From an uncultured Pseudomonadota bacterium (GTDB lineage: Bacteria > Pseudomonadota > Gammaproteobacteria > Steroidobacterales > Steroidobacteraceae): a stretch of 64,000 nucleotides of DNA. The stretch is taken from NCBI GenBank assembly GCA_903938365.1, contig CAJACZ010000063.1:8712-72711 (forward strand), written 5' to 3'. Under the pieces are notes generated by a model. The model was given only the letters and a program-made list of their open reading frames with translations. It made no database searches and was not told where the DNA came from. The position numbers and the translations under genes were made by a program. Shown piece by piece: positions 1 through 64,000 of the stretch. Each line of letters starts with the position of its first letter. The stretch's first letter is position 1.

Positions 1-52
1 TGGCGGTAGTGTGAAGGTCTATCATGTAGGCATCATGCCGGAGGGAAAACCG

Positions 53-907
53 ATGACGCAAATCACGCGCTCTTTCGTCCAGGTGCAGGAAGGGCAGGTC
101 CACCTGCGCAGTTGCGAGGCACGCGCGGCAGCGCCCGGCACGCTGCCGCTCTGGATGATCCACGCCTCGCCGGCTTCGTCCGTCTCTTTGACGGGCCTGA
201 TGTCTTTGCTGGCGGAGCGGCGCCGGGTGATCGCGCCCGACACCCTCGGCAACGGCGATTCAGCCCCGCCGGCGCCTGCGGCACCCGACATTGCCTATTA
301 CGCGGATTCCAGCCTCCGCGTCATGGATGCGCTGGGCATCGAGAAAGTGGACCTCTACGGCAGCCACACGGGGGCGCACATCGTCGCCGAGATGGCCATT
401 GCCCGGCCGGACCGCTTCGGGCGGATGGTGCTCGATGGCATCGCGATGTTCTCGCCCGACGACAAGCAGGAATTCCTGACCCATTACGCGCCGGCGGTGG
501 CGCCCGACGCCTTCGGCACCCAGTTCCACTGGGCCTGGCATTTCGTCCGTGACCAGGCCTGGTTCTTCCCCTATTTCAGGCGGGATGCCGAACACCTGCG
601 CGCGATCGACGCCCCCTCGGCGGAAGTCCTGCACCGCACCACCATCGAGGTGCTGAAGTCGATCCGCACCTACCATCTGGCCTATCGGGCCGCCTTCGCC
701 CACCCCGATCGCGAGCGCCTGCCGCTGGTGCAGGTGCCTTCGCTGGTCATGGCCGATGACAACGATCCGCTGCGTCGCGGCGTGCAGGCGGCGGCAGCAT
801 TGCTGCCGGGTGCGCTCAAGACGATCCTCGTGGGCGCTGAGCGGCCGGATGCGCTGGCCCGCAAGGCTGCGCTGCTGGGGCGTTTCCTCGACGAGGGAAC
901 CCTCTAG
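53..907 (+). CDS. alpha/beta-fold hydrolase
   Basis: ORF 11..907. The best start is ATG 53, preceded by GGAGGGA (40-46); GTG 11 and ATG 35 are alternatives. The product has an alpha/beta-hydrolase layout with an elbow-like LYGSHTGAHIV segment. Confidence 0.75.
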   Translation: MTQITRSFVQVQEGQVHLRSCEARAAAPGTLPLWMIHASPASSVSLTGLMSLLAERRRVIAPDTLGNGDSAPPAPAAPDIAYYADSSLRVMDALGIEKVDLYGSHTGAHIVAEMAIARPDRFGRMVLDGIAMFSPDDKQEFLTHYAPAVAPDAFGTQFHWAWHFVRDQAWFFPYFRRDAEHLRAIDAPSAEVLHRTTIEVLKSIRTYHLAYRAAFAHPDRERLPLVQVPSLVMADDNDPLRRGVQAAAALLPGALKTILVGAERPDALARKAALLGRFLDEGTL

Positions 908-908
908 G

Positions 909-925
909 GCGCCCCTGGGGGGCGC
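909..925. terminator. GC hairpin between convergent stop codons (possible bidirectional terminator)
   Basis: GCGCCCC-TGG-GGGGCGC inverted repeat lying exactly between stop 905-907 (+) and stop 929-931 (-). There is no U-tract. Confidence 0.3.
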
Positions 926-928
926 TGC

Positions 929-2560
929 TCAGCGCAGGTCCAGCCAGCGCGCGGGTCTGAGCGCAGAGAGGTTGTCGTCTTGCCAGCCGACGACGCGCCG
1001 CGATACCAGCCGCCGGCTGACGATGAAATAGAGCGGCAGCACGGCCTGGTCCTCGATCAGTACAGACTCGGCTTGCGCCAGGAGGTCCGCGCGGCGGCCA
1101 GCATCGGCAGCGCGGCTCGCCTCTGCGAGCAGCGCCTCGAAGCGGGGGTTGCCATAGGCGCCGCTGTTGGCTGGACTGCCCTGCCGCAGGTTGGTCATGA
1201 AACCCAGTGGATCGGGGTAGGCCGAGAACCAGGCCGCGCGCACGACCTCGAATTCGCCCTTGCGCGTCGCCACCTCCACGACCTGCCTTTCGGCATTGCG
1301 CAGCTGGGTGCGTACGCCGATCGCCTGCCACATGGCTGCGACCGCCACGGCGACTTTCTTGTGTTCTTCGCTGGTGTGGTAGAGCAGCTCGAGCTCGAGC
1401 GGCCGCTCCTTGCCGTAGCCGCTGGCCGTGAGCAGTTCGCGCGCCTGGGCAACGCGCTGCGCCGGGCTCGGCACAGCAGGGGTGCGGGGCCGGGTGCCGC
1501 GCGGCGCCATGCCCGGGGGCACCAGGCCCAGCGCCGGCGTGTCACCGGCGCGCACCAGGCGCGCCGTGATCAGTTCACGGTCGATCGCCAGCGAGAGCGC
1601 GCGCCGCACCCGCGGGTCGGCGAGCTTGGGCGAACGATGGTTGAGGACGTAGACGGTCACGCCCAGCGAGGGCGCGAGCCGCAGCTCCCCCGGCATCTCG
1701 GCGCGCAGGCTGTCGAGCTTTTCGGGAGGAAAGTTGGTGAGGGTGTCGAGTTGTCCCGCCCTGAAGAGGCGCAGGCCGGCGTTGAGGTCGGCGATCGGGT
1801 GGTACTCGACACCGTCCAGCCGCACCTGCTGGGCGGCATGGAAGCGCGGATTGCGACGGACGCGGACGAACTGGCCGGGGCGCCATTCCTGCAGCATGAA
1901 GGGTCCGTTGGAGACGATGTTGCCGGGTCGCGTCCAGGCGCGCCCGTGCTGCTCGATCACGTGCCGCGGCATCGGCGCAAAGACCGGCAAGGAGACGATG
2001 TTCGGGAAATAGGGCGCAGGCGCCACGAGTTCGATGCGGACACTGCGGGCATCCGGAGCGCTCACGCCCAGCGAGTCCGGCGGCGCCTTGCCCTGCAGGA
2101 TGGCCTTGCCGCCCTGGATGAGGTCGATCCACGCCGCCAGCCCGGTCAGGCCCGTCGCTGGATTCGCGAGGCGGCGGAACGAGTACAGGAAGTCCGCGGA
2201 GGTGATCGGGCGTCCGTCTGACCAGACCAGGCCCGGGCGCAGCACGAAGGTGTACACACGTCCGTCCGGACTCACCGAGTAACGCTCGGCGGCGCCCAAC
2301 ACCGGACGGCCGCGCGCGTCGAGCGTCATCAGCGCTTCGAACAGGTCGTTGTTGACGATCAGGGCGGGGGCCGCGATGGCCGCATGCGGGTCGAGCGAAT
2401 CGGGCTCTCCGGGATGGCCGCCGCGCAGCACGCCCCCGGCCTGCAGCGGCGCTGCCAGCAGCGCACTCAGCAGCGCACCCAGCAGCAGCGCCCATGACGA
2501 CGCCCGCGACGCCGTCGCGTGGCGCTGCCGTGGACCGCGGCGTGAGGGCGTCGGGGTCAT
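929..2560 (-). CDS. ABC transporter substrate-binding protein, family 5 (peptide/nickel/opine type), orphan
   Basis: The 809-aa ORF 929..3358 is a fusion artefact. The real start is ATG at 2560 (MTPTPSRR...). A signal-like LLLGALLSALLAAPLQA is followed by family-5 SBP blocks (GEPDSLDPH, VWSDGRPITSADFLYSFRRL). The start overlaps the upstream stop (ATGA 2557-2560). Confidence 0.85.
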   Translation of the reverse strand: MTPTPSRRGPRQRHATASRASSWALLLGALLSALLAAPLQAGGVLRGGHPGEPDSLDPHAAIAAPALIVNNDLFEALMTLDARGRPVLGAAERYSVSPDGRVYTFVLRPGLVWSDGRPITSADFLYSFRRLANPATGLTGLAAWIDLIQGGKAILQGKAPPDSLGVSAPDARSVRIELVAPAPYFPNIVSLPVFAPMPRHVIEQHGRAWTRPGNIVSNGPFMLQEWRPGQFVRVRRNPRFHAAQQVRLDGVEYHPIADLNAGLRLFRAGQLDTLTNFPPEKLDSLRAEMPGELRLAPSLGVTVYVLNHRSPKLADPRVRRALSLAIDRELITARLVRAGDTPALGLVPPGMAPRGTRPRTPAVPSPAQRVAQARELLTASGYGKERPLELELLYHTSEEHKKVAVAVAAMWQAIGVRTQLRNAERQVVEVATRKGEFEVVRAAWFSAYPDPLGFMTNLRQGSPANSGAYGNPRFEALLAEASRAADAGRRADLLAQAESVLIEDQAVLPLYFIVSRRLVSRRVVGWQDDNLSALRPARWLDLR

Positions 2561-3639
2561 TCCTGCTGGGGCAGCCGCCCGGCGCCCGGCTTTTCCGAGT
2601 CGGCGGGGGAGGTCAGCACCCCGTTCGCCGTCATGCGGGCGATGACCTCGGCCTCGACCTGGCGGTTCTCCGCCACGCCGGTCCCCGGCGTTTCGAGCCA
2701 GCGATTGACGGGCCAGGCCTCGGCCGCCGCGTAGATGGGTGCATGGATGCGCGGTGACAGTTCGGCGAGGAAATTGAGGCTGGCCCGCGAACGGCGCCGC
2801 CGCAGGGCCTCGATGTCGATTTCCGCCGTGATGAGGGTCTCGCCCGCCGACTCGGCCATGTTGAGCACTTTGCCGTTGAAGTCGATGACCTGCGAGTGGC
2901 CGTGCGAAAGGTCCGCGGGGCCATCGCCATCGAGCGTCGGGCCGGTGTTGGACATCGCCAGATAGGCCATGTTCTCGTAGGCGCGCACGCGGCGCGCCAG
3001 TTCCCACCCGCCATCGGGCAGGTGGTAGCCGCTGCGCCCCTCGCTCGAAATGTGCAGCAGCACCTCGGCGCCGTTCAGGGCGAGGCAGCGCGACACCTCG
3101 GGGAAGTTGATGTCGTAGCACACCAGGCACCCGAGGTTGCCGTAGGGCGTGCGCAGCACCGGGAACAGCGAGGACGGCCCGCCGAAATGCCGGACGTAGT
3201 CGTCGTAGACATCGCCGGGGCGCGTCTTGCCGGTCATGGCGTAGAGCTTGCGGTAGGTGAGGGCCACGCGCCCCTCGGGATCCACGATGATCGCGGTGTT
3301 CCAGAAGCGACCGGGAAAGGCGTCGACCACCTCGTAGATCATCCCCGCCACGTAGCACTGGGCAGCCCGCGCGGCTTTGCCGAGTTCACGGACCTCCGGG
3401 CCGTCCAGCCGCAGCGACGCGTCGATCCATTCCTGGTTGGTCCTGCCGGGCTGGAAGCCGTGCAGGAAGAACTCCGGGAACACGACAACCTTGCTGCGGA
3501 AATAGCGGCTGGCGGTGCCCACGTGCGCGCAGGCGCGCTCGAGGTTTTCGCGCAGTGCGTCGAGCCGCAGCGGGCCGTCGCCCTTGAACACGGGCTTGAC
3601 CGTCGGCTGCACCACTGTGATGTTCCAGGCTTGCATCAT
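2557..3639 (-). CDS. carbon-nitrogen hydrolase (nitrilase-superfamily amidase)
   Basis: 360-aa product with Glu-Lys-Cys triad contexts typical of the superfamily (VVFPEFF, YRKLY, GCLVCYD). It has a C-terminal extension of about 60 aa. Confidence 0.85.
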   Translation of the reverse strand: MMQAWNITVVQPTVKPVFKGDGPLRLDALRENLERACAHVGTASRYFRSKVVVFPEFFLHGFQPGRTNQEWIDASLRLDGPEVRELGKAARAAQCYVAGMIYEVVDAFPGRFWNTAIIVDPEGRVALTYRKLYAMTGKTRPGDVYDDYVRHFGGPSSLFPVLRTPYGNLGCLVCYDINFPEVSRCLALNGAEVLLHISSEGRSGYHLPDGGWELARRVRAYENMAYLAMSNTGPTLDGDGPADLSHGHSQVIDFNGKVLNMAESAGETLITAEIDIEALRRRRSRASLNFLAELSPRIHAPIYAAAEAWPVNRWLETPGTGVAENRQVEAEVIARMTANGVLTSPADSEKPGAGRLPQQE

Positions 3640-3693
3640 CGCTCCGGCGCTGTCCTATGATGATGCGAGATTAGCACCCCGGAGGTCTCCCCG

Positions 3694-4311
3694 ATGTCAC
3701 TCGTCACGCCGCTCAAGCGCACCGCCATCATCGTCCGCGACATGGAACGCTCCATCCGGTTCTACCGGGACGTGCTGGGCATGAACGTCTGGCTGCAGGG
3801 CTCTGCAGGCACCGAACTGCCGCAGCTGTACCAGCTGCTGGGCTCGCCGCCCTGCACCACGCGCTGGGTGATCCTGCAGTCCGGGGACGTGGCCTGGGGG
3901 ATGGTGGGTCTTTTCGAGCTGTCGGATCCGGCTCCTCCGGACGACCTGCACACCGATCTGTCACGGGCCAATCGCGGTGAGGCCTGCCTGGTGTTCCACT
4001 CGCCCGATGTCGCGAAGATCCATCGCGGCGCGAAAAAGCTGGGCCTGACGATCCTGTGTCCGCCAAAGCGGCTTGTGCTCGAGGCCCACGGGGTCGTCTC
4101 GAAGGAAATGACGTTGCGCGACCCGAACGGGGTGCTGCTCAACTTCATCCAGAACCTGAAGGGGGGCAGCGTGGGGCTGTCGAACCGGTTCCCGGGTCTC
4201 GCCCGGCCCAGGGCACGCGCGGCGAAAAAAGCCGCGACGCGCCCTGCCAAGACCGCGAAGAAGGCCGTCAGGCCCCGTAGCGATGCATCGAAACGGGGTC
4301 GATCGGGATGA
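3694..4311 (+). CDS. VOC (glyoxalase/bleomycin-resistance/dioxygenase fold) protein with basic Ala/Lys/Arg/Pro-rich C-terminal tail
   Basis: GGAGG lies about 10 nt upstream of ATG 3694. The N-terminus has a VOC pattern (AIIVRDMERSIRFYRDVLGM). The tail reads ARPRARAAKKAATRPAKTAKKAVRPR.... The 3' end overlaps the convergent ALDH by 44 nt. Confidence 0.75.
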   Translation: MSLVTPLKRTAIIVRDMERSIRFYRDVLGMNVWLQGSAGTELPQLYQLLGSPPCTTRWVILQSGDVAWGMVGLFELSDPAPPDDLHTDLSRANRGEACLVFHSPDVAKIHRGAKKLGLTILCPPKRLVLEAHGVVSKEMTLRDPNGVLLNFIQNLKGGSVGLSNRFPGLARPRARAAKKAATRPAKTAKKAVRPRSDASKRGRSG

Positions 4312-5773
4312 TCGTTGCCTTGAGTTCGGTGAAGAACTCGAGGCTCGCGTACGGGCCGTCCCGCCCGATGCCCGATTCCTTGTAGCCACCGAAGGCGGCT
4401 CGCAGTTCGCGCATCATCGGCGTGTTTGCCCACACGGTCCCGGCGCGGATGTCCCGCGAGCAGCGCATGACGGTGTTGAGGTCGTTCGACCACACATAGT
4501 TCACGAGGCCGAACTTCGAGTCGTTGGCGATCGCGATCGCCTCGTCCAGCGTGTCGAAGGTCAGGAAGGTCGCGAAAGGCCCGAAGATCTCCTCCTGGCA
4601 GACGCGCGCGCCGTTGTCCGGGGCCAGCACCGCCGTGGGCTCCATGAACCAGCCGCGGGCAAACTGCTCCGCGCGCTTGCCGCCCGTGAGCAGCCGTGCC
4701 CCGTCCGCCCGGGCGACGTCCACGAACGAAAGTACGCGTTCCATGTGCTGCCGGAAGGCGAGGGGGCCGATCTCGGTGTCCGGCGACATCGGGTCGCCGA
4801 TCCGCACGCGACGCGTGCGCTCGACGAAGCGTTCGATGAAGGACTCGGCGATCGAGCGCTGCACGAGGATGCGCGAGCCCGCGAGGCACTGCTGCCCGTT
4901 GTTGCCGTAGATGCCGGCGAGCGCGCCGTCGAGCGCCCGCTCGATGTCCGCCGATTCGAAAATGATGTTGGCGGATTTGCCGCCGAGTTCGAGCGCGACG
5001 GGCTTGAGGTTGCGACCCGCCGCGGCCGCGATGGCCCGGCCCGTCGTGGTGCCGCCGGTGAAGCCCACCATGTCGATGCCGGGATGGGAGACCAGCGCGT
5101 TGCCGGTCACGGCACCACGGCCGTTCACGAGGTTCACGACGCCCGGGGGCAGGCCGGCCTCGTGGAAGATCTCGACCATGCGGCGCATGGACAGCGGCGT
5201 GTACTCGGAGGGTTTGAGCACGCAGGTGTTGCCCCAGGCGATGCAGGTCGCGACGCGCATGGAGGCCAGCGCGAGCGGTGCATTCCAGGGCGCAATGCAG
5301 CCCGCGACGCCCTTGGGCTCGCGCGTGACGTAGGTCAGGTAGCCCTTGGTCTGGGTGTAGGTTTCACCGTGGACGGTGCTGGCGACCTCCGCGAAGAATT
5401 CGAAGTTGCGCGCCATGCGCTGCACGTGGACCCGTACGCTCTTGAGCGGCAGCCCGGTGTTCAGGCATTCGAGGTAGGCGAGTTCCTCGGCGTTGCGCCG
5501 GAGGTGGTCGCGGATCGAGTACAGGATGTCCTTGCGCTCGTTGATGTCCATGCGCGGCCACGGGCCTGAGTCGAACGCGCGGCGTGACGAGCGCACCGCG
5601 GCGTCGACTTCGTCCGCATCGGCTTCCCGGAGGTGGCTGAGGACTTCCTCTGTCGTGGGGTTGATGACGGCGATGTCCTCGCCGGCAGCGCGCAGGGGAA
5701 CCGGTTCGCCGTCGATCAGGCTCGTGACGTGAGCATTGACGGGGAAGGTGCGGGTGATGGTGAAATCGGTCAT
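4268..5773 (-). CDS. NAD(P)-dependent aldehyde dehydrogenase
   Basis: ALDH motifs ELGGKSANIIF and GQQCLAGSRILV are present. ATG 5773 overlaps the stop of the upstream methyltransferase (ATGA 5770-5773). The ORF-track start 5785 is an alternative. Confidence 0.9.
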   Translation of the reverse strand: MTDFTITRTFPVNAHVTSLIDGEPVPLRAAGEDIAVINPTTEEVLSHLREADADEVDAAVRSSRRAFDSGPWPRMDINERKDILYSIRDHLRRNAEELAYLECLNTGLPLKSVRVHVQRMARNFEFFAEVASTVHGETYTQTKGYLTYVTREPKGVAGCIAPWNAPLALASMRVATCIAWGNTCVLKPSEYTPLSMRRMVEIFHEAGLPPGVVNLVNGRGAVTGNALVSHPGIDMVGFTGGTTTGRAIAAAAGRNLKPVALELGGKSANIIFESADIERALDGALAGIYGNNGQQCLAGSRILVQRSIAESFIERFVERTRRVRIGDPMSPDTEIGPLAFRQHMERVLSFVDVARADGARLLTGGKRAEQFARGWFMEPTAVLAPDNGARVCQEEIFGPFATFLTFDTLDEAIAIANDSKFGLVNYVWSNDLNTVMRCSRDIRAGTVWANTPMMRELRAAFGGYKESGIGRDGPYASLEFFTELKATIIPIDPVSMHRYGA

Positions 5774-6894
5774 TCGGCTCTCCATGCGCAGGCGACAAAC
5801 CAGGGAAGCGATCCGTGTGCCGCGGGCAGGCTGCCGACGTGGATCCTGTCCGCGTCGAACCCTGCCTCGCGCAGCTCTGGTTCGAGGTCGGCGTTCGCGT
5901 AGACCTCCCAGTACGGCTCGTTATTGTTGAGGGTGTCCCAGGACAGTTCGAACTTCTGGAACTCGGAAAGGCCGTTGAACCGCAGCGGCACGTCCTGATG
6001 CACGCAGACCCCGCCCGGGGTGAGCAGGCGCCGGCTCTCGCGCAGCATGCCGCGGCGGGTGGCGCCGGAGATCTCGTGCATCATGTTGTGGGAGACTATC
6101 AGGTCGAAAAACCCGTCCGGAAAGCCCGTGGCTGCGCAATCCATCTGGTGAAAGTGCACCGCGGCGCCCAGTGACTCCGCGCGCGCATGGGCGTACCGCA
6201 GCATCCCCGAGCCCACGTCGATGGCATGCACTTCGGCATCAGGAAACGCGAGCGCATACGGAACGCTGGACGACCCTGCCGAGCACCCCATGTCGAGGAT
6301 CCGCCGGGGCTTCAGGCCGGGGAAGCGCGCCGCGATGAACCGCTGCACGTGCGCTGCCTTGCTGTCGGTGCGGCCTATGCCCTGGCCGAAGGCGTAGAGG
6401 TTGCCGCCGGCCTCGTAGAGTGCACCGGCCGAGCAGTCGCCACCGCCCAGGTCCATCGCGTAGCCGCCGGTCTGCAGGTGGATGTCGACGGCCGTCACGC
6501 CGCGCGGCGGGACGAACTGCGGGTCCAGGTTCAGGCTGCCGCGACGGGCAGACGAAGCGGACAGGCGTTTTGCCGTGTCGGCGAGGCGCTCGCGTTCCCG
6601 GAACACGCTGTCCCCCACCGAGATCCACATCTGTTCCTGCGCTGCGCGGGCCAGTGACGACCAGCCGCGGTAGGCAGGGTCCGCTCCCATGGCATCCCGG
6701 ATTTCGTCGCGGGTGCGCGGGGCGTGCCCGGTGCGCTGCTCATACCCGGGTGCGATGACGGCTTCGAAAAGACGCCCTTGCGTCGAGCGCAGTCCCCGGT
6801 TCATGGCCTGCTTGAAGGCCACGATGAACTGCTGGCGCGAGGCTTCGTCCGCCGTGGGACGAGGAAGCATTTCATGCTGGACGCTGCGTACCAT
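5770..6894 (-). CDS. class I SAM-dependent methyltransferase with ~190-aa N-terminal extension (paralog of 52190..53410)
   Basis: SAM-binding motif ILDMGCSAGSS, then DVGSGML and a FDLIVSHNMMHE block. I chose start ATG 6894 because of the purine-rich AGAGAGGG upstream; the ORF-track start is 6951. Confidence 0.8.
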   Translation of the reverse strand: MVRSVQHEMLPRPTADEASRQQFIVAFKQAMNRGLRSTQGRLFEAVIAPGYEQRTGHAPRTRDEIRDAMGADPAYRGWSSLARAAQEQMWISVGDSVFRERERLADTAKRLSASSARRGSLNLDPQFVPPRGVTAVDIHLQTGGYAMDLGGGDCSAGALYEAGGNLYAFGQGIGRTDSKAAHVQRFIAARFPGLKPRRILDMGCSAGSSSVPYALAFPDAEVHAIDVGSGMLRYAHARAESLGAAVHFHQMDCAATGFPDGFFDLIVSHNMMHEISGATRRGMLRESRRLLTPGGVCVHQDVPLRFNGLSEFQKFELSWDTLNNNEPYWEVYANADLEPELREAGFDADRIHVGSLPAAHGSLPWFVACAWRAE

Positions 6895-6959
6895 GATGGT
6901 GACCCTCTCTAGTGTGCAGGATTGGACCTGTAAGCCTGGCCGATGGTTCACGCGGGCTG

Positions 6960-6986
6960 AAAAACGAAGCGGGCCCCATGGCCCGC
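6960..6986 (-). terminator. rho-independent-like terminator after the TonB-dependent receptor
   Basis: On the minus strand, GCGGGCC-ATGG-GGCCCGC (6969-6986) is followed by TTCGTTTTT. A second hairpin GCGGCCC..GGGCCGC lies at 6994-7014, immediately after stop 7030. Confidence 0.45.
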
Positions 6987-7029
6987 TGCGAAGCGCGGCC
7001 CCGAAGGCGGGCCGCAGGCTACCGACTGC

Positions 7030-9516
7030 TCAGAACTTGTAGCTGCCGGTGATGCCGAACTGCCGCGGCTTCGGCAGCGTCACGGCGAAGCCGCGGGTCG
7101 AAACACCCGCCGGCCCCGGGATGCCCCGCGAGTCGATATAGCGCAGGACGTCCAGACCGGTGTCGTCGTCGTTGAGGTTCTTGCCCCAGGCGAAGACGCT
7201 CCAGTTGTCCGACTCGATGCCGATGCGCGCATTGACGTACATGCGGTCGCCGGTCTCGACCAGGTTGTGGATCTGGGCGAACTTCGAACCCTCGTACACC
7301 ACGTCGCTGCCGAGCGTGAGGGCCATGCCGTTGGCCAGGGGGTAGGAGTACTTGCCGACGATGAAGCCGTTCCATTCCGGCGCACGCGGCGTGCGCTTGC
7401 CGGCGACGCTGCCGAACTCGTTGTTGTCGAGGTCGCGGATGGCCTGGCAGGCCGCCGCGGTCGCGCAACCCGTCGGGTTGGTGGGGCTCACCGGAGTGAA
7501 GACCGCTGCCGGCCGGTTGCTGTACAGGTCGGCCTGGTCGACGTTCACGTAGTTCTTGATCCTGGCGTCCACGTAGGCGGCGCCGAACCCGATGTCGAAG
7601 CGCTCGGTGATGCGCGCGTTGAGCTCGACCTCCACGCCCTTCGACTGCGTCTTGCCGACGTTGTCGATGTAGGAGTTGACGATGACCTGGCCCGCGGCAT
7701 TCAGGCCCGCGATGTTCTGCGTCAGCTGCTGGTTGCTCAGTTCCGTGTCGAACAGCGTCACCGTGAGGAAGGCCCGGTTGTCGAGCAGGTTGAGCTTCGT
7801 GCCCAGTTCGACGTTGACCGATTCCTCTTCATTGTAGGCGAGGCCCTTGCCGATGGCCGCCAGCAGCGACTGGACCGTGGGCGAGTTGAAGCCGCCCGGC
7901 TTGTTGCCCTCGGCATAGTTGGCGAAGAAGCTGAGGTCCGGGTTCGGCTTGTAGCGAAGGGTGAACCGCGGCTTGTCGCTGGTCCAGTTGCCGGTCAGCG
8001 GCGCTGAGGGGACGCGCGCGAGCCCGTTGGTCGGGTAGGAGAAGCTCAGCTGCGTCCGGTCTTCCTCGGCGTGGCGGAACTCGGCGGTGGCGGTCCAGCG
8101 CTCGTTCAAGTCGTACTCGATGCCGCCGAAGATCGCCTGGTTCTTGACGTCCTTGAGCGCGATGGCCGCCGCGCCGTTCGGGACGATCCGGCCGTCCGGA
8201 AACACCTTGTTTTCGACGGTGAAGTCGTCGCTCTGCTTGTAGTAGTAGGCGCCGAAGGTCCAGCGGAAAGCGCGATCCGAGGGTGAGCGGAAGCGCAGTT
8301 CCTGCGAGAAGTCGTTGCGGTTTTCCTCCTGCAGGCGCCAGAAGGAGCCGGCATTGCGGAACTGCCGGGTCAGATCGCCTGCGGCGCCCGCGGCCGGCGG
8401 GGGCAGGGCCACGGTGAAGCTGGGCGGCAGCGCGTCGAGGCCGATGAACGCGTCGTAGCCTGCGTAGCTGACGTCGATCTGGATGCCGTAGTCTTCGTAG
8501 CTCACGCCCGTCAAAGACGTGAATTCGTAGCCATCGCCGAAGTCGTACTTGACCGTCAGCGCACCCCGGGTGCGTTCGCGGCGAATGCCGGGCTCCGGGA
8601 ACAGGTCGGTGCGTTGCTGGACCGTCAACTGCTCGGTGGGCAGCACCTCACCGCAGTAGTAGCCGCGACTGCGGGGCAGGGCGGCGCTGCGCAGCTGGCA
8701 GTTGTTGAACTGGCGGCCCTGCAGGCCGATGGCGTTTGCGCCGTCCTTGTCTTCGCTGTAGGTCAGCATTCCCGTGACTTCGAGGCCGTCGACCGGGGTC
8801 CAGAGCAGCTTGAGCGTCGCGGCGTCGGTCTGCTCGGCGCCCAGGTCAGAGCGCTGGTCCAGCCGGTTGTCATAGAAGCCGCCGATTTCCGTGTGGCTGC
8901 CGGCGATGAAGTAGTACAGCTTGTCGTTGATGAGCGGGCCGGAAATATAGGCTGAGCCGTCCAGCTGCTCGAATTCGCCGTAGGTCAGGTTGACCTTGCC
9001 TTCGAATTCTTCCGTCGGTCGCCGGGTGACGTAGTTGATGGCGCCGGCGAAGGTCGAACGCCCGTACAGCGCTGCCTGCGGTCCCTTGATGACCTCGATG
9101 CGTTCGAGGTTGGCGGTCTCGGTGCTGATCGCGCCGCCCGACAGGAACACACCGTCGATGAAATAGGACGCGTTCGGCTCGCCGAGGATGTTCGACTGGC
9201 CACGGATGACGGGCCGTTCGCCGCTGATGCGACCGAAGGAGGACACGTTGGAGAAGCCCGGGGTGTAGAGCGCGAGATCGCGGGCGTCACGGATGGCGAG
9301 CTGCTCAATGCGCTCAGCCGAGACCGCGGTCACGGTGAGGGGCACGTCGATCAGTGTCTCGTCGCGCTTGCGGGCGCTGACCACGACTTCCTCGAGCGCG
9401 AGGCGGTCGTCTGCGCCCTGCGGGGAGCCCTGCGCCATGCCCGTCTGGGTGGCGATGATCATGGCAACCGCGGCGCTGACGGCACTGACGTTGCTGTTTG
9501 ACAACATGCGAGACAT
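7030..9516 (-). CDS. TonB-dependent outer-membrane receptor
   Basis: AGGAGG lies 8 nt upstream. It has a signal peptide (AVAMIIATQTGMAQG), a plug region (EEVVVSARKRDETLIDVPLTVTAVSAERI), a long barrel and a terminal aromatic (..GSYKF). Confidence 0.9.
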   Translation of the reverse strand: MSRMLSNSNVSAVSAAVAMIIATQTGMAQGSPQGADDRLALEEVVVSARKRDETLIDVPLTVTAVSAERIEQLAIRDARDLALYTPGFSNVSSFGRISGERPVIRGQSNILGEPNASYFIDGVFLSGGAISTETANLERIEVIKGPQAALYGRSTFAGAINYVTRRPTEEFEGKVNLTYGEFEQLDGSAYISGPLINDKLYYFIAGSHTEIGGFYDNRLDQRSDLGAEQTDAATLKLLWTPVDGLEVTGMLTYSEDKDGANAIGLQGRQFNNCQLRSAALPRSRGYYCGEVLPTEQLTVQQRTDLFPEPGIRRERTRGALTVKYDFGDGYEFTSLTGVSYEDYGIQIDVSYAGYDAFIGLDALPPSFTVALPPPAAGAAGDLTRQFRNAGSFWRLQEENRNDFSQELRFRSPSDRAFRWTFGAYYYKQSDDFTVENKVFPDGRIVPNGAAAIALKDVKNQAIFGGIEYDLNERWTATAEFRHAEEDRTQLSFSYPTNGLARVPSAPLTGNWTSDKPRFTLRYKPNPDLSFFANYAEGNKPGGFNSPTVQSLLAAIGKGLAYNEEESVNVELGTKLNLLDNRAFLTVTLFDTELSNQQLTQNIAGLNAAGQVIVNSYIDNVGKTQSKGVEVELNARITERFDIGFGAAYVDARIKNYVNVDQADLYSNRPAAVFTPVSPTNPTGCATAAACQAIRDLDNNEFGSVAGKRTPRAPEWNGFIVGKYSYPLANGMALTLGSDVVYEGSKFAQIHNLVETGDRMYVNARIGIESDNWSVFAWGKNLNDDDTGLDVLRYIDSRGIPGPAGVSTRGFAVTLPKPRQFGITGSYKF

Positions 9517-9663
9517 AAGAGACCCCTCCTGAATGTTTATGGGTGTAATGCTCTGTCGGGAGGCGTCCTGCCGTCAACCGAAAGGGCATCGTCTGGCCGT
9601 TCGTGTATCGCCGAGCCAACACCGGCCAGGTCACTAAAACGATATTGTGATTGAGAATCCAGC

Positions 9664-9687
9664 ATTCATCATGTCACTATAATGAAT
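9664..9687 (+). promoter_or_regulatory. palindrome ATTCAT-N12-ATGAAT enclosing a perfect TATAAT (9678-9683); candidate -10 element plus operator for the ubiD-like operon
   Basis: Read directly in the 211-bp AT-richer divergent region between the receptor gene (start 9516) and the ubiD-like gene (ATG 9728). There is no good -35 at 17 bp. Confidence 0.35.
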
Positions 9688-9727
9688 CGACGTCCAGCCA
9701 CCGGTTCCCGGACAATAGATTTCACCC

Positions 9728-11143
9728 ATGCGTGACCTGCGTGCTTTTCTTGCCGAACATCCGGGAGCCGTCTGGCAACTGCCCGAGCCCTTGTCGTTGC
9801 GGCATGAGCTCACGGCCCTGCAGCATGAGCTCGACAGGCGCCGGCTGTACCCGGTGCTGGTGGCGCGGGGACTCGAGGATCTCGAGGGGCGGCGCTCGGC
9901 GGTCGCGGTGGTGACCAACCTGACCGCGAGCCGCGAACTGACGGCGCGTGCACTGGGGATCCCCGACCATCGTCAGACGGCCAGCTGGTTCGCTTCCCGG
10001 ACGCGGGCGACGATCGAGCCCGTCGTGGTCAGTCGCGCGGAGGCCCCCGTGCAGCAGGTGGTGCTGCGTGGCCACGAGGCGAGCCTGCTGCAGCTGCCGG
10101 TGCTGACCCAGCACGAGCTGGAACCCGGGCCCTATCTGACCGCCGCCCATGCGACCACCTACGATCCGGACACCGGCGTGGACAACACCGCGATCCAGCG
10201 TTGCTGGGTCAAGGGCGCCCGGGCGATGACCTACTTTCCCTACCCGAGCAGCCACAACGCGCGGAATCTCCGCAAGTTCTGGAGTCGCGGCGAGGCCTGT
10301 CCCGTGGCTTTCTGGATCGGTCACCATCCGGCCGTGCTGCTCGGCACCCAGGCCAAGTTGCGCTATCCCGAGAGTCACTGGGGTGCGGCGGGTGGCGTGC
10401 TCGGCGAGCCGCTGCGCATGGTGCCGTCGGTGCTGCACGGCGAGAAGATCATGGTCCCGGCGGACGCCGAGATCGTCATCGAGGGTTTCGCGCCGCCCAA
10501 TGTCTACAGCGCCGATGGGCCGTTCGGCGAATACACGGGCTACCTCGGTGCCCAGGTGCAGGCGCCGACCTTCGAGGTGGGCTGCATCACGCGCCGCAGC
10601 GACGCGATCTACCACGATTACGGCTCCGGCCTGACCGACATGCTGGTGCCCGACAACATGGTGATGGAGGGCAAGCTGTTCGAACTCGTGCGCGCCGTAG
10701 CCCCGTCGCTGGTCAACGTCCATGTGCCGACCGAGGGGCGCCGCTTCCACGCCTACCTGCAGCTGCGCAACCCGGCGCGGGGCGAGGCGCGCGATGCCCT
10801 GATGGCGGCCCTGGCCTACCGTCGCGTGAAGACCGTGGTCGTGGTCGACGAGGATGTCGATCTCTTCTCCCAGGACTCCATGCTCTGGGCGATCGCGACC
10901 CGCGTGCAGTGGTCCCGCGACGCGATCATCGTCGACGGGCTGTCGGGTTCCACGCTCGATCCCTCGCTCCCCGAGGGCGCATCGACCGCCTCGAAGCTCG
11001 GGCTGGATGCGACGCTGCCGCCGGCGCCGCGCCCGGGCGCGCCGCGCGCCGTGCCGCCGGTTGCGACGGTCCCCGCTGCCGCCAGCGAGCGCGCCCGCGA
11101 GCTGCTCTCCCGTGGCATTCCCGATGCGTGGCCGACGGCATGA
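9728..11143 (+). CDS. UbiD-family (prFMN-dependent) decarboxylase/carboxylase
   Basis: 471 aa with UbiD-like blocks (RALGIPD.., GPYLTAAHATTYDPDTG, GPFGEYTGYLG). Confidence 0.9.
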   Translation: MRDLRAFLAEHPGAVWQLPEPLSLRHELTALQHELDRRRLYPVLVARGLEDLEGRRSAVAVVTNLTASRELTARALGIPDHRQTASWFASRTRATIEPVVVSRAEAPVQQVVLRGHEASLLQLPVLTQHELEPGPYLTAAHATTYDPDTGVDNTAIQRCWVKGARAMTYFPYPSSHNARNLRKFWSRGEACPVAFWIGHHPAVLLGTQAKLRYPESHWGAAGGVLGEPLRMVPSVLHGEKIMVPADAEIVIEGFAPPNVYSADGPFGEYTGYLGAQVQAPTFEVGCITRRSDAIYHDYGSGLTDMLVPDNMVMEGKLFELVRAVAPSLVNVHVPTEGRRFHAYLQLRNPARGEARDALMAALAYRRVKTVVVVDEDVDLFSQDSMLWAIATRVQWSRDAIIVDGLSGSTLDPSLPEGASTASKLGLDATLPPAPRPGAPRAVPPVATVPAAASERARELLSRGIPDAWPTA

Positions 11144-11352
11144 AGGCTGCAGGGATCATCCGTGAATCGGCGGGAGCGCACTGGGAAAAGCGCGGGAATG
11201 CCCTGTGGGTGTGCTGCCCGAGCTGCGACACCTGGTTTCCCGCGAGCCCGGCGATGCTGGCGGCCACTGCGCCGCCGTCCTGCTGCCCGGCATGCCACCA
11301 TGAATTCAACCTCACGGCGATCGAGCCGAAGACGACGACAAGGAGCAAGTGA
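11140..11352 (+). CDS. 70-aa zinc-ribbon protein (candidate small D-type subunit of the UbiD enzyme)
   Basis: It is buried in the long shadow ORF 10201..11352. ATG 11140 overlaps the UbiD stop (ATGA). It carries two CCPxC motifs (CCPSC, CCPAC) 19 residues apart. Its 3' end contains AGGAG, which serves the next gene. Confidence 0.6.
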   Translation: MKAAGIIRESAGAHWEKRGNALWVCCPSCDTWFPASPAMLAATAPPSCCPACHHEFNLTAIEPKTTTRSK

Positions 11353-12069
11353 ATGAGCAAGCTGATGGAACAGGCGGAATTTTTTGCGGCTCTCGAGGCA
11401 GCACGCCAGCCCAAGCATGGTGGCGGCCACGCCTTCAGCCGGGCCTGGGCGGCAGGCGAGCTCTCGCGCGCGCAGCTGGGCGACTGGGCGATCCAGCATT
11501 TTTATTACATTGACCCGATTCCCCAGCAGTTCGCGCAGCTCTATGCGCGCATGCCCGATCTCGATGCGCGCCAGCACCTGCTGGAGAACCTGCTCGGCGA
11601 GGAAATGCCAAATGCCCCCGGCAAGCGTCATCCTGACCTGCTGCGCAAGTTCGCCCGCTCCTGCGGCGTGTCGGACGAACGCATCCTGCGCGCCGAGCAG
11701 AATGACGAAGTGCTGCCGACCACCCGCGCCATGCGTTCGTGGATCTGGGAACTCTCCGGGATCCGCCCGCTGAGCGAGGCCTGCTCGGGAATCATGGTGG
11801 CGCTCGAGGGCCAGCTGCCTACGCTGTACCCGAAATACGTCGAGTCCATGCGCAAGATGGGCTTCACCGACGACGACCTGGAGTTCTTCCATGTGCACAT
11901 CGAGGGCGACACCGAGCACGCCCATATCGGGCTCGAACTGACGGACCGCTACGCCACTTCGCCCGAACTGCAGGAGCGTGCCATTGCGACGGTGCGCGCC
12001 TCGGCCGGGATGCGTTATGCGATGCTGGACGGCATCTACAATCGCGTGGTCCTGAAGCAGGCGGCCTGA
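11353..12069 (+). CDS. PqqC/TenA-like haem-oxygenase-fold (putative di-iron) redox protein
   Basis: 238 aa. PqqC-like N-terminus (QLGDWAIQHFYYIDPIP). Glu/His ligand-like blocks (LLENLLGEE, VALEGQL, HVHIEGDTEHAH). The ATG follows directly after the preceding stop. Confidence 0.75.
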   Translation: MSKLMEQAEFFAALEAARQPKHGGGHAFSRAWAAGELSRAQLGDWAIQHFYYIDPIPQQFAQLYARMPDLDARQHLLENLLGEEMPNAPGKRHPDLLRKFARSCGVSDERILRAEQNDEVLPTTRAMRSWIWELSGIRPLSEACSGIMVALEGQLPTLYPKYVESMRKMGFTDDDLEFFHVHIEGDTEHAHIGLELTDRYATSPELQERAIATVRASAGMRYAMLDGIYNRVVLKQAA

Positions 12070-12079
12070 GTCCCGCGCC

Positions 12080-12823
12080 TTGGCTCCTTCTGCGGCGTCG
12101 CCGTCATCCCCCGTCGCGCTGGTCACCGGCGCGGCGGGCGGACTGGGCCGTGCCGCGGTGGCGCTGTTGCGCTCCCGCGGCATGCGGGTGATGGCCACCG
12201 ACATCGCGCTTGCCGCGATTCCGTGCACCGACCCTGGGTTCGGCATGGCCAGCCTGGACGTGACGGACGAGGCGGCCATCAATGACTGCGTGGCCCGGGT
12301 CTGCAGCGAGTTCGGCAGGCTGGACCACGTGGTGCACCTGGCGGGCCGCGCCGGGTCCGGTCCGCTCGACGCCGTCACGCGCCAGCAGTGGGACGACGTC
12401 ATGGAGGTCAACCTGACCTCGGCTTTCCTGATTGCCCGGGCGGTGCACGCACCCCTGGCCCGCAGCCGCGGGTCGCTCGTCCTGACGTCCTCGACCAACG
12501 GCCTCAACGGCGGCAGCGCGCTGTCGGGACCCGCGTATGCCGTGGCCAAGGCGGGGCTGATCAACCTGACGCGGTACCTCGCCAGGGAATGGGCGCCCGA
12601 GGGCATCCGGGTCAACTGTCTCGCGCCGGGTCCCGTGGACACACCCATGGTCACCGGGCGGTTTGCGCCCGAGGTGCTGGCCCGGCTCGGCGCCAGCGTC
12701 CCGCTGGGCCGGATCGGCGAGCCTCGCCACATCGCCCACGCCATCGGGTACCTTACGAGCGCCGATGCTGAGTTCGTGACGGGCACGGTGATGAATCTCT
12801 CGGGCGGGCTGGTGATGGACTGA
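12080..12823 (+). CDS. short-chain dehydrogenase/reductase (SDR)
   Basis: VTGAAGGLG Rossmann motif and a YAVAK catalytic Tyr-x3-Lys. The TTG start at 12080 is uncertain. Confidence 0.85.
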   Translation: MAPSAASPSSPVALVTGAAGGLGRAAVALLRSRGMRVMATDIALAAIPCTDPGFGMASLDVTDEAAINDCVARVCSEFGRLDHVVHLAGRAGSGPLDAVTRQQWDDVMEVNLTSAFLIARAVHAPLARSRGSLVLTSSTNGLNGGSALSGPAYAVAKAGLINLTRYLAREWAPEGIRVNCLAPGPVDTPMVTGRFAPEVLARLGASVPLGRIGEPRHIAHAIGYLTSADAEFVTGTVMNLSGGLVMD

Positions 12824-12825
12824 AC

Positions 12826-13620
12826 ATGAACCGGAAGGGCACTGTGTCGCGGGTCCCGCGTGAGAGCAGCGCTAACCCGAACGGGGTGCGTTCGATCCGC
12901 TCGCCCCGCTATCACCAGGTCTACGTGACGCTGCGGACCTGGGTGCGCGACGGCACCTACCGTGCCGGCGACCAGATTCCTACCGAGCCCGAATTGTGCC
13001 GGATGTTTGACGTCTCGCGGATCACCGTTCGCAAGGCGATCGAGGAACTGGCGCGCGAGGGCTGGCTGCTGCGCCAGCAGGGCAAAGGCACTTTCGTCCA
13101 GTTGTCCTCGGCCCGCGCCGCGGCATCGATGGACCTCAACGAGGTCCGCAACCAGGTGGCGGGCTTCGCCGCCGCCACCGAAGTACTCGATTTCACCTGC
13201 AGCGAAATCGAACCCGACGAAGAGACCCGCGCGGCGCTGCAGCTTCCGGCGGGCAGTTTCGTGCAGCGCAGCTCGCACGTGCGCCAGTTCCGCGGCGTCC
13301 GTCTGGGTCTGATCACCACCTTCGTCCCGCTCGACGTGGCCGCGAGGATCGGCAGCAAGGAACTGGCGCAGCTGTCGATGTTCGAGTTGCTGAGCCAGGC
13401 GGGCGTCGAAGTGGGCGAGGCGGACCAGTTCATCGGCGCCACGCTGGCCGATGTCGAACCGGCCGGCGCGCTCGGCGTGGTGCTCGGCGCTCCGCTGCTT
13501 CGGCTGACGCGCATCGTCTTCGATACCGCGGGGCGCCCTGTAGAGCGCGTGATCGCCCTTTACCGCGCCGACGCCTACCAGTACCACATGCGGCTGAAGC
13601 GGCCCGACGCTACGGCCTGA
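12826..13620 (+). CDS. GntR-family (HutC/UTRA-type) transcriptional regulator
   Basis: Winged-HTH block (PTEPELCRMFDVSRITVRKAIEELAREGWLLRQQGKGTFV) plus a C-terminal effector domain of about 150 aa. Confidence 0.9.
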   Translation: MNRKGTVSRVPRESSANPNGVRSIRSPRYHQVYVTLRTWVRDGTYRAGDQIPTEPELCRMFDVSRITVRKAIEELAREGWLLRQQGKGTFVQLSSARAAASMDLNEVRNQVAGFAAATEVLDFTCSEIEPDEETRAALQLPAGSFVQRSSHVRQFRGVRLGLITTFVPLDVAARIGSKELAQLSMFELLSQAGVEVGEADQFIGATLADVEPAGALGVVLGAPLLRLTRIVFDTAGRPVERVIALYRADAYQYHMRLKRPDATA

Positions 13621-13647
13621 TCGAGATCCACCGCAGGAGCACGCCTC

Positions 13648-14523
13648 ATGACCCGATCCTCCGCCTTCCCGATCCTCGCCGCGCTGCTGCTTGCGCTGCT
13701 GTCGGGCCCCGCGCCCGCGGCCACCGGCACGTTCGATCTCGACGATCCCGCGCAGCGGCTGGAGGCCTACGTGCGGGTCAACGGCGACACCAGCGGCAAG
13801 GCGGTGCCGCAGTGGGCTTCGGGCATCGTCTATGCGCATGTGCCGGGCGAGAAGCCCCGCGCGCTGTTCGGGGTCGAGGTGCTGGGCATGGGCCGCTTCG
13901 AGAAGATCGAGGGCGGTTACCTGCGCCTGCACCGCGAGATCGGCTACTACACCGACCTCAAGACGGGCAAGGTGCTCGACCGCTGGTTCAACCCCTGGCT
14001 GCAGCGCGAGGTCGAGGTGGTGCCGATCCAGAACGACCCGGTCAACCGCCGCTTCACGGTCGCGGATTCCACGTTCAACGTGCAGGTTTCGGGTGAAGAC
14101 GTGGTCTTCTTCCGTGAAGTCCCGCTGCGCTACCCGAACCCCCTCGATCGCGCGAAGTATCCGCTGCACTCATCGGGCGATTTCTACGAAGCCATCGAGA
14201 TGTTCAACACCTTCGCCCGGCGCGAGGATCTCGCGAACCCGGCGTTGACTTCCGTGCCCAGCACCGGCAGCTGGACCCGGATGGGGCCGTGGCTGCCGTG
14301 GATGGAAATGGGTCTGCACCCGGGCTTCCTGCTCTACCACAGCCGCAGCCTGAAGCCGGTCGATGGCCTCGAAGGGGTGCCCCTGGCGCTGCGCGAGCGC
14401 ATCGCGCGTGACAACCCCAAGTACCTCGAGGCGCCGGCGAAGTTCACCTCTCCCGACGAGACCAGCTGGACATTCTTCAAGAAGCTCATCGACGAACGCC
14501 GCCGGAAGGCAGATGCACGCTGA
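13648..14523 (+). CDS. secreted hypothetical protein (possibly DUF1838-like)
   Basis: Clear signal peptide (AFPILAALLLALLSGPAPAA). No catalytic motif was recognised. The family assignment is from memory only. Confidence 0.65.
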   Translation: MTRSSAFPILAALLLALLSGPAPAATGTFDLDDPAQRLEAYVRVNGDTSGKAVPQWASGIVYAHVPGEKPRALFGVEVLGMGRFEKIEGGYLRLHREIGYYTDLKTGKVLDRWFNPWLQREVEVVPIQNDPVNRRFTVADSTFNVQVSGEDVVFFREVPLRYPNPLDRAKYPLHSSGDFYEAIEMFNTFARREDLANPALTSVPSTGSWTRMGPWLPWMEMGLHPGFLLYHSRSLKPVDGLEGVPLALRERIARDNPKYLEAPAKFTSPDETSWTFFKKLIDERRRKADAR

Positions 14524-15517
14524 GCGACCGACTCGCCCCCGCTTGATGCGCCTCTCCGGGCTCTGTCTTTTCGTCTGCCTGCTGGCCTGGTCTGCCTCGG
14601 CCAGCGCTAGCGCCAGCGCCGGCGACGGCGTCGAGCCTCGGGTCATGCCGCGCGACTGTCCGCACTGCCCCGAGCTGGTCCGCGTACCCGGGGGGCGGTT
14701 CCAGATGGGTTCGCTGGACGGCGAGCCCGGGCGCCCGGAAGGCCCGCCCCATGAAGTGCGCATCGCTCGCGCTTTTGCCTTGGGTCGCACCGAGGTCACG
14801 GTGGCCGAGTTCCGTTCTTTCGTCGCGGCCACGGGTTACGCGGTGGCCCCGGGTTGTCGGGTGCAGGGCAGCCGCTCGGCTGACGGCAGTCGCGTGGACT
14901 GGGTCAACGATGCGGCGAGAACCTGGCGTGATCCGGGCTTCGCCGGATCGCTCCGCGAGGATCAGCCCGTGGTCTGCGTCGGCCGCAGCGACGCGCTGGC
15001 CTACGTGGCCTGGCTCGCGCAGTCGAGCGGGCAGCCTTATCGGCTTCCGTCCGAGTCTGAATGGGAGTACGCGGCGCGCGCGGGCGGCGCGGGAGATTAC
15101 CCCTGGGGCAGCGATCCGGGCCAGGGTTGCGGGTTCGCCAACCTGTACGACCGCAGCAGCCGCAGGAGTTTCGACTTCGGCTGGGACTTTGCCGACTGCG
15201 AGGACGGCTTCGCCGAGCTCGCGCCCGTCGGCAGCCTTGCGCCCAACGCCTTCGGGTTGCACGACATGATCGGCAACGTCTGGGAGTGGACGCAGGATTG
15301 CTATCGACTGACCTACGACGCGGCGCCCGACGACGGCTCGCCGGTGCCGGGCGGCGCCGACTGCGACCGCTGGGCCGTGCGGGGTGGCAGCTGGATGACG
15401 CGACCTTCGCGCAACCGGCCTGCCTTCCGGGGGCGCGACCCGAACGACGCCCGCTACAGCTACTTCGGATTCCGTGTCGCGCGCGACCTCGCGGGCCCTG
15501 CGGCGGCTGACCGCTGA
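14513..15517 (+). CDS. formylglycine-generating-enzyme (FGE/SUMF1) fold protein, secreted
   Basis: The internal start ATG 14513 overlaps the preceding gene by 11 nt. It has a signal-like LSGLCLFVCLLAWSASA, and FGE-type blocks (RVPGGRFQMGS, LPSESEWEYAARAG, GLHDMIGNVWEWTQD, RGGSW). Confidence 0.85.
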   Translation: MHAERPTRPRLMRLSGLCLFVCLLAWSASASASASAGDGVEPRVMPRDCPHCPELVRVPGGRFQMGSLDGEPGRPEGPPHEVRIARAFALGRTEVTVAEFRSFVAATGYAVAPGCRVQGSRSADGSRVDWVNDAARTWRDPGFAGSLREDQPVVCVGRSDALAYVAWLAQSSGQPYRLPSESEWEYAARAGGAGDYPWGSDPGQGCGFANLYDRSSRRSFDFGWDFADCEDGFAELAPVGSLAPNAFGLHDMIGNVWEWTQDCYRLTYDAAPDDGSPVPGGADCDRWAVRGGSWMTRPSRNRPAFRGRDPNDARYSYFGFRVARDLAGPAAADR

Positions 15518-15647
15518 GTCCGCCGCCGCGCGTTCGCCCGTGCTGCAGACGCGCGTCGAGGCTCGCGGAAATCGCGGCCTGCGCTGCGGCATAATGCAGT
15601 CCGTCTTTCATCCATCCTTCATGTCACCTGCCTCCCCGGGGTAACTC

Positions 15648-17195
15648 ATGTCCGACAAGCCGAAGAAGTACGACCTCCTCATCAAGAACGTGAAAGTGGT
15701 GCGCCCGCGCAAGACCACCGTGGAAAAGATGGATATCGCCGTGAAGGGCGGCAAGGTCGTCAAGGTGGCCAAGGGGCTGGCTGCGGCAGACGCGCAGAAG
15801 ATCGTCGATGGGAAGGGTCGCCTGGCCTTCCCGGGACTCGTCGATCCGCACATGCATACGGGCATCTACGGGCCGCTGTCCGAGGACGCGTACCGCGAGA
15901 GCCTCGCGGCCGCGCAGGGTGGCGTGACCTCGAGCCTCAACTACATGCGCACCGGCGGCTATTACATGGAGCGCGGCGGCCCCTACGCCGAGGTCTACCC
16001 GGAGGTGCTCGAACTGTCGAAGGACCGTTTCTGGGTGGACTACGCCTACCACCTCGCGCCGCTCGATCGCACGCACATCGGCGAGATCGACATGCTGATC
16101 GAGAAGTACGGGGTCACCTCGTTCAAGATCTTCATGTTCTACGGCGGATACGGCCTGCACGGCGCCTCCAGCTCGCAGCGCGAATTCCTCATGATCGGCG
16201 AGGACGAGAAGTACGACATCGCGCACTTCGAGTTCGTCATGCGCGGCGTGCATCGTGCGATGCTGCGCAATCCCAAGATCAAGGACTCGATTTCGCTCGG
16301 CCTGCACTGCGAACTCGCGGACATCCTCAGCGCCTACACCAAGATGGTGCAGGGTGGCGCCAAGGTCACCGACCTCGACACCTACCTCACCGGCGAAACA
16401 CATGATCCCGAATGCGTCGACTGCAAGCCGCTGACGGGCCTGCGCGCATACAGTGCCGCGCGTCCGCCGCACTCCGAGGGGCTCGCGATCACCATCGCGT
16501 CCTACCTTGCGAACGAGACGAACTGCCTCAACATCAACCTGCTGCACCTGACCTCCCGCAAGGCGGTCGAGGCTGCCCTGATCATGGCCAAGGCCTTCCC
16601 GCACGTGAACTTCAGGCGCGAGGTCACGATCGGTCACCTGTGCCTCGACTACGACGCCAAGGTCGGCAACCTCGCCAAGGTCAATCCGCCGATCCGTTCG
16701 CGCGACGACGTCGAGTTCCTGTGGCAGGCACTGCTCGACGGCAAGCTCGACTGGGTCTGCTCCGACCATGCCTGCTGCAAGACCGAGAAGAAGCTCGGCA
16801 AGGGCAAGGACAAGAAGGACATCTTCATGGCGAAGTCGGGTTTCGGCGGCACGGAGTTCATGCTCCCTGCGCTGATCACCGAGGGCAAGCCGCGCGGCCT
16901 GTCCTACAACCGCATGGCCGAGCTCACCTCCTGGAATGCGGCACGGCGTTTTGGCCTGAAGGGCAAGGGCGACATCGCTCCCGGCTTCGATGCCGACATC
17001 GTGCTTGTCGACCCGAAGAAAAGCTTCGTCGCCAGCGGCAAGCTGTCCGAGTCGCAGCAGGGCTATTCGGTGTTCGAGGGCATGGAAATGAGCGCCTCGG
17101 TCACCAGTACCTTCCTCCGCGGCCAGCTGATCTATGATGACGGCAAGCCGGTCGGCAAGCCGATCGGCAAGTACCTGCATCGTCCCTACGCCTGA
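15648..17195 (+). CDS. cyclic amidohydrolase (dihydropyrimidinase/hydantoinase family)
   Basis: 515 aa. Metal-binding GLVDPHMH and a carboxylated-Lys context SFKIFMFYGG. Confidence 0.9.
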   Translation: MSDKPKKYDLLIKNVKVVRPRKTTVEKMDIAVKGGKVVKVAKGLAAADAQKIVDGKGRLAFPGLVDPHMHTGIYGPLSEDAYRESLAAAQGGVTSSLNYMRTGGYYMERGGPYAEVYPEVLELSKDRFWVDYAYHLAPLDRTHIGEIDMLIEKYGVTSFKIFMFYGGYGLHGASSSQREFLMIGEDEKYDIAHFEFVMRGVHRAMLRNPKIKDSISLGLHCELADILSAYTKMVQGGAKVTDLDTYLTGETHDPECVDCKPLTGLRAYSAARPPHSEGLAITIASYLANETNCLNINLLHLTSRKAVEAALIMAKAFPHVNFRREVTIGHLCLDYDAKVGNLAKVNPPIRSRDDVEFLWQALLDGKLDWVCSDHACCKTEKKLGKGKDKKDIFMAKSGFGGTEFMLPALITEGKPRGLSYNRMAELTSWNAARRFGLKGKGDIAPGFDADIVLVDPKKSFVASGKLSESQQGYSVFEGMEMSASVTSTFLRGQLIYDDGKPVGKPIGKYLHRPYA

Positions 17196-17211
17196 ACAGG
17201 AGTACAGCGAA

Positions 17212-17694
17212 ATGACCATCAAAGCCGGTGACCAGATGCCTTCGGGCGCCTTCAAGACCATGACCGCGGACGGCCTCCGCGAGGTTTCCACGGACGCCCT
17301 CTTCACGGGCAAGACGGTGGTGCTGTTCTCGGTGCCGGGCGCGTTCACGCCGACCTGCGACGCCAAGCACCTGCCGGGCTTCGTGCAGCATGCCGAGGCG
17401 ATGAAAGCCAAGGGCGTGGACAGCATCGCCTGCATGGCGGTCAACGACGTGTTCGTCATGAACGCCTGGGGCAAGGCAAGCAACGTGGGCGACAAGGTGA
17501 TGATGCTTGCCGACGGCAACGGCGACTATTCCAGGGCGCTCGGCCTGGAACTGGACGCCCGCGGATTCGGCATGGGCGTGCGCGGCAAGCGCTTCGCGAT
17601 CATCGTCCGGGACGGTGTCGCGAGCCAGGTCAACGTGGAAGAGGGCGGTGAGTTCAAGGTCTCCGCCGCTGATCACGTCCTCGGCCAGCTCTGA
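17212..17694 (+). CDS. peroxiredoxin (Prx5/PrxD type)
   Basis: CAGGAG lies upstream of ATG 17212. Peroxidatic Cys context VPGAFTPTC. The ORF-track start 17134 overlaps the upstream gene. Confidence 0.9.
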   Translation: MTIKAGDQMPSGAFKTMTADGLREVSTDALFTGKTVVLFSVPGAFTPTCDAKHLPGFVQHAEAMKAKGVDSIACMAVNDVFVMNAWGKASNVGDKVMMLADGNGDYSRALGLELDARGFGMGVRGKRFAIIVRDGVASQVNVEEGGEFKVSAADHVLGQL

Positions 17695-17724
17695 CGCCTG
17701 CCCTCTACCCAAGGTCTACTGCCC

Positions 17725-18729
17725 ATGCCCGACAAGAACCGCCGTATCACCTTTGCCCGTGTACCCCAGGGGCTGCCCGTCCCCGAGGATTTCGGGTCGG
17801 ACGAGACGGCCATACCGACCCCCGGGCCGGGGCAGTTCCTCTCCCGCACGCTGTTCCTCTCCCTCGATCCGTACTACCGGAACGTGATGAAGAACAGCCA
17901 GATCTACGCCGACCGCCTCGCTGCCGGCGACGTGATGGTCGGCGAGACGGTCGCGCAGGTCATCGATTCGCGCAATCCCGAGTTTCGCACCGGTGACATC
18001 GTCACCGTGCGCAACGGCTGGCAGGAGTACGGCCTGTCATCGGGGCAGGGCGTGAGGAAGATCGACCCCGCCATGGCCCCGGTCTCGACGGCGCTGGGTG
18101 TGCTCGGCATGCCTGGCCTGACGGGCTGGGCGGGCACGGTGTACCTGGGCGAGCCCCGTCCTGGGCAGACCTTCGTGGTCTCTGCCTGCACCGGGCCCGT
18201 GGGCAGCACGGCGGGACAGGTCGCGCGGCACATGGGTGCGCGCGTGGTCGGCATTGCCGGGTCCGCCGAGAAGTGCGATTACGCGGTCCGCGAACTGGGG
18301 TTCGATGCCTGCGTCGATTACAAGCAGGGCGACCTCGCCGCGCAGCTCAAGCAGGCCTGCCCCGACGGCATCGACGTCTACTTCGACAACGTGGCGGGCG
18401 ACACTCTGGTGGCGGTGCTGCGCAACCTGGCGATGGGCGCGCGCATCGTGCTGTGCGGCATGATCGAGGCCTACAGCATGGACAAGCCGCCGGCGGGTCC
18501 GTGGCTGGGCCCGGTCGTCGGTGCGCGGGCGAGCATGAAGGGCCTGGTGGTCTACGACCACATGCAGCGCATGCCCGAGATGACCCGCGTGATCGGTGGC
18601 TGGATCCGCAGCGGCCAGTTCCGCTATCGCGAAGACATCAGCGAAGGCATTGCCTCCGCACCCGAGGCGTTCTGCAGGCTGATGCGCGGCGGGAACTTCG
18701 GCAAGTCACTGGTGCGCGTGGGCAGCTGA
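17725..18729 (+). CDS. NADP-dependent alkenal/enone oxidoreductase (zinc-independent MDR, YncB/CurA/PTGR1-like)
   Basis: 334 aa with the typical N-terminus (..FLSLDPYYRN) and GxxGxxG region (VSACTGPVGSTAGQ). Confidence 0.88.
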   Translation: MPDKNRRITFARVPQGLPVPEDFGSDETAIPTPGPGQFLSRTLFLSLDPYYRNVMKNSQIYADRLAAGDVMVGETVAQVIDSRNPEFRTGDIVTVRNGWQEYGLSSGQGVRKIDPAMAPVSTALGVLGMPGLTGWAGTVYLGEPRPGQTFVVSACTGPVGSTAGQVARHMGARVVGIAGSAEKCDYAVRELGFDACVDYKQGDLAAQLKQACPDGIDVYFDNVAGDTLVAVLRNLAMGARIVLCGMIEAYSMDKPPAGPWLGPVVGARASMKGLVVYDHMQRMPEMTRVIGGWIRSGQFRYREDISEGIASAPEAFCRLMRGGNFGKSLVRVGS

Positions 18730-18759
18730 GCCTCCGCACGGCGCCGGCCCCCAGGCCCT

Positions 18760-19230
18760 TCAGGGTCTCGCGGCGAAACCCGGCGTCGCGGCTTTTTCGT
18801 AGAGCTCGCGGATGTAGGCGATCGGTGCCAGCGGCGCCTCGACGTACTGGGCGAACTTCCATCCTGCGGGTGTGCGCCTGAAAGTTGCGCACACCCGGTT
18901 GTCGCCGCCCATCGGGCGCGATTCGCCCCGGACCAGGGCATCCCAGTGCATGCGGTAGATCGCCGTGACGAGCCCCGGGGCGAGTTCGCGCAGCACGGGG
19001 TCATCGACGATGTTCATGCCCATCTTCTCGATCGCGCGTCCCGTGAAATCCCAGTAGGCCTGCAGCTGTTCCCAGTCGAGGCGGGGCTGCGCGGCTTCCT
19101 CGGCGAAATAGATCGGGTCGTGCGCGGGGTCCCACAGCCTGCGAATGCGGGCAAAGTCGAGGGTCCGCCAGCCCTCTTCGAGCTCGGCGAGAAGATCGAG
19201 GATCGCGGCGCGGTCGGCAATGTCGATCAT
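18760..19230 (-). CDS. NTF2/SnoaL-like fold protein
   Basis: 156 aa. The size and pattern (ILDLLAELEEGWRTLDF.., FAEEA...DWEQ) fit a SnoaL/DUF4440-type cone fold. It lies 27 nt downstream of the MFS gene. Confidence 0.6.
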   Translation of the reverse strand: MIDIADRAAILDLLAELEEGWRTLDFARIRRLWDPAHDPIYFAEEAAQPRLDWEQLQAYWDFTGRAIEKMGMNIVDDPVLRELAPGLVTAIYRMHWDALVRGESRPMGGDNRVCATFRRTPAGWKFAQYVEAPLAPIAYIRELYEKAATPGFAARP

Positions 19231-19257
19231 GGTGTCGTCCCCCGGCAGGTGTGGTGT

Positions 19258-20469
19258 CTAGGCCTTCGGCGTGCTTCCCGACTCGGCGGCGCGCAACGAG
19301 ACCCAGGCCAGCACGCAGGCCAGGGCCATCAGGATCGCGCAACGCTCGGCGCCACCATCGTAGGCGATGCCCGTGGCCATTGCGCTGAACATCGAGACCA
19401 GCATGGCGATCGAACTCGAGAAGCCCGCCGCGACGCCGGCCATTTCAGGGTGGGGACCCACCGCCCCGGCGAGCGCGAGCGGCGACACCAGGCCATTGGT
19501 GTACACCAGCAGCACGAGCGCGCCGGTGAACAAGGCGAAGTGCGGTTGCGCAGCGAATGCTGCAATGACGAAGAGCGTGGCGGCGACAAGCTTGAGCCGC
19601 AGGCCGATGTGCATGATGCGGGAGCTGCCGTGGCGGCGTGACAGCGCGCCGGCGGACACGGCGCCGCTGACGTAGGCGGCGGCAAGGAACGCCCACATCA
19701 CCCCGAATCGGGCGGCCGACATGCCGAACAGGCGGTTGAACAGGTCAGCCCCCACGGTGATGAACATGAATGATGCGCCACTGACGAAGCTGTAGACCAG
19801 CGCATGCCCCATGAAGCTGCGCTCGCGGGCCAGCAGGCGGAAGCCGCGCAGCAGTTCGCCCACCGACAGGGGTTGGACGCGCTGCGGGCGCGTTTCCTTG
19901 AGCTGCAGTCCCAGCAGCACCAGCAGTGCCGCGGCCATGCCGGCATGCAGCCAGAACACGGAGCGCCAGCCGAAAACCTCTGCGGCGGCGCCGCCGGCCA
20001 GTGGCGCGATCACGGGCGCCACGCCCATCACCGCCGAGATGAACGACAGGGCGACCGCGGCAGGCTCGGGTTCGTAGGAGTCGCGGACGATGGCCCGCGA
20101 GACGACGGTGGCGACGCTGACGCCCATGGACTGCAGGAACCTGGCGAGCACCAGCGCCGGAAGGGATTCGGCGAAGCTTGCCAGCAGGCTGGCCGCCAGG
20201 AACACCGCGAAGCCGCCCAGCAGCACCGGGCGGCGGCCGTATCGGTCGCAGAGCACGCCCTGCACGGGCTGGAAGACGCCCAGTCCGAGCAGGTACGCGG
20301 AGACGACGAACTGCAGGGATGCGTAATCGACCTGCAGGGACTGCCCCATCACGGGCAGGATCGGGACGACGCTCGACATGCCGAAGGCGGACAGGCCGCT
20401 GGTCGCGCCCAGCAAGGCAATGAAAGCCCAGCGGGGGCCGGGCTCCCGCTGGGCGGCGGCCGTTGTCAC
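19258..20469 (-). CDS. MFS transporter (Bcr/CflA drug-resistance type)
   Basis: 403 aa, 12-TM pattern, with motif A-like [14 protein letters not shown]. Confidence 0.85.
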
Positions 20470-20482
20470 AGCCGGCGGTGGC

Positions 20483-21433
20483 CTATTTCGCGGCGGCGAT
20501 CAGCCGCTCGAGTTCCGGCGCGATCTGGAAGAGGTCGCCCACCAGACCGATGTCGGCGATTTCGAAGATCGGCGCTTCGGAGTCCTTGTTGACCGCGACG
20601 ATGGTGCGCGCGTCCTTGATGCCGGTGAGGTGCTGGATGGCGCCCGAGATGCCGAAGCACAGGTACAGTTCGGGGGAGATGATCTTGCCCGTCTGCCCGA
20701 CCTGCATGTCGTTGGCGGCATAGCCGGCGTCGACGGCGGCACGCGAGGCGCCCACTGCAGCAGCCATGCGGTCCGCCAGGCTGTAGAGGATCTGGAAGTT
20801 CTCGGCGCTGCCCAGGGCGCGACCGCCCGAGACCACGCGCGCTGCGGTCTGCAGGTCGGGGCGGTCGGAGCGCGCCGCCGACACCGAGACGAACCGGGTG
20901 TGGGTGGGCAGCTCGACCTGCACTGCAGCGGCTTCGACCGGGGCGTTGCCGCCGGATCCGGCGGCCTCGAAGGAAGCCGTGCGAACGGTGGCAACCAGCT
21001 GCGTGCCCGCAGCGACCTCGACGGTGACGATCGCATTGCCCGCGTACATGGGGCGGCGGAAGCGGGTCGCGCTCTCGACGGCCATGATGTCCGAGAGCTG
21101 CGGGGCGCCCAGCAGCCCCGCGACGCGCGGCATGAGGTCCTTGCCGAAGGTCGTCGAGGGACCGAAGACGTGGGTGTATCCGTTCGCCAGCGCGGCGAGC
21201 TGCGGCGCCAGCGTGGCGGCGACGGGTTGGGCATTGGCCGGGTGGTCGACGCGCAGCACGCGCGCGACGCCCGCCAGCTGCGCGGCCTGCGCGGCCACCG
21301 CGGCACTGTCCGCGGCGAACACGGCTACGGTGATTTCAGCGCCCGCGACAGCCGCTGCGCAGGTGACGCACTTGGCGGTGGCCTGGTTGAGGCGGCTGCC
21401 ATCATGTTCGGCAATGATCAGTATCTTGCTCAT
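20483..21433 (-). CDS. etfA: electron transfer flavoprotein alpha subunit
   Basis: The real start is ATG at 21433 ([12 protein letters not shown]...). The C-terminal FAD block reads [30 protein letters not shown]. The ORF-track N-terminal extension overlaps etfB. Confidence 0.92.
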
Positions 21434-21450
21434 GGGGAATTCCTCGGGTC

Positions 21451-22200
21451 TCAGACCAGGCCTTTCTTCTGCAGGGCCGCGAACAGTTCCTGCGCGTCCT
21501 TCACCATGACGCCACGGGAGCGCTGCGCAGGAGGTTCGAACTTGACCATCTGCACCTGCTGCAGGGCTTCGACGCCCAGCGATGCGAGGTCCAGGATGTC
21601 GAGCGGCTTCTTCTTGGCCTTCATGATGTCCGGCAGCTTGACGTAGCGTGGCTCGTTCAGCCGCAGGTCCGTGGTGATCACCGCCGGGAGATCGACATTC
21701 AGGGTCTCGAGGCCCGCGTCGACCTCGCGCGTGACCGTGGCGGTGCCGCCTTCGATCTCCACCCGGGAGGCGAAGGTGGCCTGCGGGCGGCCCCACAGCG
21801 CGGCGAGGATCTGGCCGGTCTGGCTGGCGTCGTCGTCGATGGCCTGCTTGCCCAGGATGGCGAGCATGACCTGCTCCTTTTCGGCCAGCTTGTGCAGGAC
21901 GCGCGCGGCGACCAGCGGCTCGATGATCGCGTCGGTCTGCACGTGGATGGCGCGATCCGCGCCCATCGCGAGCCCGGTGCGCAGCTGCTGCTGGCAGTCG
22001 GAGGGGCCGATCGTCACCACGATCACTTCCTCGGCCAGGCCTTTTTCCTTCAGTCGCAGGGCCTCTTCGAGGGCGATCTCGTCGAAGGGGTTGATGCTCA
22101 TCTTCACGCCGTCGGTGACGACGCCGGTGCCGTCCGGTTTCACCCGGATCCGGACGTTGTAGTCCACGACTCGCTTGATCGCGACGAGGATGCGTTTCAT
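21451..22200 (-). CDS. etfB: electron transfer flavoprotein beta subunit
   Basis: MKRILVAIKRVVDYNVRIRV..., a typical EtfB, 17 nt upstream of etfA. Confidence 0.92.
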   Translation of the reverse strand: MKRILVAIKRVVDYNVRIRVKPDGTGVVTDGVKMSINPFDEIALEEALRLKEKGLAEEVIVVTIGPSDCQQQLRTGLAMGADRAIHVQTDAIIEPLVAARVLHKLAEKEQVMLAILGKQAIDDDASQTGQILAALWGRPQATFASRVEIEGGTATVTREVDAGLETLNVDLPAVITTDLRLNEPRYVKLPDIMKAKKKPLDILDLASLGVEALQQVQMVKFEPPAQRSRGVMVKDAQELFAALQKKGLV

Positions 22201-22363
22201 GGCCTGGGACGCTCCGTCAAATGCTGGTGTGCAGGGGTTCCAAAGGATTGAAACCGTTGGGGAAAGGGTCTGGTGAGGAGGGCGTCTGGGTGCCGCTCCT
22301 GCACCGCATCATAACCGGCGTTCAGGGCCGGCGTCATCCGCCTCCGGCAGGCCGGCGGGCGCC

Positions 22364-23179
22364 TCAGCGTGCGGGGGGCGCGGGACGCGGCTGACGGGGC
22401 GGGTCGCGCTGCTGCTCGGCGAAGGTCTGCCGGATCTTCTGTGCGGTGTCGCGCAGCTTGGGCAGGAAGCGCTCGACGGCGAGTTTCAGCGGCACTGCGG
22501 TGCCGCTGAAGCGCATCATCACCGCCGCCAGCACCCGGTCGTCGATCATGATCGGCACGGCCATGCTGATTTCGTCCGACACGCGCCTCGGCCTCACCGC
22601 AGAGGCGTAGCCCTGCATGCGCGCCTCGTTGAGCAGTTTCATCACTTCGGTGCGGTTCTTCGCCAGTTCGTCCTCTTCGCGGTTGGAGCGCGCGAGGATG
22701 TCCAGCAGCGACTCGCGCTGGGTGGGGGAGGAGAACGCGAGGTAGACCCGGCCCGAGGAGGACGTGAGTATCGGCACGCGGAAGCCGGCCGAGTAGCGCT
22801 CGACGGCCAGCGGGCTGCGGTGGTCGGTGGATTCGCGCACCATCATCGAACTGCCCGACAGCGAGGCGATGGCCACGGGCCAGACGATTTCCTTGCCGAG
22901 TTCGTGGATGTACGGGCGGGCGATCTGGGTCACCCAGGCTTCGTCGTCGTAACCATCCGAGAGACCCCGGACCATGATCGTGAGCCGGTAGCGGTCGTCG
23001 GCGCCGTCGCGATAGACGAAGCCGGCATGGCTGAGCGTCTCGAGGATCCGGTAGGTGGTAGTGCGCGGCAGCCTGATTTCCTGCGCGACCTCGGACACGG
23101 TGGCCCCGTTCTTCAGGTTGAGCACGGTGAGCGCATCGAGGCCGCGGATCAGCGCTCGGATCGGTCGCGTGGAGTCCAT
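22364..23179 (-). CDS. IclR-family transcriptional regulator
   Basis: N-terminal HTH (RALIRGLDALTVLNLKNGATVSEVAQEIRLPRTTTYRILETL) plus an IclR effector domain. Confidence 0.9.
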   Translation of the reverse strand: MDSTRPIRALIRGLDALTVLNLKNGATVSEVAQEIRLPRTTTYRILETLSHAGFVYRDGADDRYRLTIMVRGLSDGYDDEAWVTQIARPYIHELGKEIVWPVAIASLSGSSMMVRESTDHRSPLAVERYSAGFRVPILTSSSGRVYLAFSSPTQRESLLDILARSNREEDELAKNRTEVMKLLNEARMQGYASAVRPRRVSDEISMAVPIMIDDRVLAAVMMRFSGTAVPLKLAVERFLPKLRDTAQKIRQTFAEQQRDPPRQPRPAPPAR

Positions 23180-23436
23180 TGAGTTGCCCGTCTCCTGAAA
23201 CAGCCGTGAAGTCGGTAATCGGAACTGGCTTTAGTGTAGGAAGGTCGGCGCCCGCTGTCCAACAAGCGGTCACCGTCCCGCCCCTCGGACAGGCGTCCGG
23301 GTCCCCGGCCATAATCCCGCCAGCGCGATCCATGCCGCGAATGACTGGCAGGAGGCGCGCCGTACCGGCATATTCGCCGCTCTTTGCAACGGAGGCGCAG
23401 GCCTTCCCGTCCCACTGGAATATCACGGAAGAACGG

Positions 23437-24441
23437 ATGCACTACGACTACATACCGATCACCCATCGTCAGCCGCTCAAATGGCCGGGTGGCAAGCGTG
23501 TCGCGCTGATCATGACGATCAACCTCGAGACCTGGGACCTCACCAAGGACACCGACAAGCCCTATTACGCGGGCGGTCCGGCGATCCTTCCGGACGTGCT
23601 GCCGGGCAACACGCCGGACTTCCCGAACTTCACGTGGCGCGAGTACGGCCAGCGCGTCGGCGTGTTCCGCATGTTCGACATGTTCGACGAGGTCAAGGTG
23701 CGGCCGTCGTGCACGATCAACGCCGTGACCGCATTGCGCCGGCGCCCGATGCTCGATGCCGCCCTGTCGCGTGGCTGCGAGATCCTCGCGCACAACTACG
23801 AGCAGGGCGAACTGCTGACCAACTTTGCCAAGGACCCGGCGGCCGAGCGCGACATCATCGAGCGCAGCCTGAAGGTCTATGAAGAGCAGGTCGGTCGCAA
23901 GGCCAAGGGCTGGCTGTCTTCGTCGCTGCGCGGCACGCTCAACACGGCCGACATCCTGGCCGAGCACGGACTCAAGTTCTATTGCGACCTGATGAACGAC
24001 GACCAGCCCTACCTGATCCAGACACCGCACGGGCCGATCGTCTCCACGCCCTACACGAACGAGATCAACGATTTCACGATCCTCACGCGTCGCAACCACA
24101 CGACCAGCGAGTTCCGCGACATCCTGATCGAGGAACTGTCGGTGCTCTACAAGGAAGGTGCCGAGAGCGGCCGGATGATGAATGTCGGCCTGCACCCGCA
24201 TGTCAGCGGCCGCGCATACCGCATCCGCGCGCTGCGTGAGTTCGTGCGCTTCGCGAAGTCGCTCAAGGGCGTCTGGTGGGCCACGCGCGAGGAGATCGCC
24301 GAGTGGTACCTGCAGAACCACGAAAGCCACATTCCCACCGGGGGTGCCGCGGTGACCGCCCGCGCGCCCCGCAAGCCCGCCCGCAAGACGCCGGCGAAGG
24401 CGAGCACCCGCAGCAAGCCCGGCAAGTCACGGAGGTCCTGA
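23437..24441 (+). CDS. polysaccharide-deacetylase-fold hydrolase (PuuE-allantoinase-like) with basic C-terminal tail
   Basis: Internal start ATG 23437 (MHYDYIPI..). Blocks WPGGKRVALIMTINLE, REYGQRVGVFR and a LHPH region. Tail APRKPARKTPAKASTRSKPGKSRRS. Confidence 0.78.
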   Translation: MHYDYIPITHRQPLKWPGGKRVALIMTINLETWDLTKDTDKPYYAGGPAILPDVLPGNTPDFPNFTWREYGQRVGVFRMFDMFDEVKVRPSCTINAVTALRRRPMLDAALSRGCEILAHNYEQGELLTNFAKDPAAERDIIERSLKVYEEQVGRKAKGWLSSSLRGTLNTADILAEHGLKFYCDLMNDDQPYLIQTPHGPIVSTPYTNEINDFTILTRRNHTTSEFRDILIEELSVLYKEGAESGRMMNVGLHPHVSGRAYRIRALREFVRFAKSLKGVWWATREEIAEWYLQNHESHIPTGGAAVTARAPRKPARKTPAKASTRSKPGKSRRS

Positions 24442-24443
24442 AC

Positions 24444-25958
24444 GTGTCACTCGAAATCGCACGAATCGAACCGCAGACCGCAGGGGCGCGCCGCTTCCTC
24501 GCTGACGGCAAGCGCCGCATGCTCATCGGCGCCGACTGGGTCGAAGCCCTGTCGGGTCGCCGCCTGGATACGCTCAACCCGGCCACGGGTGAGGTGCTCG
24601 CCAGCATCCCGGCTGGCGATGCCGCAGACGTCGATCGCGCCGTCGCCGCGGCCCGTGCGGCCTTCGAATCCCCCGGTTGGCGGGACATGACCGGCGCGCA
24701 GCGCGCCCGGCTGCTGTGGAAGATGGCCGACCTCATGGAGGCCAACCTGGACGAACTGGCCGAACTCGAGACTCTCGACCAGGGCAAGCCGGTGTGGGTG
24801 GGCAAGTACGCCGAGATACCCGGCGCCATCGATCAGTTCCGGTATTTCGCCGGGCAGGCCACCAAGATCGAGGGGACGACGATCCCCACTTCGATCAGCT
24901 ACCAGCCCGCCGGCAAGAAGATCTTCGCCTACACGACCAAGGAGCCGATCGGCGTGGTCGGGGCGATCGTGCCCTGGAACTCGCCCATCGTCCTGACCTG
25001 CATGAAAATCGCGCCCGCGCTCGCCGCAGGCTGCACGATGGTGCTCAAGCCGGCCGAGGACACCTCGCTCACGGCACTCAGGCTCGGCGAACTGCTGCTC
25101 GAGGCGGGCTTTCCGCCCGGCGTGCTGAACATCGTCACGGGCCTGGGCGAAGCGGCCGGCGCCGCGCTTGCGGCGCATCCGGGCGTGGACAAGATCGGTT
25201 TCACGGGCTCCACCGAGGTCGGCAAGCTGATCGTCGATGCGGCCAAGGGCAACCTGAAGAAGCTGACCCTGGAACTCGGTGGCAAGTCGCCTGCCGTGGT
25301 GCTGGATGACGCCGACCTCGACCTGGCGATCCCGGGCGTGGCCAACGCGATCTTCTTCAACAGCGGTCAGGTCTGCGTGGCCGGTTCGCGCCTCTACGTG
25401 CACGAGAAGATCTTCGACCGCGTCGTCGAGGGTGTCGCGAACTATGCGCGGGGCCTCAAGCTCGGCAACGGCCTCGATCCCTCCACCCAGATGGGTCCCG
25501 TGGTCAGCCGCAAGCAGGCGGACCGGATCGCGGGCTACATCGAATCGGGGCTGGCCGAGGGCGCGCGTGCGGTGGCCGGGGGCCATCAGGTCGGCGGCGC
25601 GGGAACCTTCATCGAGCCGACGGTGCTGGTGGACGTGAAGCCTGCCATGAAGGTCGTGCGCGAGGAGATCTTCGGTCCCGTGGTCGTCGCATCGCCCATC
25701 CGGTCGATCGATGAAGTCCCGGCGATCGCCAACGACACGGTGTACGGGCTCGCGGCGAGCATCTGGACCACGAACCTGTCCTCGGCGCACCGGCTTGCTT
25801 CCCAGATCCGCGCCGGCACGGTCTGGATCAACTGCCACTCGATGTACGACTCGAGCCTGCCGATCGGCGGCGTCAAGCAGTCGGGCTGGGGTCGCGACAG
25901 CGGTCACCAGGCCGTCGACAATTACCTCGAGACCAAGACCATCTGTGCGGTGATCTGA
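24444..25958 (+). CDS. NAD(P)-dependent aldehyde dehydrogenase
   Basis: GTG 24444 with GGAGG about 8 nt upstream. ELGGKSPAVV and GQVCVAGSRLYV motifs. Confidence 0.9.
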   Translation: MSLEIARIEPQTAGARRFLADGKRRMLIGADWVEALSGRRLDTLNPATGEVLASIPAGDAADVDRAVAAARAAFESPGWRDMTGAQRARLLWKMADLMEANLDELAELETLDQGKPVWVGKYAEIPGAIDQFRYFAGQATKIEGTTIPTSISYQPAGKKIFAYTTKEPIGVVGAIVPWNSPIVLTCMKIAPALAAGCTMVLKPAEDTSLTALRLGELLLEAGFPPGVLNIVTGLGEAAGAALAAHPGVDKIGFTGSTEVGKLIVDAAKGNLKKLTLELGGKSPAVVLDDADLDLAIPGVANAIFFNSGQVCVAGSRLYVHEKIFDRVVEGVANYARGLKLGNGLDPSTQMGPVVSRKQADRIAGYIESGLAEGARAVAGGHQVGGAGTFIEPTVLVDVKPAMKVVREEIFGPVVVASPIRSIDEVPAIANDTVYGLAASIWTTNLSSAHRLASQIRAGTVWINCHSMYDSSLPIGGVKQSGWGRDSGHQAVDNYLETKTICAVI

Positions 25959-25984
25959 AGCCGCGCCGCGGCGCCGGAGCGGGA

Positions 25985-27352
25985 ATGTCAGTGACTGGAA
26001 CAACGCGTCTGTCGGCGTCGCAACTGCTGGCCTACGCCGCGCCCACCGTCGCCCTGCAGGCGATGATGGTCCCGTTGCTGATGTTCCTGCCGCCCACCTA
26101 CTCGCAGGTGGCGGGCCTGCCGCTGGCGGTCGTCGGCGCCATGTTCGCGATCGGGAGGGCTTTCGAGGCCTTCACCGATCCGCTGATCGGGGCGCTGTCG
26201 GACCGTACGACGGCCTCGTTCGGCCGGCGGCGTATCTGGATGGCTGCGGGCGTGCCCATCGCGCTGCTGGCCACCTGGTTCCTGCTGACCCCGCGCCCGG
26301 ACACCACGGCGATCGACCTGCTGGTCTGGCTGGTGGTGTTCTACGCGGGCTGGACCATGGTGTTCATCCCGCACCAGACCTGGGGCGGCGAACTCTCCGG
26401 CGACTACCACGAGCGGACGCGCATTGCGGGCTTCCGCGAGACCGGTGCCTTCGTCGGTTACCTGCTCGCATCGGCGATCCCGCTGGTCTACCTGCAGTTC
26501 ATGCTCGGCATTGCGGCGCCGACCTATGAGCAGATCGTGCACACGGTCGGCTGGTTCTTCGTGATCGCGTTGCCGCTGGCGGTGCTGTGGTGCTTCCGCG
26601 CCGTGCCGGACGTGGCGCGCAACGAGGGCGAACGCCCTCCGTCCTGGGGTGACCTGTTCGCGATCCTCAAGCGCAACAAGCCCTTCGCGCGGCTGGTCAC
26701 CGCATTCCTGGTCGATCGCGTGGCGATGGGAACGTATTTCTTCGTGCAGCCGCTGTTCGTGAGCTTTGCCCTCGGCATGCCCGAGAACGTGCTCTGGGTG
26801 GCGATCGCCAACACGGTGGCTGCGGTGCTCTTCGCGCCGCTCTGGGTGCCGGTGACGCGGCTGCTCGGCAAGCACCGCACCTATTGCGCCGCCAACCTCG
26901 TGACGATGCTCGCCTACCTGATGCTGTTCTTCGCCGAGCCGGGGCAGCTCTGGGTGGTCGTGGTGGCGAACCTGGTGATGGGCTTCGGCAACGGCGGCAC
27001 CATGATCACGCCGCCGGCGATGGCCGCCGACGCCGTGGACCACGATGAACTGCAGTCGGGCGTGCAGCAGATGGGCGGGCACATGGCGTTCCTCGCCTTT
27101 GTCTTCAAGGCCGGAATGGCTTTCGGACCGCTCGCCGGCGGCCTGTTCCTGGCCGTTTTCGGCTACGAGCAGGCCGGGCAGGTGCTCGATTCCGAGGCGT
27201 CCCTGGGCATCCGTCTGTGCGCGTCGTGGTTGCCGATGCTGCTGCTGCTGGTGCCCGTCGCACTGATGTGGAACTTTCCGATCGACTCTAAGCGACATGC
27301 GCAGATCCGCGCCTCGCTCGAGGCGCGGCGCGGAGCGGTCCAGAGGGGCTGA
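25985..27352 (+). CDS. MFS transporter, glycoside-pentoside-hexuronide (GPH):cation symporter-like
   Basis: 455 aa, 12-TM pattern, with GPH-type motif GALSDRTTASFGRRR. Confidence 0.82.
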   Translation: MSVTGTTRLSASQLLAYAAPTVALQAMMVPLLMFLPPTYSQVAGLPLAVVGAMFAIGRAFEAFTDPLIGALSDRTTASFGRRRIWMAAGVPIALLATWFLLTPRPDTTAIDLLVWLVVFYAGWTMVFIPHQTWGGELSGDYHERTRIAGFRETGAFVGYLLASAIPLVYLQFMLGIAAPTYEQIVHTVGWFFVIALPLAVLWCFRAVPDVARNEGERPPSWGDLFAILKRNKPFARLVTAFLVDRVAMGTYFFVQPLFVSFALGMPENVLWVAIANTVAAVLFAPLWVPVTRLLGKHRTYCAANLVTMLAYLMLFFAEPGQLWVVVVANLVMGFGNGGTMITPPAMAADAVDHDELQSGVQQMGGHMAFLAFVFKAGMAFGPLAGGLFLAVFGYEQAGQVLDSEASLGIRLCASWLPMLLLLVPVALMWNFPIDSKRHAQIRASLEARRGAVQRG

Positions 27353-27380
27353 CTCCGGCGGTCGCTGGGAGGAGTGGACC

Positions 27381-28574
27381 TTGAAGATCCTGCGTTTCAT
27401 CTGGCGTGCGCTGCTCGGACTCGTGGCCGTCGTCCTGGTCGTGGTGCTGGTCTTTTATTTCCGTGATCCAGCGGTCCTCAGGCGGCTGGCGACGGGCCCC
27501 GGCATGGGCGTGGTCGACCAGACGGCACGGGCCCAGCCGCAGGAGCCCGTGCCGGGTGTCGAGCGCGAAGACATCCTCACAGGTCCGCCCGGGGCCTTCG
27601 ACCCGGCGGGCATCGAACGCGCCGAGGCCTATGCGGCGCAGACGCAGTCGGTCGCGCTTCTGGTCTATCACCGCGGCGCCCTGCGTCACGAGAAGTACTG
27701 GCCGGGCTACGACGCTGATTCCGTCACCGACACCTTCTCGGCGCACAAGACCGTGCAGGCACTGCTCGTCGGGGCGGCCATCGCGGACGGCCTGATCGGC
27801 TCGGTGGACGATCCGGTGGCGAAGTACCTGCCGGAGTTCGCGCAGGACGAACGTCGGTCGATCACGATCCGCCACCTGCTGCAGATGAGTTCCGGGCTGG
27901 AGATCCCGCGCTTCGGTACGTGGACGTCCTGGCGCATCACGCTCGGCAGCGACCTGCCGGGCGTCGTCACGTCGCTCAAGGCCGAGAAGCCGTCGGGCAC
28001 CGAGTTCCAGTACGCCAACGCGAACGCGCAGCTGCTGGGGCTCGTGCTCCAGAAGGCCAGCGGCAAGCGTTACGCCCAGTACCTCTCGGAGCGGCTGTGG
28101 AGCCGCCTGGGCGCGCCCTCCGCGGCGGTCTGGCTGGATCGCGAAGGGGGCACGCCGCGCACCTTCTGCTGCATCTACACGACGGCTCGCGCCTGGCTCC
28201 GCGTGGGTCGCCTGATCATGGACCAGGGGCGCGTGGGCGCCGACCAGGTGATCCCCGCGGCCTGGATCCGGGACATGACCACGGCTTCGACGCTCAATCC
28301 GAACTATGGCTACCAGATCTGGCTCGGGTCACCACCGGGGACGCAACGCAAGTACCATGACAAGACCATCAAGGCCTACCACTCCGAGCCTTTCCTGGCC
28401 GACGACATCATCTACATCGACGGATTCGGAGGGCAACGCGTGTACATGATCCCCTCGCAGGAACTGATCATCGTGCGCACCGGCAAGGCGCTCATCGACT
28501 GGGACGACGCGAAGATCCCCAACGCGATCCTGCAGTCGATACTGCCGGCCGCAGTGCCCGGGGCGTCGCCATGA
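27381..28574 (+). CDS. membrane-anchored serine hydrolase (beta-lactamase/class C esterase fold)
   Basis: TTG 27381 with GGGAGGAG 6 nt upstream. N-terminal TM segment (ALLGLVAVVLVVVLVFYF). Ser-x-x-Lys motif SAHK. Confidence 0.83.
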   Translation: MKILRFIWRALLGLVAVVLVVVLVFYFRDPAVLRRLATGPGMGVVDQTARAQPQEPVPGVEREDILTGPPGAFDPAGIERAEAYAAQTQSVALLVYHRGALRHEKYWPGYDADSVTDTFSAHKTVQALLVGAAIADGLIGSVDDPVAKYLPEFAQDERRSITIRHLLQMSSGLEIPRFGTWTSWRITLGSDLPGVVTSLKAEKPSGTEFQYANANAQLLGLVLQKASGKRYAQYLSERLWSRLGAPSAAVWLDREGGTPRTFCCIYTTARAWLRVGRLIMDQGRVGADQVIPAAWIRDMTTASTLNPNYGYQIWLGSPPGTQRKYHDKTIKAYHSEPFLADDIIYIDGFGGQRVYMIPSQELIIVRTGKALIDWDDAKIPNAILQSILPAAVPGASP

Positions 28575-29137
28575 GCACGGCACGGGGATCCGGCGGCGCC
28601 GGCGCGCTTCACGCCATCGAGAAGCTCGTCTCGGTGCTCATCTTCGCGCTGGTGCTGTTCCAGCTCTACCAGTCGACCAAGGTGGGGGTGACGCCGCGGG
28701 GCACGCCGGCGCGCGAAGCCCTGCAGCACCTGCACATCTCGCTCGGACTCACGGCCACGCTCCTGATCGTGCTGCGCCTGTGGCTCTGGGCGCGGCTGCC
28801 GCGGCCGCCGCGGCCGGAGCGTGTGCCTGCGTCGGCTGACGCGCTGGCGCGGCACTGCAACCTCGGGTTGTACCTGACGATCCTGGCGTTCTGCAGCACG
28901 GGTCCGCTGTTTGCCTGGTCCGAGGGGCATGCCGTCTCGTGGTTCGGGCTGGTGAATTTCCCGGCGTTGCTCCAGCCCGGTTATCGCGCATCGGTCACGC
29001 TCGGCTACCTGCACAGCGCTTTCGGCTTCTTCGTGCTGTACCTCGCCGCTTTCAGCGTGCTGGTGGGCTTGTGGCAGGCCCTGCGCTACCGGGTCGGACC
29101 CTGGCGCATGCTGCCGGGCTTCGGCTGGGGGAAGTGA
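28571..29137 (+). CDS. cytochrome b561-family membrane protein
   Basis: The ATG overlaps the upstream stop (ATGA). There are four hydrophobic helices with conserved-looking His residues (LHAIEK, LQHLHISLG, ARHCNLG, LGYLHSAFG). Confidence 0.72.
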   Translation: MSTARGSGGAGALHAIEKLVSVLIFALVLFQLYQSTKVGVTPRGTPAREALQHLHISLGLTATLLIVLRLWLWARLPRPPRPERVPASADALARHCNLGLYLTILAFCSTGPLFAWSEGHAVSWFGLVNFPALLQPGYRASVTLGYLHSAFGFFVLYLAAFSVLVGLWQALRYRVGPWRMLPGFGWGK

Positions 29138-29138
29138 C

Positions 29139-29651
29139 ATGAGTGACCGCAACACCTACGGCGTCGGCGCCAAACTGCTGCATGCCTGCATCTTTGCGGG
29201 CCTGCTCGCGGTCGCCGCCTGGATGCCCTACAGAATCTTCGGCGTCGTGCCGTTCACCACGGGCAAACAGCTGGTTGAGTCCGGTCCGCCGCCGGTGGTG
29301 GACCCCTACGCCGGCGTGGGTGAGGCGCCCGTGCTGGCGGGCAAAACGCAGAAGGATTTCATGTGGTGCCGCTTCTGTCACAGCTTCGAGCAGGGTGGCG
29401 CGCACGCGGTGGGGCCCAATCTCCACCGGGTCTTCGGCCGTCGCGCGGCCAGCGCCCCCGGGTTCTATTATTCCGCAGCGCTGGTGGAGGCCGGCAAGGG
29501 GGGGCTGGTCTGGGATGAACGCAGGATCGCGGAGCTGATCGCCGATCCGGCGAAGTTCCTCGGCGGCAAACACCGCATGCGTTACTCGCCGATCACCGAC
29601 CCGGTCGAGCGTGAGCAGATCGTCGCGGCGCTGAAGGCGGCGACCAAATGA
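29139..29651 (+). CDS. membrane-anchored mono-haem c-type cytochrome (c2/mitochondrial-type)
   Basis: Haem motif CRFCH, GPNLHRVFGRR, and a Met-ligand region GGKHRMRY. N-terminal hydrophobic segment (ACIFAGLLAVAAW). It starts 1 nt after the upstream stop. Confidence 0.85.
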   Translation: MSDRNTYGVGAKLLHACIFAGLLAVAAWMPYRIFGVVPFTTGKQLVESGPPPVVDPYAGVGEAPVLAGKTQKDFMWCRFCHSFEQGGAHAVGPNLHRVFGRRAASAPGFYYSAALVEAGKGGLVWDERRIAELIADPAKFLGGKHRMRYSPITDPVEREQIVAALKAATK

Positions 29652-31108
29652 CGGCCTCGCGTCGCGGCTTTCTGGGCGGTGCCTCTGCATCGCTGGCCGC
29701 CGGGCTGGTGCTGGGTCCCGGCGCTGCGACCAGAGTCCGCGCGGCGGAGACGAGCGACGTCATCGTGCTGGGTGCGGGCCTCTCGGGTCTGCGTGCGGCC
29801 AGCCTGCTGGCCGAGCAGGGTGCGCGCGTGACCGTGCTCGAGGCAGGGCGCCGCGTCGGCGGACGGGCCCGCACGGTGGTGCTCGACGGCATCCCCTTCG
29901 AGCTCGGCGCCTCAGAGGTCGGCGCCGACTACGGGCGGATCATCGACGCCGCGCGCCGCGCCGGCGCGACGCTGCAGCCGCAGGTGCGCGCGGCCGGCGC
30001 CATGAGCTTCCATGTCGGGGGCGAACTGCTGCGGCCGGAGCAGTGGAGCGCGGCGAGTGTGAACCGGACCGTGGGTGCGGAGCGCGAGGTCCTGCCTCAC
30101 ATGCTCGAGACGCATTACGCGTTGCGGCTCAACCCGCTCAAGGTCGAGGCCGGCTCCTGGCTCGATCCCCAGTGGTCATCGCTCGACGTGTCCGCCGGCG
30201 CGTGGCTGCGCTCTCAGGGCATTTCGGATGCCGCAATCGAGTTGATGAGTGTGTCGACGGACTTCACGGACATGTGGTCGATGTCGGCGCTGGGCATGCT
30301 GCGCGACGTGACGCGCCTGATGCTGGCCGGCTTTGGCCGCCAGCATGGGGGGCCGATGTACGGGGGGGCGGGCCTGCCGAACCAGTTCAACGTCATCGGC
30401 GGTACCGAGCGCCTGCCCGAGGCCATGGCGCGCGGCCTGGGCGACTCGGTGCGGCTCGGCAAGATCGTCGCGCGCATCGTCAGCGGACCGTCGCGCGTCG
30501 AGGTCGAATGCCTCGACGGCTCGCGCTTCAGCGGCGACTTCGTTGTCTGCACGCTGCCTTTCTCGGCGCTGCGGCACGTGTCGATCCTGCCGGCGTTGCC
30601 CACGGCCCAGGCAGAATCCGTCGCGGCTTGCGCCTATGGCGGCACGACCCACGTCATCCTCGAGGTCAAGACCCCGTTCTGGGACAGCGACGGCTTCGGC
30701 CCCTCGATGTACACCGACGGCCCGCTGGAGCGCGTGTTCGCGCCCAAACAGCCGGACGGCAGCATTCCGTTCCTGCGCGTCTGGATCAACGGCTATGCCG
30801 CTGATCGACTCGACCAGTTGCCGCCCGCCGAACTCGGGGCCTGGGTGCTGCGCGAATTCGAGAAGATGCGCCCTTCGGCGGTCGGCAAGCTGGCGGTGCG
30901 CGAGGTGTTCTCCTGGGGCGCGGAACCGCATATCCGCGGCCACCGCCACGTGTTCCTTCCCGGCCAGGTGAACCGCTTCGCGCGCGAGATGGATCGCCCG
31001 TGGCAACGCATCCACTTCGCCGGCGAGCATCTGCGGCGCGTCGAGGTGGGCATGGAAGGCGCGATGGAGACCGCCGACCGGGCCGTGATCGAGGTGCTCT
31101 CGGCCTAG
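29648..31108 (+). CDS. Tat-exported flavin-containing amine oxidase-fold oxidoreductase
   Basis: The ATG overlaps the upstream stop (ATGA). Twin-arginine signal SRRGFLGGASASLAAGLVLG. FAD fold DVIVLGAGLSGLRAASLL..VLEAGRRVGGR. C-terminal FAGEH block. Confidence 0.88.
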   Translation: MTASRRGFLGGASASLAAGLVLGPGAATRVRAAETSDVIVLGAGLSGLRAASLLAEQGARVTVLEAGRRVGGRARTVVLDGIPFELGASEVGADYGRIIDAARRAGATLQPQVRAAGAMSFHVGGELLRPEQWSAASVNRTVGAEREVLPHMLETHYALRLNPLKVEAGSWLDPQWSSLDVSAGAWLRSQGISDAAIELMSVSTDFTDMWSMSALGMLRDVTRLMLAGFGRQHGGPMYGGAGLPNQFNVIGGTERLPEAMARGLGDSVRLGKIVARIVSGPSRVEVECLDGSRFSGDFVVCTLPFSALRHVSILPALPTAQAESVAACAYGGTTHVILEVKTPFWDSDGFGPSMYTDGPLERVFAPKQPDGSIPFLRVWINGYAADRLDQLPPAELGAWVLREFEKMRPSAVGKLAVREVFSWGAEPHIRGHRHVFLPGQVNRFAREMDRPWQRIHFAGEHLRRVEVGMEGAMETADRAVIEVLSA

Positions 31109-32091
31109 CGCCGGGCGCGATCGGCGTCCCGCTTCGACTCGAGGCGCGACAACGCCGGCATGGCGGCGCGTGGCGCCGTGCCGGACCGATCGACCAGCCA
31201 CTGCCGCGCCGACGGGTCGTTGCGCAGCCAGGCGTCCAGGAAACGGCCGCTGGTTTCGTTGAACGCCGCGAGGAACTGCGGCGCCTGGGGATGCTTCGGC
31301 AGGTCGTCGCGGCCTACGATGCCGCCGAGGTAGTGGTCCGCGCCGTCGAGCGTGAGCAGGTAATGATCGCCGCCGGGCGCGAAGTCGTAGGGCTGCTTCC
31401 GCCAGGCGTAGCCGCTGAGCCCCGGGGCCTGACGGAGATCCTCGGTGCCGACGGTCACGAGCGTGGGGGCGCGCAGCCTTGCGAAATCCTCCGGGCGCAG
31501 CATCGGCGGGAACACACCGGCACCACTGAAGACGATCACCGCGCCGATGCGCGGGTCGGCCCGCGACAGTTCCTGCCCGCTGGCCGCGTCGAAGTAGGTG
31601 GCGCCACCGAGGGTCTGCGCGACCAGGCCGCCGAACGAATGGCCGGTGGCCGCGATGCGCGTGGTGTCCGCGCGTTCGGCGAGGCCCGGGACCCCGGCGA
31701 GCACTTCGGGCAGGCGCGCGAGAATCAGTCCCATGTCGTCGAGCCGCCAGCCGAAGTGGCGTGGGTCGCCGGCGCCGCGTTTCACGCCGAGCGATACCGA
31801 GTCGCGGTGCGTCGGCGAAATGACCACGTAGCCGCGCGCGGCCCAGGCATCCGCGATCGGGCCGTAGTCGTCCCCGGAGGAGAAGGCGCCGTGGGAGAAC
31901 AGCACGACCGGAAGGTCGCGACCCCGGACCGGGTAGGCGAGCCGCAGCGGGATCGCGCGGCCCTCTGCGGGATCGACGAGCCGGCTTGCGGCCTCGAGGG
32001 TGGCGGGTGCCGCGCGAGTGCCGGCGCATCCGGAGAGCAGACCGCCCAGCGCCAGGAGCGCCGCGACGACCACCCACCCTCGGGCGTTCAT
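31105..32091 (-). CDS. lipoprotein alpha/beta hydrolase (dienelactone hydrolase/PAF-acetylhydrolase-like)
   Basis: The real start is ATG at 32091 (MNARGW..). Lipobox LLSGC. Nucleophile elbow GHSFGG. The start overlaps the upstream stop (ATGA 32088-32091). Confidence 0.8.
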   Translation of the reverse strand: MNARGWVVVAALLALGGLLSGCAGTRAAPATLEAASRLVDPAEGRAIPLRLAYPVRGRDLPVVLFSHGAFSSGDDYGPIADAWAARGYVVISPTHRDSVSLGVKRGAGDPRHFGWRLDDMGLILARLPEVLAGVPGLAERADTTRIAATGHSFGGLVAQTLGGATYFDAASGQELSRADPRIGAVIVFSGAGVFPPMLRPEDFARLRAPTLVTVGTEDLRQAPGLSGYAWRKQPYDFAPGGDHYLLTLDGADHYLGGIVGRDDLPKHPQAPQFLAAFNETSGRFLDAWLRNDPSARQWLVDRSGTAPRAAMPALSRLESKRDADRARR

Positions 32092-33503
32092 GCTGTGCCG
32101 TCGCGCGACAGGGCCAGGCGCGCCGCCGCGTCGCCCGCGAGCGCGCCCAGGGTGATCGCCATGGCGATCCCGACCGCGGGCAGATAGCCGGTGACGTCGG
32201 GGCCCGAGATGCTGCGCGCGGCGCCGCCACCGGCAAACAGGTTCGGGAGTGGCGTGCCGTCGCTGCGGAGCACCTGCGCGTGGTCGTCGATGGCAAGGCC
32301 GCCCTGCGTGTGGAACAGCGCACCGGTGACGCGGAGCGCGCAGAAGGGAGCCTGCAGGGGCTCGGTGCCCTCGAAGCTGCGGCCGAGCCGGTCGGGCTGG
32401 CCCGCGGCCCGGGCAGCGTCGATGGCGGCGTTCTCGCGTTCCAGGGATCCGTCCGGCAGGTTGCAGAGTTTTTCGAGCTCGGCCCAGGAACCCGCCTGCC
32501 TGATCGCACCGACTTCGGCCAGCTGGCGCTGCTCGACGGAGTGCGCGAGACAGGCCTGGTTGCGCCGGCCGTCGAAGACGACCCAGGCGAGGCCCCGGGG
32601 CTGGGCCAGCACGGGCACGCACATGCCCGAGATGTTGGCGTTCTCGTGGGTGAAGCGCTGGCCTGCCACGTTCACGAGGAAACCGCCTTCGAGCAGCAGG
32701 GGATGGGGAACGATCATCTGCTGCGGGTCGGCCAGGGTGCCGAGGCCCTGGTACGCGGTCATGTCCGCCAGGGCGCCGCCGAGCTGCTCACCCCACTCGA
32801 TGCCTTCGCCCTGGTTGCCCTCATGTCCGAAGTACCGGGCACCGGCCATCTCGGGGATGTAGCGGGCGATCATGGCCTGGTTGCCGCCGAATCCACAGGT
32901 GGCCAGCACGATCGCCTCGCAGCCGAGCACTTCCACGACGCCACCGGGTCGGGCGACCCGGAGGCCGCGCACGCGTCCGTCCGGATCGGCGTAGAGGTCC
33001 GTGACATGGGCTTCGGTCATGACCTGCACGCCGGCTCGTTCGCAGGCCGCTCCGAGCAGGGCCAGCATCTCTTCCCCGGAGCGGCCCGGCGGGATGTGCA
33101 GACGGGGCCGCGAGTGGCCGAGCCCGGTCCACTTGAAGTCGAGCAGCAGCGGTACCTGGTGGCTCGCGGCCAGCCAGTCGACCACGCGGCCGGATTCGCG
33201 GCCGATGACCCGGGTGAGTGCAGCGTCGGCCCGGCCCTCGGTCTTGGCCATCACGTCGGCGACGAACAGCTCCACGCTGTCCTCGACACCGTGTCTGCGC
33301 TGCTCCGCCGAGTTGATGGCGCACATGGCACCCAGGGACATCGAGGTGCTGCCCCAGGGCCGCTTGTCGCGCTCCAGGACCAGGACCTCCGCTCCGGCAT
33401 CGTGGGCGGCCAGCGCGGCGGTGAGGCCGCAGGCGCCCGCGCCGATGACGGCGACCGGTACTGAAAACTCGAATTCGGGGATGTCGTTGCGGATGATGCT
33501 CAT
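32088..33503 (-). CDS. FAD-dependent oxidoreductase (fumarate reductase/KstD-like flavoprotein)
   Basis: The real start is ATG at 33503 (MSIIRNDIPEFEF). Dinucleotide fold VAVIGAGACGLTAALAAHDAGAEVLVLE. Confidence 0.85.
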   Translation of the reverse strand: MSIIRNDIPEFEFSVPVAVIGAGACGLTAALAAHDAGAEVLVLERDKRPWGSTSMSLGAMCAINSAEQRRHGVEDSVELFVADVMAKTEGRADAALTRVIGRESGRVVDWLAASHQVPLLLDFKWTGLGHSRPRLHIPPGRSGEEMLALLGAACERAGVQVMTEAHVTDLYADPDGRVRGLRVARPGGVVEVLGCEAIVLATCGFGGNQAMIARYIPEMAGARYFGHEGNQGEGIEWGEQLGGALADMTAYQGLGTLADPQQMIVPHPLLLEGGFLVNVAGQRFTHENANISGMCVPVLAQPRGLAWVVFDGRRNQACLAHSVEQRQLAEVGAIRQAGSWAELEKLCNLPDGSLERENAAIDAARAAGQPDRLGRSFEGTEPLQAPFCALRVTGALFHTQGGLAIDDHAQVLRSDGTPLPNLFAGGGAARSISGPDVTGYLPAVGIAMAITLGALAGDAAARLALSRDGTA

Positions 33504-33527
33504 CGGGGCTCGTTCCGGACTGTGTGT

Positions 33528-33538
33528 GGGGGGGGGGG
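33528..33538. repeat. G11 homopolymer preceded by (TG)4
   Basis: Counted directly: tgtgtgtg then 11 consecutive G. It lies 25-35 nt upstream of the minus-strand start codon at 33503, inside a 205-bp divergent intergenic region. Confidence 0.95.
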
Positions 33539-33708
33539 TCGATGCGATTTGCAGGCGAGGAACGAGCTTAGCGCATCGCCCCGGCACGCCGAACGTCCCC
33601 GTGCCGGGCGAGCGCGTCTTTAGGGACTCAGGTCCGGTCTCCGGACTCGACGGGAGTGGTCACAGTTGAGAATAATCAGGGTTCGGACCACACGGAGCGA
33701 TCCTCATC

Positions 33709-35301
33709 ATGCAGCAGGCAGTCCATCTCATGCCCGGCGCCGTCGACGCCGCGATCGGCGAACTCGAGCGCGTCCTGGGCAAGGAATACGTCATCACGGA
33801 ACGCGCCGAGCGCGAGTTCTACTCGCAGGACGTCTATCGCAGCGGCGAGCTCCCTGCGGCGATCATCCGCCCGGGCAGCACCGACGAGCTTTCGCGCGCG
33901 CTGAAGGCCATCGCGCCGGCGGGCCTGCCGATCGTGCCGCGCGGCGGCGGCATGTCCTACACGGACGGTTACCTGCCGAAGCGCGCCAATTCGATCATGG
34001 TCGACATGCTGCGCATGAACCGCGTGGTCACCGTGGATGTCGACGACCAGTACGTGACCGTGGAATGCGGCCGCACCTGGAAGGACCTGTTCGATGAACT
34101 GGCGCCCCGGGGCGTGCGGACGCCTTACTACGGCCCGCTGTCCGGCCTGCGCTCCAGCGTAGGCGGCGCGCTTTCCCAGGGCAGCATCTTCCTCGGGTCC
34201 GGGCGCTACGGCGCCGCCGCAGAGTCCGTGATCGGGCTCGATGTCGTGCTCGTCGACGGCACCGTGCTCCGGCTCGGCAGCCATGCGAACCGGAACGGCG
34301 AACCGTTCTTCCGCCAGTTCGGCCCGGACACCATGGGCATGTTCCTGTCGGACTGCGGTGCGCTCGGCATCAAGACCGTCGCCACCTTCCGGCTGGTCCG
34401 GCCGCTGCCCGAATCGCGCTTCATGTCCTTCTCTTTCACGAGCCACACGGCGCTGTTCGCGGCGCTGGCCGAGGTCGCCCGTGCCGATGTCGTCTCCGAA
34501 TGTTTCGGCTTCGATCCGGGACTGCAGGCCGTGCGCATGAAGCGCAGCAGCCTGGCCGCCGACGTCAAGGCGCTGGGCAGCGTGGTGCAGCACTCCGGGG
34601 GCATCCTCAAGGGCCTGAAGGAGGGCGCGAAGGTCGTGCTCGCGGGTCGCAGCTTCCTCAAGGAAGGCACCTTCTCGGTGCATGTCTCGGTCGACGGGCG
34701 TGACGAGGTCGACGCCGAGGCCAAGGCGGCCATCGTGCGCCGGATCATGGGGGCGGGCGGCACCGAGGTCGAGAACACCGTGCCCAAGGTCATGCGCGCC
34801 AACCCTTATGCCGAACTCAACAGCATGCTGGGGCCGAACGGCGAGCGCTGGGTGCCGGTGCATGGCACCGTGCCTTTCAGCCAGGCGAGCCGCATGTACG
34901 ACGTCTGCGAGGCCGTGTTCGCTCGCCACGCCGAGTCCATGGAGAGATACGACATCGACCGCGGCTACCTGTGCTGCACGGTGGGCAACGCGGGCACGCT
35001 GCTCGAGCCGGTGCTGTACTGGCCCGATGCGCGCTCCGCATTCCACGAGCGCGTGCTGGACGCGGCCTATCTGGCGAAGCTCGAGAAGTACGCGCCCAAC
35101 CCGGATGCGGCGGCGGCGGTGCTGCGGATCCGCGAGGACCTCGCCGTGGCCTTCATGGAACAGGGCGCCGTGAGCTTCCAGCTCGGCAAGTTCTACCGCT
35201 ACCAGGAAGGCCTCGAGCCTTCGGCGCAGTGGATGCTCAAGCAGCTCAAGCAGCTGATGGATCCGCGCGGGCTCATGAACCCGGGCAGCCTGGGGCTTTG
35301 A
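33709..35301 (+). CDS. FAD-linked oxidase (PCMH/GlcD-type FAD-binding domain)
   Basis: 530 aa with FAD-binding block IVPRGGGMSYTDG. Confidence 0.85.
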   Translation: MQQAVHLMPGAVDAAIGELERVLGKEYVITERAEREFYSQDVYRSGELPAAIIRPGSTDELSRALKAIAPAGLPIVPRGGGMSYTDGYLPKRANSIMVDMLRMNRVVTVDVDDQYVTVECGRTWKDLFDELAPRGVRTPYYGPLSGLRSSVGGALSQGSIFLGSGRYGAAAESVIGLDVVLVDGTVLRLGSHANRNGEPFFRQFGPDTMGMFLSDCGALGIKTVATFRLVRPLPESRFMSFSFTSHTALFAALAEVARADVVSECFGFDPGLQAVRMKRSSLAADVKALGSVVQHSGGILKGLKEGAKVVLAGRSFLKEGTFSVHVSVDGRDEVDAEAKAAIVRRIMGAGGTEVENTVPKVMRANPYAELNSMLGPNGERWVPVHGTVPFSQASRMYDVCEAVFARHAESMERYDIDRGYLCCTVGNAGTLLEPVLYWPDARSAFHERVLDAAYLAKLEKYAPNPDAAAAVLRIREDLAVAFMEQGAVSFQLGKFYRYQEGLEPSAQWMLKQLKQLMDPRGLMNPGSLGL

Positions 35302-35792
35302 GCGCCACGGGCCCGCTCAAGCGCGTCACGGTCTGGGTGCGCAGCGCGGAGGCCTCCCTCGCGCTCTACCGCGATGCGCTGGGCCTCGCCGTGCTCGAGG
35401 ACAAGACCGTCTCCGGCCCGGCGATCGCGCGCATGGTGGGGCTCGAGCAGGCGACCCTGCGCATCGTGCACCTGGCGCCCGAGGGGGCAACGCAGGGCTG
35501 GGTCGGGCTGTACGAGATCAGCGGCACCGCGCCCGGCGCGCCGCCGACGCTGCCCCGTGCGGCGGGGTTCCCGGCCTACGGCCAGGCGACGCTGGTGTTC
35601 GAGACCGGCCAGATGGCCGAGGTGCTGTCGCGGGTCCGGGCGACTCCGGGAGTGGAATTCATCACCGCGCCGTCCGAGTACGTGAAGCCCACGGGGACTC
35701 CGGCGGCTCCGGCCGGTCGATACTCAGAGGTCATTTTCTTTGACCCGGACGGCATCCCCGTCAGCCTGATGGGCTACGCGCCGCTGGACTGA
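35298..35792 (+). CDS. VOC (glyoxalase-fold) protein
   Basis: Candidate TTG 35298 overlaps the upstream stop (TTGA). VOC pattern VWVRSAEASLALYRDALGL. The start is uncertain. Confidence 0.62.
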   Translation: MSATGPLKRVTVWVRSAEASLALYRDALGLAVLEDKTVSGPAIARMVGLEQATLRIVHLAPEGATQGWVGLYEISGTAPGAPPTLPRAAGFPAYGQATLVFETGQMAEVLSRVRATPGVEFITAPSEYVKPTGTPAAPAGRYSEVIFFDPDGIPVSLMGYAPLD

Positions 35793-36661
35793 GCGTCGCA
35801 GGTCATCGGCAGGGCAGGGTCGGCGGCCCATTCGTTGAGCGACCCGTCGTAGACCTGCGCCGCCGGATGCCCGAGCAGCAGCAGCGCGAAGGCGTCGGTC
35901 GTCGCCGAGATCCCGCCACCGCAGTACGAAATGACCGGGCGGCCGTCCAGCAGGCCGCGCGCCGCCAGGCTCTCGCGCAGCGCGGCATCGGGCCGGAAGG
36001 CCTGCGTCACGGGTTCGAGCAGTTCCAGGGCCGGCAGGTTGACGCTGTTGAGGATGCGGCCGGGTCGGGCCGCCGTGCGTACGCGGCCACTGAACAGATC
36101 GGGGGAGAGAGCGTGCACCAGATGCGCGCTGCCGGTCTGCACGGCCGCGAGAACCTCGTCGCGCCCGACGAACACCGGGCGCCGCACGCCGGGCGAGAAC
36201 GGCGCGGGGCCGTGGGCGAAGGGCGCCGTGTCGAGCGGGCGCCCCTCGGCGCGCCACTTGTCGAGCCCGCCATCGAGCACGCGCGCCGCGTCGAAGCCGA
36301 ATTCCCGCAGCATCAGGAACGCGCGGGTCGCCCACCAGGTCGGCCCCGAGTTGTAGAGGACGACGCGCGTGCCCGGAGCGACGCCGAGCGCGGACATCGC
36401 CGCGCTGAAACGCGCTTCGCCCGGCATCATGAAGCGCAGGGCGTGGTCCGGGTCCGACAGCGCATCCAGCAGGTCCATGAAGCCCGCTCCGGGGATGTGC
36501 CCGGCGTCGTACTGCGCGCGACCGCTCTCCACCAGCAGGCCGCCGCCCGGCCGCGGACCCAGGTGTACGGTGGTGTCGAAAACCCGCAGGTCCGGGGCTC
36601 CGAGCGAGGTCTCCAGCTCCGCGGTGCCGATCAGCAGGGAGTCCCGGAGTGATGTGTTCAT
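35774..36661 (-). CDS. two-domain rhodanese sulfurtransferase (SseA/thiosulfate-mercaptopyruvate type)
   Basis: The real start is ATG at 36661 (MNTSLRD..). Active-site loop YCGGGISAT. The ORF-track N-terminal extension was rejected. Confidence 0.83.
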   Translation of the reverse strand: MNTSLRDSLLIGTAELETSLGAPDLRVFDTTVHLGPRPGGGLLVESGRAQYDAGHIPGAGFMDLLDALSDPDHALRFMMPGEARFSAAMSALGVAPGTRVVLYNSGPTWWATRAFLMLREFGFDAARVLDGGLDKWRAEGRPLDTAPFAHGPAPFSPGVRRPVFVGRDEVLAAVQTGSAHLVHALSPDLFSGRVRTAARPGRILNSVNLPALELLEPVTQAFRPDAALRESLAARGLLDGRPVISYCGGGISATTDAFALLLLGHPAAQVYDGSLNEWAADPALPMTCDAQSSGA

Positions 36662-36745
36662 GTTCCTGCCTTGCGGGAGTGGTCCCGAGTTCCTAGACTG
36701 CTGCGCAGTCACAACCCACGGACCACGCCCGGGAAGGATCCTGCC

Positions 36746-37051
36746 ATGTCCAAGATCATTGTGCTGTTCAACCTCAAGCCCGGTGTCGACGTCGCGGACT
36801 ACGAGAAGTTTGCGCGCGAAACCGACCTCCCGATCGTCAACGCACTGCCCTCGGTGCGCCGTTTCGAGGTGCTGAAGGCGCAGGGTCTCCTGAGTGGTGG
36901 AGCCGCCCCCTACCAGTACATCGAAGTGATCGACCTCGAGAGCCTCGAGCAACTGGGCCGGGACACCGCGACCGAGACGATGCAGAAGGTCGCGGCGACC
37001 TTCCGCTCCATGGCCGACGAACCGCAGTTCATCCTCACCGAAAGCCTGTGA
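36746..37051 (+). CDS. EthD/REDY-like small alpha+beta barrel protein
   Basis: 101 aa starting at ATG 36746 (MSKIIVLFNLKPGVDVADYEKF...). The family call is by resemblance only. Confidence 0.55.
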   Translation: MSKIIVLFNLKPGVDVADYEKFARETDLPIVNALPSVRRFEVLKAQGLLSGGAAPYQYIEVIDLESLEQLGRDTATETMQKVAATFRSMADEPQFILTESL

Positions 37052-38313
37052 GCGGCCCGGGAGCCGGGCTCGCCGGCGGGCCGCGCGGGTTCTATGGCTG
37101 GTGGGCGATCGTGCCCGCCGTGTTCCTGATCCTGCTCGCCACCAACGGGCTGACGGTCGGCGGCATCGCGGCCTTCGATCCCACGCTGATCAGCGAACTG
37201 GGCGTTTCCCGTGCCGACGTGAAGCTGGGGGATGCCATCCAGCTCGGCGTCACGGCGATCCTGACCCTGCTCACCGGCTGGCTGGCCGATCGCTTCGGCG
37301 TGCGGATCGTCATGGCGGGGGGCCTCGCCGCGCTGGCCTGGGGTTTCTTCAGTCTCGGCGACGTGCGCAGCCTCTCTGATCTGTACTGGACGCGGTTCTG
37401 GATGGGTATCGGCCTCTCGGGCGCAGGTCTGGCGATCTGCGTGGTGGCCGTGTCGCGCTGGTTCGTGACCCGGCGCGGGCTCGCGCTCGGCATCGTGCTG
37501 GCGGGCACCAGCCTGGGCAACGCGCTGTTCCCGTGGATCTTCACCCGCATCATCCAGGTCGAGGGCTGGCGCGAGGCCACGGACTATGCAGGCTGGGCAC
37601 TGCTGGCGATGCTGTTTCTGGTGGCGTTCGTGCTGCGCGAGTGGCCGGACCGGCTGGGGCTGAAACCCTATGGCGCGGAGGCACTGGCTGCTGCGGGCGC
37701 GCCGGATCCTTCCGGCGTGGAACTCAGCTACGCCCAGATCCTGGGGCGCAAGGAATTCTGGCTGATGGGCATCGCTGCCTTCGGCACGTTCTATACGATC
37801 CTCGGCGTCAACAACAACATGATCCTGCACATGCAGAACCTCGGCGTGCGGCCCGAGATCGGTGCACTGATCGCGCTGCCGCTGTTTCTGGCGGGGCTGG
37901 TGGGCAAGCTCGCGTCGGGCTGGCTCACTGACCTCTACGGACGCAAGCCCGTGTGGATGATCAGCCTCTCGCTGATGCTGGCCGCGGCGCTGATGCTCGC
38001 GGCCATGAACGCGAGCCTCGTGCCGGTCGCCGCGGTGATGATGGGGCTGGGCTGGGGCGCGAACTACACCCTGCTGCAGGCCGTCGCGGGCGACGTCTTC
38101 GGCGCACGCTCCCTGGGCAAGGTCATGGGCGCCGTCACGGTGCTCGATGCCAGCGGCGGCGCGCTCGGTCCCTATGTCACCGCGCGCTTCGCGGACGCCT
38201 CCGGAAACTACCAGTCGTCCTTCATGGTCGTCGCGCTGCTGGTCGCCGTCGCGCTGCTCAGCGCGCGCGCCCTGAACGTTCCGACCCCCGACATGCAGGT
38301 CAAGCAACCATGA
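37048..38313 (+). CDS. MFS transporter
   Basis: GTG 37048 overlaps the upstream stop. 421 aa with a 12-TM pattern and motif GWLADRFGVR. Confidence 0.85.
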   Translation: MSGPGAGLAGGPRGFYGWWAIVPAVFLILLATNGLTVGGIAAFDPTLISELGVSRADVKLGDAIQLGVTAILTLLTGWLADRFGVRIVMAGGLAALAWGFFSLGDVRSLSDLYWTRFWMGIGLSGAGLAICVVAVSRWFVTRRGLALGIVLAGTSLGNALFPWIFTRIIQVEGWREATDYAGWALLAMLFLVAFVLREWPDRLGLKPYGAEALAAAGAPDPSGVELSYAQILGRKEFWLMGIAAFGTFYTILGVNNNMILHMQNLGVRPEIGALIALPLFLAGLVGKLASGWLTDLYGRKPVWMISLSLMLAAALMLAAMNASLVPVAAVMMGLGWGANYTLLQAVAGDVFGARSLGKVMGAVTVLDASGGALGPYVTARFADASGNYQSSFMVVALLVAVALLSARALNVPTPDMQVKQP

Positions 38314-39233
38314 TGCGCTACGCGCTGCGCCGGATCTTCGGCGTGTTCCCGACGCTGCTGATCATCATCACGATTTCCTTCTTCGTGATCCGCCTCGCGC
38401 CGGGCGGGCCCTTCGACGAGGAGCAGGCGCTGCCGCCGGAAATCAAGGCCAACCTCGAGGCGTCCTACGGCCTCGACAAGCCGCTCCCGGAACAGTACGT
38501 CCGTTATCTCTCCGGCCTGGTCCGCGGGGACTTCGGTCCCTCGTTCAAGTTCAAGGATTTCAGCGTCACCGAACTGATCGCACAGGGCCTGCCCATCAGC
38601 CTGCTGCTGGGCCTGTCGGCGGTGCTGCTGGCCCTGCTCGTCGGGATCCCGCTCGGGACGCTCGCCGCGCTGCGCCAGAACACGCCGACCGACTACGGCA
38701 TCATGAGCGTGGCGGTGTTGGGCATCGCGCTGCCGAGCTTCGTCACCGGCCCGCTGTTCGCCCTGGTGTTCGGGCTGTACCTGCGCTGGCTGCCGGTGGC
38801 AGGCTGGGAGACGGGGCAGCTGCGCTACCTGGTGCTGCCGGTGGTGACCCTCGCGCTGCCGGTGATCGCCTATATCGCGCGCCTCACCCGTGGCAGCCTG
38901 CTCGAAGTCCTGCGCACCAACTTCGTGCGCACCGCGCGAGCCAAGGGCCTGCCCGAGTCGCAGGTGATCCTGCGGCATGCGCTGCGTCCGGCGCTGCTGC
39001 CCGTGGTCAGTTACCTCGGGCCGGCCACGGCCTTCGTCATCACCGGTTCGCTGGTGGTCGAGACTGTGTTCGGCCTCCCCGGCAGCGGTCGCTACCTGGT
39101 GCAGGGTGCGATCAACCGCGACTACACGCTGGTGATGGGCATGATCGTGGTCTACGGATCGCTGACGTTGACTCTGAACCTGGTCGCCGACCTTCTCTAC
39201 GGCTGGCTCGATCCGCGGGTGCGTTATGACTGA
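38310..39233 (+). CDS. ABC transporter permease (peptide/nickel family, DppB/OppB-like)
   Basis: ATG 38310 overlaps the MFS stop (ATGA). N-terminus MMRYALRRIFGVFPTLLIIITISFFVIRLAPGGP. EAA-type loop VRTARAKGL. Confidence 0.9.
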   Translation: MMRYALRRIFGVFPTLLIIITISFFVIRLAPGGPFDEEQALPPEIKANLEASYGLDKPLPEQYVRYLSGLVRGDFGPSFKFKDFSVTELIAQGLPISLLLGLSAVLLALLVGIPLGTLAALRQNTPTDYGIMSVAVLGIALPSFVTGPLFALVFGLYLRWLPVAGWETGQLRYLVLPVVTLALPVIAYIARLTRGSLLEVLRTNFVRTARAKGLPESQVILRHALRPALLPVVSYLGPATAFVITGSLVVETVFGLPGSGRYLVQGAINRDYTLVMGMIVVYGSLTLTLNLVADLLYGWLDPRVRYD

Positions 39234-40089
39234 GGTGGCTTCACGCGGTTTCTGGGCCGACGCCTGGCGCAGGCTGCGGCGCAACAAAGCCTCGATGGTG
39301 GCGGCAACGGTGATCGTGCTGATCTCCCTGGTCGCCTTCATCGGGCCTGCGCTGTCGCCGCATGAATTCGATGCGATCGACTGGGACAACATGGCCGTGG
39401 GACTGGGCGGGCCCAACGACCACTGGCTCGGCACCGATCGCCTGGGACGGGATCTCTACGTCAGGACGCTGCACGGCGTGCAGATCTCGCTGCAGATCGG
39501 GTTGCTGGCCACCCTGGTGTCGCTGTGCATCGGCGTCGCTTTCGGTGCCACCGCCGGCTACCTGGGCGGGCGCATCGACAGCATCATGATGCGCTTCGTC
39601 GACGTGCTCTATTCGCTGCCCTACATCTTCATCGTCATCATCCTCTCGACGCTGTTCGAGCGCGGCAACATCTACGTGCTGTTCCTGGCGATCGGGGCGG
39701 TCGGGTGGCTCACGATGGCGCGCATCGTCCGCGGCCAGACGCTGTCGATCAAGCGCAAGGAGTTCATCGAGGCGGCCCTGGCGAGCGGCGTGGGCACGCC
39801 GTCGATCCTCGCCCGGCACATCGTGCCGAACGTGATCGGCCCGGTGATCATCTACGCCACGCTGACCATCCCGCAGATGATCCTCTTCGAGAGTTTCCTG
39901 TCCTTCCTCGGCCTCGGCGTGCAGGAGCCGCAGGCGAGCCTCGGCAGCCTGATCAACGAGGGCGCGCAGGAGATGGAATCCGCGGTCTGGATGCTGCTCG
40001 TGCCGGCGAGTTTCCTCGTGACGCTGCTGACCTGCTTCAACTTCCTCGGTGATGGACTGCGCGATGCACTCGACCCCCGTGACCGCTGA
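39226..40089 (+). CDS. ABC transporter permease (DppC/OppC-like)
   Basis: 8-nt overlap with the upstream gene. Blocks HWLGTDRLGRD and EFIEAALASG. Confidence 0.9.
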   Translation: MTEVASRGFWADAWRRLRRNKASMVAATVIVLISLVAFIGPALSPHEFDAIDWDNMAVGLGGPNDHWLGTDRLGRDLYVRTLHGVQISLQIGLLATLVSLCIGVAFGATAGYLGGRIDSIMMRFVDVLYSLPYIFIVIILSTLFERGNIYVLFLAIGAVGWLTMARIVRGQTLSIKRKEFIEAALASGVGTPSILARHIVPNVIGPVIIYATLTIPQMILFESFLSFLGLGVQEPQASLGSLINEGAQEMESAVWMLLVPASFLVTLLTCFNFLGDGLRDALDPRDR

Positions 40090-41101
40090 TCAACCTGCCG
40101 CCCGGGCGGGCGGGCCCGTGCTCGAGGTCGAGAACCTCGCCGTGCGTTACAGCACGCCCGATGGCGAAGTGCCCGCGGTCAACGATTTCACCCTGTCCGT
40201 TTCGGCGGGCGAGTGCGTCGGCGTCGTGGGCGAGTCAGGCGCCGGCAAGAGCCAGTCCTTCCTTGCGACGATGGGGCTGCTGGCGTCGAATGCCCGCGTC
40301 TCCGGGAGCGCCCGTTTCGAGGGCCAGGAACTGCTCGGGCGGCCGGCCGTCGAGCTGAACCGGGTGCGCGGCTCGCGGATCGCCATGATCTTCCAGGACC
40401 CGATGACTTCGCTGACGCCGCACATGAAGGTCGGCGAACAGATCGCAGAATCGCTGGTGCGGCACATGGGCCTCTCCGGCCAGGCTGCGCGGCAGCGGGC
40501 GCTGGCGCTGCTGAACCGCGTCCATGTCACCGACGCGGAGCGGCGGCTTGTCCAGTACCCGCACGAGCTGTCGGGCGGCATGCGGCAGCGCGTGATGATC
40601 GCAGTGGCCCTGGCCTGCGATCCGGCGATGCTGATTGCCGACGAACCCACGACGGCGCTCGACGTGACGATCCAGGCTCAGATCCTGTCGCTGCTGGCCG
40701 AGCTCAAGCGGGAGCAGGGCATGGCCATGGTGCTGGTGACCCATGACCTGGGCGTGGTGGCCGGCGTGGCGGACCGGGTCGCCGTCATGTACGGCGGCCG
40801 CATCGTGGAGCTCGGGCCGGTGCGCGAGGTCCTGAAGCGTCCAGCCCATCCCTACACGCAGGCGCTGCTGCGCTCGATGCCGCGCATCGACGAGGCGGCC
40901 GACGCGCCGCTGGTGGCGATCCCGGGCCAGCCGCCGAACCCGCGCGCGCTGCCGCCGGGCTGTGCATTCGAGCCGCGCTGCTCGCACGCCGGTCCGGCCT
41001 GCCGGGCATCGCGCCCCGTGCTGCGGCGCATCGGTGAGCGCGAGGTCGCCTGCCATCTCGCAGACGAGGTTCCCCTGACCGCCGGCGAGGTTCCGCGATG
41101 A
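40049..41101 (+). CDS. ABC transporter ATP-binding protein (DppD/OppD-like)
   Basis: Walker A GESGAGKS, signature LSGGMRQR, Walker B LIADEPTTALD. ATG 40064 is an alternative start. Confidence 0.9.
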   Translation: MMDCAMHSTPVTADQPAARAGGPVLEVENLAVRYSTPDGEVPAVNDFTLSVSAGECVGVVGESGAGKSQSFLATMGLLASNARVSGSARFEGQELLGRPAVELNRVRGSRIAMIFQDPMTSLTPHMKVGEQIAESLVRHMGLSGQAARQRALALLNRVHVTDAERRLVQYPHELSGGMRQRVMIAVALACDPAMLIADEPTTALDVTIQAQILSLLAELKREQGMAMVLVTHDLGVVAGVADRVAVMYGGRIVELGPVREVLKRPAHPYTQALLRSMPRIDEAADAPLVAIPGQPPNPRALPPGCAFEPRCSHAGPACRASRPVLRRIGEREVACHLADEVPLTAGEVPR

Positions 41102-42123
41102 GTGACCCGATTCTCGACCTGCGTGGACTGAGCGTGTGGTTCCCCATGGGGGACCGGCTGTTCGGCCCCAAGCCCATGCTGCATGCGGTGGAGGGCGTGG
41201 ACCTCGAGCTCCGGGCGGGCGAGGCGCTGGGCATCGTCGGCGAGTCCGGTTGCGGCAAGTCGACGCTCGCGCGCGCCGTGCTGCAGCTGGTCCGGCCTAC
41301 CGCCGGGCAGGTGGTGTGGATGGGCCGGCCCCTCGAGGGCCTGAGCATGCGCGAGCTGCGGCCCCTGCGGCGCGACCTGCAGATCGTGTTCCAGGACCCG
41401 CTCGCCAGCCTGGATCCCCGCATGACCATCGGTGACATCGTCTCGGAACCGCTGCGCGTCCACGCCCGTCACCTGGACGCCGCAGCGAGGCGGCGCGAGG
41501 TGGCGGAAATCCTGGTCCGCGTGGGTCTGTCGGCGGACATCATCAACCGCTATCCGCACGAGTTCAGCGGTGGCCAGTGCCAGCGCATCGGCATCGCGCG
41601 CGCCATGGTGCTGAGGCCCAAGCTGCTGATCTGCGACGAGCCAGTCAGCGCGCTGGACGTGTCCATCCAAGCCCAGATCGTCAACCTGCTGAAGGAGCTC
41701 AAACGCGAATTCGGCATGTCGATCCTGTTCGTCAGCCACAACCTGGCGGTGGTGCAGCGGCTCTGCGAGCGCGTGCTCGTGCTCTACCTGGGTCGGACCA
41801 TGGAACTCGGGCCGACCGAGGTGCTGTATTCCGATCCGCTGCACCCCTACACGCGCGGGCTGCTGGCGGCGGTGCCGATTCCCGACCCGGACATCCAGCC
41901 GGGCAGGCTGGGCACGGCGCTGGGCGGTGAACTGCCTTCGCCTCTTTCGCCGCCGTCGGGCTGCGTGTTCCGCACCCGGTGTCCGCAGGCCAATGAGGGC
42001 TGTGCGGCCGAGATCCCGCAGTTCAAGCAGGTGGAGGCGGACCGCAAGGTCGCCTGCCTGCGCTGGCACGAACTGCCCCGGCTGCCCGTTCCGGGTGTGG
42101 GGCCGCAGGGCGCAAAACGATGA
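41098..42123 (+). CDS. ABC transporter ATP-binding protein (DppF/OppF-like)
   Basis: ATGA overlap. Walker A GESGCGKST, signature FSGGQCQR, Walker B LICDEPVSALD. Confidence 0.9.
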   Translation: MSDPILDLRGLSVWFPMGDRLFGPKPMLHAVEGVDLELRAGEALGIVGESGCGKSTLARAVLQLVRPTAGQVVWMGRPLEGLSMRELRPLRRDLQIVFQDPLASLDPRMTIGDIVSEPLRVHARHLDAAARRREVAEILVRVGLSADIINRYPHEFSGGQCQRIGIARAMVLRPKLLICDEPVSALDVSIQAQIVNLLKELKREFGMSILFVSHNLAVVQRLCERVLVLYLGRTMELGPTEVLYSDPLHPYTRGLLAAVPIPDPDIQPGRLGTALGGELPSPLSPPSGCVFRTRCPQANEGCAAEIPQFKQVEADRKVACLRWHELPRLPVPGVGPQGAKR

Positions 42124-42953
42124 TGACGAGGCTGACAGGCAAGGTTGCCCTGGTGACGGGCGCGGGCAGACAGAAAGGGCTGGGCGAGGCGATCTGCCGG
42201 CGACTGGCCGCAGAGGGTGCACGGATCGTCGTGACGGACATCGGCACGCCGTCGCCGAACATGCCCGCCGAGCGCATCGGCACCTCGGCGGAACTCGAGC
42301 AGGTCGTTGCGGGCATCCGCGAGGCGGGCGGCGAGGCGATCGGCATGGCGCTGGATGTCCGTGACGAGGCGCAGGTCGAGGCCGCAGTGGCCGGTGCGGT
42401 GGCGCGTTTCGGCCGGCTCGACATCCTCGTGAACAACGCAGGCATCGGCTACCTGATGGAGCCGCTGGTGGACATGGCCAAAGAGCGCTGGCAGGCGGTG
42501 CTCGAAGTGAACCTGATGGGTGCGTTCCTCTGCACCAAGCACGCCGCGCGCCAGATGATCCGCCAGGGCGGGGGCGGGCGCATCATCAACATCGCCAGCG
42601 TCGCCGCCAAGGTCGGCTCCATGCACCTGGCCGGCTATGCGGCGTCCAAGCACGGCATGCTCGGCCTGACCCGCAGCGCCGCCATCGAACTGGGGGCGCA
42701 CGGCATCACCGTCAACGCGATCTGCCCGAACCATGTCACGACCGGACTCGGCAGCGTGCAGAACGAATATCGCTCCCGGCAGCGCGGCCAGAGCGTCGAT
42801 GAGTATCTCGCCGAGATGCGTTCGCGCATCCCGCTCGGCCGGGTGGGCTGGGCGGAGGACACGGCCAAGGCCTGTGCCTTCCTGTGTTCGGACGAGGCCT
42901 GCTACGTGACCGCAGAGGCGATGAACGTCTCAGGCGGGCAGGAAATGCATTGA
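42120..42953 (+). CDS. short-chain dehydrogenase/reductase (SDR)
   Basis: ATGA overlap with the upstream ATPase. Motifs VTGAGRQKGLG, NNAG and YAASK. Confidence 0.9.
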   Translation: MMTRLTGKVALVTGAGRQKGLGEAICRRLAAEGARIVVTDIGTPSPNMPAERIGTSAELEQVVAGIREAGGEAIGMALDVRDEAQVEAAVAGAVARFGRLDILVNNAGIGYLMEPLVDMAKERWQAVLEVNLMGAFLCTKHAARQMIRQGGGGRIINIASVAAKVGSMHLAGYAASKHGMLGLTRSAAIELGAHGITVNAICPNHVTTGLGSVQNEYRSRQRGQSVDEYLAEMRSRIPLGRVGWAEDTAKACAFLCSDEACYVTAEAMNVSGGQEMH

Positions 42954-43249
42954 CGCTGCCGCGGGTTGCCAAGGGCCGCCGCGCGCGCTTCCACGACGAC
43001 GCGGCGGTGGACCAGCTGTTCGGCATCGTCACGGCGCTGACCGCGGAACTGTCGGTGGCGTTCGAGCGGATCGAGACTCTGGAGCGCGTACTGGCCCGTC
43101 GCGGCAGCCTCGAGCGTGCCGAGGTCGAGGACTACGTGATTGATGAGGTCGAGGCCGGCGACCGGGCGGCGCAGCGCGAGGCCCTGATCGCCCGCGTGTT
43201 CCAGGTGCTGGAGGCTTATGGTGCCCCGCCTGGGGGCCGGGCGGATTGA
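42950..43249 (+). CDS. hypothetical helical protein (~99 aa)
   Basis: Candidate TTG 42950 overlaps the SDR stop (TTGA). The ORF-track start 42884 lies inside the SDR gene. No motif was recognised. Confidence 0.45.
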   Translation: MTLPRVAKGRRARFHDDAAVDQLFGIVTALTAELSVAFERIETLERVLARRGSLERAEVEDYVIDEVEAGDRAAQREALIARVFQVLEAYGAPPGGRAD

Positions 43250-43275
43250 CATCATTCATTCATGACGATTAGATT
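43246..43275 (+). promoter_or_regulatory. sigma70-like promoter TTGACA-N18-TAGATT for the second TonB-dependent receptor
   Basis: Perfect -35 TTGACA at 43246-43251 and 4/6 -10 TAGATT at 43270-43275, in an AT-richer tract about 75 nt upstream of ATG 43348. Confidence 0.35.
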
Positions 43276-43347
43276 CGACACGGGTTGCTCAGCGATCTCA
43301 TTGTCTCTTTTTCGCAACGTCGCGGGATTCCACATCCCGGAGGAAAC

Positions 43348-45903
43348 ATGTCAGCCAAATCGATTTCACTGACACTGGGCACTGCCCTGGTGACTGTCCT
43401 GAGTGCCGCGCCGGCATTCAGCCAGACGGACGGGCCGGCGCTGGTCCTCGAAGAAATCACGGTTACCGCGCGAAAGACCGAAGAGCGCCTGCTTGATGCA
43501 CCGCTCTCGATCACCGCGTTCTCCGCAGCCGACATCGAGAAGAAGGGCTTCACCACGCTCGAGGATGTCGCGCGCAGCGCGCCGGGCGTGCAGTACTCGC
43601 AGCAGGGCGGGCAGATCCCCGGCCGCTTCACTTCGGCGATCCGGTTCCGCGGCATGAACGTCAACTCGGACAGCCCCTCGCTGCAGCTGGGCTCGCTGTT
43701 CGTGGACGGTGTCTTCGTGCTCGGCGGCACGCAGTCCATTCCCTACGATGACGTCGAACGCATCGAGGTCATCAAGGGTCCGCAGTCGGCGACCTACGGT
43801 CGCAGCACCTTCGGCGGCGCCATCAACTACATCACGCGCACGCCCTCGCTGACCGAGCACTCCGGACGGCTCAACGTCTCGGCGGCCAACTACGGCGAGA
43901 GCGACGTCTCGGCCAGCTTTGAAGGCCCGATCGTTTCCGAGAAGCTGTCGTTCCGCATCGGCGGCCGCTACTACAGCCGCGGTTCCGTGTTCACCGCCAC
44001 CGACGGTGGCGGCCTGGGCGAGGAAAGCAGCAAGTCGATCGCGCTGACCCTCAACTTCCAGCCCAGCGACGCGCTGAACATCAAGGTTCGCGGCTTCCAC
44101 GCGCAGGACGAGGACGGCCCCTCCATGGGCGGCCTCGTGCAGGGCTGGCGCAACGATACCTGCACGGGCAAGACCATCAGCACGCAGGATCCGATGTTCC
44201 CGGTCGCCTCGCCGATGAACTACATCTGCGGCGCGGTTCCCGAACTGGGCCAGGCCATCTCGGCCACCAACGGCCGCAACATCATCGACACCGTCACGAC
44301 GCTGTTCCCGCAGCGCGCGGCGCTCAACGGCACCCCGAACTTCATCTACGACAACCTCGTGGCGCGTCCCATCGACCCGCGCATCGACGTGCCGACCATC
44401 GACCACATGGGACTGATCCGCACGGTCACGCGCTTCTCGCTGACCGGCACCTACGAGTTCGCCGGTGGTTACGAGGCCACGTTCCAGGCGGGCAAGAACG
44501 AGCTCAAGGCCAACTGGATCCGCGCTTTCGGCCTCACGCCGCTCAGCTACTGGGTGTCGCGCGATCCGATTGATTCGGAAGACGAGAGCTACGAGTTCCG
44601 CGTCACCTCGCCCCAGGACAACAAGCTGACCTGGCTGGCGGGTGTCAATTATTACGAGCAGACCTTCCTGCAGTCCGGTTCGGGCGGCGATACCGCCTGG
44701 CTCTGCCTCGGTACCGCGGCCATGGCCGTGGGGGGTCCGTGCTCGGGCGTGAACTTCTTCACGCCCAACAGCCTGGCCCAGAACACCGACAAGGTGACCA
44801 CGCAGGGCGTCTTCGCGTCGGTGAACTACGAGTTCACGGACACGATCTCGGCCAGCCTCGAGGGCCGCTACCAGAAGGACGAGACGCTGCGCGCGATCTT
44901 CACTCCGACGCCGGGCCGGATCGAGGACACCAGCTTCCTGCCGCGCGCGATCCTGCGCTGGCAGCCCTCGCCCGCCACCAACATCTACGCGAGCTACGCC
45001 AAGGGTCTCCTGCCGGGCGTGATCAACGCCGAGGTGTCCCAGGCGACGACGCGTGAAAAGGCCCAGTACTTGGCGCAGTTCGGCGGCGTCGAGGGAGTCA
45101 TCCCCGGCGACGAACTCGACATGTACGAACTCGGCTGGAAGCAGCAGTGGATGGATCGCCGTGCGCAGACGAACCTGTCGGCCTATTACGGCAAGTGGGA
45201 GAACCAGAAGGGTCGCTCGCTGTTCGTGATCCAGGAAGACTGCGGCAGCTTCGCGCACGGTGGCATCACCGGCGCGAACGCGGCCAACGGTTGCGCCAAC
45301 GGCCCGAACGGCCAGCCGGCGGTGTTCGCCAACGGGGCCGCCTTCACCAATACCCGCAACGCCAACGTCCCGGGCAACTCCACGCTGTGGGGCCTCGAGG
45401 CCGAAGGTTCGATCCTGGTCACCGAGCGCTGGGACCTGCGCGCCACGCTCACCTGGGCGAAGTCCGAGTACGACGACTTCATCTTCAACTTCGTGCAGCC
45501 GATCGCGGGCTTCACTCAGATGAAGGGCAACCAGAACGCGCGCTTCCCGGAATGGTCAGGCAGCATCTCGAGCGGCTACGCCGCGCCGCTCAAGGATACG
45601 GAGTGGAGCTGGTTCGTGAACGCCGACCTCAACTACGTGGGCAAGACCTTCGTCGACGAGAGCAACCTGGCGTACTGCAAGGACTACATGCTGGGCAACC
45701 TGCGCGTCGGCGGCGAAAAGGACGGACTGCGCATCGAGGGCTTCGTCAAGAACGTGTTCGATGACAACAGCTGGGCGGCCTGCGCCCGCTGGACCGACTT
45801 TGATTCGGCCCCGAGCCTGGGCCAGCTGACGACCTACCAGGGCGTGGCGGTGACCCCGAACATGCCGCGCCAGTACGGCGTCCGGGCCAGCATCAAGTTC
45901 TGA
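43348..45903 (+). CDS. TonB-dependent outer-membrane receptor
   Basis: GGAGGA lies upstream of ATG 43348. Signal peptide (LVTVLSAAPAFSQ), plug region (LEEITVTARKTEERLLDAPLSITAFSAADI), terminal ..ASIKF. Confidence 0.9.
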   Translation: MSAKSISLTLGTALVTVLSAAPAFSQTDGPALVLEEITVTARKTEERLLDAPLSITAFSAADIEKKGFTTLEDVARSAPGVQYSQQGGQIPGRFTSAIRFRGMNVNSDSPSLQLGSLFVDGVFVLGGTQSIPYDDVERIEVIKGPQSATYGRSTFGGAINYITRTPSLTEHSGRLNVSAANYGESDVSASFEGPIVSEKLSFRIGGRYYSRGSVFTATDGGGLGEESSKSIALTLNFQPSDALNIKVRGFHAQDEDGPSMGGLVQGWRNDTCTGKTISTQDPMFPVASPMNYICGAVPELGQAISATNGRNIIDTVTTLFPQRAALNGTPNFIYDNLVARPIDPRIDVPTIDHMGLIRTVTRFSLTGTYEFAGGYEATFQAGKNELKANWIRAFGLTPLSYWVSRDPIDSEDESYEFRVTSPQDNKLTWLAGVNYYEQTFLQSGSGGDTAWLCLGTAAMAVGGPCSGVNFFTPNSLAQNTDKVTTQGVFASVNYEFTDTISASLEGRYQKDETLRAIFTPTPGRIEDTSFLPRAILRWQPSPATNIYASYAKGLLPGVINAEVSQATTREKAQYLAQFGGVEGVIPGDELDMYELGWKQQWMDRRAQTNLSAYYGKWENQKGRSLFVIQEDCGSFAHGGITGANAANGCANGPNGQPAVFANGAAFTNTRNANVPGNSTLWGLEAEGSILVTERWDLRATLTWAKSEYDDFIFNFVQPIAGFTQMKGNQNARFPEWSGSISSGYAAPLKDTEWSWFVNADLNYVGKTFVDESNLAYCKDYMLGNLRVGGEKDGLRIEGFVKNVFDDNSWAACARWTDFDSAPSLGQLTTYQGVAVTPNMPRQYGVRASIKF

Positions 45904-45936
45904 TGCGGTCAGGCGCCTGAGAAGGCGTTGAATGCA

Positions 45937-45970
45937 GGGCCGCGGCGGCGACGTCGCGGCCCTTTTTTTT
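45937..45970 (+). terminator. rho-independent terminator
   Basis: GGGCCGCG (45937-45944) pairs with CGCGGCCC (45955-45962), followed by T8 (45963-45970). It lies 34 nt after the receptor stop. Confidence 0.8.
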
Positions 45971-46011
45971 GCCGAGCGTGCGCATGGGGCGCGCGTCCGA
46001 GGAACTGACGC

Positions 46012-46647
46012 ATGAAACTGCTTTACACCCCGATCAAGGGTTACGTGCACACCGTCGAAGCGGTGATCAACTACGCCGGCCTGCGGGACCGCATCGAGCC
46101 GGTCGAGACGAAACCCTTCGACCCGGACACGCCGCTGAGCGCGGTCAATCCGCTGGGCAAGGTGCCGACGCTGCAGCTCGACTCGGGTGAGTACCTGGCC
46201 GGCGGCCCGGTGATCTACGAGTACCTGGATTCGCTGCATCGCCGGCGCCGGCTGTACCCCGCCAAGGGGCCGCAACGCTGGACCACGCTGCGTCAGGCCT
46301 GGATGGCCGACGGCCTGTTCGATACCTTCGTGCAGCTGATCGTGGAATCCTGGCTGCCCGCCGACCAGCAGCGTGCGCCTTATGTGCAGAGGTGCTGGGG
46401 CAAGATCGTCGGCATCCTCGACCAGATCGAGCAGGATGTGCCCGGCTACGCCCGACTCGACATCGGGCAGATGCGCACCGTGGGGGCGCTGCAGTTCGTT
46501 CGCCTCAAGATGCGCCAGGTCGGGGCGGCCGCGGTCGGCCTCGATCCGGCGTTCGACCCGCTTGCCGGTCGGCCGCAGCTGGCCGCCTGGTATCTGCCCA
46601 TGGCCCGCAGGAAGATCTTCCGCGAGCCACTGATCCGCAAGGAGTAA
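46012..46647 (+). CDS. glutathione S-transferase family protein
   Basis: Thioredoxin-like N-terminal domain (NPLGKVPTLQLDSGEYLAGGPVIYEYL) plus a helical C-terminal domain. Confidence 0.78.
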   Translation: MKLLYTPIKGYVHTVEAVINYAGLRDRIEPVETKPFDPDTPLSAVNPLGKVPTLQLDSGEYLAGGPVIYEYLDSLHRRRRLYPAKGPQRWTTLRQAWMADGLFDTFVQLIVESWLPADQQRAPYVQRCWGKIVGILDQIEQDVPGYARLDIGQMRTVGALQFVRLKMRQVGAAAVGLDPAFDPLAGRPQLAAWYLPMARRKIFREPLIRKE

Positions 46648-46652
46648 CCGAG

Positions 46653-47408
46653 ATGCCCATTCCCCACCGCCGCGTCCGCGGCAAACTGCATTACACCAGC
46701 GACAAGGCTGGCCAGGTCGGCGTCGAGCGCGGCCGCGAGGATTTCAACATCACGGTGCACGGCGACGGCCGGCGCACGGTGCGCGCCTATACCGAGATCG
46801 ACGACGCGCCCAACGTCATGCGCGACGTCACGCTGAGCCTGGACGCGAACTGGAAGCCCGAGGACTGCTTCGTGCGGCTCTCGGTCGGCGACCGTTTCGT
46901 GGGTTCCAGCTGGTTCCGCTTCACGGAGCACGAGGCCGAGTGCGAGGGCTTCACCGTGGCGGAGGGCCGGATCTCGCAGCGCTTCCCGTTAAAGGGTCGT
47001 CTCGCGGCCTTCGGGACGCATCCCATCCAGGCCGATGCCTGGCTGACGAACATCTTCGATGCGGACCGTGGGCCGGGCCATGCCGTCTTCACCAGCCTTT
47101 TGATGTGTTCGCTCGACCACCGCGGCGCGACCGGCCCGATGATCATGGCCCACCCGACGGGGGTGCCCCTGACCTTCGTGGGACGCGAACGGATCACCGT
47201 GGCGGCAGGCACCTTCGATACGCTGCACTACCGGATCGTCGAGACCGACGGCAGCGCCGAGACCCGCAACGAGCCGGGCCGGCATCCGCCCTACGACATC
47301 TGGTGCAGCGACGACGAATATCGCGTCTGCGTGCTCGCCTATGTCACGGGCTACATGCAGACCCGCTACGAGCTTACCGAATACGAGTGCTTCGAGCCGC
47401 AGCCGTGA
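46653..47408 (+). CDS. hypothetical protein (251 aa, no signal peptide seen)
   Basis: ATG 46653 lies 5 nt after the GST stop, with GGAG upstream. The stop overlaps the next gene's start (GTGA). No motif was recognised. Confidence 0.6.
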   Translation: MPIPHRRVRGKLHYTSDKAGQVGVERGREDFNITVHGDGRRTVRAYTEIDDAPNVMRDVTLSLDANWKPEDCFVRLSVGDRFVGSSWFRFTEHEAECEGFTVAEGRISQRFPLKGRLAAFGTHPIQADAWLTNIFDADRGPGHAVFTSLLMCSLDHRGATGPMIMAHPTGVPLTFVGRERITVAAGTFDTLHYRIVETDGSAETRNEPGRHPPYDIWCSDDEYRVCVLAYVTGYMQTRYELTEYECFEPQP

Positions 47409-48991
47409 CGCGCGGCCTGGCGTGGTGGCTGGCGGCGTGGGCGTGCCTGGTCGGGTGCCTGCCCCCGGCGCTGGCCGAGACCGCCATCCGCCGTTCCAGC
47501 ACCGGTGAACCGCAGACGCTGGACCCGCAGCGCTGGACCTACGGGCAGGACGGCAACCTCGCGCAGGACCTGTTCCAGGGCCTCACGACGCTGGACTCCG
47601 CGGCGCGCCCCGTGCCCGGGCAGGCCGAGTCCTGGACGATCTCGCCGGATGGCCGCACCTATACCTTCCGGCTGCGCAGCGCCCTGCAATGGTCCGACGG
47701 CCGGCCCATCGACAGCGCGGACTTCGTCTGGTCGCTGCGCCGTCTCTTCGATCCGGGTACGGCTGCTCCAGCGGCCTCGCTGCTCTACGTCATCCGCAAC
47801 GCCAAGGACGTCAATGCGGGTCGCAAGCCCGTGGCGCAACTTGGCGTCAGGGCCGATGGCCCGCGCACGCTGGTGATCGAACTCGAGCATCCGGCGCCGT
47901 ACCTGCTCGATCTGCTCGTGCATCGGGCCTTCCCGGTACCCCGGCATGTGCTCGAGAAGTGGGGCAACGAGTGGACCCGGGCGGAGCATATCGTGTCGAA
48001 CGGTGCCTTCGTGCTCGGGGAGTGGCGGCCGGGGAGCCACGTGAAGCTGCTGCGCAACCCACGCTTCCATGCGGCGGGGTCGGTCGCTCTGGATGCTGTG
48101 TACCACGTGCCCGTGGAGGACCCCAAGTCCGCGCTGCTGCGCTACCGGACGGGCGAGCTCGATGTCGCCGTGTCGATTCCTTCGGAGCAGATCGAAACAC
48201 TGAGGCGTGAACTCGGGGGGCAGTTGCGGCTCGTGCAGGCGATGGGGGTCGAGTACCTCGCATTCAACCTGCGCCGGCCCGCGCTCGCCGATCCGCGCCT
48301 CCGCCGAGCGCTCTCCATGGCGATCGACCGGGAACTGCTCTCGCAGCGCATCCTGCGCGCGGGCGAGCCGCCGGCGTACTGCATGGTGCCTCCGGGGGTA
48401 CCCGATTACCCGCGCTCAGGCTGCGCGGATTTCGGCGCCTGGCCCGCGAGCCGGCGCATGGCCGAAGCCCGGCGGCTGCTGGCGGAACTGGGCGTGGGCC
48501 CGCAACGCCCGTTGCAGCTGCGGTTCCGCGTCAACAACGCCGATCTGCCGCGGCGCGTGGCGCTGGCCGTGGCGGCCATGTGGCAGCCCCTGGGCGTTCG
48601 GGTCGAGGTGGTGTCGGCGGACCTGAAGGCCCACCAGCAGGCCCTGCAGCAGGGCGACTTCGACGTCGCGCGCGGCGCGTGGATCGCCGAGGACCGGGAC
48701 GCCCTGTCGTTCCTGCGCCTGCTGGACGGAAGGGCAGGGGCGCTGAACCTCACGGGTTACCGAAGTCGCGCCTTTGACGCGCTGCTCGACGAGTCCGACG
48801 GGCTGACCGACCCGGGGGCGCGCGTGCGGCGGCTCGCGGCGGCGGAGTCGCTGGCGATGCAGGAGCAACCTCTGGCTCCCCTGTATTTCTATGTCAGCCG
48901 GCGCCTGGTTTCGCCGCGCGTCGCGGGTTGGGTGGACAACCCCCGCGGCGTCCACCTCAGCCGCTATCTGTCGGTGGTGGCCACGCCCTGA
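47405..48991 (+). CDS. ABC transporter substrate-binding protein, family 5, orphan (paralog of 929..2560)
   Basis: GTG 47405. Signal-like WWLAAWACLVGCLPPALA. Blocks GEPQTLDPQ and QWSDGRPIDSADFVWSLRRL. Confidence 0.85.
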   Translation: MTRGLAWWLAAWACLVGCLPPALAETAIRRSSTGEPQTLDPQRWTYGQDGNLAQDLFQGLTTLDSAARPVPGQAESWTISPDGRTYTFRLRSALQWSDGRPIDSADFVWSLRRLFDPGTAAPAASLLYVIRNAKDVNAGRKPVAQLGVRADGPRTLVIELEHPAPYLLDLLVHRAFPVPRHVLEKWGNEWTRAEHIVSNGAFVLGEWRPGSHVKLLRNPRFHAAGSVALDAVYHVPVEDPKSALLRYRTGELDVAVSIPSEQIETLRRELGGQLRLVQAMGVEYLAFNLRRPALADPRLRRALSMAIDRELLSQRILRAGEPPAYCMVPPGVPDYPRSGCADFGAWPASRRMAEARRLLAELGVGPQRPLQLRFRVNNADLPRRVALAVAAMWQPLGVRVEVVSADLKAHQQALQQGDFDVARGAWIAEDRDALSFLRLLDGRAGALNLTGYRSRAFDALLDESDGLTDPGARVRRLAAAESLAMQEQPLAPLYFYVSRRLVSPRVAGWVDNPRGVHLSRYLSVVATP

Positions 48992-49890
48992 GGAGCCGGT
49001 GCGACGGCCTCGACGAGCTCGATCCATTCGCCCGCGGCGCCCTGCAGGAGACCGGCGCGGCGCCCGTCGTAGGGGGCCTCTGTCCTGATCGCAGGGGGGG
49101 TGATCCAGGGCAGTTGGCGCCCCTCGAAGCTGGCCACCTCGAAGCTGACCATCGAGATGCCCGGCGGCAGGTCGCCCTCGCGGCGCGGGCGCGGCGTGGC
49201 CGCTGCGGGGTATTCGTCGAGTTCCAGGATGGAACTGTCTGAGACCCGCACGATGCCGAGGCGGGTCTGGGTGTCCGCGGGCAGGCCGTAGGCCTGCTGC
49301 AGGACATCCACCGTCGAGTTGAACGGCGGCGTGACCGACATGCCCAGGGTGTCGCGGTAGAACGCCTGCATCGACTCCATCACGGGCCCGCCCAGCACCA
49401 CGATGAAGGTGCGATCCACGAAAGACTGGGCAGGGGTCTTGATGAACACGCCGCCGGCCGGCGGGATCCGCGTGAAGTAGTTCAGCTCGCCCGCAGGGCC
49501 GATCGCCTGCATGGCCCTGACGGTGGGGCTGCTCTCCAGCGCGCGCGGCGGGCCGATCACGCGGAACGGGGCGCCCGTGGCGAACTGCGCGGCGAGTGCA
49601 TCGGGGTCCTGGACCAGGATCTCGTTGGCGTTCCAGCCATGGGTGCGCATGGCTGCGTAGCCGGGCGTCGGGGGCGACTCGACGAGCCGCAGGTAGGTCC
49701 GCCAGCCGCTCGCCGGCTGCATCAGCACATACCGACGTCCGCTCGTGGCGGGGGAATTCCAGGCTGTTGCGAGCTCAGGCGGGATCGTGCCGCGGGCAAC
49801 GACCTGGTATCCGAGCCAACGCTCGTAGGCCTGCAGCGCGGCATCGAGATCGGGCACGGCGAGTGTCACGGCGAGGATCGCGGTCAGCAT
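48964..49890 (-). CDS. two-domain VOC/glyoxalase-like protein
   Basis: 308 aa. The N-terminal pattern LAVPDLDAALQAYERWLGY recurs in the second half (MESMQAFYRDTLGM). The 3' end overlaps the convergent SBP gene by 28 nt. Confidence 0.55.
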   Translation of the reverse strand: MLTAILAVTLAVPDLDAALQAYERWLGYQVVARGTIPPELATAWNSPATSGRRYVLMQPASGWRTYLRLVESPPTPGYAAMRTHGWNANEILVQDPDALAAQFATGAPFRVIGPPRALESSPTVRAMQAIGPAGELNYFTRIPPAGGVFIKTPAQSFVDRTFIVVLGGPVMESMQAFYRDTLGMSVTPPFNSTVDVLQQAYGLPADTQTRLGIVRVSDSSILELDEYPAAATPRPRREGDLPPGISMVSFEVASFEGRQLPWITPPAIRTEAPYDGRRAGLLQGAAGEWIELVEAVAPAPQGVATTDR

Positions 49891-49980
49891 GTTTATCGGC
49901 TCCGGGGGGCAGGGCGGTGCTGTGGTATTTTCGGAACATCTTAGCGGCGCCAGCGCGTCGCGTCAGTCGCGGAGACCACT

Positions 49981-50700
49981 TTGATCGACCTCTATTACTG
50001 GCCCACGCCCAATGGGCACAAGATTCCCATCATGCTCGAGGAGTGCGGCCTCGAATACCGCGTGAAGCCGGTGAACATGCTCGAGGGAGAGCAGTTCAAG
50101 CCGGCGTTCCTGAAGGTCAACCCGAACAACAAGATCCCGGCGATCGTCGATCGCAAGGGGCCGGGCGGGCGTCCGTTCGCGCTGTTCGAATCCGGCGCGA
50201 TACTGCAGTACCTCGCCGAGAAGAGCGGCAAGCTGATGCCCCGGGACACGCGGCGGCGCTACACCGTGATCCAGTGGCTGACTTTCCAGGTGGCCAACGT
50301 CGGCCCGATGTTCGGCCAGTGCGGGCATTTCCTGGGCTATGCGCCGCGCAAGATCCCCTATGCGATCGAGCGCTACCGGAACGAGACACTGCGCCTGTAC
50401 GGGGTCATGGACCGCCAGCTCGGGCGCGAGGAATACCTGGCCGGCAAGTACTCGATCGCCGACATCGCCACCTGGCCCTGGATGCGGGTGCGCTGGCTGC
50501 ACAAGGTGGACCTCGACGAGTTCCCGAACGTGAAGCGCTGGTACGAAGCCATCGGGGCGCGGCCGGCCGTGCAGCGCGGCGTGGCGCTGCTCGAGGACCG
50601 CATGAAGATCGGCAATCCCGACGAGAAGGCCCGCGAGGCGCTGTTTGGCCAGAGCCAGCTGACCCAGGGCAGGCCCGCGCGCCGGAGCAAGGCCCGCTGA
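49981..50700 (+). CDS. Nu-class glutathione S-transferase (YfcG-like disulfide reductase type)
   Basis: TTG start. MIDLYYWPTPNGHKIPIMLEE...KVNPNNKIPAIVD...FESGAILQYLAEK closely mirrors the E. coli YfcG N-terminus as I recall it. Confidence 0.87.
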   Translation: MIDLYYWPTPNGHKIPIMLEECGLEYRVKPVNMLEGEQFKPAFLKVNPNNKIPAIVDRKGPGGRPFALFESGAILQYLAEKSGKLMPRDTRRRYTVIQWLTFQVANVGPMFGQCGHFLGYAPRKIPYAIERYRNETLRLYGVMDRQLGREEYLAGKYSIADIATWPWMRVRWLHKVDLDEFPNVKRWYEAIGARPAVQRGVALLEDRMKIGNPDEKAREALFGQSQLTQGRPARRSKAR

Positions 50701-50828
50701 AAGATCGCAGGGTGGTCACCGAGTTGCGGACTTCCCGGGGCACTGCCCCGGAGGCTCCGCCTCGTGGATAATGAGCAAGGTCATCGTGATGCCGGGCTGG
50801 AACAGGGTCTGGCAGGAGAGAAACCGCA

Positions 50829-51083
50829 ATGAAGTCCATCGAGCACAAACGCAGCCGCGAAGTGGAAGCCTGGATCCGCAACGAACTGGCGGAACAGAAG
50901 AAGCGCTACGCCACCATCGTGGCCGAGCAGGAAGCCCTCAGCCCTAAGCGTGACAAGTGGATCGCCGAGTTCCTCGAGCGCATCCAGACGCGGGGCACCC
51001 ACGTCCACTTCGACCAGATGCGCAAGGTCCGCCCGGAAGAAATCCCGGTCAAGCCGAAGCGCAAGTTCAAGGTCGTATTCTGA
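50829..51083 (+). CDS. small Lys/Arg/Glu-rich hypothetical protein (84 aa)
   Basis: ATG with GGAGAG upstream. It lies 14 nt upstream of the cupin gene. No motif was recognised. Confidence 0.5.
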   Translation: MKSIEHKRSREVEAWIRNELAEQKKRYATIVAEQEALSPKRDKWIAEFLERIQTRGTHVHFDQMRKVRPEEIPVKPKRKFKVVF

Positions 51084-51097
51084 GGAGGGTTTGACAC

Positions 51098-52051
51098 ATG
51101 GCACGTCCACACATCGAACCGTTCGTCGACCGCGACGTCGCGTTCAAGAAGATGACCCTTCCGGGCTTCCCGAAGGGCATGCAGTACAAGATGCTGTCGA
51201 TGGATACCGACGACGGTTCCTGCACCATGACGGTGCTGTTCGAGCCGGGGTACAAGCAGCCGCCGGGCATGAGCTACACCGAGTACGAACTGTTCATCCA
51301 GTCCGGCTCCATCAAGATCGGTGACAAGGTCTGGGGGCCCGGAAGCTATGTCTTCGTGCCCGCAGGCGTCGCCCTCGAGGAACTCACCTCGCCGCGGGGC
51401 GCCACCGGCCTGATCTTCTACAACCACGGCGAGCCTTCGTTCGTCGAGTCCGACAGCGATCATGCGCAGGCCGAGCGGAGCCGTTTCGCGGCCGTGAATT
51501 CCTACGACAACCTGCAGTGGACCTCGACCAATTTCTTCCCGGCCACGGCGCCGGGCTGCATGGTCAAGATCCTCAAGTTCGACCCGCGCACGCAGGGCTT
51601 CACGTTCCTGTACTGCATGACGCCGAACTTCTGGCAGGACAACATCTCGTATCACGACTGCTGCGAAGAGGCGTACCACATCTGGGGCACCTCCTGGATG
51701 ATGCAGTTCGGCGACCTGCCGACCGGTGGCTATTTCTGGCGCCCGCCGTACATCAACCACGGCGCTTTCGCCTCCAAGCTCGGCATCCTCGCGATCGGCC
51801 GCACGGACACCCAGCTGTACAACCACTTCCACTTCAACCCGTGGACCAACGTCGAGGAAAACCAGGAGCGCGCGGCGAGCCGCCTGCTCCACCGGAACCC
51901 CGAGATGTACAAGTGGGTCAACACCCACGGCCACAACCATCCGATCGACTTCGACTTCGACCATGGCCACGCGCAGGGCGACCGCGCGCACCATCATGGC
52001 AATGGTCAGGTCGAGCACGTGCACAAGAAGAAGCGCCGGAAGAAGGTCTGA
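51098..52051 (+). CDS. cupin-fold protein (probable bicupin) with His-rich, poly-basic C-terminus
   Basis: 317 aa. Cupin-like strands (TEYELFIQSGSIKIGDKVWGPGSYVFVPAG). The last 43 residues contain 10 His and end KKKRRKKV. Confidence 0.68.
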   Translation: MARPHIEPFVDRDVAFKKMTLPGFPKGMQYKMLSMDTDDGSCTMTVLFEPGYKQPPGMSYTEYELFIQSGSIKIGDKVWGPGSYVFVPAGVALEELTSPRGATGLIFYNHGEPSFVESDSDHAQAERSRFAAVNSYDNLQWTSTNFFPATAPGCMVKILKFDPRTQGFTFLYCMTPNFWQDNISYHDCCEEAYHIWGTSWMMQFGDLPTGGYFWRPPYINHGAFASKLGILAIGRTDTQLYNHFHFNPWTNVEENQERAASRLLHRNPEMYKWVNTHGHNHPIDFDFDHGHAQGDRAHHHGNGQVEHVHKKKRRKKV

Positions 52052-52097
52052 GCCCGGGATTCCCGGCTTCCAGGGGCCTGGGGTGTTCCACGGAGAA

Positions 52098-52120
52098 GGG
52101 TCGCGAGAGCGGCCCTTTTT
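52098..52120 (+). terminator. rho-independent terminator
   Basis: GGGTCGC-GAGA-GCGGCCC (one G:U pair) followed by TTTTT, 47 nt after stop 52051. Confidence 0.55.
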
Positions 52121-52189
52121 CGTTGTGGTGGGTCCTGACAGCGCGGGCGAGGCGATGCCGCGACGCTGGCCCGGGGAGCAGCGTCGGGT

Positions 52190-53410
52190 TCAGTCGCCCG
52201 GCTTGGTAGCCCCGAAGATGAACCAGCTGGCGCCGTTGCCGTGGGCGGGCGCAGGCCGTTCGCCGCGCGCTGATTCGGCAAACTCGGCGTCGCTGACGGT
52301 GCCGTAGTTCGGGATCCGCCGCGAGAAGAACCGGTCGCGTGGAAAGCCTGCCCGCACGCACTCCGCAGCGAGGTCGAGTCGCCTGAAGGCCGAGTAGTGG
52401 GGCTCGTTGTTGTAGTACGCGTCCCAGTCCAGATAGAAGTCGTACCAGGGTTCCACCTCACTGGCGGGTGGCAGCTCCATGTGCACCATCACGCCGCCCG
52501 GCCGCAGCACGCGGAAGGCTTCGCGAAGGATCCTGCGGTTGGTCTCCTGCGACTGTTCGTGCAGGAAGAAGCTGGAGACGACGAGGTCGAAGTGCGCGTC
52601 CGGGTAGTCCAGCCGGGTCGCGTCCTGCTGCGAAAAGTGCGCGTCGTAACCCAGCGCGCGTGCGCGCGCGTGCGCGAAGCGCAGCAACGGCGCCCCGATA
52701 TCCACCCCGTGGCCTTCGCAGGCCGGAAAGACGTCGAGGTAGGGCAGCAGCTGGTTGGCCGCCGAGCAGCCGATGTCGAGCAGGCGTTCCGGTTGCCAGC
52801 CTGAACGGGAAATCCTGAGGTACTCGGCGATCGAGCGCGCGACGCCGCCGCCCTTGTGGCGCATCTTGAGGCCCGCCGAGAACACTTCTGTGCCGTGCCA
52901 GTACACCGCCGCCACGGCGACGTCATCGGGCTGGTACTCGGTATGGAAGCAGCCGGGCATCAGGTGGATGTCCATGCTCGAGACATCGCGCGGAACGGGC
53001 AGGGCCGCATCCAGGCGCAACGAGCCCGGACCGGGGCCCGCCGCAGCGCGGCGGGCGGTGTCGATCAACGCCGGCAGCTGGCGCTCCACCTGGGGCTGCA
53101 CGGACCACCAGGTCATCTCCTGTGCGGCGTAGCGCAGGGCGCTCCAGGCCTTGAAATAGGGGTGGGGGAGCATCGCACGCCGGATTTCGCGGGCGTCCCT
53201 GGGCGCGCGGCCCTGCGCTGCGCGGAAGCCGGGTTCGACCTCGCCGAGGTAGGTGTCCTTCAGCCGCCCCGCCATGTCGACCATGATCCGCTTGCGCAGC
53301 GTCGACACGAAGCGCTGGCGGGCCGCCTCGTCGTGGCTGGGACGCGCGATCTCGTCGATGCGGGCGGGGGCTGGAGCCGCCGTCGGCGGCGTGTGTGTCC
53401 GGTGGGTCAT
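52190..53410 (-). CDS. class I SAM-dependent methyltransferase with long N-terminal extension (paralog of 5770..6894)
   Basis: GGAGG lies 6 nt upstream of ATG 53410. SAM motif LLDIGCSAAN. It shares blocks with the other copy over its full length. Confidence 0.8.
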   Translation of the reverse strand: MTHRTHTPPTAAPAPARIDEIARPSHDEAARQRFVSTLRKRIMVDMAGRLKDTYLGEVEPGFRAAQGRAPRDAREIRRAMLPHPYFKAWSALRYAAQEMTWWSVQPQVERQLPALIDTARRAAAGPGPGSLRLDAALPVPRDVSSMDIHLMPGCFHTEYQPDDVAVAAVYWHGTEVFSAGLKMRHKGGGVARSIAEYLRISRSGWQPERLLDIGCSAANQLLPYLDVFPACEGHGVDIGAPLLRFAHARARALGYDAHFSQQDATRLDYPDAHFDLVVSSFFLHEQSQETNRRILREAFRVLRPGGVMVHMELPPASEVEPWYDFYLDWDAYYNNEPHYSAFRRLDLAAECVRAGFPRDRFFSRRIPNYGTVSDAEFAESARGERPAPAHGNGASWFIFGATKPGD

Positions 53411-53536
53411 GCCTGCCTCCAGGTTGCACTGACGTTAGCACACGGGCCTCCGGGGCAGGCGTGCGCGGCGGCATTCCAGCCGCTATCCTGAGCACCGGAT
53501 TCGCCGGCTGCCACAAGCCGGTCACAGGAACGAGCC

Positions 53537-54760
53537 ATGACGAGCGAAACTCTGTTCAAGCCCAGCGAAAGCCTGCGCAACGTGCGTTACGAGATCCGCG
53601 GCAAGCTGGCCCGGCGCGCCCAGGAACTGTCCCGGGTCGGGTACGAGATCATTTCTCTCAATATCGGCAACCCGGCGCTGTTCGGCTTCCGGACTCCCGA
53701 GACCATGCGTCTGGCGATGATCGAGAACTTTCCCGAGAGCGAGGGCTACTGCAACCAGAAAGGCATCTTCCCGGCGCGGGAGGCGGTCGTCATGCAGCAG
53801 CAGGCGCGTGGTGTGCATGGCGTGAGTGCCGAAGAGGTCTTCATCGGCAACGGCGTCAGCGAGCTGATCGACCTGAACCTGCGAGCCCTGCTCAATGACG
53901 GCGACGAGGTGCTGGTGCCCAGCCCCGACTATCCGCTCTGGACGGCGGCGGTGAACCTCAACCGCGGGCGCGCCGTGCACTATCCCTGCCGGCCGGAAAA
54001 CGGCTTCGTGCCCGACCCGGCTGACATCGCGGCCCTGGTGACGCCCCGCACGCGGGCCATCGTCGTCATCAACCCCAACAATCCGACCGGTGCTGTCTAC
54101 CCGCGTGCCGTGCTCGAGGCCATCGCGAGCCTGGCCGAGAGTCGCGGCCTCGTGGTGTTCAGCGACGAGATCTACGACCAGATCACCTACGACGGCGCGG
54201 TGTTCGTGCCGATGGCCACGCTGGTCCACGACACGATCTGCATCACCATGTCGGGCCTGTCCAAGGTCTATCGTGCCTGCGGCTATCGGGTCGGCTGGGC
54301 GGTCGTGTCGGGCAAGCTGCGCCTCGCGCAGGATTTCATCGGGGGCCTCGAACTGCTCGCCTCGCTGCGGCTGTGCAGCAACGTGCCGGGGCAGTGGGCG
54401 GTCCAGACGGCACTCGGTGGTTACCAGAGCATCCGCGAACTGGTCGTCCCGGGCGGCCGCCTGTACGAGTCGCGCAAGGTGATCGTCGAGTCCACCGCAG
54501 CCAACCCGGCGTTCACGCTGCGGCAGCCGCAGGGCGCGATGTATGCCTTCGTGGGCGTCGACACGTCCTTGCTGCCGGATTTCGACGACCAGCAGTTTGC
54601 GCTCGACCTGCTCGAGCAGAAGCATGTGCTGGTGGCGCCCGGGGTCAGCTTCAACGTGCCCTACAGGAACCACTTCCGCATCACGAACCTGCCCGACGCG
54701 GCGACCCTCAGGGTCGTGTTCCAGCGAATCGACGAACTGCTGGCCGAAAGCGCGCGGTGA
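53537..54760 (+). CDS. alaA: glutamate-pyruvate (alanine) aminotransferase, PLP-dependent
   Basis: Collinear with E. coli AlaA as recalled: LNIGNPALFGF, IGNGVSELI, VPSPDYPLWTAAV, INPNNPTGAVY, PLP-lysine GLSKVYRACGYRVGW, LCSNVPGQWAVQTALGGYQSI. Confidence 0.9.
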   Translation: MTSETLFKPSESLRNVRYEIRGKLARRAQELSRVGYEIISLNIGNPALFGFRTPETMRLAMIENFPESEGYCNQKGIFPAREAVVMQQQARGVHGVSAEEVFIGNGVSELIDLNLRALLNDGDEVLVPSPDYPLWTAAVNLNRGRAVHYPCRPENGFVPDPADIAALVTPRTRAIVVINPNNPTGAVYPRAVLEAIASLAESRGLVVFSDEIYDQITYDGAVFVPMATLVHDTICITMSGLSKVYRACGYRVGWAVVSGKLRLAQDFIGGLELLASLRLCSNVPGQWAVQTALGGYQSIRELVVPGGRLYESRKVIVESTAANPAFTLRQPQGAMYAFVGVDTSLLPDFDDQQFALDLLEQKHVLVAPGVSFNVPYRNHFRITNLPDAATLRVVFQRIDELLAESAR

Positions 54761-54773
54761 GGGCGAGCGGCGC

Positions 54774-55520
54774 CTAGAAAGTCGCTTCCTGGGCGAAGGT
54801 CCGGCGGCCCTCGGCGTCGGCGGGCCCGAGGACTTCCAGCTGTCGCTGCAGGGTCGGCGACGCTTCCGGCCGGCTGCGGACCAGGCCCTGCAGCAGATAA
54901 CCCGGCGGGCGGGTGAACTGGAGGCTGCCCGTGACCTCGAGCGGGCCACCCAGATCCTTGATCCGACCGGTCGGTGCGTCCGGCCCTGAAGGGGCCGCGT
55001 CGAAGACGACCTCGTAGCTCCCGAGCCGCAAGAGCTCGCGGTCCCCGCGCGTGAGTTCGCTCGCCTCCACGCGTCCCGCCAGGGCGATCACGCCGCCATC
55101 GCGCCAGTCGACGGCGTCGAAGTGCGCCACCACCCGACCGCGCAGGTCAGCCGGCACGGCGGCGAGGGGCAGGGCCCCCAGCGCCAGGCGCAGGTCAAGA
55201 TCTCTGGCCTCGACCTTGCCGGTCAGGCCTATGGCGAGCTTTGACGCCAGCATCAGTCCAGGCTGGTCGAGGCGCAGGGTGGCCGAGAGGCTGCCGAGCA
55301 GCAGCCTCGAGGGATGCAACTGCCAGTCGACGCTGCCGAACCTCAGGCCCTGCACGGTGAGTTGCGCGCAGTGCCCGCGCCAGACGGTTCCGGTCAACGC
55401 GCTGCAGGCGACGCCCGCCGGCAGCAGCGATTGCAGGCTGCGCGCCGGCCACCCGACGAGAAGAGTGACGCCGAACGAGAGGAAACCGGCGAGCAGCAGG
55501 TTGCGCGACCCGCGCATCAT
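54774..55520 (-). CDS. gspN: type II secretion system protein N
   Basis: 248 aa with an N-terminal TM segment, last gene of the gsp string. The call rests on position and size plus a GspN-like N-terminus (..LTGTVWRGHC..). Confidence 0.72.
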   Translation of the reverse strand: MMRGSRNLLLAGFLSFGVTLLVGWPARSLQSLLPAGVACSALTGTVWRGHCAQLTVQGLRFGSVDWQLHPSRLLLGSLSATLRLDQPGLMLASKLAIGLTGKVEARDLDLRLALGALPLAAVPADLRGRVVAHFDAVDWRDGGVIALAGRVEASELTRGDRELLRLGSYEVVFDAAPSGPDAPTGRIKDLGGPLEVTGSLQFTRPPGYLLQGLVRSRPEASPTLQRQLEVLGPADAEGRRTFAQEATF

Positions 55521-56020
55521 CAGGGCGTGGCGGCGCGCAGCACGATGCTCGCGTTGACCCGTCCCGGTTCTGCGGTCGCCTCGACCGAGCCTGATTTCAC
55601 GACGACGGCCGACTGCTGGGCGAGCGCCATCAGCATCCCGGCGAGCGCATCGAAACTTGCGCCGCGGAAACTGGCGCGCAGCGAGCCGTCGGATGCCGAT
55701 TCAGTGCCCGCGAGCGATTCCGTGAGGCCGGCCTGGCGGGCGGCGCGGTCCGCGAGCACGACCAGAGGCTCGCTCGCGGCGCCCGGTGTGCTGATCGGCC
55801 CGGCCGCGAGGATTTCCGCCGTGGCCGACTGCACGAACTCGAGGTCCCGGTGTTTCTGCGCGACACGCTCCCGGGTGGCACCGAGGCGTTGGTCCAGGGT
55901 CAGCAGGCTGCCTCCGACCAGGATCAGGCCAAAGGCCGCGGCGCCGGCCAGCAGCACTTTGCGTTCGCGCTCCTGCAGTCCGGTCCACCAGGCTGCAAGT
56001 CGGGCACGCAACGCCTTCAT
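55520..56020 (-). CDS. gspM: type II secretion system protein M
   Basis: The real start is ATG at 56020 (MKALRARLAAWWTGLQERERKVLLAGAAAF..), overlapping the gspL stop (ATGA). 166 aa, single TM segment. Confidence 0.8.
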   Translation of the reverse strand: MKALRARLAAWWTGLQERERKVLLAGAAAFGLILVGGSLLTLDQRLGATRERVAQKHRDLEFVQSATAEILAAGPISTPGAASEPLVVLADRAARQAGLTESLAGTESASDGSLRASFRGASFDALAGMLMALAQQSAVVVKSGSVEATAEPGRVNASIVLRAATP

Positions 56021-57297
56021 GTGGCCGCCGCCGCGTTGGGGGACTGCAGCCGGATGCGGCCTTCGTAACCCGCGCTCGTGCCGGACCCGCCGAGCAGTTC
56101 GGCTTGCCAGCCGGCGGCGCGCAGCGAGGCGCCGATGCGCTCGATGCTTGCGGCGTCCCCCGCCTTGAGGCGCAGTTCGACGCTGCCGCTCTCGATCAGG
56201 AGGCCCTGCAGGATCGCGTCGGGCGCCGCGTTCCGCGCCTCGGCGAAGGCGGCGAGCGCCGGCAGCAGGCCGTCCCGGGCAGCGCCCGGACCGCGCGCGG
56301 CCAGCAGGCGGGCCTCGATGGCGCGGCGGGCATCGCGAGCCGACGTTCCGGGCTCCGAAACGGTCTGGAGGGCCTGTTCCAGGCTGGCGTCGACCTGCTG
56401 TTCCTGGACGTTCAGGCGTCGCAGTTCGCTGAACTGGCTGCCGCCATGCAGCACCAGCAGCAGCAGTGCCAGGCCAGCGGCGAGGCGCCATCGGCGCCAG
56501 TCCGGCGCGGCACTGGCCCGCGGCGCGAACGCGCCCTGCAGGAGGTTGATCGGCAGGCCGGCGGCCAAGTGCTCGGCAAGCCAGGGCAGGGGGCCGTACG
56601 GCAGCTGCTGGATGGCCAGGCTGGCGAAACGGCTGCGCAGTGCCTCGATGTCGCCTTCACGCGCCTCCCAGTCGGCGGGGCTTGCCTGAACCCGCAGGCC
56701 CAGGGCACCGGCGCCTGAGGCACTGAACCGGGCGCCCGGAGGGGCTGAGGCCTGCAGGGCAAGGTCCACGGCCGCCGACAGGGGGTGCGAGGGCAGGCTG
56801 AGGGCCCGGCCTTCGGGCGGGCACAGATGCACCGTATCGCCGTCGACCAGCATGACGAGGTGACCTGGCTGACTGCGCACCAGGGCGGTTTCCGGGTAGA
56901 CCGCCTGGGGAGCGAGTCCGGCCGCCCCGAGGGTGTCGAGCACGCCCTGCAAGGTGGCTTTGCCGATGACGCAGACTGCGGTGCGCCCGTCTGCCGCACG
57001 GGCACCGAGCGCAAAATGCAGCGTGTCCACGTCGGCCGCGACCTGTTCCTCGAGCGCGTAGGGCACCGCCTGCAGCAGCTTGCTGCCGGCGCGCGCCGGC
57101 AGTTCGGCATCGAGGGTCGTGACCTCTGCGCCCGGCAGAAGCACGACGACCCTGCGGCCGGCGGCCTCCGCGGCGGCCTCGGCGAGGGTCCCGCTGCGCG
57201 GGGAGGTGCGCGGTTCGCCGCCAGGCGTGCACGCCATGAACACGGCGGTCTCCGTGTCCCGTGCGGGATCGAATCGGATCAGGAGCCACTCAGCCAT
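56017..57297 (-). CDS. gspL: type II secretion system protein L
   Basis: The real start is ATG at 57297 (MAEWLLIRF..). 426 aa. Block LLQAVPYALEEQVAADVDTLHFA. Central TM segment. Confidence 0.85.
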   Translation of the reverse strand: MAEWLLIRFDPARDTETAVFMACTPGGEPRTSPRSGTLAEAAAEAAGRRVVVLLPGAEVTTLDAELPARAGSKLLQAVPYALEEQVAADVDTLHFALGARAADGRTAVCVIGKATLQGVLDTLGAAGLAPQAVYPETALVRSQPGHLVMLVDGDTVHLCPPEGRALSLPSHPLSAAVDLALQASAPPGARFSASGAGALGLRVQASPADWEAREGDIEALRSRFASLAIQQLPYGPLPWLAEHLAAGLPINLLQGAFAPRASAAPDWRRWRLAAGLALLLLVLHGGSQFSELRRLNVQEQQVDASLEQALQTVSEPGTSARDARRAIEARLLAARGPGAARDGLLPALAAFAEARNAAPDAILQGLLIESGSVELRLKAGDAASIERIGASLRAAGWQAELLGGSGTSAGYEGRIRLQSPNAAAAT

Positions 57298-57301
57298 CAG
57301 T

Positions 57302-58267
57302 TCATTCCGTGAAGCCGCGCGAGATGACGCGAACCGCGGGGGGGCCGGCGGCGGCTCCCTCATGGCGAAGCAGACTGTACAAGGCGAACTCCGAGGTGCC
57401 AATGGCGGCGAGGCTGCGCAACTGGAAGTGGCTCGAGGTCTGGCCGATGCCCAGCGAGTTCTGGATCAGCTGGAACTGGCCCGGGTTGGAGAAGAAATTG
57501 CGGAAATCCTCGAGGCGCGGGAAACATTTTCCGGCGCGGTTGCGGGCCAGCGCGTCGCCTGCGCCCGCCCACTGTCTTTCGTCGGTGAGCGCGTCGAGCA
57601 GCACGCCGGGGGCGGTGCACAGGTTGAGCGCTGCCCCGCGCGGCAGCGCCGTGACGTACGGCGCCAGTTTTGCGTACCGTTCCGCGCCGAAGCCCTTCAG
57701 CGCCAGCAATTCGCTGGGACTGGTCACCGGTCGATTGGGGGGGCGGTAGCCGGGCTGCTCCGACGAGTAGAGGTCGTCCTCGGCACCGCCCGGTCCCGGG
57801 TTTACGTCGCGGTCGATCCAGTCGACCATCGCCGTGGCCCAATCGCGTTCGACGCCCACGCCCTCGAGCAGGCGCTCGAACACGCCGACTGCGACCTCGT
57901 CCCGGACGCCATCGGCGTCCACGAGGCTGTTCAGGTTGAAACGACCCTGCAGGTCGACGAGCTGCGCCTGCAGCAGGGCGCCCGGCAGCACTTCCACCGG
58001 GCCGATCGGCTGCGCCCAGGTCTGTGCCGGGTGCAACTGCGCGCCCGGGTCCTTCAGGGCATCGTTCAGCACTTTCGCTGCAAGGGCTTCGGCTGCGCCG
58101 GCCAGCAGCATGGCCTGGTCCTGTGCCGCAGCCCCGCCACCGCGGCGCGCGCTGAGTGCGGTGTCGAACGCAATCGCCGCCGCGACCACGGTCGCAAGCG
58201 CGACCAGCACCACCGCGGTGATCAGCGCCACCCCGCGCTGCCGACGGGCGATCGCGCGCCCGCTCAA
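57302..58267 (-). CDS. gspK: type II secretion minor pseudopilin K
   Basis: Candidate TTG 58267 overlaps the gspJ stop (TTGA). N-terminus RRQRGVALITAVVLVALATVV. 321 aa. Confidence 0.83.
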   Translation of the reverse strand: MSGRAIARRQRGVALITAVVLVALATVVAAAIAFDTALSARRGGGAAAQDQAMLLAGAAEALAAKVLNDALKDPGAQLHPAQTWAQPIGPVEVLPGALLQAQLVDLQGRFNLNSLVDADGVRDEVAVGVFERLLEGVGVERDWATAMVDWIDRDVNPGPGGAEDDLYSSEQPGYRPPNRPVTSPSELLALKGFGAERYAKLAPYVTALPRGAALNLCTAPGVLLDALTDERQWAGAGDALARNRAGKCFPRLEDFRNFFSNPGQFQLIQNSLGIGQTSSHFQLRSLAAIGTSEFALYSLLRHEGAAAGPPAVRVISRGFTE

Positions 58268-58890
58268 CCCGGAACCTCGATGAAGCGGGTGATGACGCCG
58301 AAGTCCTCGGTCTCGAGGGTGATTTCCACCGCGACGGGGCGCAGTCGCAGCTGGCGGTACTCCGGCAGGGACGACCCCGGGGGCGGCCATTGCTCGCGCC
58401 ATTCGCGATTGGCGTCGAGGTAGCGCAGTTTCACGGCGCGCACCTGTTTCAGCAGCACCCGCCGCAGTGGCACAGTGGACTGCGTCCGGTCGAGCACGGG
58501 CCAGGCCGTGCGGACCAGCGTCTGGTTTTCGTACAGGTAGTCGACCCGTTGCAGCGCGGGCCGTTGCGCGCCCGCAAAATTGCCGTAACCGCCGCGCGTC
58601 AGCGAGACCAGCGTCGTGACGCGCGGATCGGCCACGAAGGCCGGCTCGGCGCCCGTGCCGATGGCGTCGCGTACCGGGCGTGGTGCGGCCTGTGCGAAAT
58701 CCTGGGTCAGCACGCGCACGGCGCGCTGCAGTTCATTGAGGCGCTGCTGCTGCCCCCGGACGCGGTCGCGATTGTCCAGCGCCTGGGTGATCGCGCCGTA
58801 GCCGAGCGCGAACATGATGGCGGTCACGAACAGCGCGACGAGCAGTTCGATCAGCGTGACGCCGCGCCCGTGCCCGCGCCCGCGGCTCAC
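58264..58890 (-). CDS. gspJ: type II secretion minor pseudopilin J
   Basis: GTG 58890 overlaps the gspI stop (GTGA). Prepilin motif GRGVTLIELLVALFV. Confidence 0.85.
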   Translation of the reverse strand: MSRGRGHGRGVTLIELLVALFVTAIMFALGYGAITQALDNRDRVRGQQQRLNELQRAVRVLTQDFAQAAPRPVRDAIGTGAEPAFVADPRVTTLVSLTRGGYGNFAGAQRPALQRVDYLYENQTLVRTAWPVLDRTQSTVPLRRVLLKQVRAVKLRYLDANREWREQWPPPGSSLPEYRQLRLRPVAVEITLETEDFGVITRFIEVPG

Positions 58891-59444
58891 GTGGCGCCCT
58901 CGCTGGCGGGCTGGATGCCGGCGTCGGGCGGGGGTTGCATGGGGTCGCCACCGGCCGGTGTCCCGGATTCCGGGGACTGCCCGTCGGCAGGCGCTCCGTT
59001 GTCTCCGGGCGGACCCCCGGAGGGCGCCGGGTCCCAGTCCGGCTCCGCACCGGTGGCCGGGGCGATATCCCGGCCCAGCACGCCGCTCAGGCTCGCGGTC
59101 CACTGGTCCGCCGCCGCCGTGCTGCCGGCAGGGCGCACCCGGACATCGATCCGGCGCAGCCCGGGGATTTCGCCCTGCTTGATCTCCTGGCGCCACTGCC
59201 AGCGCTGGCCTGCGAACTCGAGGTCGCCTTCCGTGTCGCCGTCCTGGGGCGGAGCGAGCGCGACGCGTGCCTCGGCGATGCGGTTGCCGGCGATCCACTG
59301 TGCGAAGGTCTTCTCGCGCAGGTAGGTGGTGCTGGCGGCCGCGGTGGTGAGTGCTGAAAGCACCGCCGCCGCGCCGGCGGCGACGATCACGAGCGCGACC
59401 AGCACTTCGACCAGGGTGAAGCCGCCGCGCCGAGGTCCCTTCAC
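58887..59444 (-). CDS. gspI: type II secretion minor pseudopilin I with ~60-aa Pro/Gly/Asp-rich C-terminal extension
   Basis: The GTG start overlaps the gspH stop. Prepilin motif RGGFTLVEVLVALVIV. The canonical domain ends around residue 125 and the tail runs to residue 185. Confidence 0.85.
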   Translation of the reverse strand: MKGPRRGGFTLVEVLVALVIVAAGAAAVLSALTTAAASTTYLREKTFAQWIAGNRIAEARVALAPPQDGDTEGDLEFAGQRWQWRQEIKQGEIPGLRRIDVRVRPAGSTAAADQWTASLSGVLGRDIAPATGAEPDWDPAPSGGPPGDNGAPADGQSPESGTPAGGDPMQPPPDAGIQPASEGAT

Positions 59445-59971
59445 GGCGCGCCATCCTCGAGGAGTTCGTCCCGCTGCAGCGTGCCGTCCTCGAGCGTCCT
59501 GAGCGTCTGGCGGGCCGTCGTTCCCGCCCTGCGCAGCGTCAGGGCGAAGGGCGTGTATTCACCGCCAGACTGCATGCCGACCTGCGGCACGGGCGCAAGC
59601 TTGCCGGCTGTTTCGGCCAGCACCACGCGCCGTCCTTCCAGTTCCAGGTCGAGGGTGAGACCCGCCGGCAGGCGGCGGGGCCGCAGCGCGTCGTCGATCA
59701 CCAAGGTCCATTGGCCCGAGCGGGGTTCGAAGACGACGAAGTCATAGCCACCGCGCGTCACGCGCAGGCCATAGTCGCGGGTCTGCAGTTCGGCCATTTC
59801 GCGGGCGTGGTCGAGCAGGGCCTCGATGCGGCGCGTCTCGGTTTCCAGGGTCCGGTCGCGACCCACGACCCCCAGCGCGAGCAGCGCGCCCACGGCCATC
59901 ATGCCGATGATCACGACCACCACGAGCATCTCGACGAGCGTGAAGCCGCGCGCGAGTCGGGTGTGATGCAT
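59441..59971 (-). CDS. gspH: type II secretion minor pseudopilin H
   Basis: Prepilin motif ARGFTLVEMLVVVVIIG. 176 aa. Confidence 0.85.
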   Translation of the reverse strand: MHHTRLARGFTLVEMLVVVVIIGMMAVGALLALGVVGRDRTLETETRRIEALLDHAREMAELQTRDYGLRVTRGGYDFVVFEPRSGQWTLVIDDALRPRRLPAGLTLDLELEGRRVVLAETAGKLAPVPQVGMQSGGEYTPFALTLRRAGTTARQTLRTLEDGTLQRDELLEDGAP

Positions 59972-59988
59972 CCGGTGGGGCAGGGGCC

Positions 59989-60447
59989 TCAGTTGTCGAT
60001 GTTCCAGTTGCCGACGTTGTCCTTGTCGCTCTCGTCGGTGCCTTCCTGGCCATCGGGCCCGAGCGAGTAGAGGTCGTATTCGCGACCCCGCGAACCCGGG
60101 TAGGCGTAGCGGTAGTCGTTGCCCCAGGGGTCCCTGGAGGCGCGCGACAGGTAGCCACCGGGCTTCCAGTTGCGCACGGTCGGGTCGTCCGGCTTCTGCA
60201 CCAGCGCGCGCAGGCCCTGCGCGGTGCTCGGGTAACGCGCCGTGTCGAGGCGGTACATCGTGAGCGCGGTTTCGATCGCGCGGACGTCGCCCTGCACCTT
60301 GGTGATGCGGGCATCGTCAACCCGTCCGAGCACCTGCGGCACGATGAAAGCGGCGAGCAGTCCGATGATGACCACCACCACCATGATTTCGATCAGCGTG
60401 AAGCCCGACTGGGCGGCGCGCCTGCTGAGGGTTCCGGGTTGTTTCAT
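59989..60447 (-). CDS. gspG: type II secretion major pseudopilin G
   Basis: The real start is ATG at 60447 (MKQPGTLSRRAAQSGFTLIEIMVVVVIIGLLAA..). Block DPWGNDYRY..YDLYSLGPDG. Confidence 0.95.
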   Translation of the reverse strand: MKQPGTLSRRAAQSGFTLIEIMVVVVIIGLLAAFIVPQVLGRVDDARITKVQGDVRAIETALTMYRLDTARYPSTAQGLRALVQKPDDPTVRNWKPGGYLSRASRDPWGNDYRYAYPGSRGREYDLYSLGPDGQEGTDESDKDNVGNWNIDN

Positions 60448-60533
60448 GTGTGTCTGCCGGTGCTTGCGCATACGGCCTCCTTGAGGGTCTGGATCATAGC
60501 AAACGCACCCCTTCGGCATGGTTGTCACTCCGC

Positions 60534-60539
60534 TATAAT
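60534..60539 (+). promoter_or_regulatory. perfect TATAAT -10 hexamer upstream of fabD
   Basis: Read directly, 31 nt upstream of ATG 60570 in the gspG/fabD divergent region. There is no convincing -35 at 17 bp. Confidence 0.35.
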
Positions 60540-60569
60540 CCGCGCCCATTGCGGCAATGGGGTGGCGGA

Positions 60570-61520
60570 ATGGCTCTGGCTTTCGTGTTTCCGGGACAGG
60601 GCTCACAGTCGGTGGGCATGCTCTCCGACCTGGCCACCGACCATCCGGTGGTGCGCTCGACCTTCGACAGCGCCTCGGGAGTGCTCGGTTACGACCTCTG
60701 GCTGCTCGCGCAACAGGGGCCTGCGGAACGGCTGGCCGAAACCGAAGTGACCCAGCCGCTGATGCTGGTCGCCGGGGTTGCGACCTACCGTGTGTGGTGC
60801 AGTCTCCGCGGCCGCAGCCCGGATATCGTTGCCGGCCACAGCCTCGGCGAATTCAGCGCGCTGGTGGCTGCCGGCGTCATGTCCTTCGAGGATGCCGTGG
60901 GGCTCGTGCGCTTCCGCGGTCAGGTCATGCAGGAGGCCGTGCCGGTCGGCGAGGGCGGCATGGCGGCGATCCTCGGCCTGTCCGATGAGGACGTCGAGGC
61001 CGCCTGTGCCGAGGCCGCCCAGGGCGAGGTGGTCGAAGCCGTCAATTACAATGCGCCGGCGCAGGTCGTGATCGCCGGCCATGCCGCTGCGCTGCAGCGC
61101 GCCATCGAGGCCGCGAAGGCACGCGGCGCGAAGCGGGGACTGCCGCTGCCGATCAGTGTTCCCTGCCACAGCAGCCTGATGCGTGCCGGGTCCGAGCGGC
61201 TTGCCGGGCGCCTGCTGGCGCTGCCGCTGCGGGCGCCGGGCATGCGTTTCATGAGCTCGGTGGACGCCAGCGAATTCTCCGAGCCCGCTGACATCGGCCC
61301 GCTGATGGTGCGCCAGCTGGCGAGCCCCGTGCGTTGGGTGGCCACGGTTCGTGCCCTGGTGGCCGCCGGGGTCGACACCTTCGTCGAATGCGGGCCCGGC
61401 AAGGTCCTCACGGGTCTGGGCCGCCGGATCGAGAAACGCCCCGAGATCGCCTGTCTGGCGCTGGACGACCGTGCGAGTCTGGCGGCCGCGCTCGCGGCGC
61501 TGGGAACCCAGGGAGGTTGA
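60570..61520 (+). CDS. fabD: malonyl-CoA:ACP transacylase
   Basis: MALAFVFPGQGSQSVGML, active-site GHSLGEFSALV, and VPCHSSLM. Confidence 0.95.
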   Translation: MALAFVFPGQGSQSVGMLSDLATDHPVVRSTFDSASGVLGYDLWLLAQQGPAERLAETEVTQPLMLVAGVATYRVWCSLRGRSPDIVAGHSLGEFSALVAAGVMSFEDAVGLVRFRGQVMQEAVPVGEGGMAAILGLSDEDVEAACAEAAQGEVVEAVNYNAPAQVVIAGHAAALQRAIEAAKARGAKRGLPLPISVPCHSSLMRAGSERLAGRLLALPLRAPGMRFMSSVDASEFSEPADIGPLMVRQLASPVRWVATVRALVAAGVDTFVECGPGKVLTGLGRRIEKRPEIACLALDDRASLAAALAALGTQGG

Positions 61521-61522
61521 AC

Positions 61523-62257
61523 ATGCGACTGCAGAACCAGGTGGCGCTCGTGACGGGCGCATCCCGCGGCATCGGCCGCGCCATTGCCGAGGCCCTTGCG
61601 GCCGAGGGCGCGCGCGTCATCGGCACGGCCACCACCGAGGCGGGTGCCGCGGCGATTTCCGGCTGGCTGGGCGCCGCGGGTCGTGGCCTGCAGCTGGATG
61701 TGGCCGACCCTGCCTCGATCGAAGCGCTGCTGGCCACGCTCGAGGCCTCGGACGGCTCGCCCACGATCCTCGTCAACAATGCGGGCATCACGCGTGACAC
61801 GCTGCTGCTGCGCATGAAGCCCGAGGACTGGGACCAGGTGATCAACACCAACCTGTCGTCGGTCTTCCGGCTCTCCAAGGGTTGCCTGCGGCGCATGATG
61901 AAGGACCGGCGCGGCCGCATCATCAACGTTACCTCGATCGTCGGCACGATCGGCAACGCCGGCCAGACCAACTACTCGGCGGCCAAGGCCGGCATCCTGG
62001 GGTTCACCAAATCGCTCGCGCGCGAGGTGGCCTCCCGCAACATTACGGTCAACGCGGTGGCGCCGGGCTTCATCGATACGGACATGACCCGCGCGCTCAC
62101 GGCCGGGCAGCGCGAAACGCTGTCGGGGCAGATTCCCTCCGGGCGCCTGGGAACGCCGGCCGACATCGCCGCCGCCGTGGTGTTCCTGGCGTCCCCCGAG
62201 GCGTCGTACGTCACCGGACAGACCCTGCACGTCAACGGCGGCATGTACATGGCCTGA
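61523..62257 (+). CDS. fabG: 3-oxoacyl-ACP reductase
   Basis: ATG 61523 with GGGAGG upstream. Motifs VTGASRGIGRAIA, NNAGITRD, YSAAKAG and ..GQTLHVNGGMYMA. Confidence 0.95.
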   Translation: MRLQNQVALVTGASRGIGRAIAEALAAEGARVIGTATTEAGAAAISGWLGAAGRGLQLDVADPASIEALLATLEASDGSPTILVNNAGITRDTLLLRMKPEDWDQVINTNLSSVFRLSKGCLRRMMKDRRGRIINVTSIVGTIGNAGQTNYSAAKAGILGFTKSLAREVASRNITVNAVAPGFIDTDMTRALTAGQRETLSGQIPSGRLGTPADIAAAVVFLASPEASYVTGQTLHVNGGMYMA

Positions 62258-62354
62258 AACGGCCCCGGTGGCGGGACCGTCGCCAATCCCCTACACTATC
62301 GCCGCCGCAGCCCTCGAGGCGGGGCACTCAGGTCGTCAAGAGGACAAATAAAAG

Positions 62355-62594
62355 ATGAGCACTGTCGAACAGCAAGTCAAAGCCATCGTGGCTGAACAGT
62401 TGGGCGTTAAGCTCGAGCAGGTCACCACCGCCGCTTCGTTCGTGGACGACCTCGGTGCGGACTCGCTGGACACCGTCGAGCTGGTGATGGCGCTCGAGGA
62501 AGAGTTCGAGACCGAGATTCCGGACGAGGATGCCGAGAAGATCACCACCGTACAGCAGGCGATCGACTACATCACCGAACGCCGCAAGGCCTGA
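62355..62594 (+). CDS. acpP: acyl carrier protein
   Basis: 79 aa with phosphopantetheine site [19 protein letters not shown]. Confidence 0.97.
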
Positions 62595-62610
62595 TCTTCA
62601 GGCTGATCCA

Positions 62611-62659
62611 CCGGCCGCCACTGTCCGCCTCGCGGCGGCAGTCCGGCCGGTTTCATTTT
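62611..62659 (+). terminator. structured acpP-fabF spacer (terminator/attenuator-like)
   Basis: Outer stem CCGGCCG/CGGCCGG and inner stem CCGCC-TCGC-GGCGG, followed by TTTCATTTT. Confidence 0.4.
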
Positions 62660-62682
62660 GCGACTCATCGCGCGAGGTCTGC

Positions 62683-63930
62683 GTGAGCAAACGGCGTGTC
62701 GTCATCACGGGCCTTGGAATCGTCTCTCCGCTCGGCAGCACGGTCGAGTCGGCCTGGGCCGCGGTGCTGCGGTCCGAGAGCGGAATATCGCCCATCACGC
62801 GCTTCGACGCGTCTGCCTTCGCGACCCGCTTCGGCGGTGCCGTGCGCGGCTTCGACGTTAACGAGTACATCTCGTCGAAGGACGCCCGGCGCATGGACGA
62901 GTTCATGCACTACGGCGTGGCCGCCGGCATCCAGGCCGTCACCGACAGCGGTGCCGACTTCTCGCGGCTCGACCCGCACCGCTGCGGGGTGCTGTGCGGC
63001 GCCGGCATCGGCGGTCTCGCGTCCATCGAGGCGGAATTAGAGTCGTACCTCGAGGCCCGCAACCCGCGCAGGATTTCGCCGTTCTTCATCCCCTCGTCGA
63101 TCATCAACATGATCTCGGGGCACCTTTCGATCAAGTACGGGCTCAAGGGCCCGAACCTCGCCGTGGTCACCGCGTGCACCACCTCGACCCACGCCATCGG
63201 TCTGGCTTATCGGACGATCCAGTACGGTGATGCCGACTTCATGGTCGCCGGCGGCGGTGAAATGTCGACCACCCGGCTGGGTATCGGTGGCTTCAGCCAG
63301 GCCAAGGCGCTGTCGACCCGGAACGACGCCCCGCAGGAGGCCTCGCGCCCCTGGGATCGTGACCGCGACGGCTTCGTTGCGGCCGACGGTGGCGGCGCGG
63401 TGGTTCTCGAGGAACTCGAGCATGCGCGGGCACGCGGAGCGAAAATCTACGCTGAACTGGTGGGTTTCGGCATGAGCGGTGACGCTTACCACATCACGGC
63501 ACCGCCCGAGGACGGCGCGGGCGCGCGCATGTCCATGCTCAACGCGCTGCGCGATGCGCAGATGCCGGCGTCGGGCATCGATTACCTCAACGCCCACGCC
63601 ACCTCGACCAACCTGGGCGACCGGGCCGAGACCGTCGCGATCAAGCACGCGTTCGGCGAGCATGCGTACAAGCTTGCGGTAAGCTCCACGAAGTCGATGA
63701 CCGGGCACCTGCTCGGGGCCGCGGGCGTGGTCGAGGCCATCTTCACGCTGCTCGCGTTGCGTGACCAGGTGGCGCCGCCGACCATCAACCTGCACAACCC
63801 CGATCCGGACTGCGACCTCGACTATGTGCCGGGTGTGGCGCGTCAGATGAAGATCGAGGCGGGCATGTCCAATTCCTTCGGCTTCGGCGGCACCAACGGC
63901 ACGCTGATCTTCCGCCGCTTCTCGGGCTGA
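62683..63930 (+). CDS. fabF: 3-oxoacyl-ACP synthase II
   Basis: GTG 62683 ([18 protein letters not shown]). Active-site [18 protein letters not shown] and SFGFGGTNG blocks. Confidence 0.95.
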
Positions 63931-64000
63931 GGAGCGGCGCCTTGGCGCGCCTGGCCCTGCTCCGGATCGACGCTCCGCCCGCGGTGCTGCTGCGGTTGCC

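Follow-up and report, generated by a model that had tools for sequence, protein, structure and literature searches.

Known cytochrome-c-dependent amine dehydrogenases

Work published between 2021 and 2025 has described "amine oxidases" that are really cytochrome-c-dependent dehydrogenases. Reoxidation by cytochrome c has been shown experimentally for NicA2 and Pnao of Pseudomonas putida S16, whose partner is CycN, and for other pairs of a Tat-exported flavin amine oxidoreductase and a c-type cytochrome (Tat-FAO + CytC) (PMC12224317). Akram et al. (2025) report more than 100 such pairs with kinetic verification, membrane-bound cytochromes included (PMC12224317). Where a CytC gene adjoins that of the Tat-FAO, the enzyme is slow with O2 and has rate constants of 10^4-10^6 M-1 s-1 with its cognate CytC; Tat-only FAOs are fast with O2, and CytC adjacency is the better of the two predictors (PMC12224317). 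By the authors' own statement O2 reactivity cannot be predicted from sequence, and most of their dehydrogenases retain the lysine at flavin N5 that promotes it (PMC12224317).

The operon described here, found in a window of 64,000 nucleotides from an uncultured member of the Steroidobacteraceae, is a variant of these dehydrogenases and is not new in principle. A first-pass annotation of the window had proposed an independent, more elaborate version of the NicA2/CycN wiring. That wiring is still the best explanation of the locus, but the novelty claimed for the design was too high, since a wide occurrence of the design was already on record (Akram et al. 2025, PMC12224317). What is new is the b561/c module itself, a b561-like protein with predicted haem ligands on the periplasmic side only, the occurrence of the hydrolase-b561-c trio also apart from the FAO, and an FAO lineage that by sequence lies further from NicA2 than from monoamine oxidase (MAO) and L-amino-acid oxidase (LAAO) and is mostly without the N5 lysine. 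We favour, with moderate confidence, the reading that the four genes form that half of a catabolic operon under IclR control which works in the periplasm and membrane, and that the FAO would be reoxidised by a tethered b/c pair.

Organization and conservation of the gene cluster

The features of the cluster and its surroundings are as follows.

22364..23179, minus strand: IclR-family regulator, divergent from the operon (PF09339 and PF01614)
23233..23315, no strand: divergent promoter-like region, from the IclR gene to the first operon gene (sigma-70-like matches)
23419..24441, plus strand: PuuE-like amidohydrolase (allantoinase / polysaccharide-deacetylase-type), without signal peptide (TIGR03212)
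24447..25958, plus strand: cytoplasmic aldehyde dehydrogenase, nearest to phenylacetaldehyde dehydrogenase StyD (PF00171, E 2.5e-178; start uncertain)
25985..27352, plus strand: GPH / MFS_2 family cation symporter (PF13347, E 1.9e-75; TIGR00792)
27381..28574, plus strand: serine hydrolase of the beta-lactamase fold, anchored by a single N-terminal TM segment at residues 6-24 (PF00144, E 1.7e-40)
28571..29137, plus strand: b561-like four-helix membrane protein (CybB 5oc0 match, AF2 model)
29139..29651, plus strand: mono-haem class I (mitochondrial / c2-type) cytochrome c (phmmer, hydropathy)
29648..31108, plus strand: Tat-signal flavin amine oxidoreductase of the FAO fold, predicted to be a periplasmic amine dehydrogenase (PF01593, E 7.6e-57)
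31105..32091, minus strand: lipoprotein alpha/beta-hydrolase with lipobox LSGC, convergent (PF03403 and PF07224, weak)
33709..35301, plus strand: VAO-type FAD-linked oxidase (PF01565, E 3.6e-34)

The four genes from the hydrolase, which starts with TTG, to the FAO are co-directional and translationally coupled. The hydrolase and b561 genes overlap in ATGA at 28571-28574, the b561 and cytochrome c genes meet in TGA-c-ATG at 29135-29141 with a lone spacer base at 29138, and the cytochrome c and FAO genes overlap in ATGA at 29648-29651. On a public metagenome scaffold of identical sequence, an independent gene caller likewise predicts these four products, with lengths of 397, 188, 170 and 486 aa. 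This arrangement thus agrees in every detail with the first-pass annotation, whose motifs were also all found (SAHK, CRFCH, GPNLHRVFGRR, KHRMRY, and SRRGFLGG followed by DVIVLGAGLSGL) and whose four product types are upheld: a membrane-anchored hydrolase of the beta-lactamase fold, a b561-like protein, a class I cytochrome c that is also anchored, and a twin-arginine FAO.

These genes are the 3' half of a conserved cluster with the order IclR (minus strand), PuuE-like protein, aldehyde dehydrogenase, MFS_2, hydrolase, b561, cytochrome c and FAO. The operon is conserved among soil bacteria; at least five Acidibacter-like lineages of Gammaproteobacteria carry the cluster, and all eight genes are present at L002/L085, L004, L083 and L006. 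The adjacency proposed for survey is conserved: at least five distinct lineages, whose FAOs are 55-66% identical, keep the four-gene arrangement with its overlaps, which is therefore more than chance.

A flavin amine oxidoreductase distant from NicA2

The Tat-type N-terminus is borne out by a twin-arginine pair invariant in 26 of 26 aligned homologues, by a clean S/T-R-R-x-F/L motif in most of the 92 genes of the FAO family, and by the AF2 model (pLDDT 87), in which residues 1-29 are disordered. The locus resembles NicA2/Pnao-CycN and the pairs of Akram et al. in having a twin-arginine flavoprotein of the FAO fold in an operon with a c-type cytochrome, and in the predicted delivery of electrons from periplasmic amine oxidation to the respiratory chain rather than to H2O2. 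Its enzyme is, however, only remotely related to theirs. The best Foldseek matches are bacterial and human MAO, PuO and LAAO, NicA2 is not among the best 50 fold matches, and the family profile scores 179 bits against MAO-B/LAAO but 110 against NicA2 and 108 against Pnao, so that "independent" was a fair description. The N5 lysine, near-universal in the set of Akram et al., is His335 in the window enzyme and rare in its family, where the column reads Q41/R19/H11/K11.

A cytochrome c gene lies within 400 bp of the FAO gene in 19 of the 92 family genes and within 3.5 kb in 30, the other 62 being without a nearby cytochrome c gene though predicted to be Tat-exported. The adjacent cytochromes have at least four architectures, in a pattern that tracks clades, and the flavoprotein gene is translationally coupled to the cytochrome c gene in several clades, as the first-pass annotation had described for the window. 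The 4-nt overlap occurs in two clades with opposite gene order, that of the window and that of L024.

The b561-like protein

The b561-like protein is weakly recognised by Pfam (21.3 bits, below the gathering cut-off of 30.1). Escherichia coli CybB, the superoxide:ubiquinone oxidoreductase (5oc0), is its sole PDB sequence match (E 8e-6) and the sole significant fold match of its AF2 model (Foldseek E 4e-5, TM-score 0.74-0.80; pLDDT 88.5, helices 7-40, 46-75, 87-117 and 138-173). The two proteins share a four-helix bundle of equal length and topology, the periplasm-side His pair on TM2 and TM4, and a C-terminal RMLP-type motif. Only H55, H120 and H148 are invariant histidines in the 21 homologues aligned, H55 and H148 corresponding to the periplasm-side haem ligands and H120 to a loop residue. 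Unlike CybB, which depends on two haems and on a quinone site at the N side (H87, H151, H158; PMC11869295), the family lacks counterparts of the cytoplasm-side ligands of haem 1 (H13 and H151, aligned with Ser21 and Ala159) and of the quinone-site histidines, and no N-side histidine is conserved among the 21 homologues. Because these inner residues are missing, the canonical trans-membrane route of CybB is unlikely, and the earlier suggestion that b561 may link the system to quinone lacks backing from the sequence and is weakened. His/Met cytochromes c usually have potentials too high for ubiquinone reduction.

The same resemblance would suit a scheme in which the FAO is a true periplasmic oxidase that makes H2O2 and superoxide, with b561 as a CybB-like superoxide oxidase that takes electrons back from superoxide and so protects the envelope, and cytochrome c as an accessory. 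Some homologues are labelled "superoxide oxidase" by JGI, and the periplasmic TM1-TM2 loop (TPRGTPAR) is basic, highly conserved and similar to the superoxide antenna region of CybB. We nevertheless regard this scheme as improbable: the haem and quinone-site residues that CybB needs are replaced or not conserved, the fused cytochrome c domain of relatives speaks for electron transfer between proteins, and superoxide is a minor product of flavoprotein oxidases.

Electrons might also run in reverse, from quinol through b561 and cytochrome c to a flavoprotein acting as a periplasmic reductase, or from the pair to another periplasmic acceptor. CybB activity is reported to be reversible, and some b561-type proteins are thought to pass quinol-derived electrons to periplasmic c-type cytochromes. 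The chance that this holds here appears very slight, however, as the N-side quinone site is absent from the window protein, all characterised amine enzymes of the FAO fold, every tested Tat-FAO + CytC pair included, oxidise C-N bonds, and the aldehyde dehydrogenase of the cluster is the expected consumer of an amine-oxidation product.

The anchored cytochrome c and its fusion to b561

The cytochrome c has no Pfam match but aligns with horse and human mitochondrial cytochrome c (phmmer, E about 1e-18), including the CXXCH motif and the axial Met. Its N-terminus consists of a TM anchor (about residues 9-27), a conserved PYRIFGVVPFTT segment and a Pro-rich linker. The anchor corresponds to the internal TM helix of b561-c fusions, which suggests that it is uncleaved. 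Rhodobacter c_y and Paracoccus c552 have the same build of N-terminal anchor, linker and periplasmic mitochondrial-type haem c domain; these, however, are membrane-anchored shuttles from bc1 to terminal oxidases and have no known co-encoded dehydrogenase or b561-like partner.

In a sister FAO clade (Azospirillaceae, Hydrogenophaga) b561 and cytochrome c are fused in one gene adjoining the FAO gene (L015/L017/L074, L022, L032, L053), and P0319 (364 aa) is a direct fusion of window-type b561 and cytochrome c. These fusions indicate that b561 and cytochrome c function together as a single unit whose c domain is periplasmic; unlike CybB, the window-type b561 invariably comes with a cytochrome c, either paired or fused. 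The pairs of Akram et al. differ in that the window cytochrome is tethered and b561-paired, a partner unmentioned in PMC12224317. Closest in this respect are their Clade 1 FAOs (P. aeruginosa, Burkholderia), whose partner is membrane-bound rather than soluble, although it is a dihaem c4-type cytochrome and the window protein is mono-haem and mitochondrial/c2-type, with a single TM anchor and a separate haem-b subunit. As the partner is membrane-bound, in-solution kinetics may understate coupling.

Contrary to the earlier claim, the cytochromes are not strictly the FAO's own. Some hydrolase-b561-cytochrome c trios have no FAO in their fetched flanks (L081/L082, L094), so the module is not FAO-exclusive, and fused b561-c genes sampled independently of the FAO lie, in four of four contexts, beside TonB receptors, DUF1838, methyltransferase or MFS genes. 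Sphingomonad fusions have no FAO within 6 kb; DUF1838, alpha/beta-hydrolase and MFS_2 genes recur beside them. Such contexts would fit a general membrane electron module serving another periplasmic client, for example Tat/Sec-exported DUF1838 proteins (present in 18 of 80 FAO loci) or an enzyme encoded elsewhere, with FAO adjacency reflecting pathway co-regulation instead of direct electron transfer from FAO to cytochrome. The FAO could then be an O2-using oxidase of the periplasm, like the Tat-only FAOs that react fast with O2 (Akram et al., PMC12224317). We judge this rather unlikely. The 4-nt cytochrome c/FAO overlap is kept in five lineages and arose again, in reversed order, in another clade, differing cytochrome c types were repeatedly recruited beside FAOs of the window family, and in DUF1838 neither a redox cofactor motif nor, by sequence, a structural relative can be recognised. 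An FAO may, moreover, be encoded elsewhere where the FAO-less contig is short, as some are (5-11 kb fetched).

A putative periplasmic route for amine oxidation

In the favoured reading, with the FAO as a dehydrogenase, the operon would act under IclR control on an amine-containing compound. The FAO would be folded and loaded with FAD before Tat export, would oxidise a primary or secondary amine to an imine that hydrolyses to an aldehyde, and would pass its electrons singly, in two steps, to the tethered cytochrome c instead of to O2. Haem c would lie beside the single periplasm-side haem b of the b561-like subunit, the pair therefore forming a small membrane b/c acceptor from which electrons may enter the respiratory chain, for instance by way of a terminal oxidase or of a quinone bound close to the outer face. 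A Tat-exported periplasmic flavoenzyme is likewise coupled to a membrane-bound haem subunit in the FAD-glucose, fructose and gluconate dehydrogenases, but these are GMC-type enzymes with a ubiquinone-reducing trihaem cytochrome c as the subunit.

The amine may be freed in the periplasm from an amide or ester precursor, probably by the anchored hydrolase and the lipoprotein alpha/beta-hydrolase. The anchored hydrolase, which probably faces the periplasm, keeps its S-x-x-K (SAHK) and Y-x-N (YAN) motifs in orthologues, and its best PDB matches are PIB-1 of P. aeruginosa (8rlj, 1.5e-24), Lsa45 and the 6-aminohexanoate-dimer hydrolase NylB (1e-15). NylB and PIB-1 are class-C-related serine hydrolases with the same PF00144 fold and motifs, and amide cleavage by NylB-type enzymes yields a primary-amine product, matching the proposed upstream role; similarity is, however, just 1e-15 to 1e-24, and the membrane anchor is peculiar to the window protein. 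Release of the amine by this hydrolase, as first proposed, stays plausible, since FAO genes have beta-lactamase-fold neighbours in further clades as well (L007/L008, L021, L070, L053). The lipoprotein alpha/beta-hydrolase is a likely periplasmic pathway partner, with homologues 3' of fused b561-c genes (L015/L017/L074, L053, L032, L091) and 3' of the cytochrome c gene at L081.

The aldehyde, or its precursor, would enter the cell through the MFS_2 symporter, and the cytoplasmic aldehyde dehydrogenase would carry out the oxidation. The symporter gene is kept in the cluster and has a counterpart in the Azospirillaceae version; 13 of 80 loci have an aldehyde dehydrogenase gene close to the FAO, the window protein scoring 636 bits against the StyD model, under its cut-off of 850. 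The phenylethylamine route of E. coli also joins periplasmic amine oxidation to a cytoplasmic StyD/FeaB-like aldehyde dehydrogenase, although its amine oxidase, TynA, is a copper/TPQ enzyme that uses O2. The PuuE-like protein (TIGR03212, E 1.1e-38, under the family cut-off; start codon uncertain) has orthologues of 77-91% identity in syntenic clusters, and IclR homologues of 83-87% identity occupy the equivalent position in L002, L004, L006, L083 and L085. The intergenic region at 23233..23315 holds one sigma-70-like match per strand, consensus-only and weak as evidence. Homologues of the VAO-type oxidase, a possible pathway member judging from its synteny with the cluster in relatives, occur in 10 of 80 loci, upstream of IclR in L002, L004, L083 and L085 and downstream in L006.

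Organization and conservation of the operon

The flavin amine oxidoreductase (FAO) encoded in this operon is probably a Tat-exported periplasmic amine dehydrogenase that is reoxidised by a co-translated, membrane-tethered cytochrome c. Its gene is the last of four co-directional open reading frames within a window of ~68% G+C:

27381-28574, + strand, anchored beta-lactamase-fold hydrolase
28571-29137, + strand, b561-like protein
29139-29651, + strand, anchored cytochrome c
29648-31108, + strand, FAO with a twin-arginine signal

As read in the sequence, the junctions consist of an ATGA at 28571-28574, a TGA and an ATG separated by one base (29138) at 29135-29141, and a second ATGA at 29648-29651. 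An independent gene caller gave the same products (397, 188, 170, and 486 amino acids) on a public 111-kb metagenome scaffold with identical DNA, and together with a motif check these observations bear out in full the four-gene anatomy and the motifs quoted in the first-pass annotation. The four genes make up the 3' part of a compact cluster with inter-gene gaps of at most ~28 nt, in which genes for a PuuE-like amidohydrolase, a StyD-like aldehyde dehydrogenase, and an MFS_2/GPH symporter lie between an IclR gene and the hydrolase gene. The following features surround these genes:

13648-14523, + strand, DUF1838 (PF08894) protein, the window copy, ~15 kb upstream of the FAO
21451-22200, - strand, ETF beta subunit
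22364-23179, - strand, IclR gene, divergent, at the head of the cluster
31105-32091, - strand, lipoprotein alpha/beta-hydrolase, PAF-AH / chlorophyllase-like, with the lipobox LSGC; convergent, its stop overlapping the FAO stop
32088-33503, - strand, cytoplasmic FAD_binding_2 flavoprotein, beside the VAO-type oxidase
33709-35301, + strand, VAO-type FAD oxidase
36671-37051, HapK-like protein

Promoter scanning gave weak, divergent promoter-like matches only in the IclR/PuuE intergenic region, and no internal promoter-like or terminator-like site was found when the cluster interior was scanned for both; this pattern is consistent with a single transcript, yet is not evidence for one. A separate gene group further upstream (7030-13620) encodes a TonB-dependent receptor (- strand), a UbiD-family decarboxylase, a Haem_oxygenase_2/TenA-like protein, an SDR, and a GntR/UTRA regulator.

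An FAO-family profile scanned over one genome per species identified 80 loci. The full gene order, running from the reverse-strand IclR gene through the PuuE-like, aldehyde dehydrogenase, MFS_2, hydrolase, b561, and cytochrome c genes to the FAO, recurs in three loci from Acidibacter-like Gammaproteobacteria (L002, L004, and L006; FAO identity 55-66%), and a search starting from b561 homologues found the same order in L083-L086, with L085 and L002 appearing to be one lineage. The 4-nt overlaps are preserved in relatives, that between the cytochrome c gene and the FAO start in at least five lineages. The gene order is conserved far beyond chance adjacency, and the association of oxidase, cytochrome c, and b561 on which the first-pass annotation had built its proposal of NicA2/CycN-like wiring likewise extends to at least five lineages. 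A VAO-type FAD-linked oxidase is also syntenic with the cluster in several relatives, lying upstream of IclR in L002, L004, L083, and L085; this oxidase and the FAD_binding_2 flavoprotein may be further pathway enzymes.

A flavoprotein family scoring nearer to MAO and LAAO than to NicA2

The FAO matches PF01593 (E 7.6e-57) and carries the N-terminal FAD dinucleotide-binding motif DVIVLGAGLSGL. Its AF2 model (pLDDT 87) resembles bacterial and human monoamine oxidase (MAO), putrescine oxidase, cyclohexylamine oxidase, and L-amino-acid oxidase (LAAO) at TM ~0.75, with NicA2 not among the top 50 fold matches. Residues 1-29 are disordered in the model, as would be expected for a signal peptide, and the sequence begins with S-R-R-G-F-L, followed by a mildly hydrophobic h-region of 18 residues and then a basic c-region with the end VRA|AE. 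The arginine pair is invariant in 26 aligned homologues, and among the 92 family genes of the fetched loci the majority have a clean S/T-R-R-x-F/L, the exceptions being mainly over-extended or truncated reading frames. The twin-arginine signal noted at first reading is upheld by this invariance and by the disordered N-terminus, and the protein is predicted to be exported. The arginine pair is seen also in cyanobacterial members of the family (L028, L035, L040, L044, L050, L055, L065, and L076), as in NRRDFIGGLSQS, and these FAO genes lack a nearby cytochrome c gene; twin-arginine L-amino-acid oxidases AoxA/AoxB have been reported from Synechococcus, as has an L-arginine dehydrogenase, Slr0782, feeding plastoquinone (PMC2652061).

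Relationships were judged from scores against PDB landmarks. The family profile scores MAO-B and snake-venom LAAO at 179 bits and putrescine oxidase at 144, against 110 for NicA2, 108 for Pnao, and 100 for 6-hydroxy-L-nicotine oxidase, placing the family nearer to MAO/LAAO than to NicA2/Pnao. Neither of these identities fits the protein itself, since neither the cage nor the clamp is retained. Of the MAO-B aromatic cage (Tyr398/Tyr435), Tyr435 is replaced by the invariant Gly468, to which Trp465 of LAAO also aligns, and the Cys397 position is a gap, leaving no cysteine for the covalent 8-alpha-S-cysteinyl FAD of MAO; of the LAAO carboxylate clamp, which is absent, Arg90 is replaced by Gln/Glu and the Tyr372 region reads 'ervfa'.

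The column holding Lys296 of MAO-B, Lys326 of LAAO, and K340 of NicA2 is occupied in the window FAO by His335 (30650-30652). This flavin-N5 lysine is nearly universal across the FAO superfamily and is mostly missing from the present family, among whose 92 genes Gln (41), Arg (19), His (11), and Lys (11) are found at this position, with or without an adjacent cytochrome c gene. The replacement by His335 is the one indirect hint, at the level of sequence, that reoxidation may be slow with O2 and fast with cytochrome c.

An anchored cytochrome c and a putative single-heme b561

The cytochrome c has no match in Pfam, and was identified with NCBIfam and by phmmer against the PDB, which aligned it to the horse and human proteins (E ~1e-18). 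Its single CXXCH motif, CRFCH, aligns with CSQCH / CAQCH of human / horse cytochrome c, and the methionine of KHRMRY, kept in all orthologues, aligns with horse Met80 (GTKMIF), giving the protein the predicted heme motif and distal ligand of a class I (mitochondrial / c2-type) cytochrome. A hydrophobic segment (residues 9-27) is followed by the conserved stretch PYRIFGVVPFTT and a Pro-rich linker, and the protein is predicted to be anchored rather than Sec-cleaved. That this segment is a true membrane anchor follows from b561-c fusions such as P0319, a protein of 364 amino acids found by exhaustive profile search, in which a window-type b561 is joined directly to a window-type anchored cytochrome c to give five transmembrane (TM) helices and a c domain.

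The b561-like protein scores 21.3 bits against PF01292, below the gathering threshold of 30.1, and the only PDB sequence match is CybB, the cytochrome b561 of Escherichia coli (5oc0; E 8e-6). CybB is also the sole significant fold match (Foldseek E 4e-5, TM 0.74-0.80) of the AF2 model, which has four helices and a pLDDT of 88.5. The only histidines invariant among 21 split-type homologues, that is, those encoded separately from the cytochrome c, are His55 in TM2, His120 in the periplasmic loop between TM3 and TM4, and His148 in TM4, and all three positions are kept in the fusions. The full-length CybB sequence used to compare the histidines agrees with the portion in the PDB alignment; H13 and H151 of CybB align with Ser21 and Ala159. 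No conserved histidine is present on the N-side in the 21 homologues or in the fusions, and the window residues aligned with the quinone-site histidines H87, H151, and H158 are not His; window His97, close to the H87 position, is not conserved. Histidine patterns obtained with hmmalign for distant b561 representatives left TM1 unaligned and shifted the register; being unreliable beyond the nearest ~15, they do not enter these conclusions.

In CybB the periplasmic-side heme 2 takes the electron, and the quinone site is made up of H87, H151, and H158 together with the cytoplasmic-side heme 1 (PMC11869295). Both proteins are four-TM bundles sharing the TM2/TM4 histidine pair, but CybB has four heme-ligand histidines and an N-side quinone site, whereas the window protein is without the cytoplasm-side set. 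Since the family has no conserved N-side histidine, it would hold at most one bis-His heme b, near the periplasmic face, and the predicted site adjoins an invariant loop, TPRGTPAREALQ. This suggests a subfamily of single-heme, or "half", b561 proteins, and the histidine pattern rules out the identity of a canonical diheme CybB/SOO. The absence of the inner heme and quinone site also makes it very improbable that the protein scavenges superoxide in the manner of CybB beside an FAO that is a true oxidase. The link from b561 to quinone that had been suggested at first reading finds no support in the sequence, and although a CybB-style route is not possible, such a link may still exist in another form.

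Fusion and distribution of the b561/c module

The b561 and cytochrome c components are joined in other lineages. Azospirillum, Niveispirillum, Nitrospirillum, and a Hydrogenophaga MAG have an FAO orthologue (40-43% identity) followed by one gene of ~407 amino acids, which encodes the four b561-like helices, three more TM helices, and the same cytochrome c domain. Fused genes are located as follows:

L015, 9570-10793, fused b561-c
L017, 9568-10791, fused b561-c
L022, 9639-10865, fused b561-c
L032, ~2127-3353, fused b561-c
L053, 5310-6539, - strand, fused b561-c, facing the FAO

At 90% identity, fusions of both types (7 TM + c and 5 TM + c) fall into at least 137 clusters, with members from Azospirillaceae and from many of the sphingomonads. 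NCBI labels them only "c-type cytochrome" or "hypothetical", JGI labels them "cytochrome c2/cytochrome b561", and the family appears to be uncharacterised. Because both termini of CybB are cytoplasmic and the number of added helices is odd, the c domain of the fusions is placed in the periplasm. These fusions indicate that b561 and cytochrome c work together as a single unit, and in a neighbor-joining tree of the 92 FAOs the split-pair clade is sister to the fused-gene clade.

Across the family, a cytochrome c gene lies within 400 bp of the FAO in 19 of 92 cases and within 3.5 kb in 30 of 92. At least four architectures occur: a split anchored cytochrome c with b561; the fused b561-c; soluble c2-like proteins with Sec signals (for example L024, L033, L016, and L071); and other class I cytochromes (L027, L001, L012, and others). 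Cytochrome c adjacency tracks the FAO clades, with none found in the cyanobacterial and acidobacterial clades. In L024 the order is reversed relative to the window, the FAO stop overlapping the cytochrome start, so that these genes too are translationally coupled.

The b561/c module is also found apart from the FAO, within the flanks that were fetched:

L081, 2119-4375, hydrolase-b561-c without FAO
L094, 219-2497, hydrolase-b561-c (fused) without FAO

In L081/L082 the order MFS / hydrolase / b561 / cytochrome c leads directly to an alpha/beta-hydrolase and HapK, and in L094 the hydrolase and fused b561-c are followed by FAD_binding_2; these flanking genes correspond to genes downstream in the window, and the loci look as if the FAO (in L094 the alpha/beta-hydrolase too) was lost or moved. 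All four fused genes sampled independently of the FAO, mostly from sphingomonads, adjoin genes for TonB-dependent receptors, DUF1838, methyltransferase, or MFS proteins. From such cytochrome-side contexts the steadiest neighbours of the module are the anchored hydrolase for the split type, and the alpha/beta-hydrolase, DUF1838, and MFS_2 for the fused type. Loci of this kind would fit a b/c module of general use, acting for other clients while the FAO is only co-regulated, an explanation that we consider unlikely. Some FAO-less contigs are short, and the FAO may sit elsewhere in those genomes. The first-pass description of the cytochromes as dedicated to the oxidase is tempered by these loci: FAO adjacency is conserved together with the gene overlap, but the module is not exclusive to the FAO.

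Proposed electron transfer and relation to known systems

In the preferred reading, amine oxidation by the exported FAO followed by transfer to the tethered cytochrome c, the b561-like subunit would add a second, periplasm-proximal heme and create a small membrane b/c acceptor, from which electrons would pass to quinone or a terminal oxidase. The amine could plausibly be freed by the two periplasm-facing hydrolases, and the aldehyde consumed by the StyD-like dehydrogenase. Flow of electrons in the reverse direction is very unlikely.

Cytochrome-dependent FAOs are well established. NicA2 and Pnao use CycN, and among 2911 FAOs Akram et al. identified over 100, in three clades, that combine a Tat signal with a neighbouring gene for a cytochrome c (CytC), with representatives reacting with their own CytC at 10^4-10^6 M-1 s-1 in stopped-flow experiments and slowly with O2 (PMC12224317). 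CytC adjacency was considered the better predictor, one clade has membrane-bound diheme c4 cytochromes, and one subclade contains FAO-CytC fusions (PMC12224317). The FAO fold, the twin-arginine signal, and a co-oriented adjacent exported cytochrome c are common to these dehydrogenases and the window. As this principle is already known and has been established by experiment in other systems, the window system is not categorically new. The sample of Akram et al. was built on the top 5000 BLAST hits to NicA2, nearly all its sequences have the N5 lysine, and the paper makes no mention of b561 or beta-lactamase-fold partners (PMC12224317). Lacking in most members that lysine and being nearer to MAO/LAAO, the present family probably falls outside this NicA2-centred sample. 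A full-text literature search combining b561, amine oxidase, cytochrome c, and twin-arginine found no papers. Four variations are new: an FAO lineage nearer to MAO/LAAO than to NicA2, in which the N5 lysine has been lost; the pairing of a b561-like protein with a cytochrome c, natural fusions included; and a degenerate, putatively single-heme b561.

A bolder and more doubtful proposal is that the pair, split or fused, is an undescribed mono-heme-b and heme-c respiratory entry module for Tat-exported periplasmic enzymes, that the FAOs are a further lineage of cytochrome-dependent amine dehydrogenases, nearer to MAO/LAAO than to NicA2 and without the N5 lysine, and that the locus encodes a three-component amine:respiratory-chain oxidoreductase with wiring unlike that of NicA2/CycN. 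If so, the cytochrome-dependent view of flavin "amine oxidases" would reach the superfamily branch nearest to MAO and LAAO, where it has been asked whether MAO itself uses a non-O2 acceptor, and nature would have supplied a way to test what the flavin-N5 lysine does for O2 reactivity. The compact heme b/heme c module, sometimes a single polypeptide, could then show a route from a periplasmic flavoenzyme to the membrane. Amine dehydrogenases coupled to cytochromes also have practical appeal, as biosensor elements that do not depend on O2. Failing confirmation, the locus would remain an ordinary, though well-conserved, catabolic operon.

Hydrolases and accessory genes

The anchored hydrolase matches PF00144 (E 1.7e-40) and has a single strong N-terminal TM segment (residues 6-24). 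The S-x-x-K (SAHK) and Y-x-N (YAN(AN)) motifs are kept in six orthologues, and a conserved DGFGGQ occupies the region expected for the third motif (KTG / HxG-type), not being a canonical KTG. The closest solved structures are PIB-1 of Pseudomonas aeruginosa (8rlj), Lsa45, and the amide-cleaving NylB. The NylB/PIB-1-like hydrolase, StyD-like aldehyde dehydrogenase, GPH transporter, and PAF-AH-like esterase hint at an amine in amide or ester linkage, and do not in themselves determine the substrate. Tandem FAO paralogues with independent adjacency to beta-lactamase-fold hydrolases are seen in L007 and L008 (FAO-FAO-BLA-BLA), L021, L070, L068, L016, and L019; such other Tat-FAO clades suggest a recurrent pairing of hydrolase and amine oxidoreductase.

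Of the 80 FAO loci, 18 encode a DUF1838 protein carrying a Sec or twin-arginine signal, and genes for such proteins are also found beside fused b561-c genes without an FAO:

L015/L017/L074, ~11.8-12.9 kb, DUF1838
L091, 11212-12234, DUF1838
L093, 945-3166, DUF1838

Sequence searches gave no relative of solved structure for DUF1838 and no functional literature was found; the protein may be another periplasmic client or a pathway partner. Homologues of the window alpha/beta-hydrolase lie directly 3' of the fused b561-c gene in Azospirillaceae loci and in Sphingorhabdus (L091), some of them with twin-arginine-like signals.
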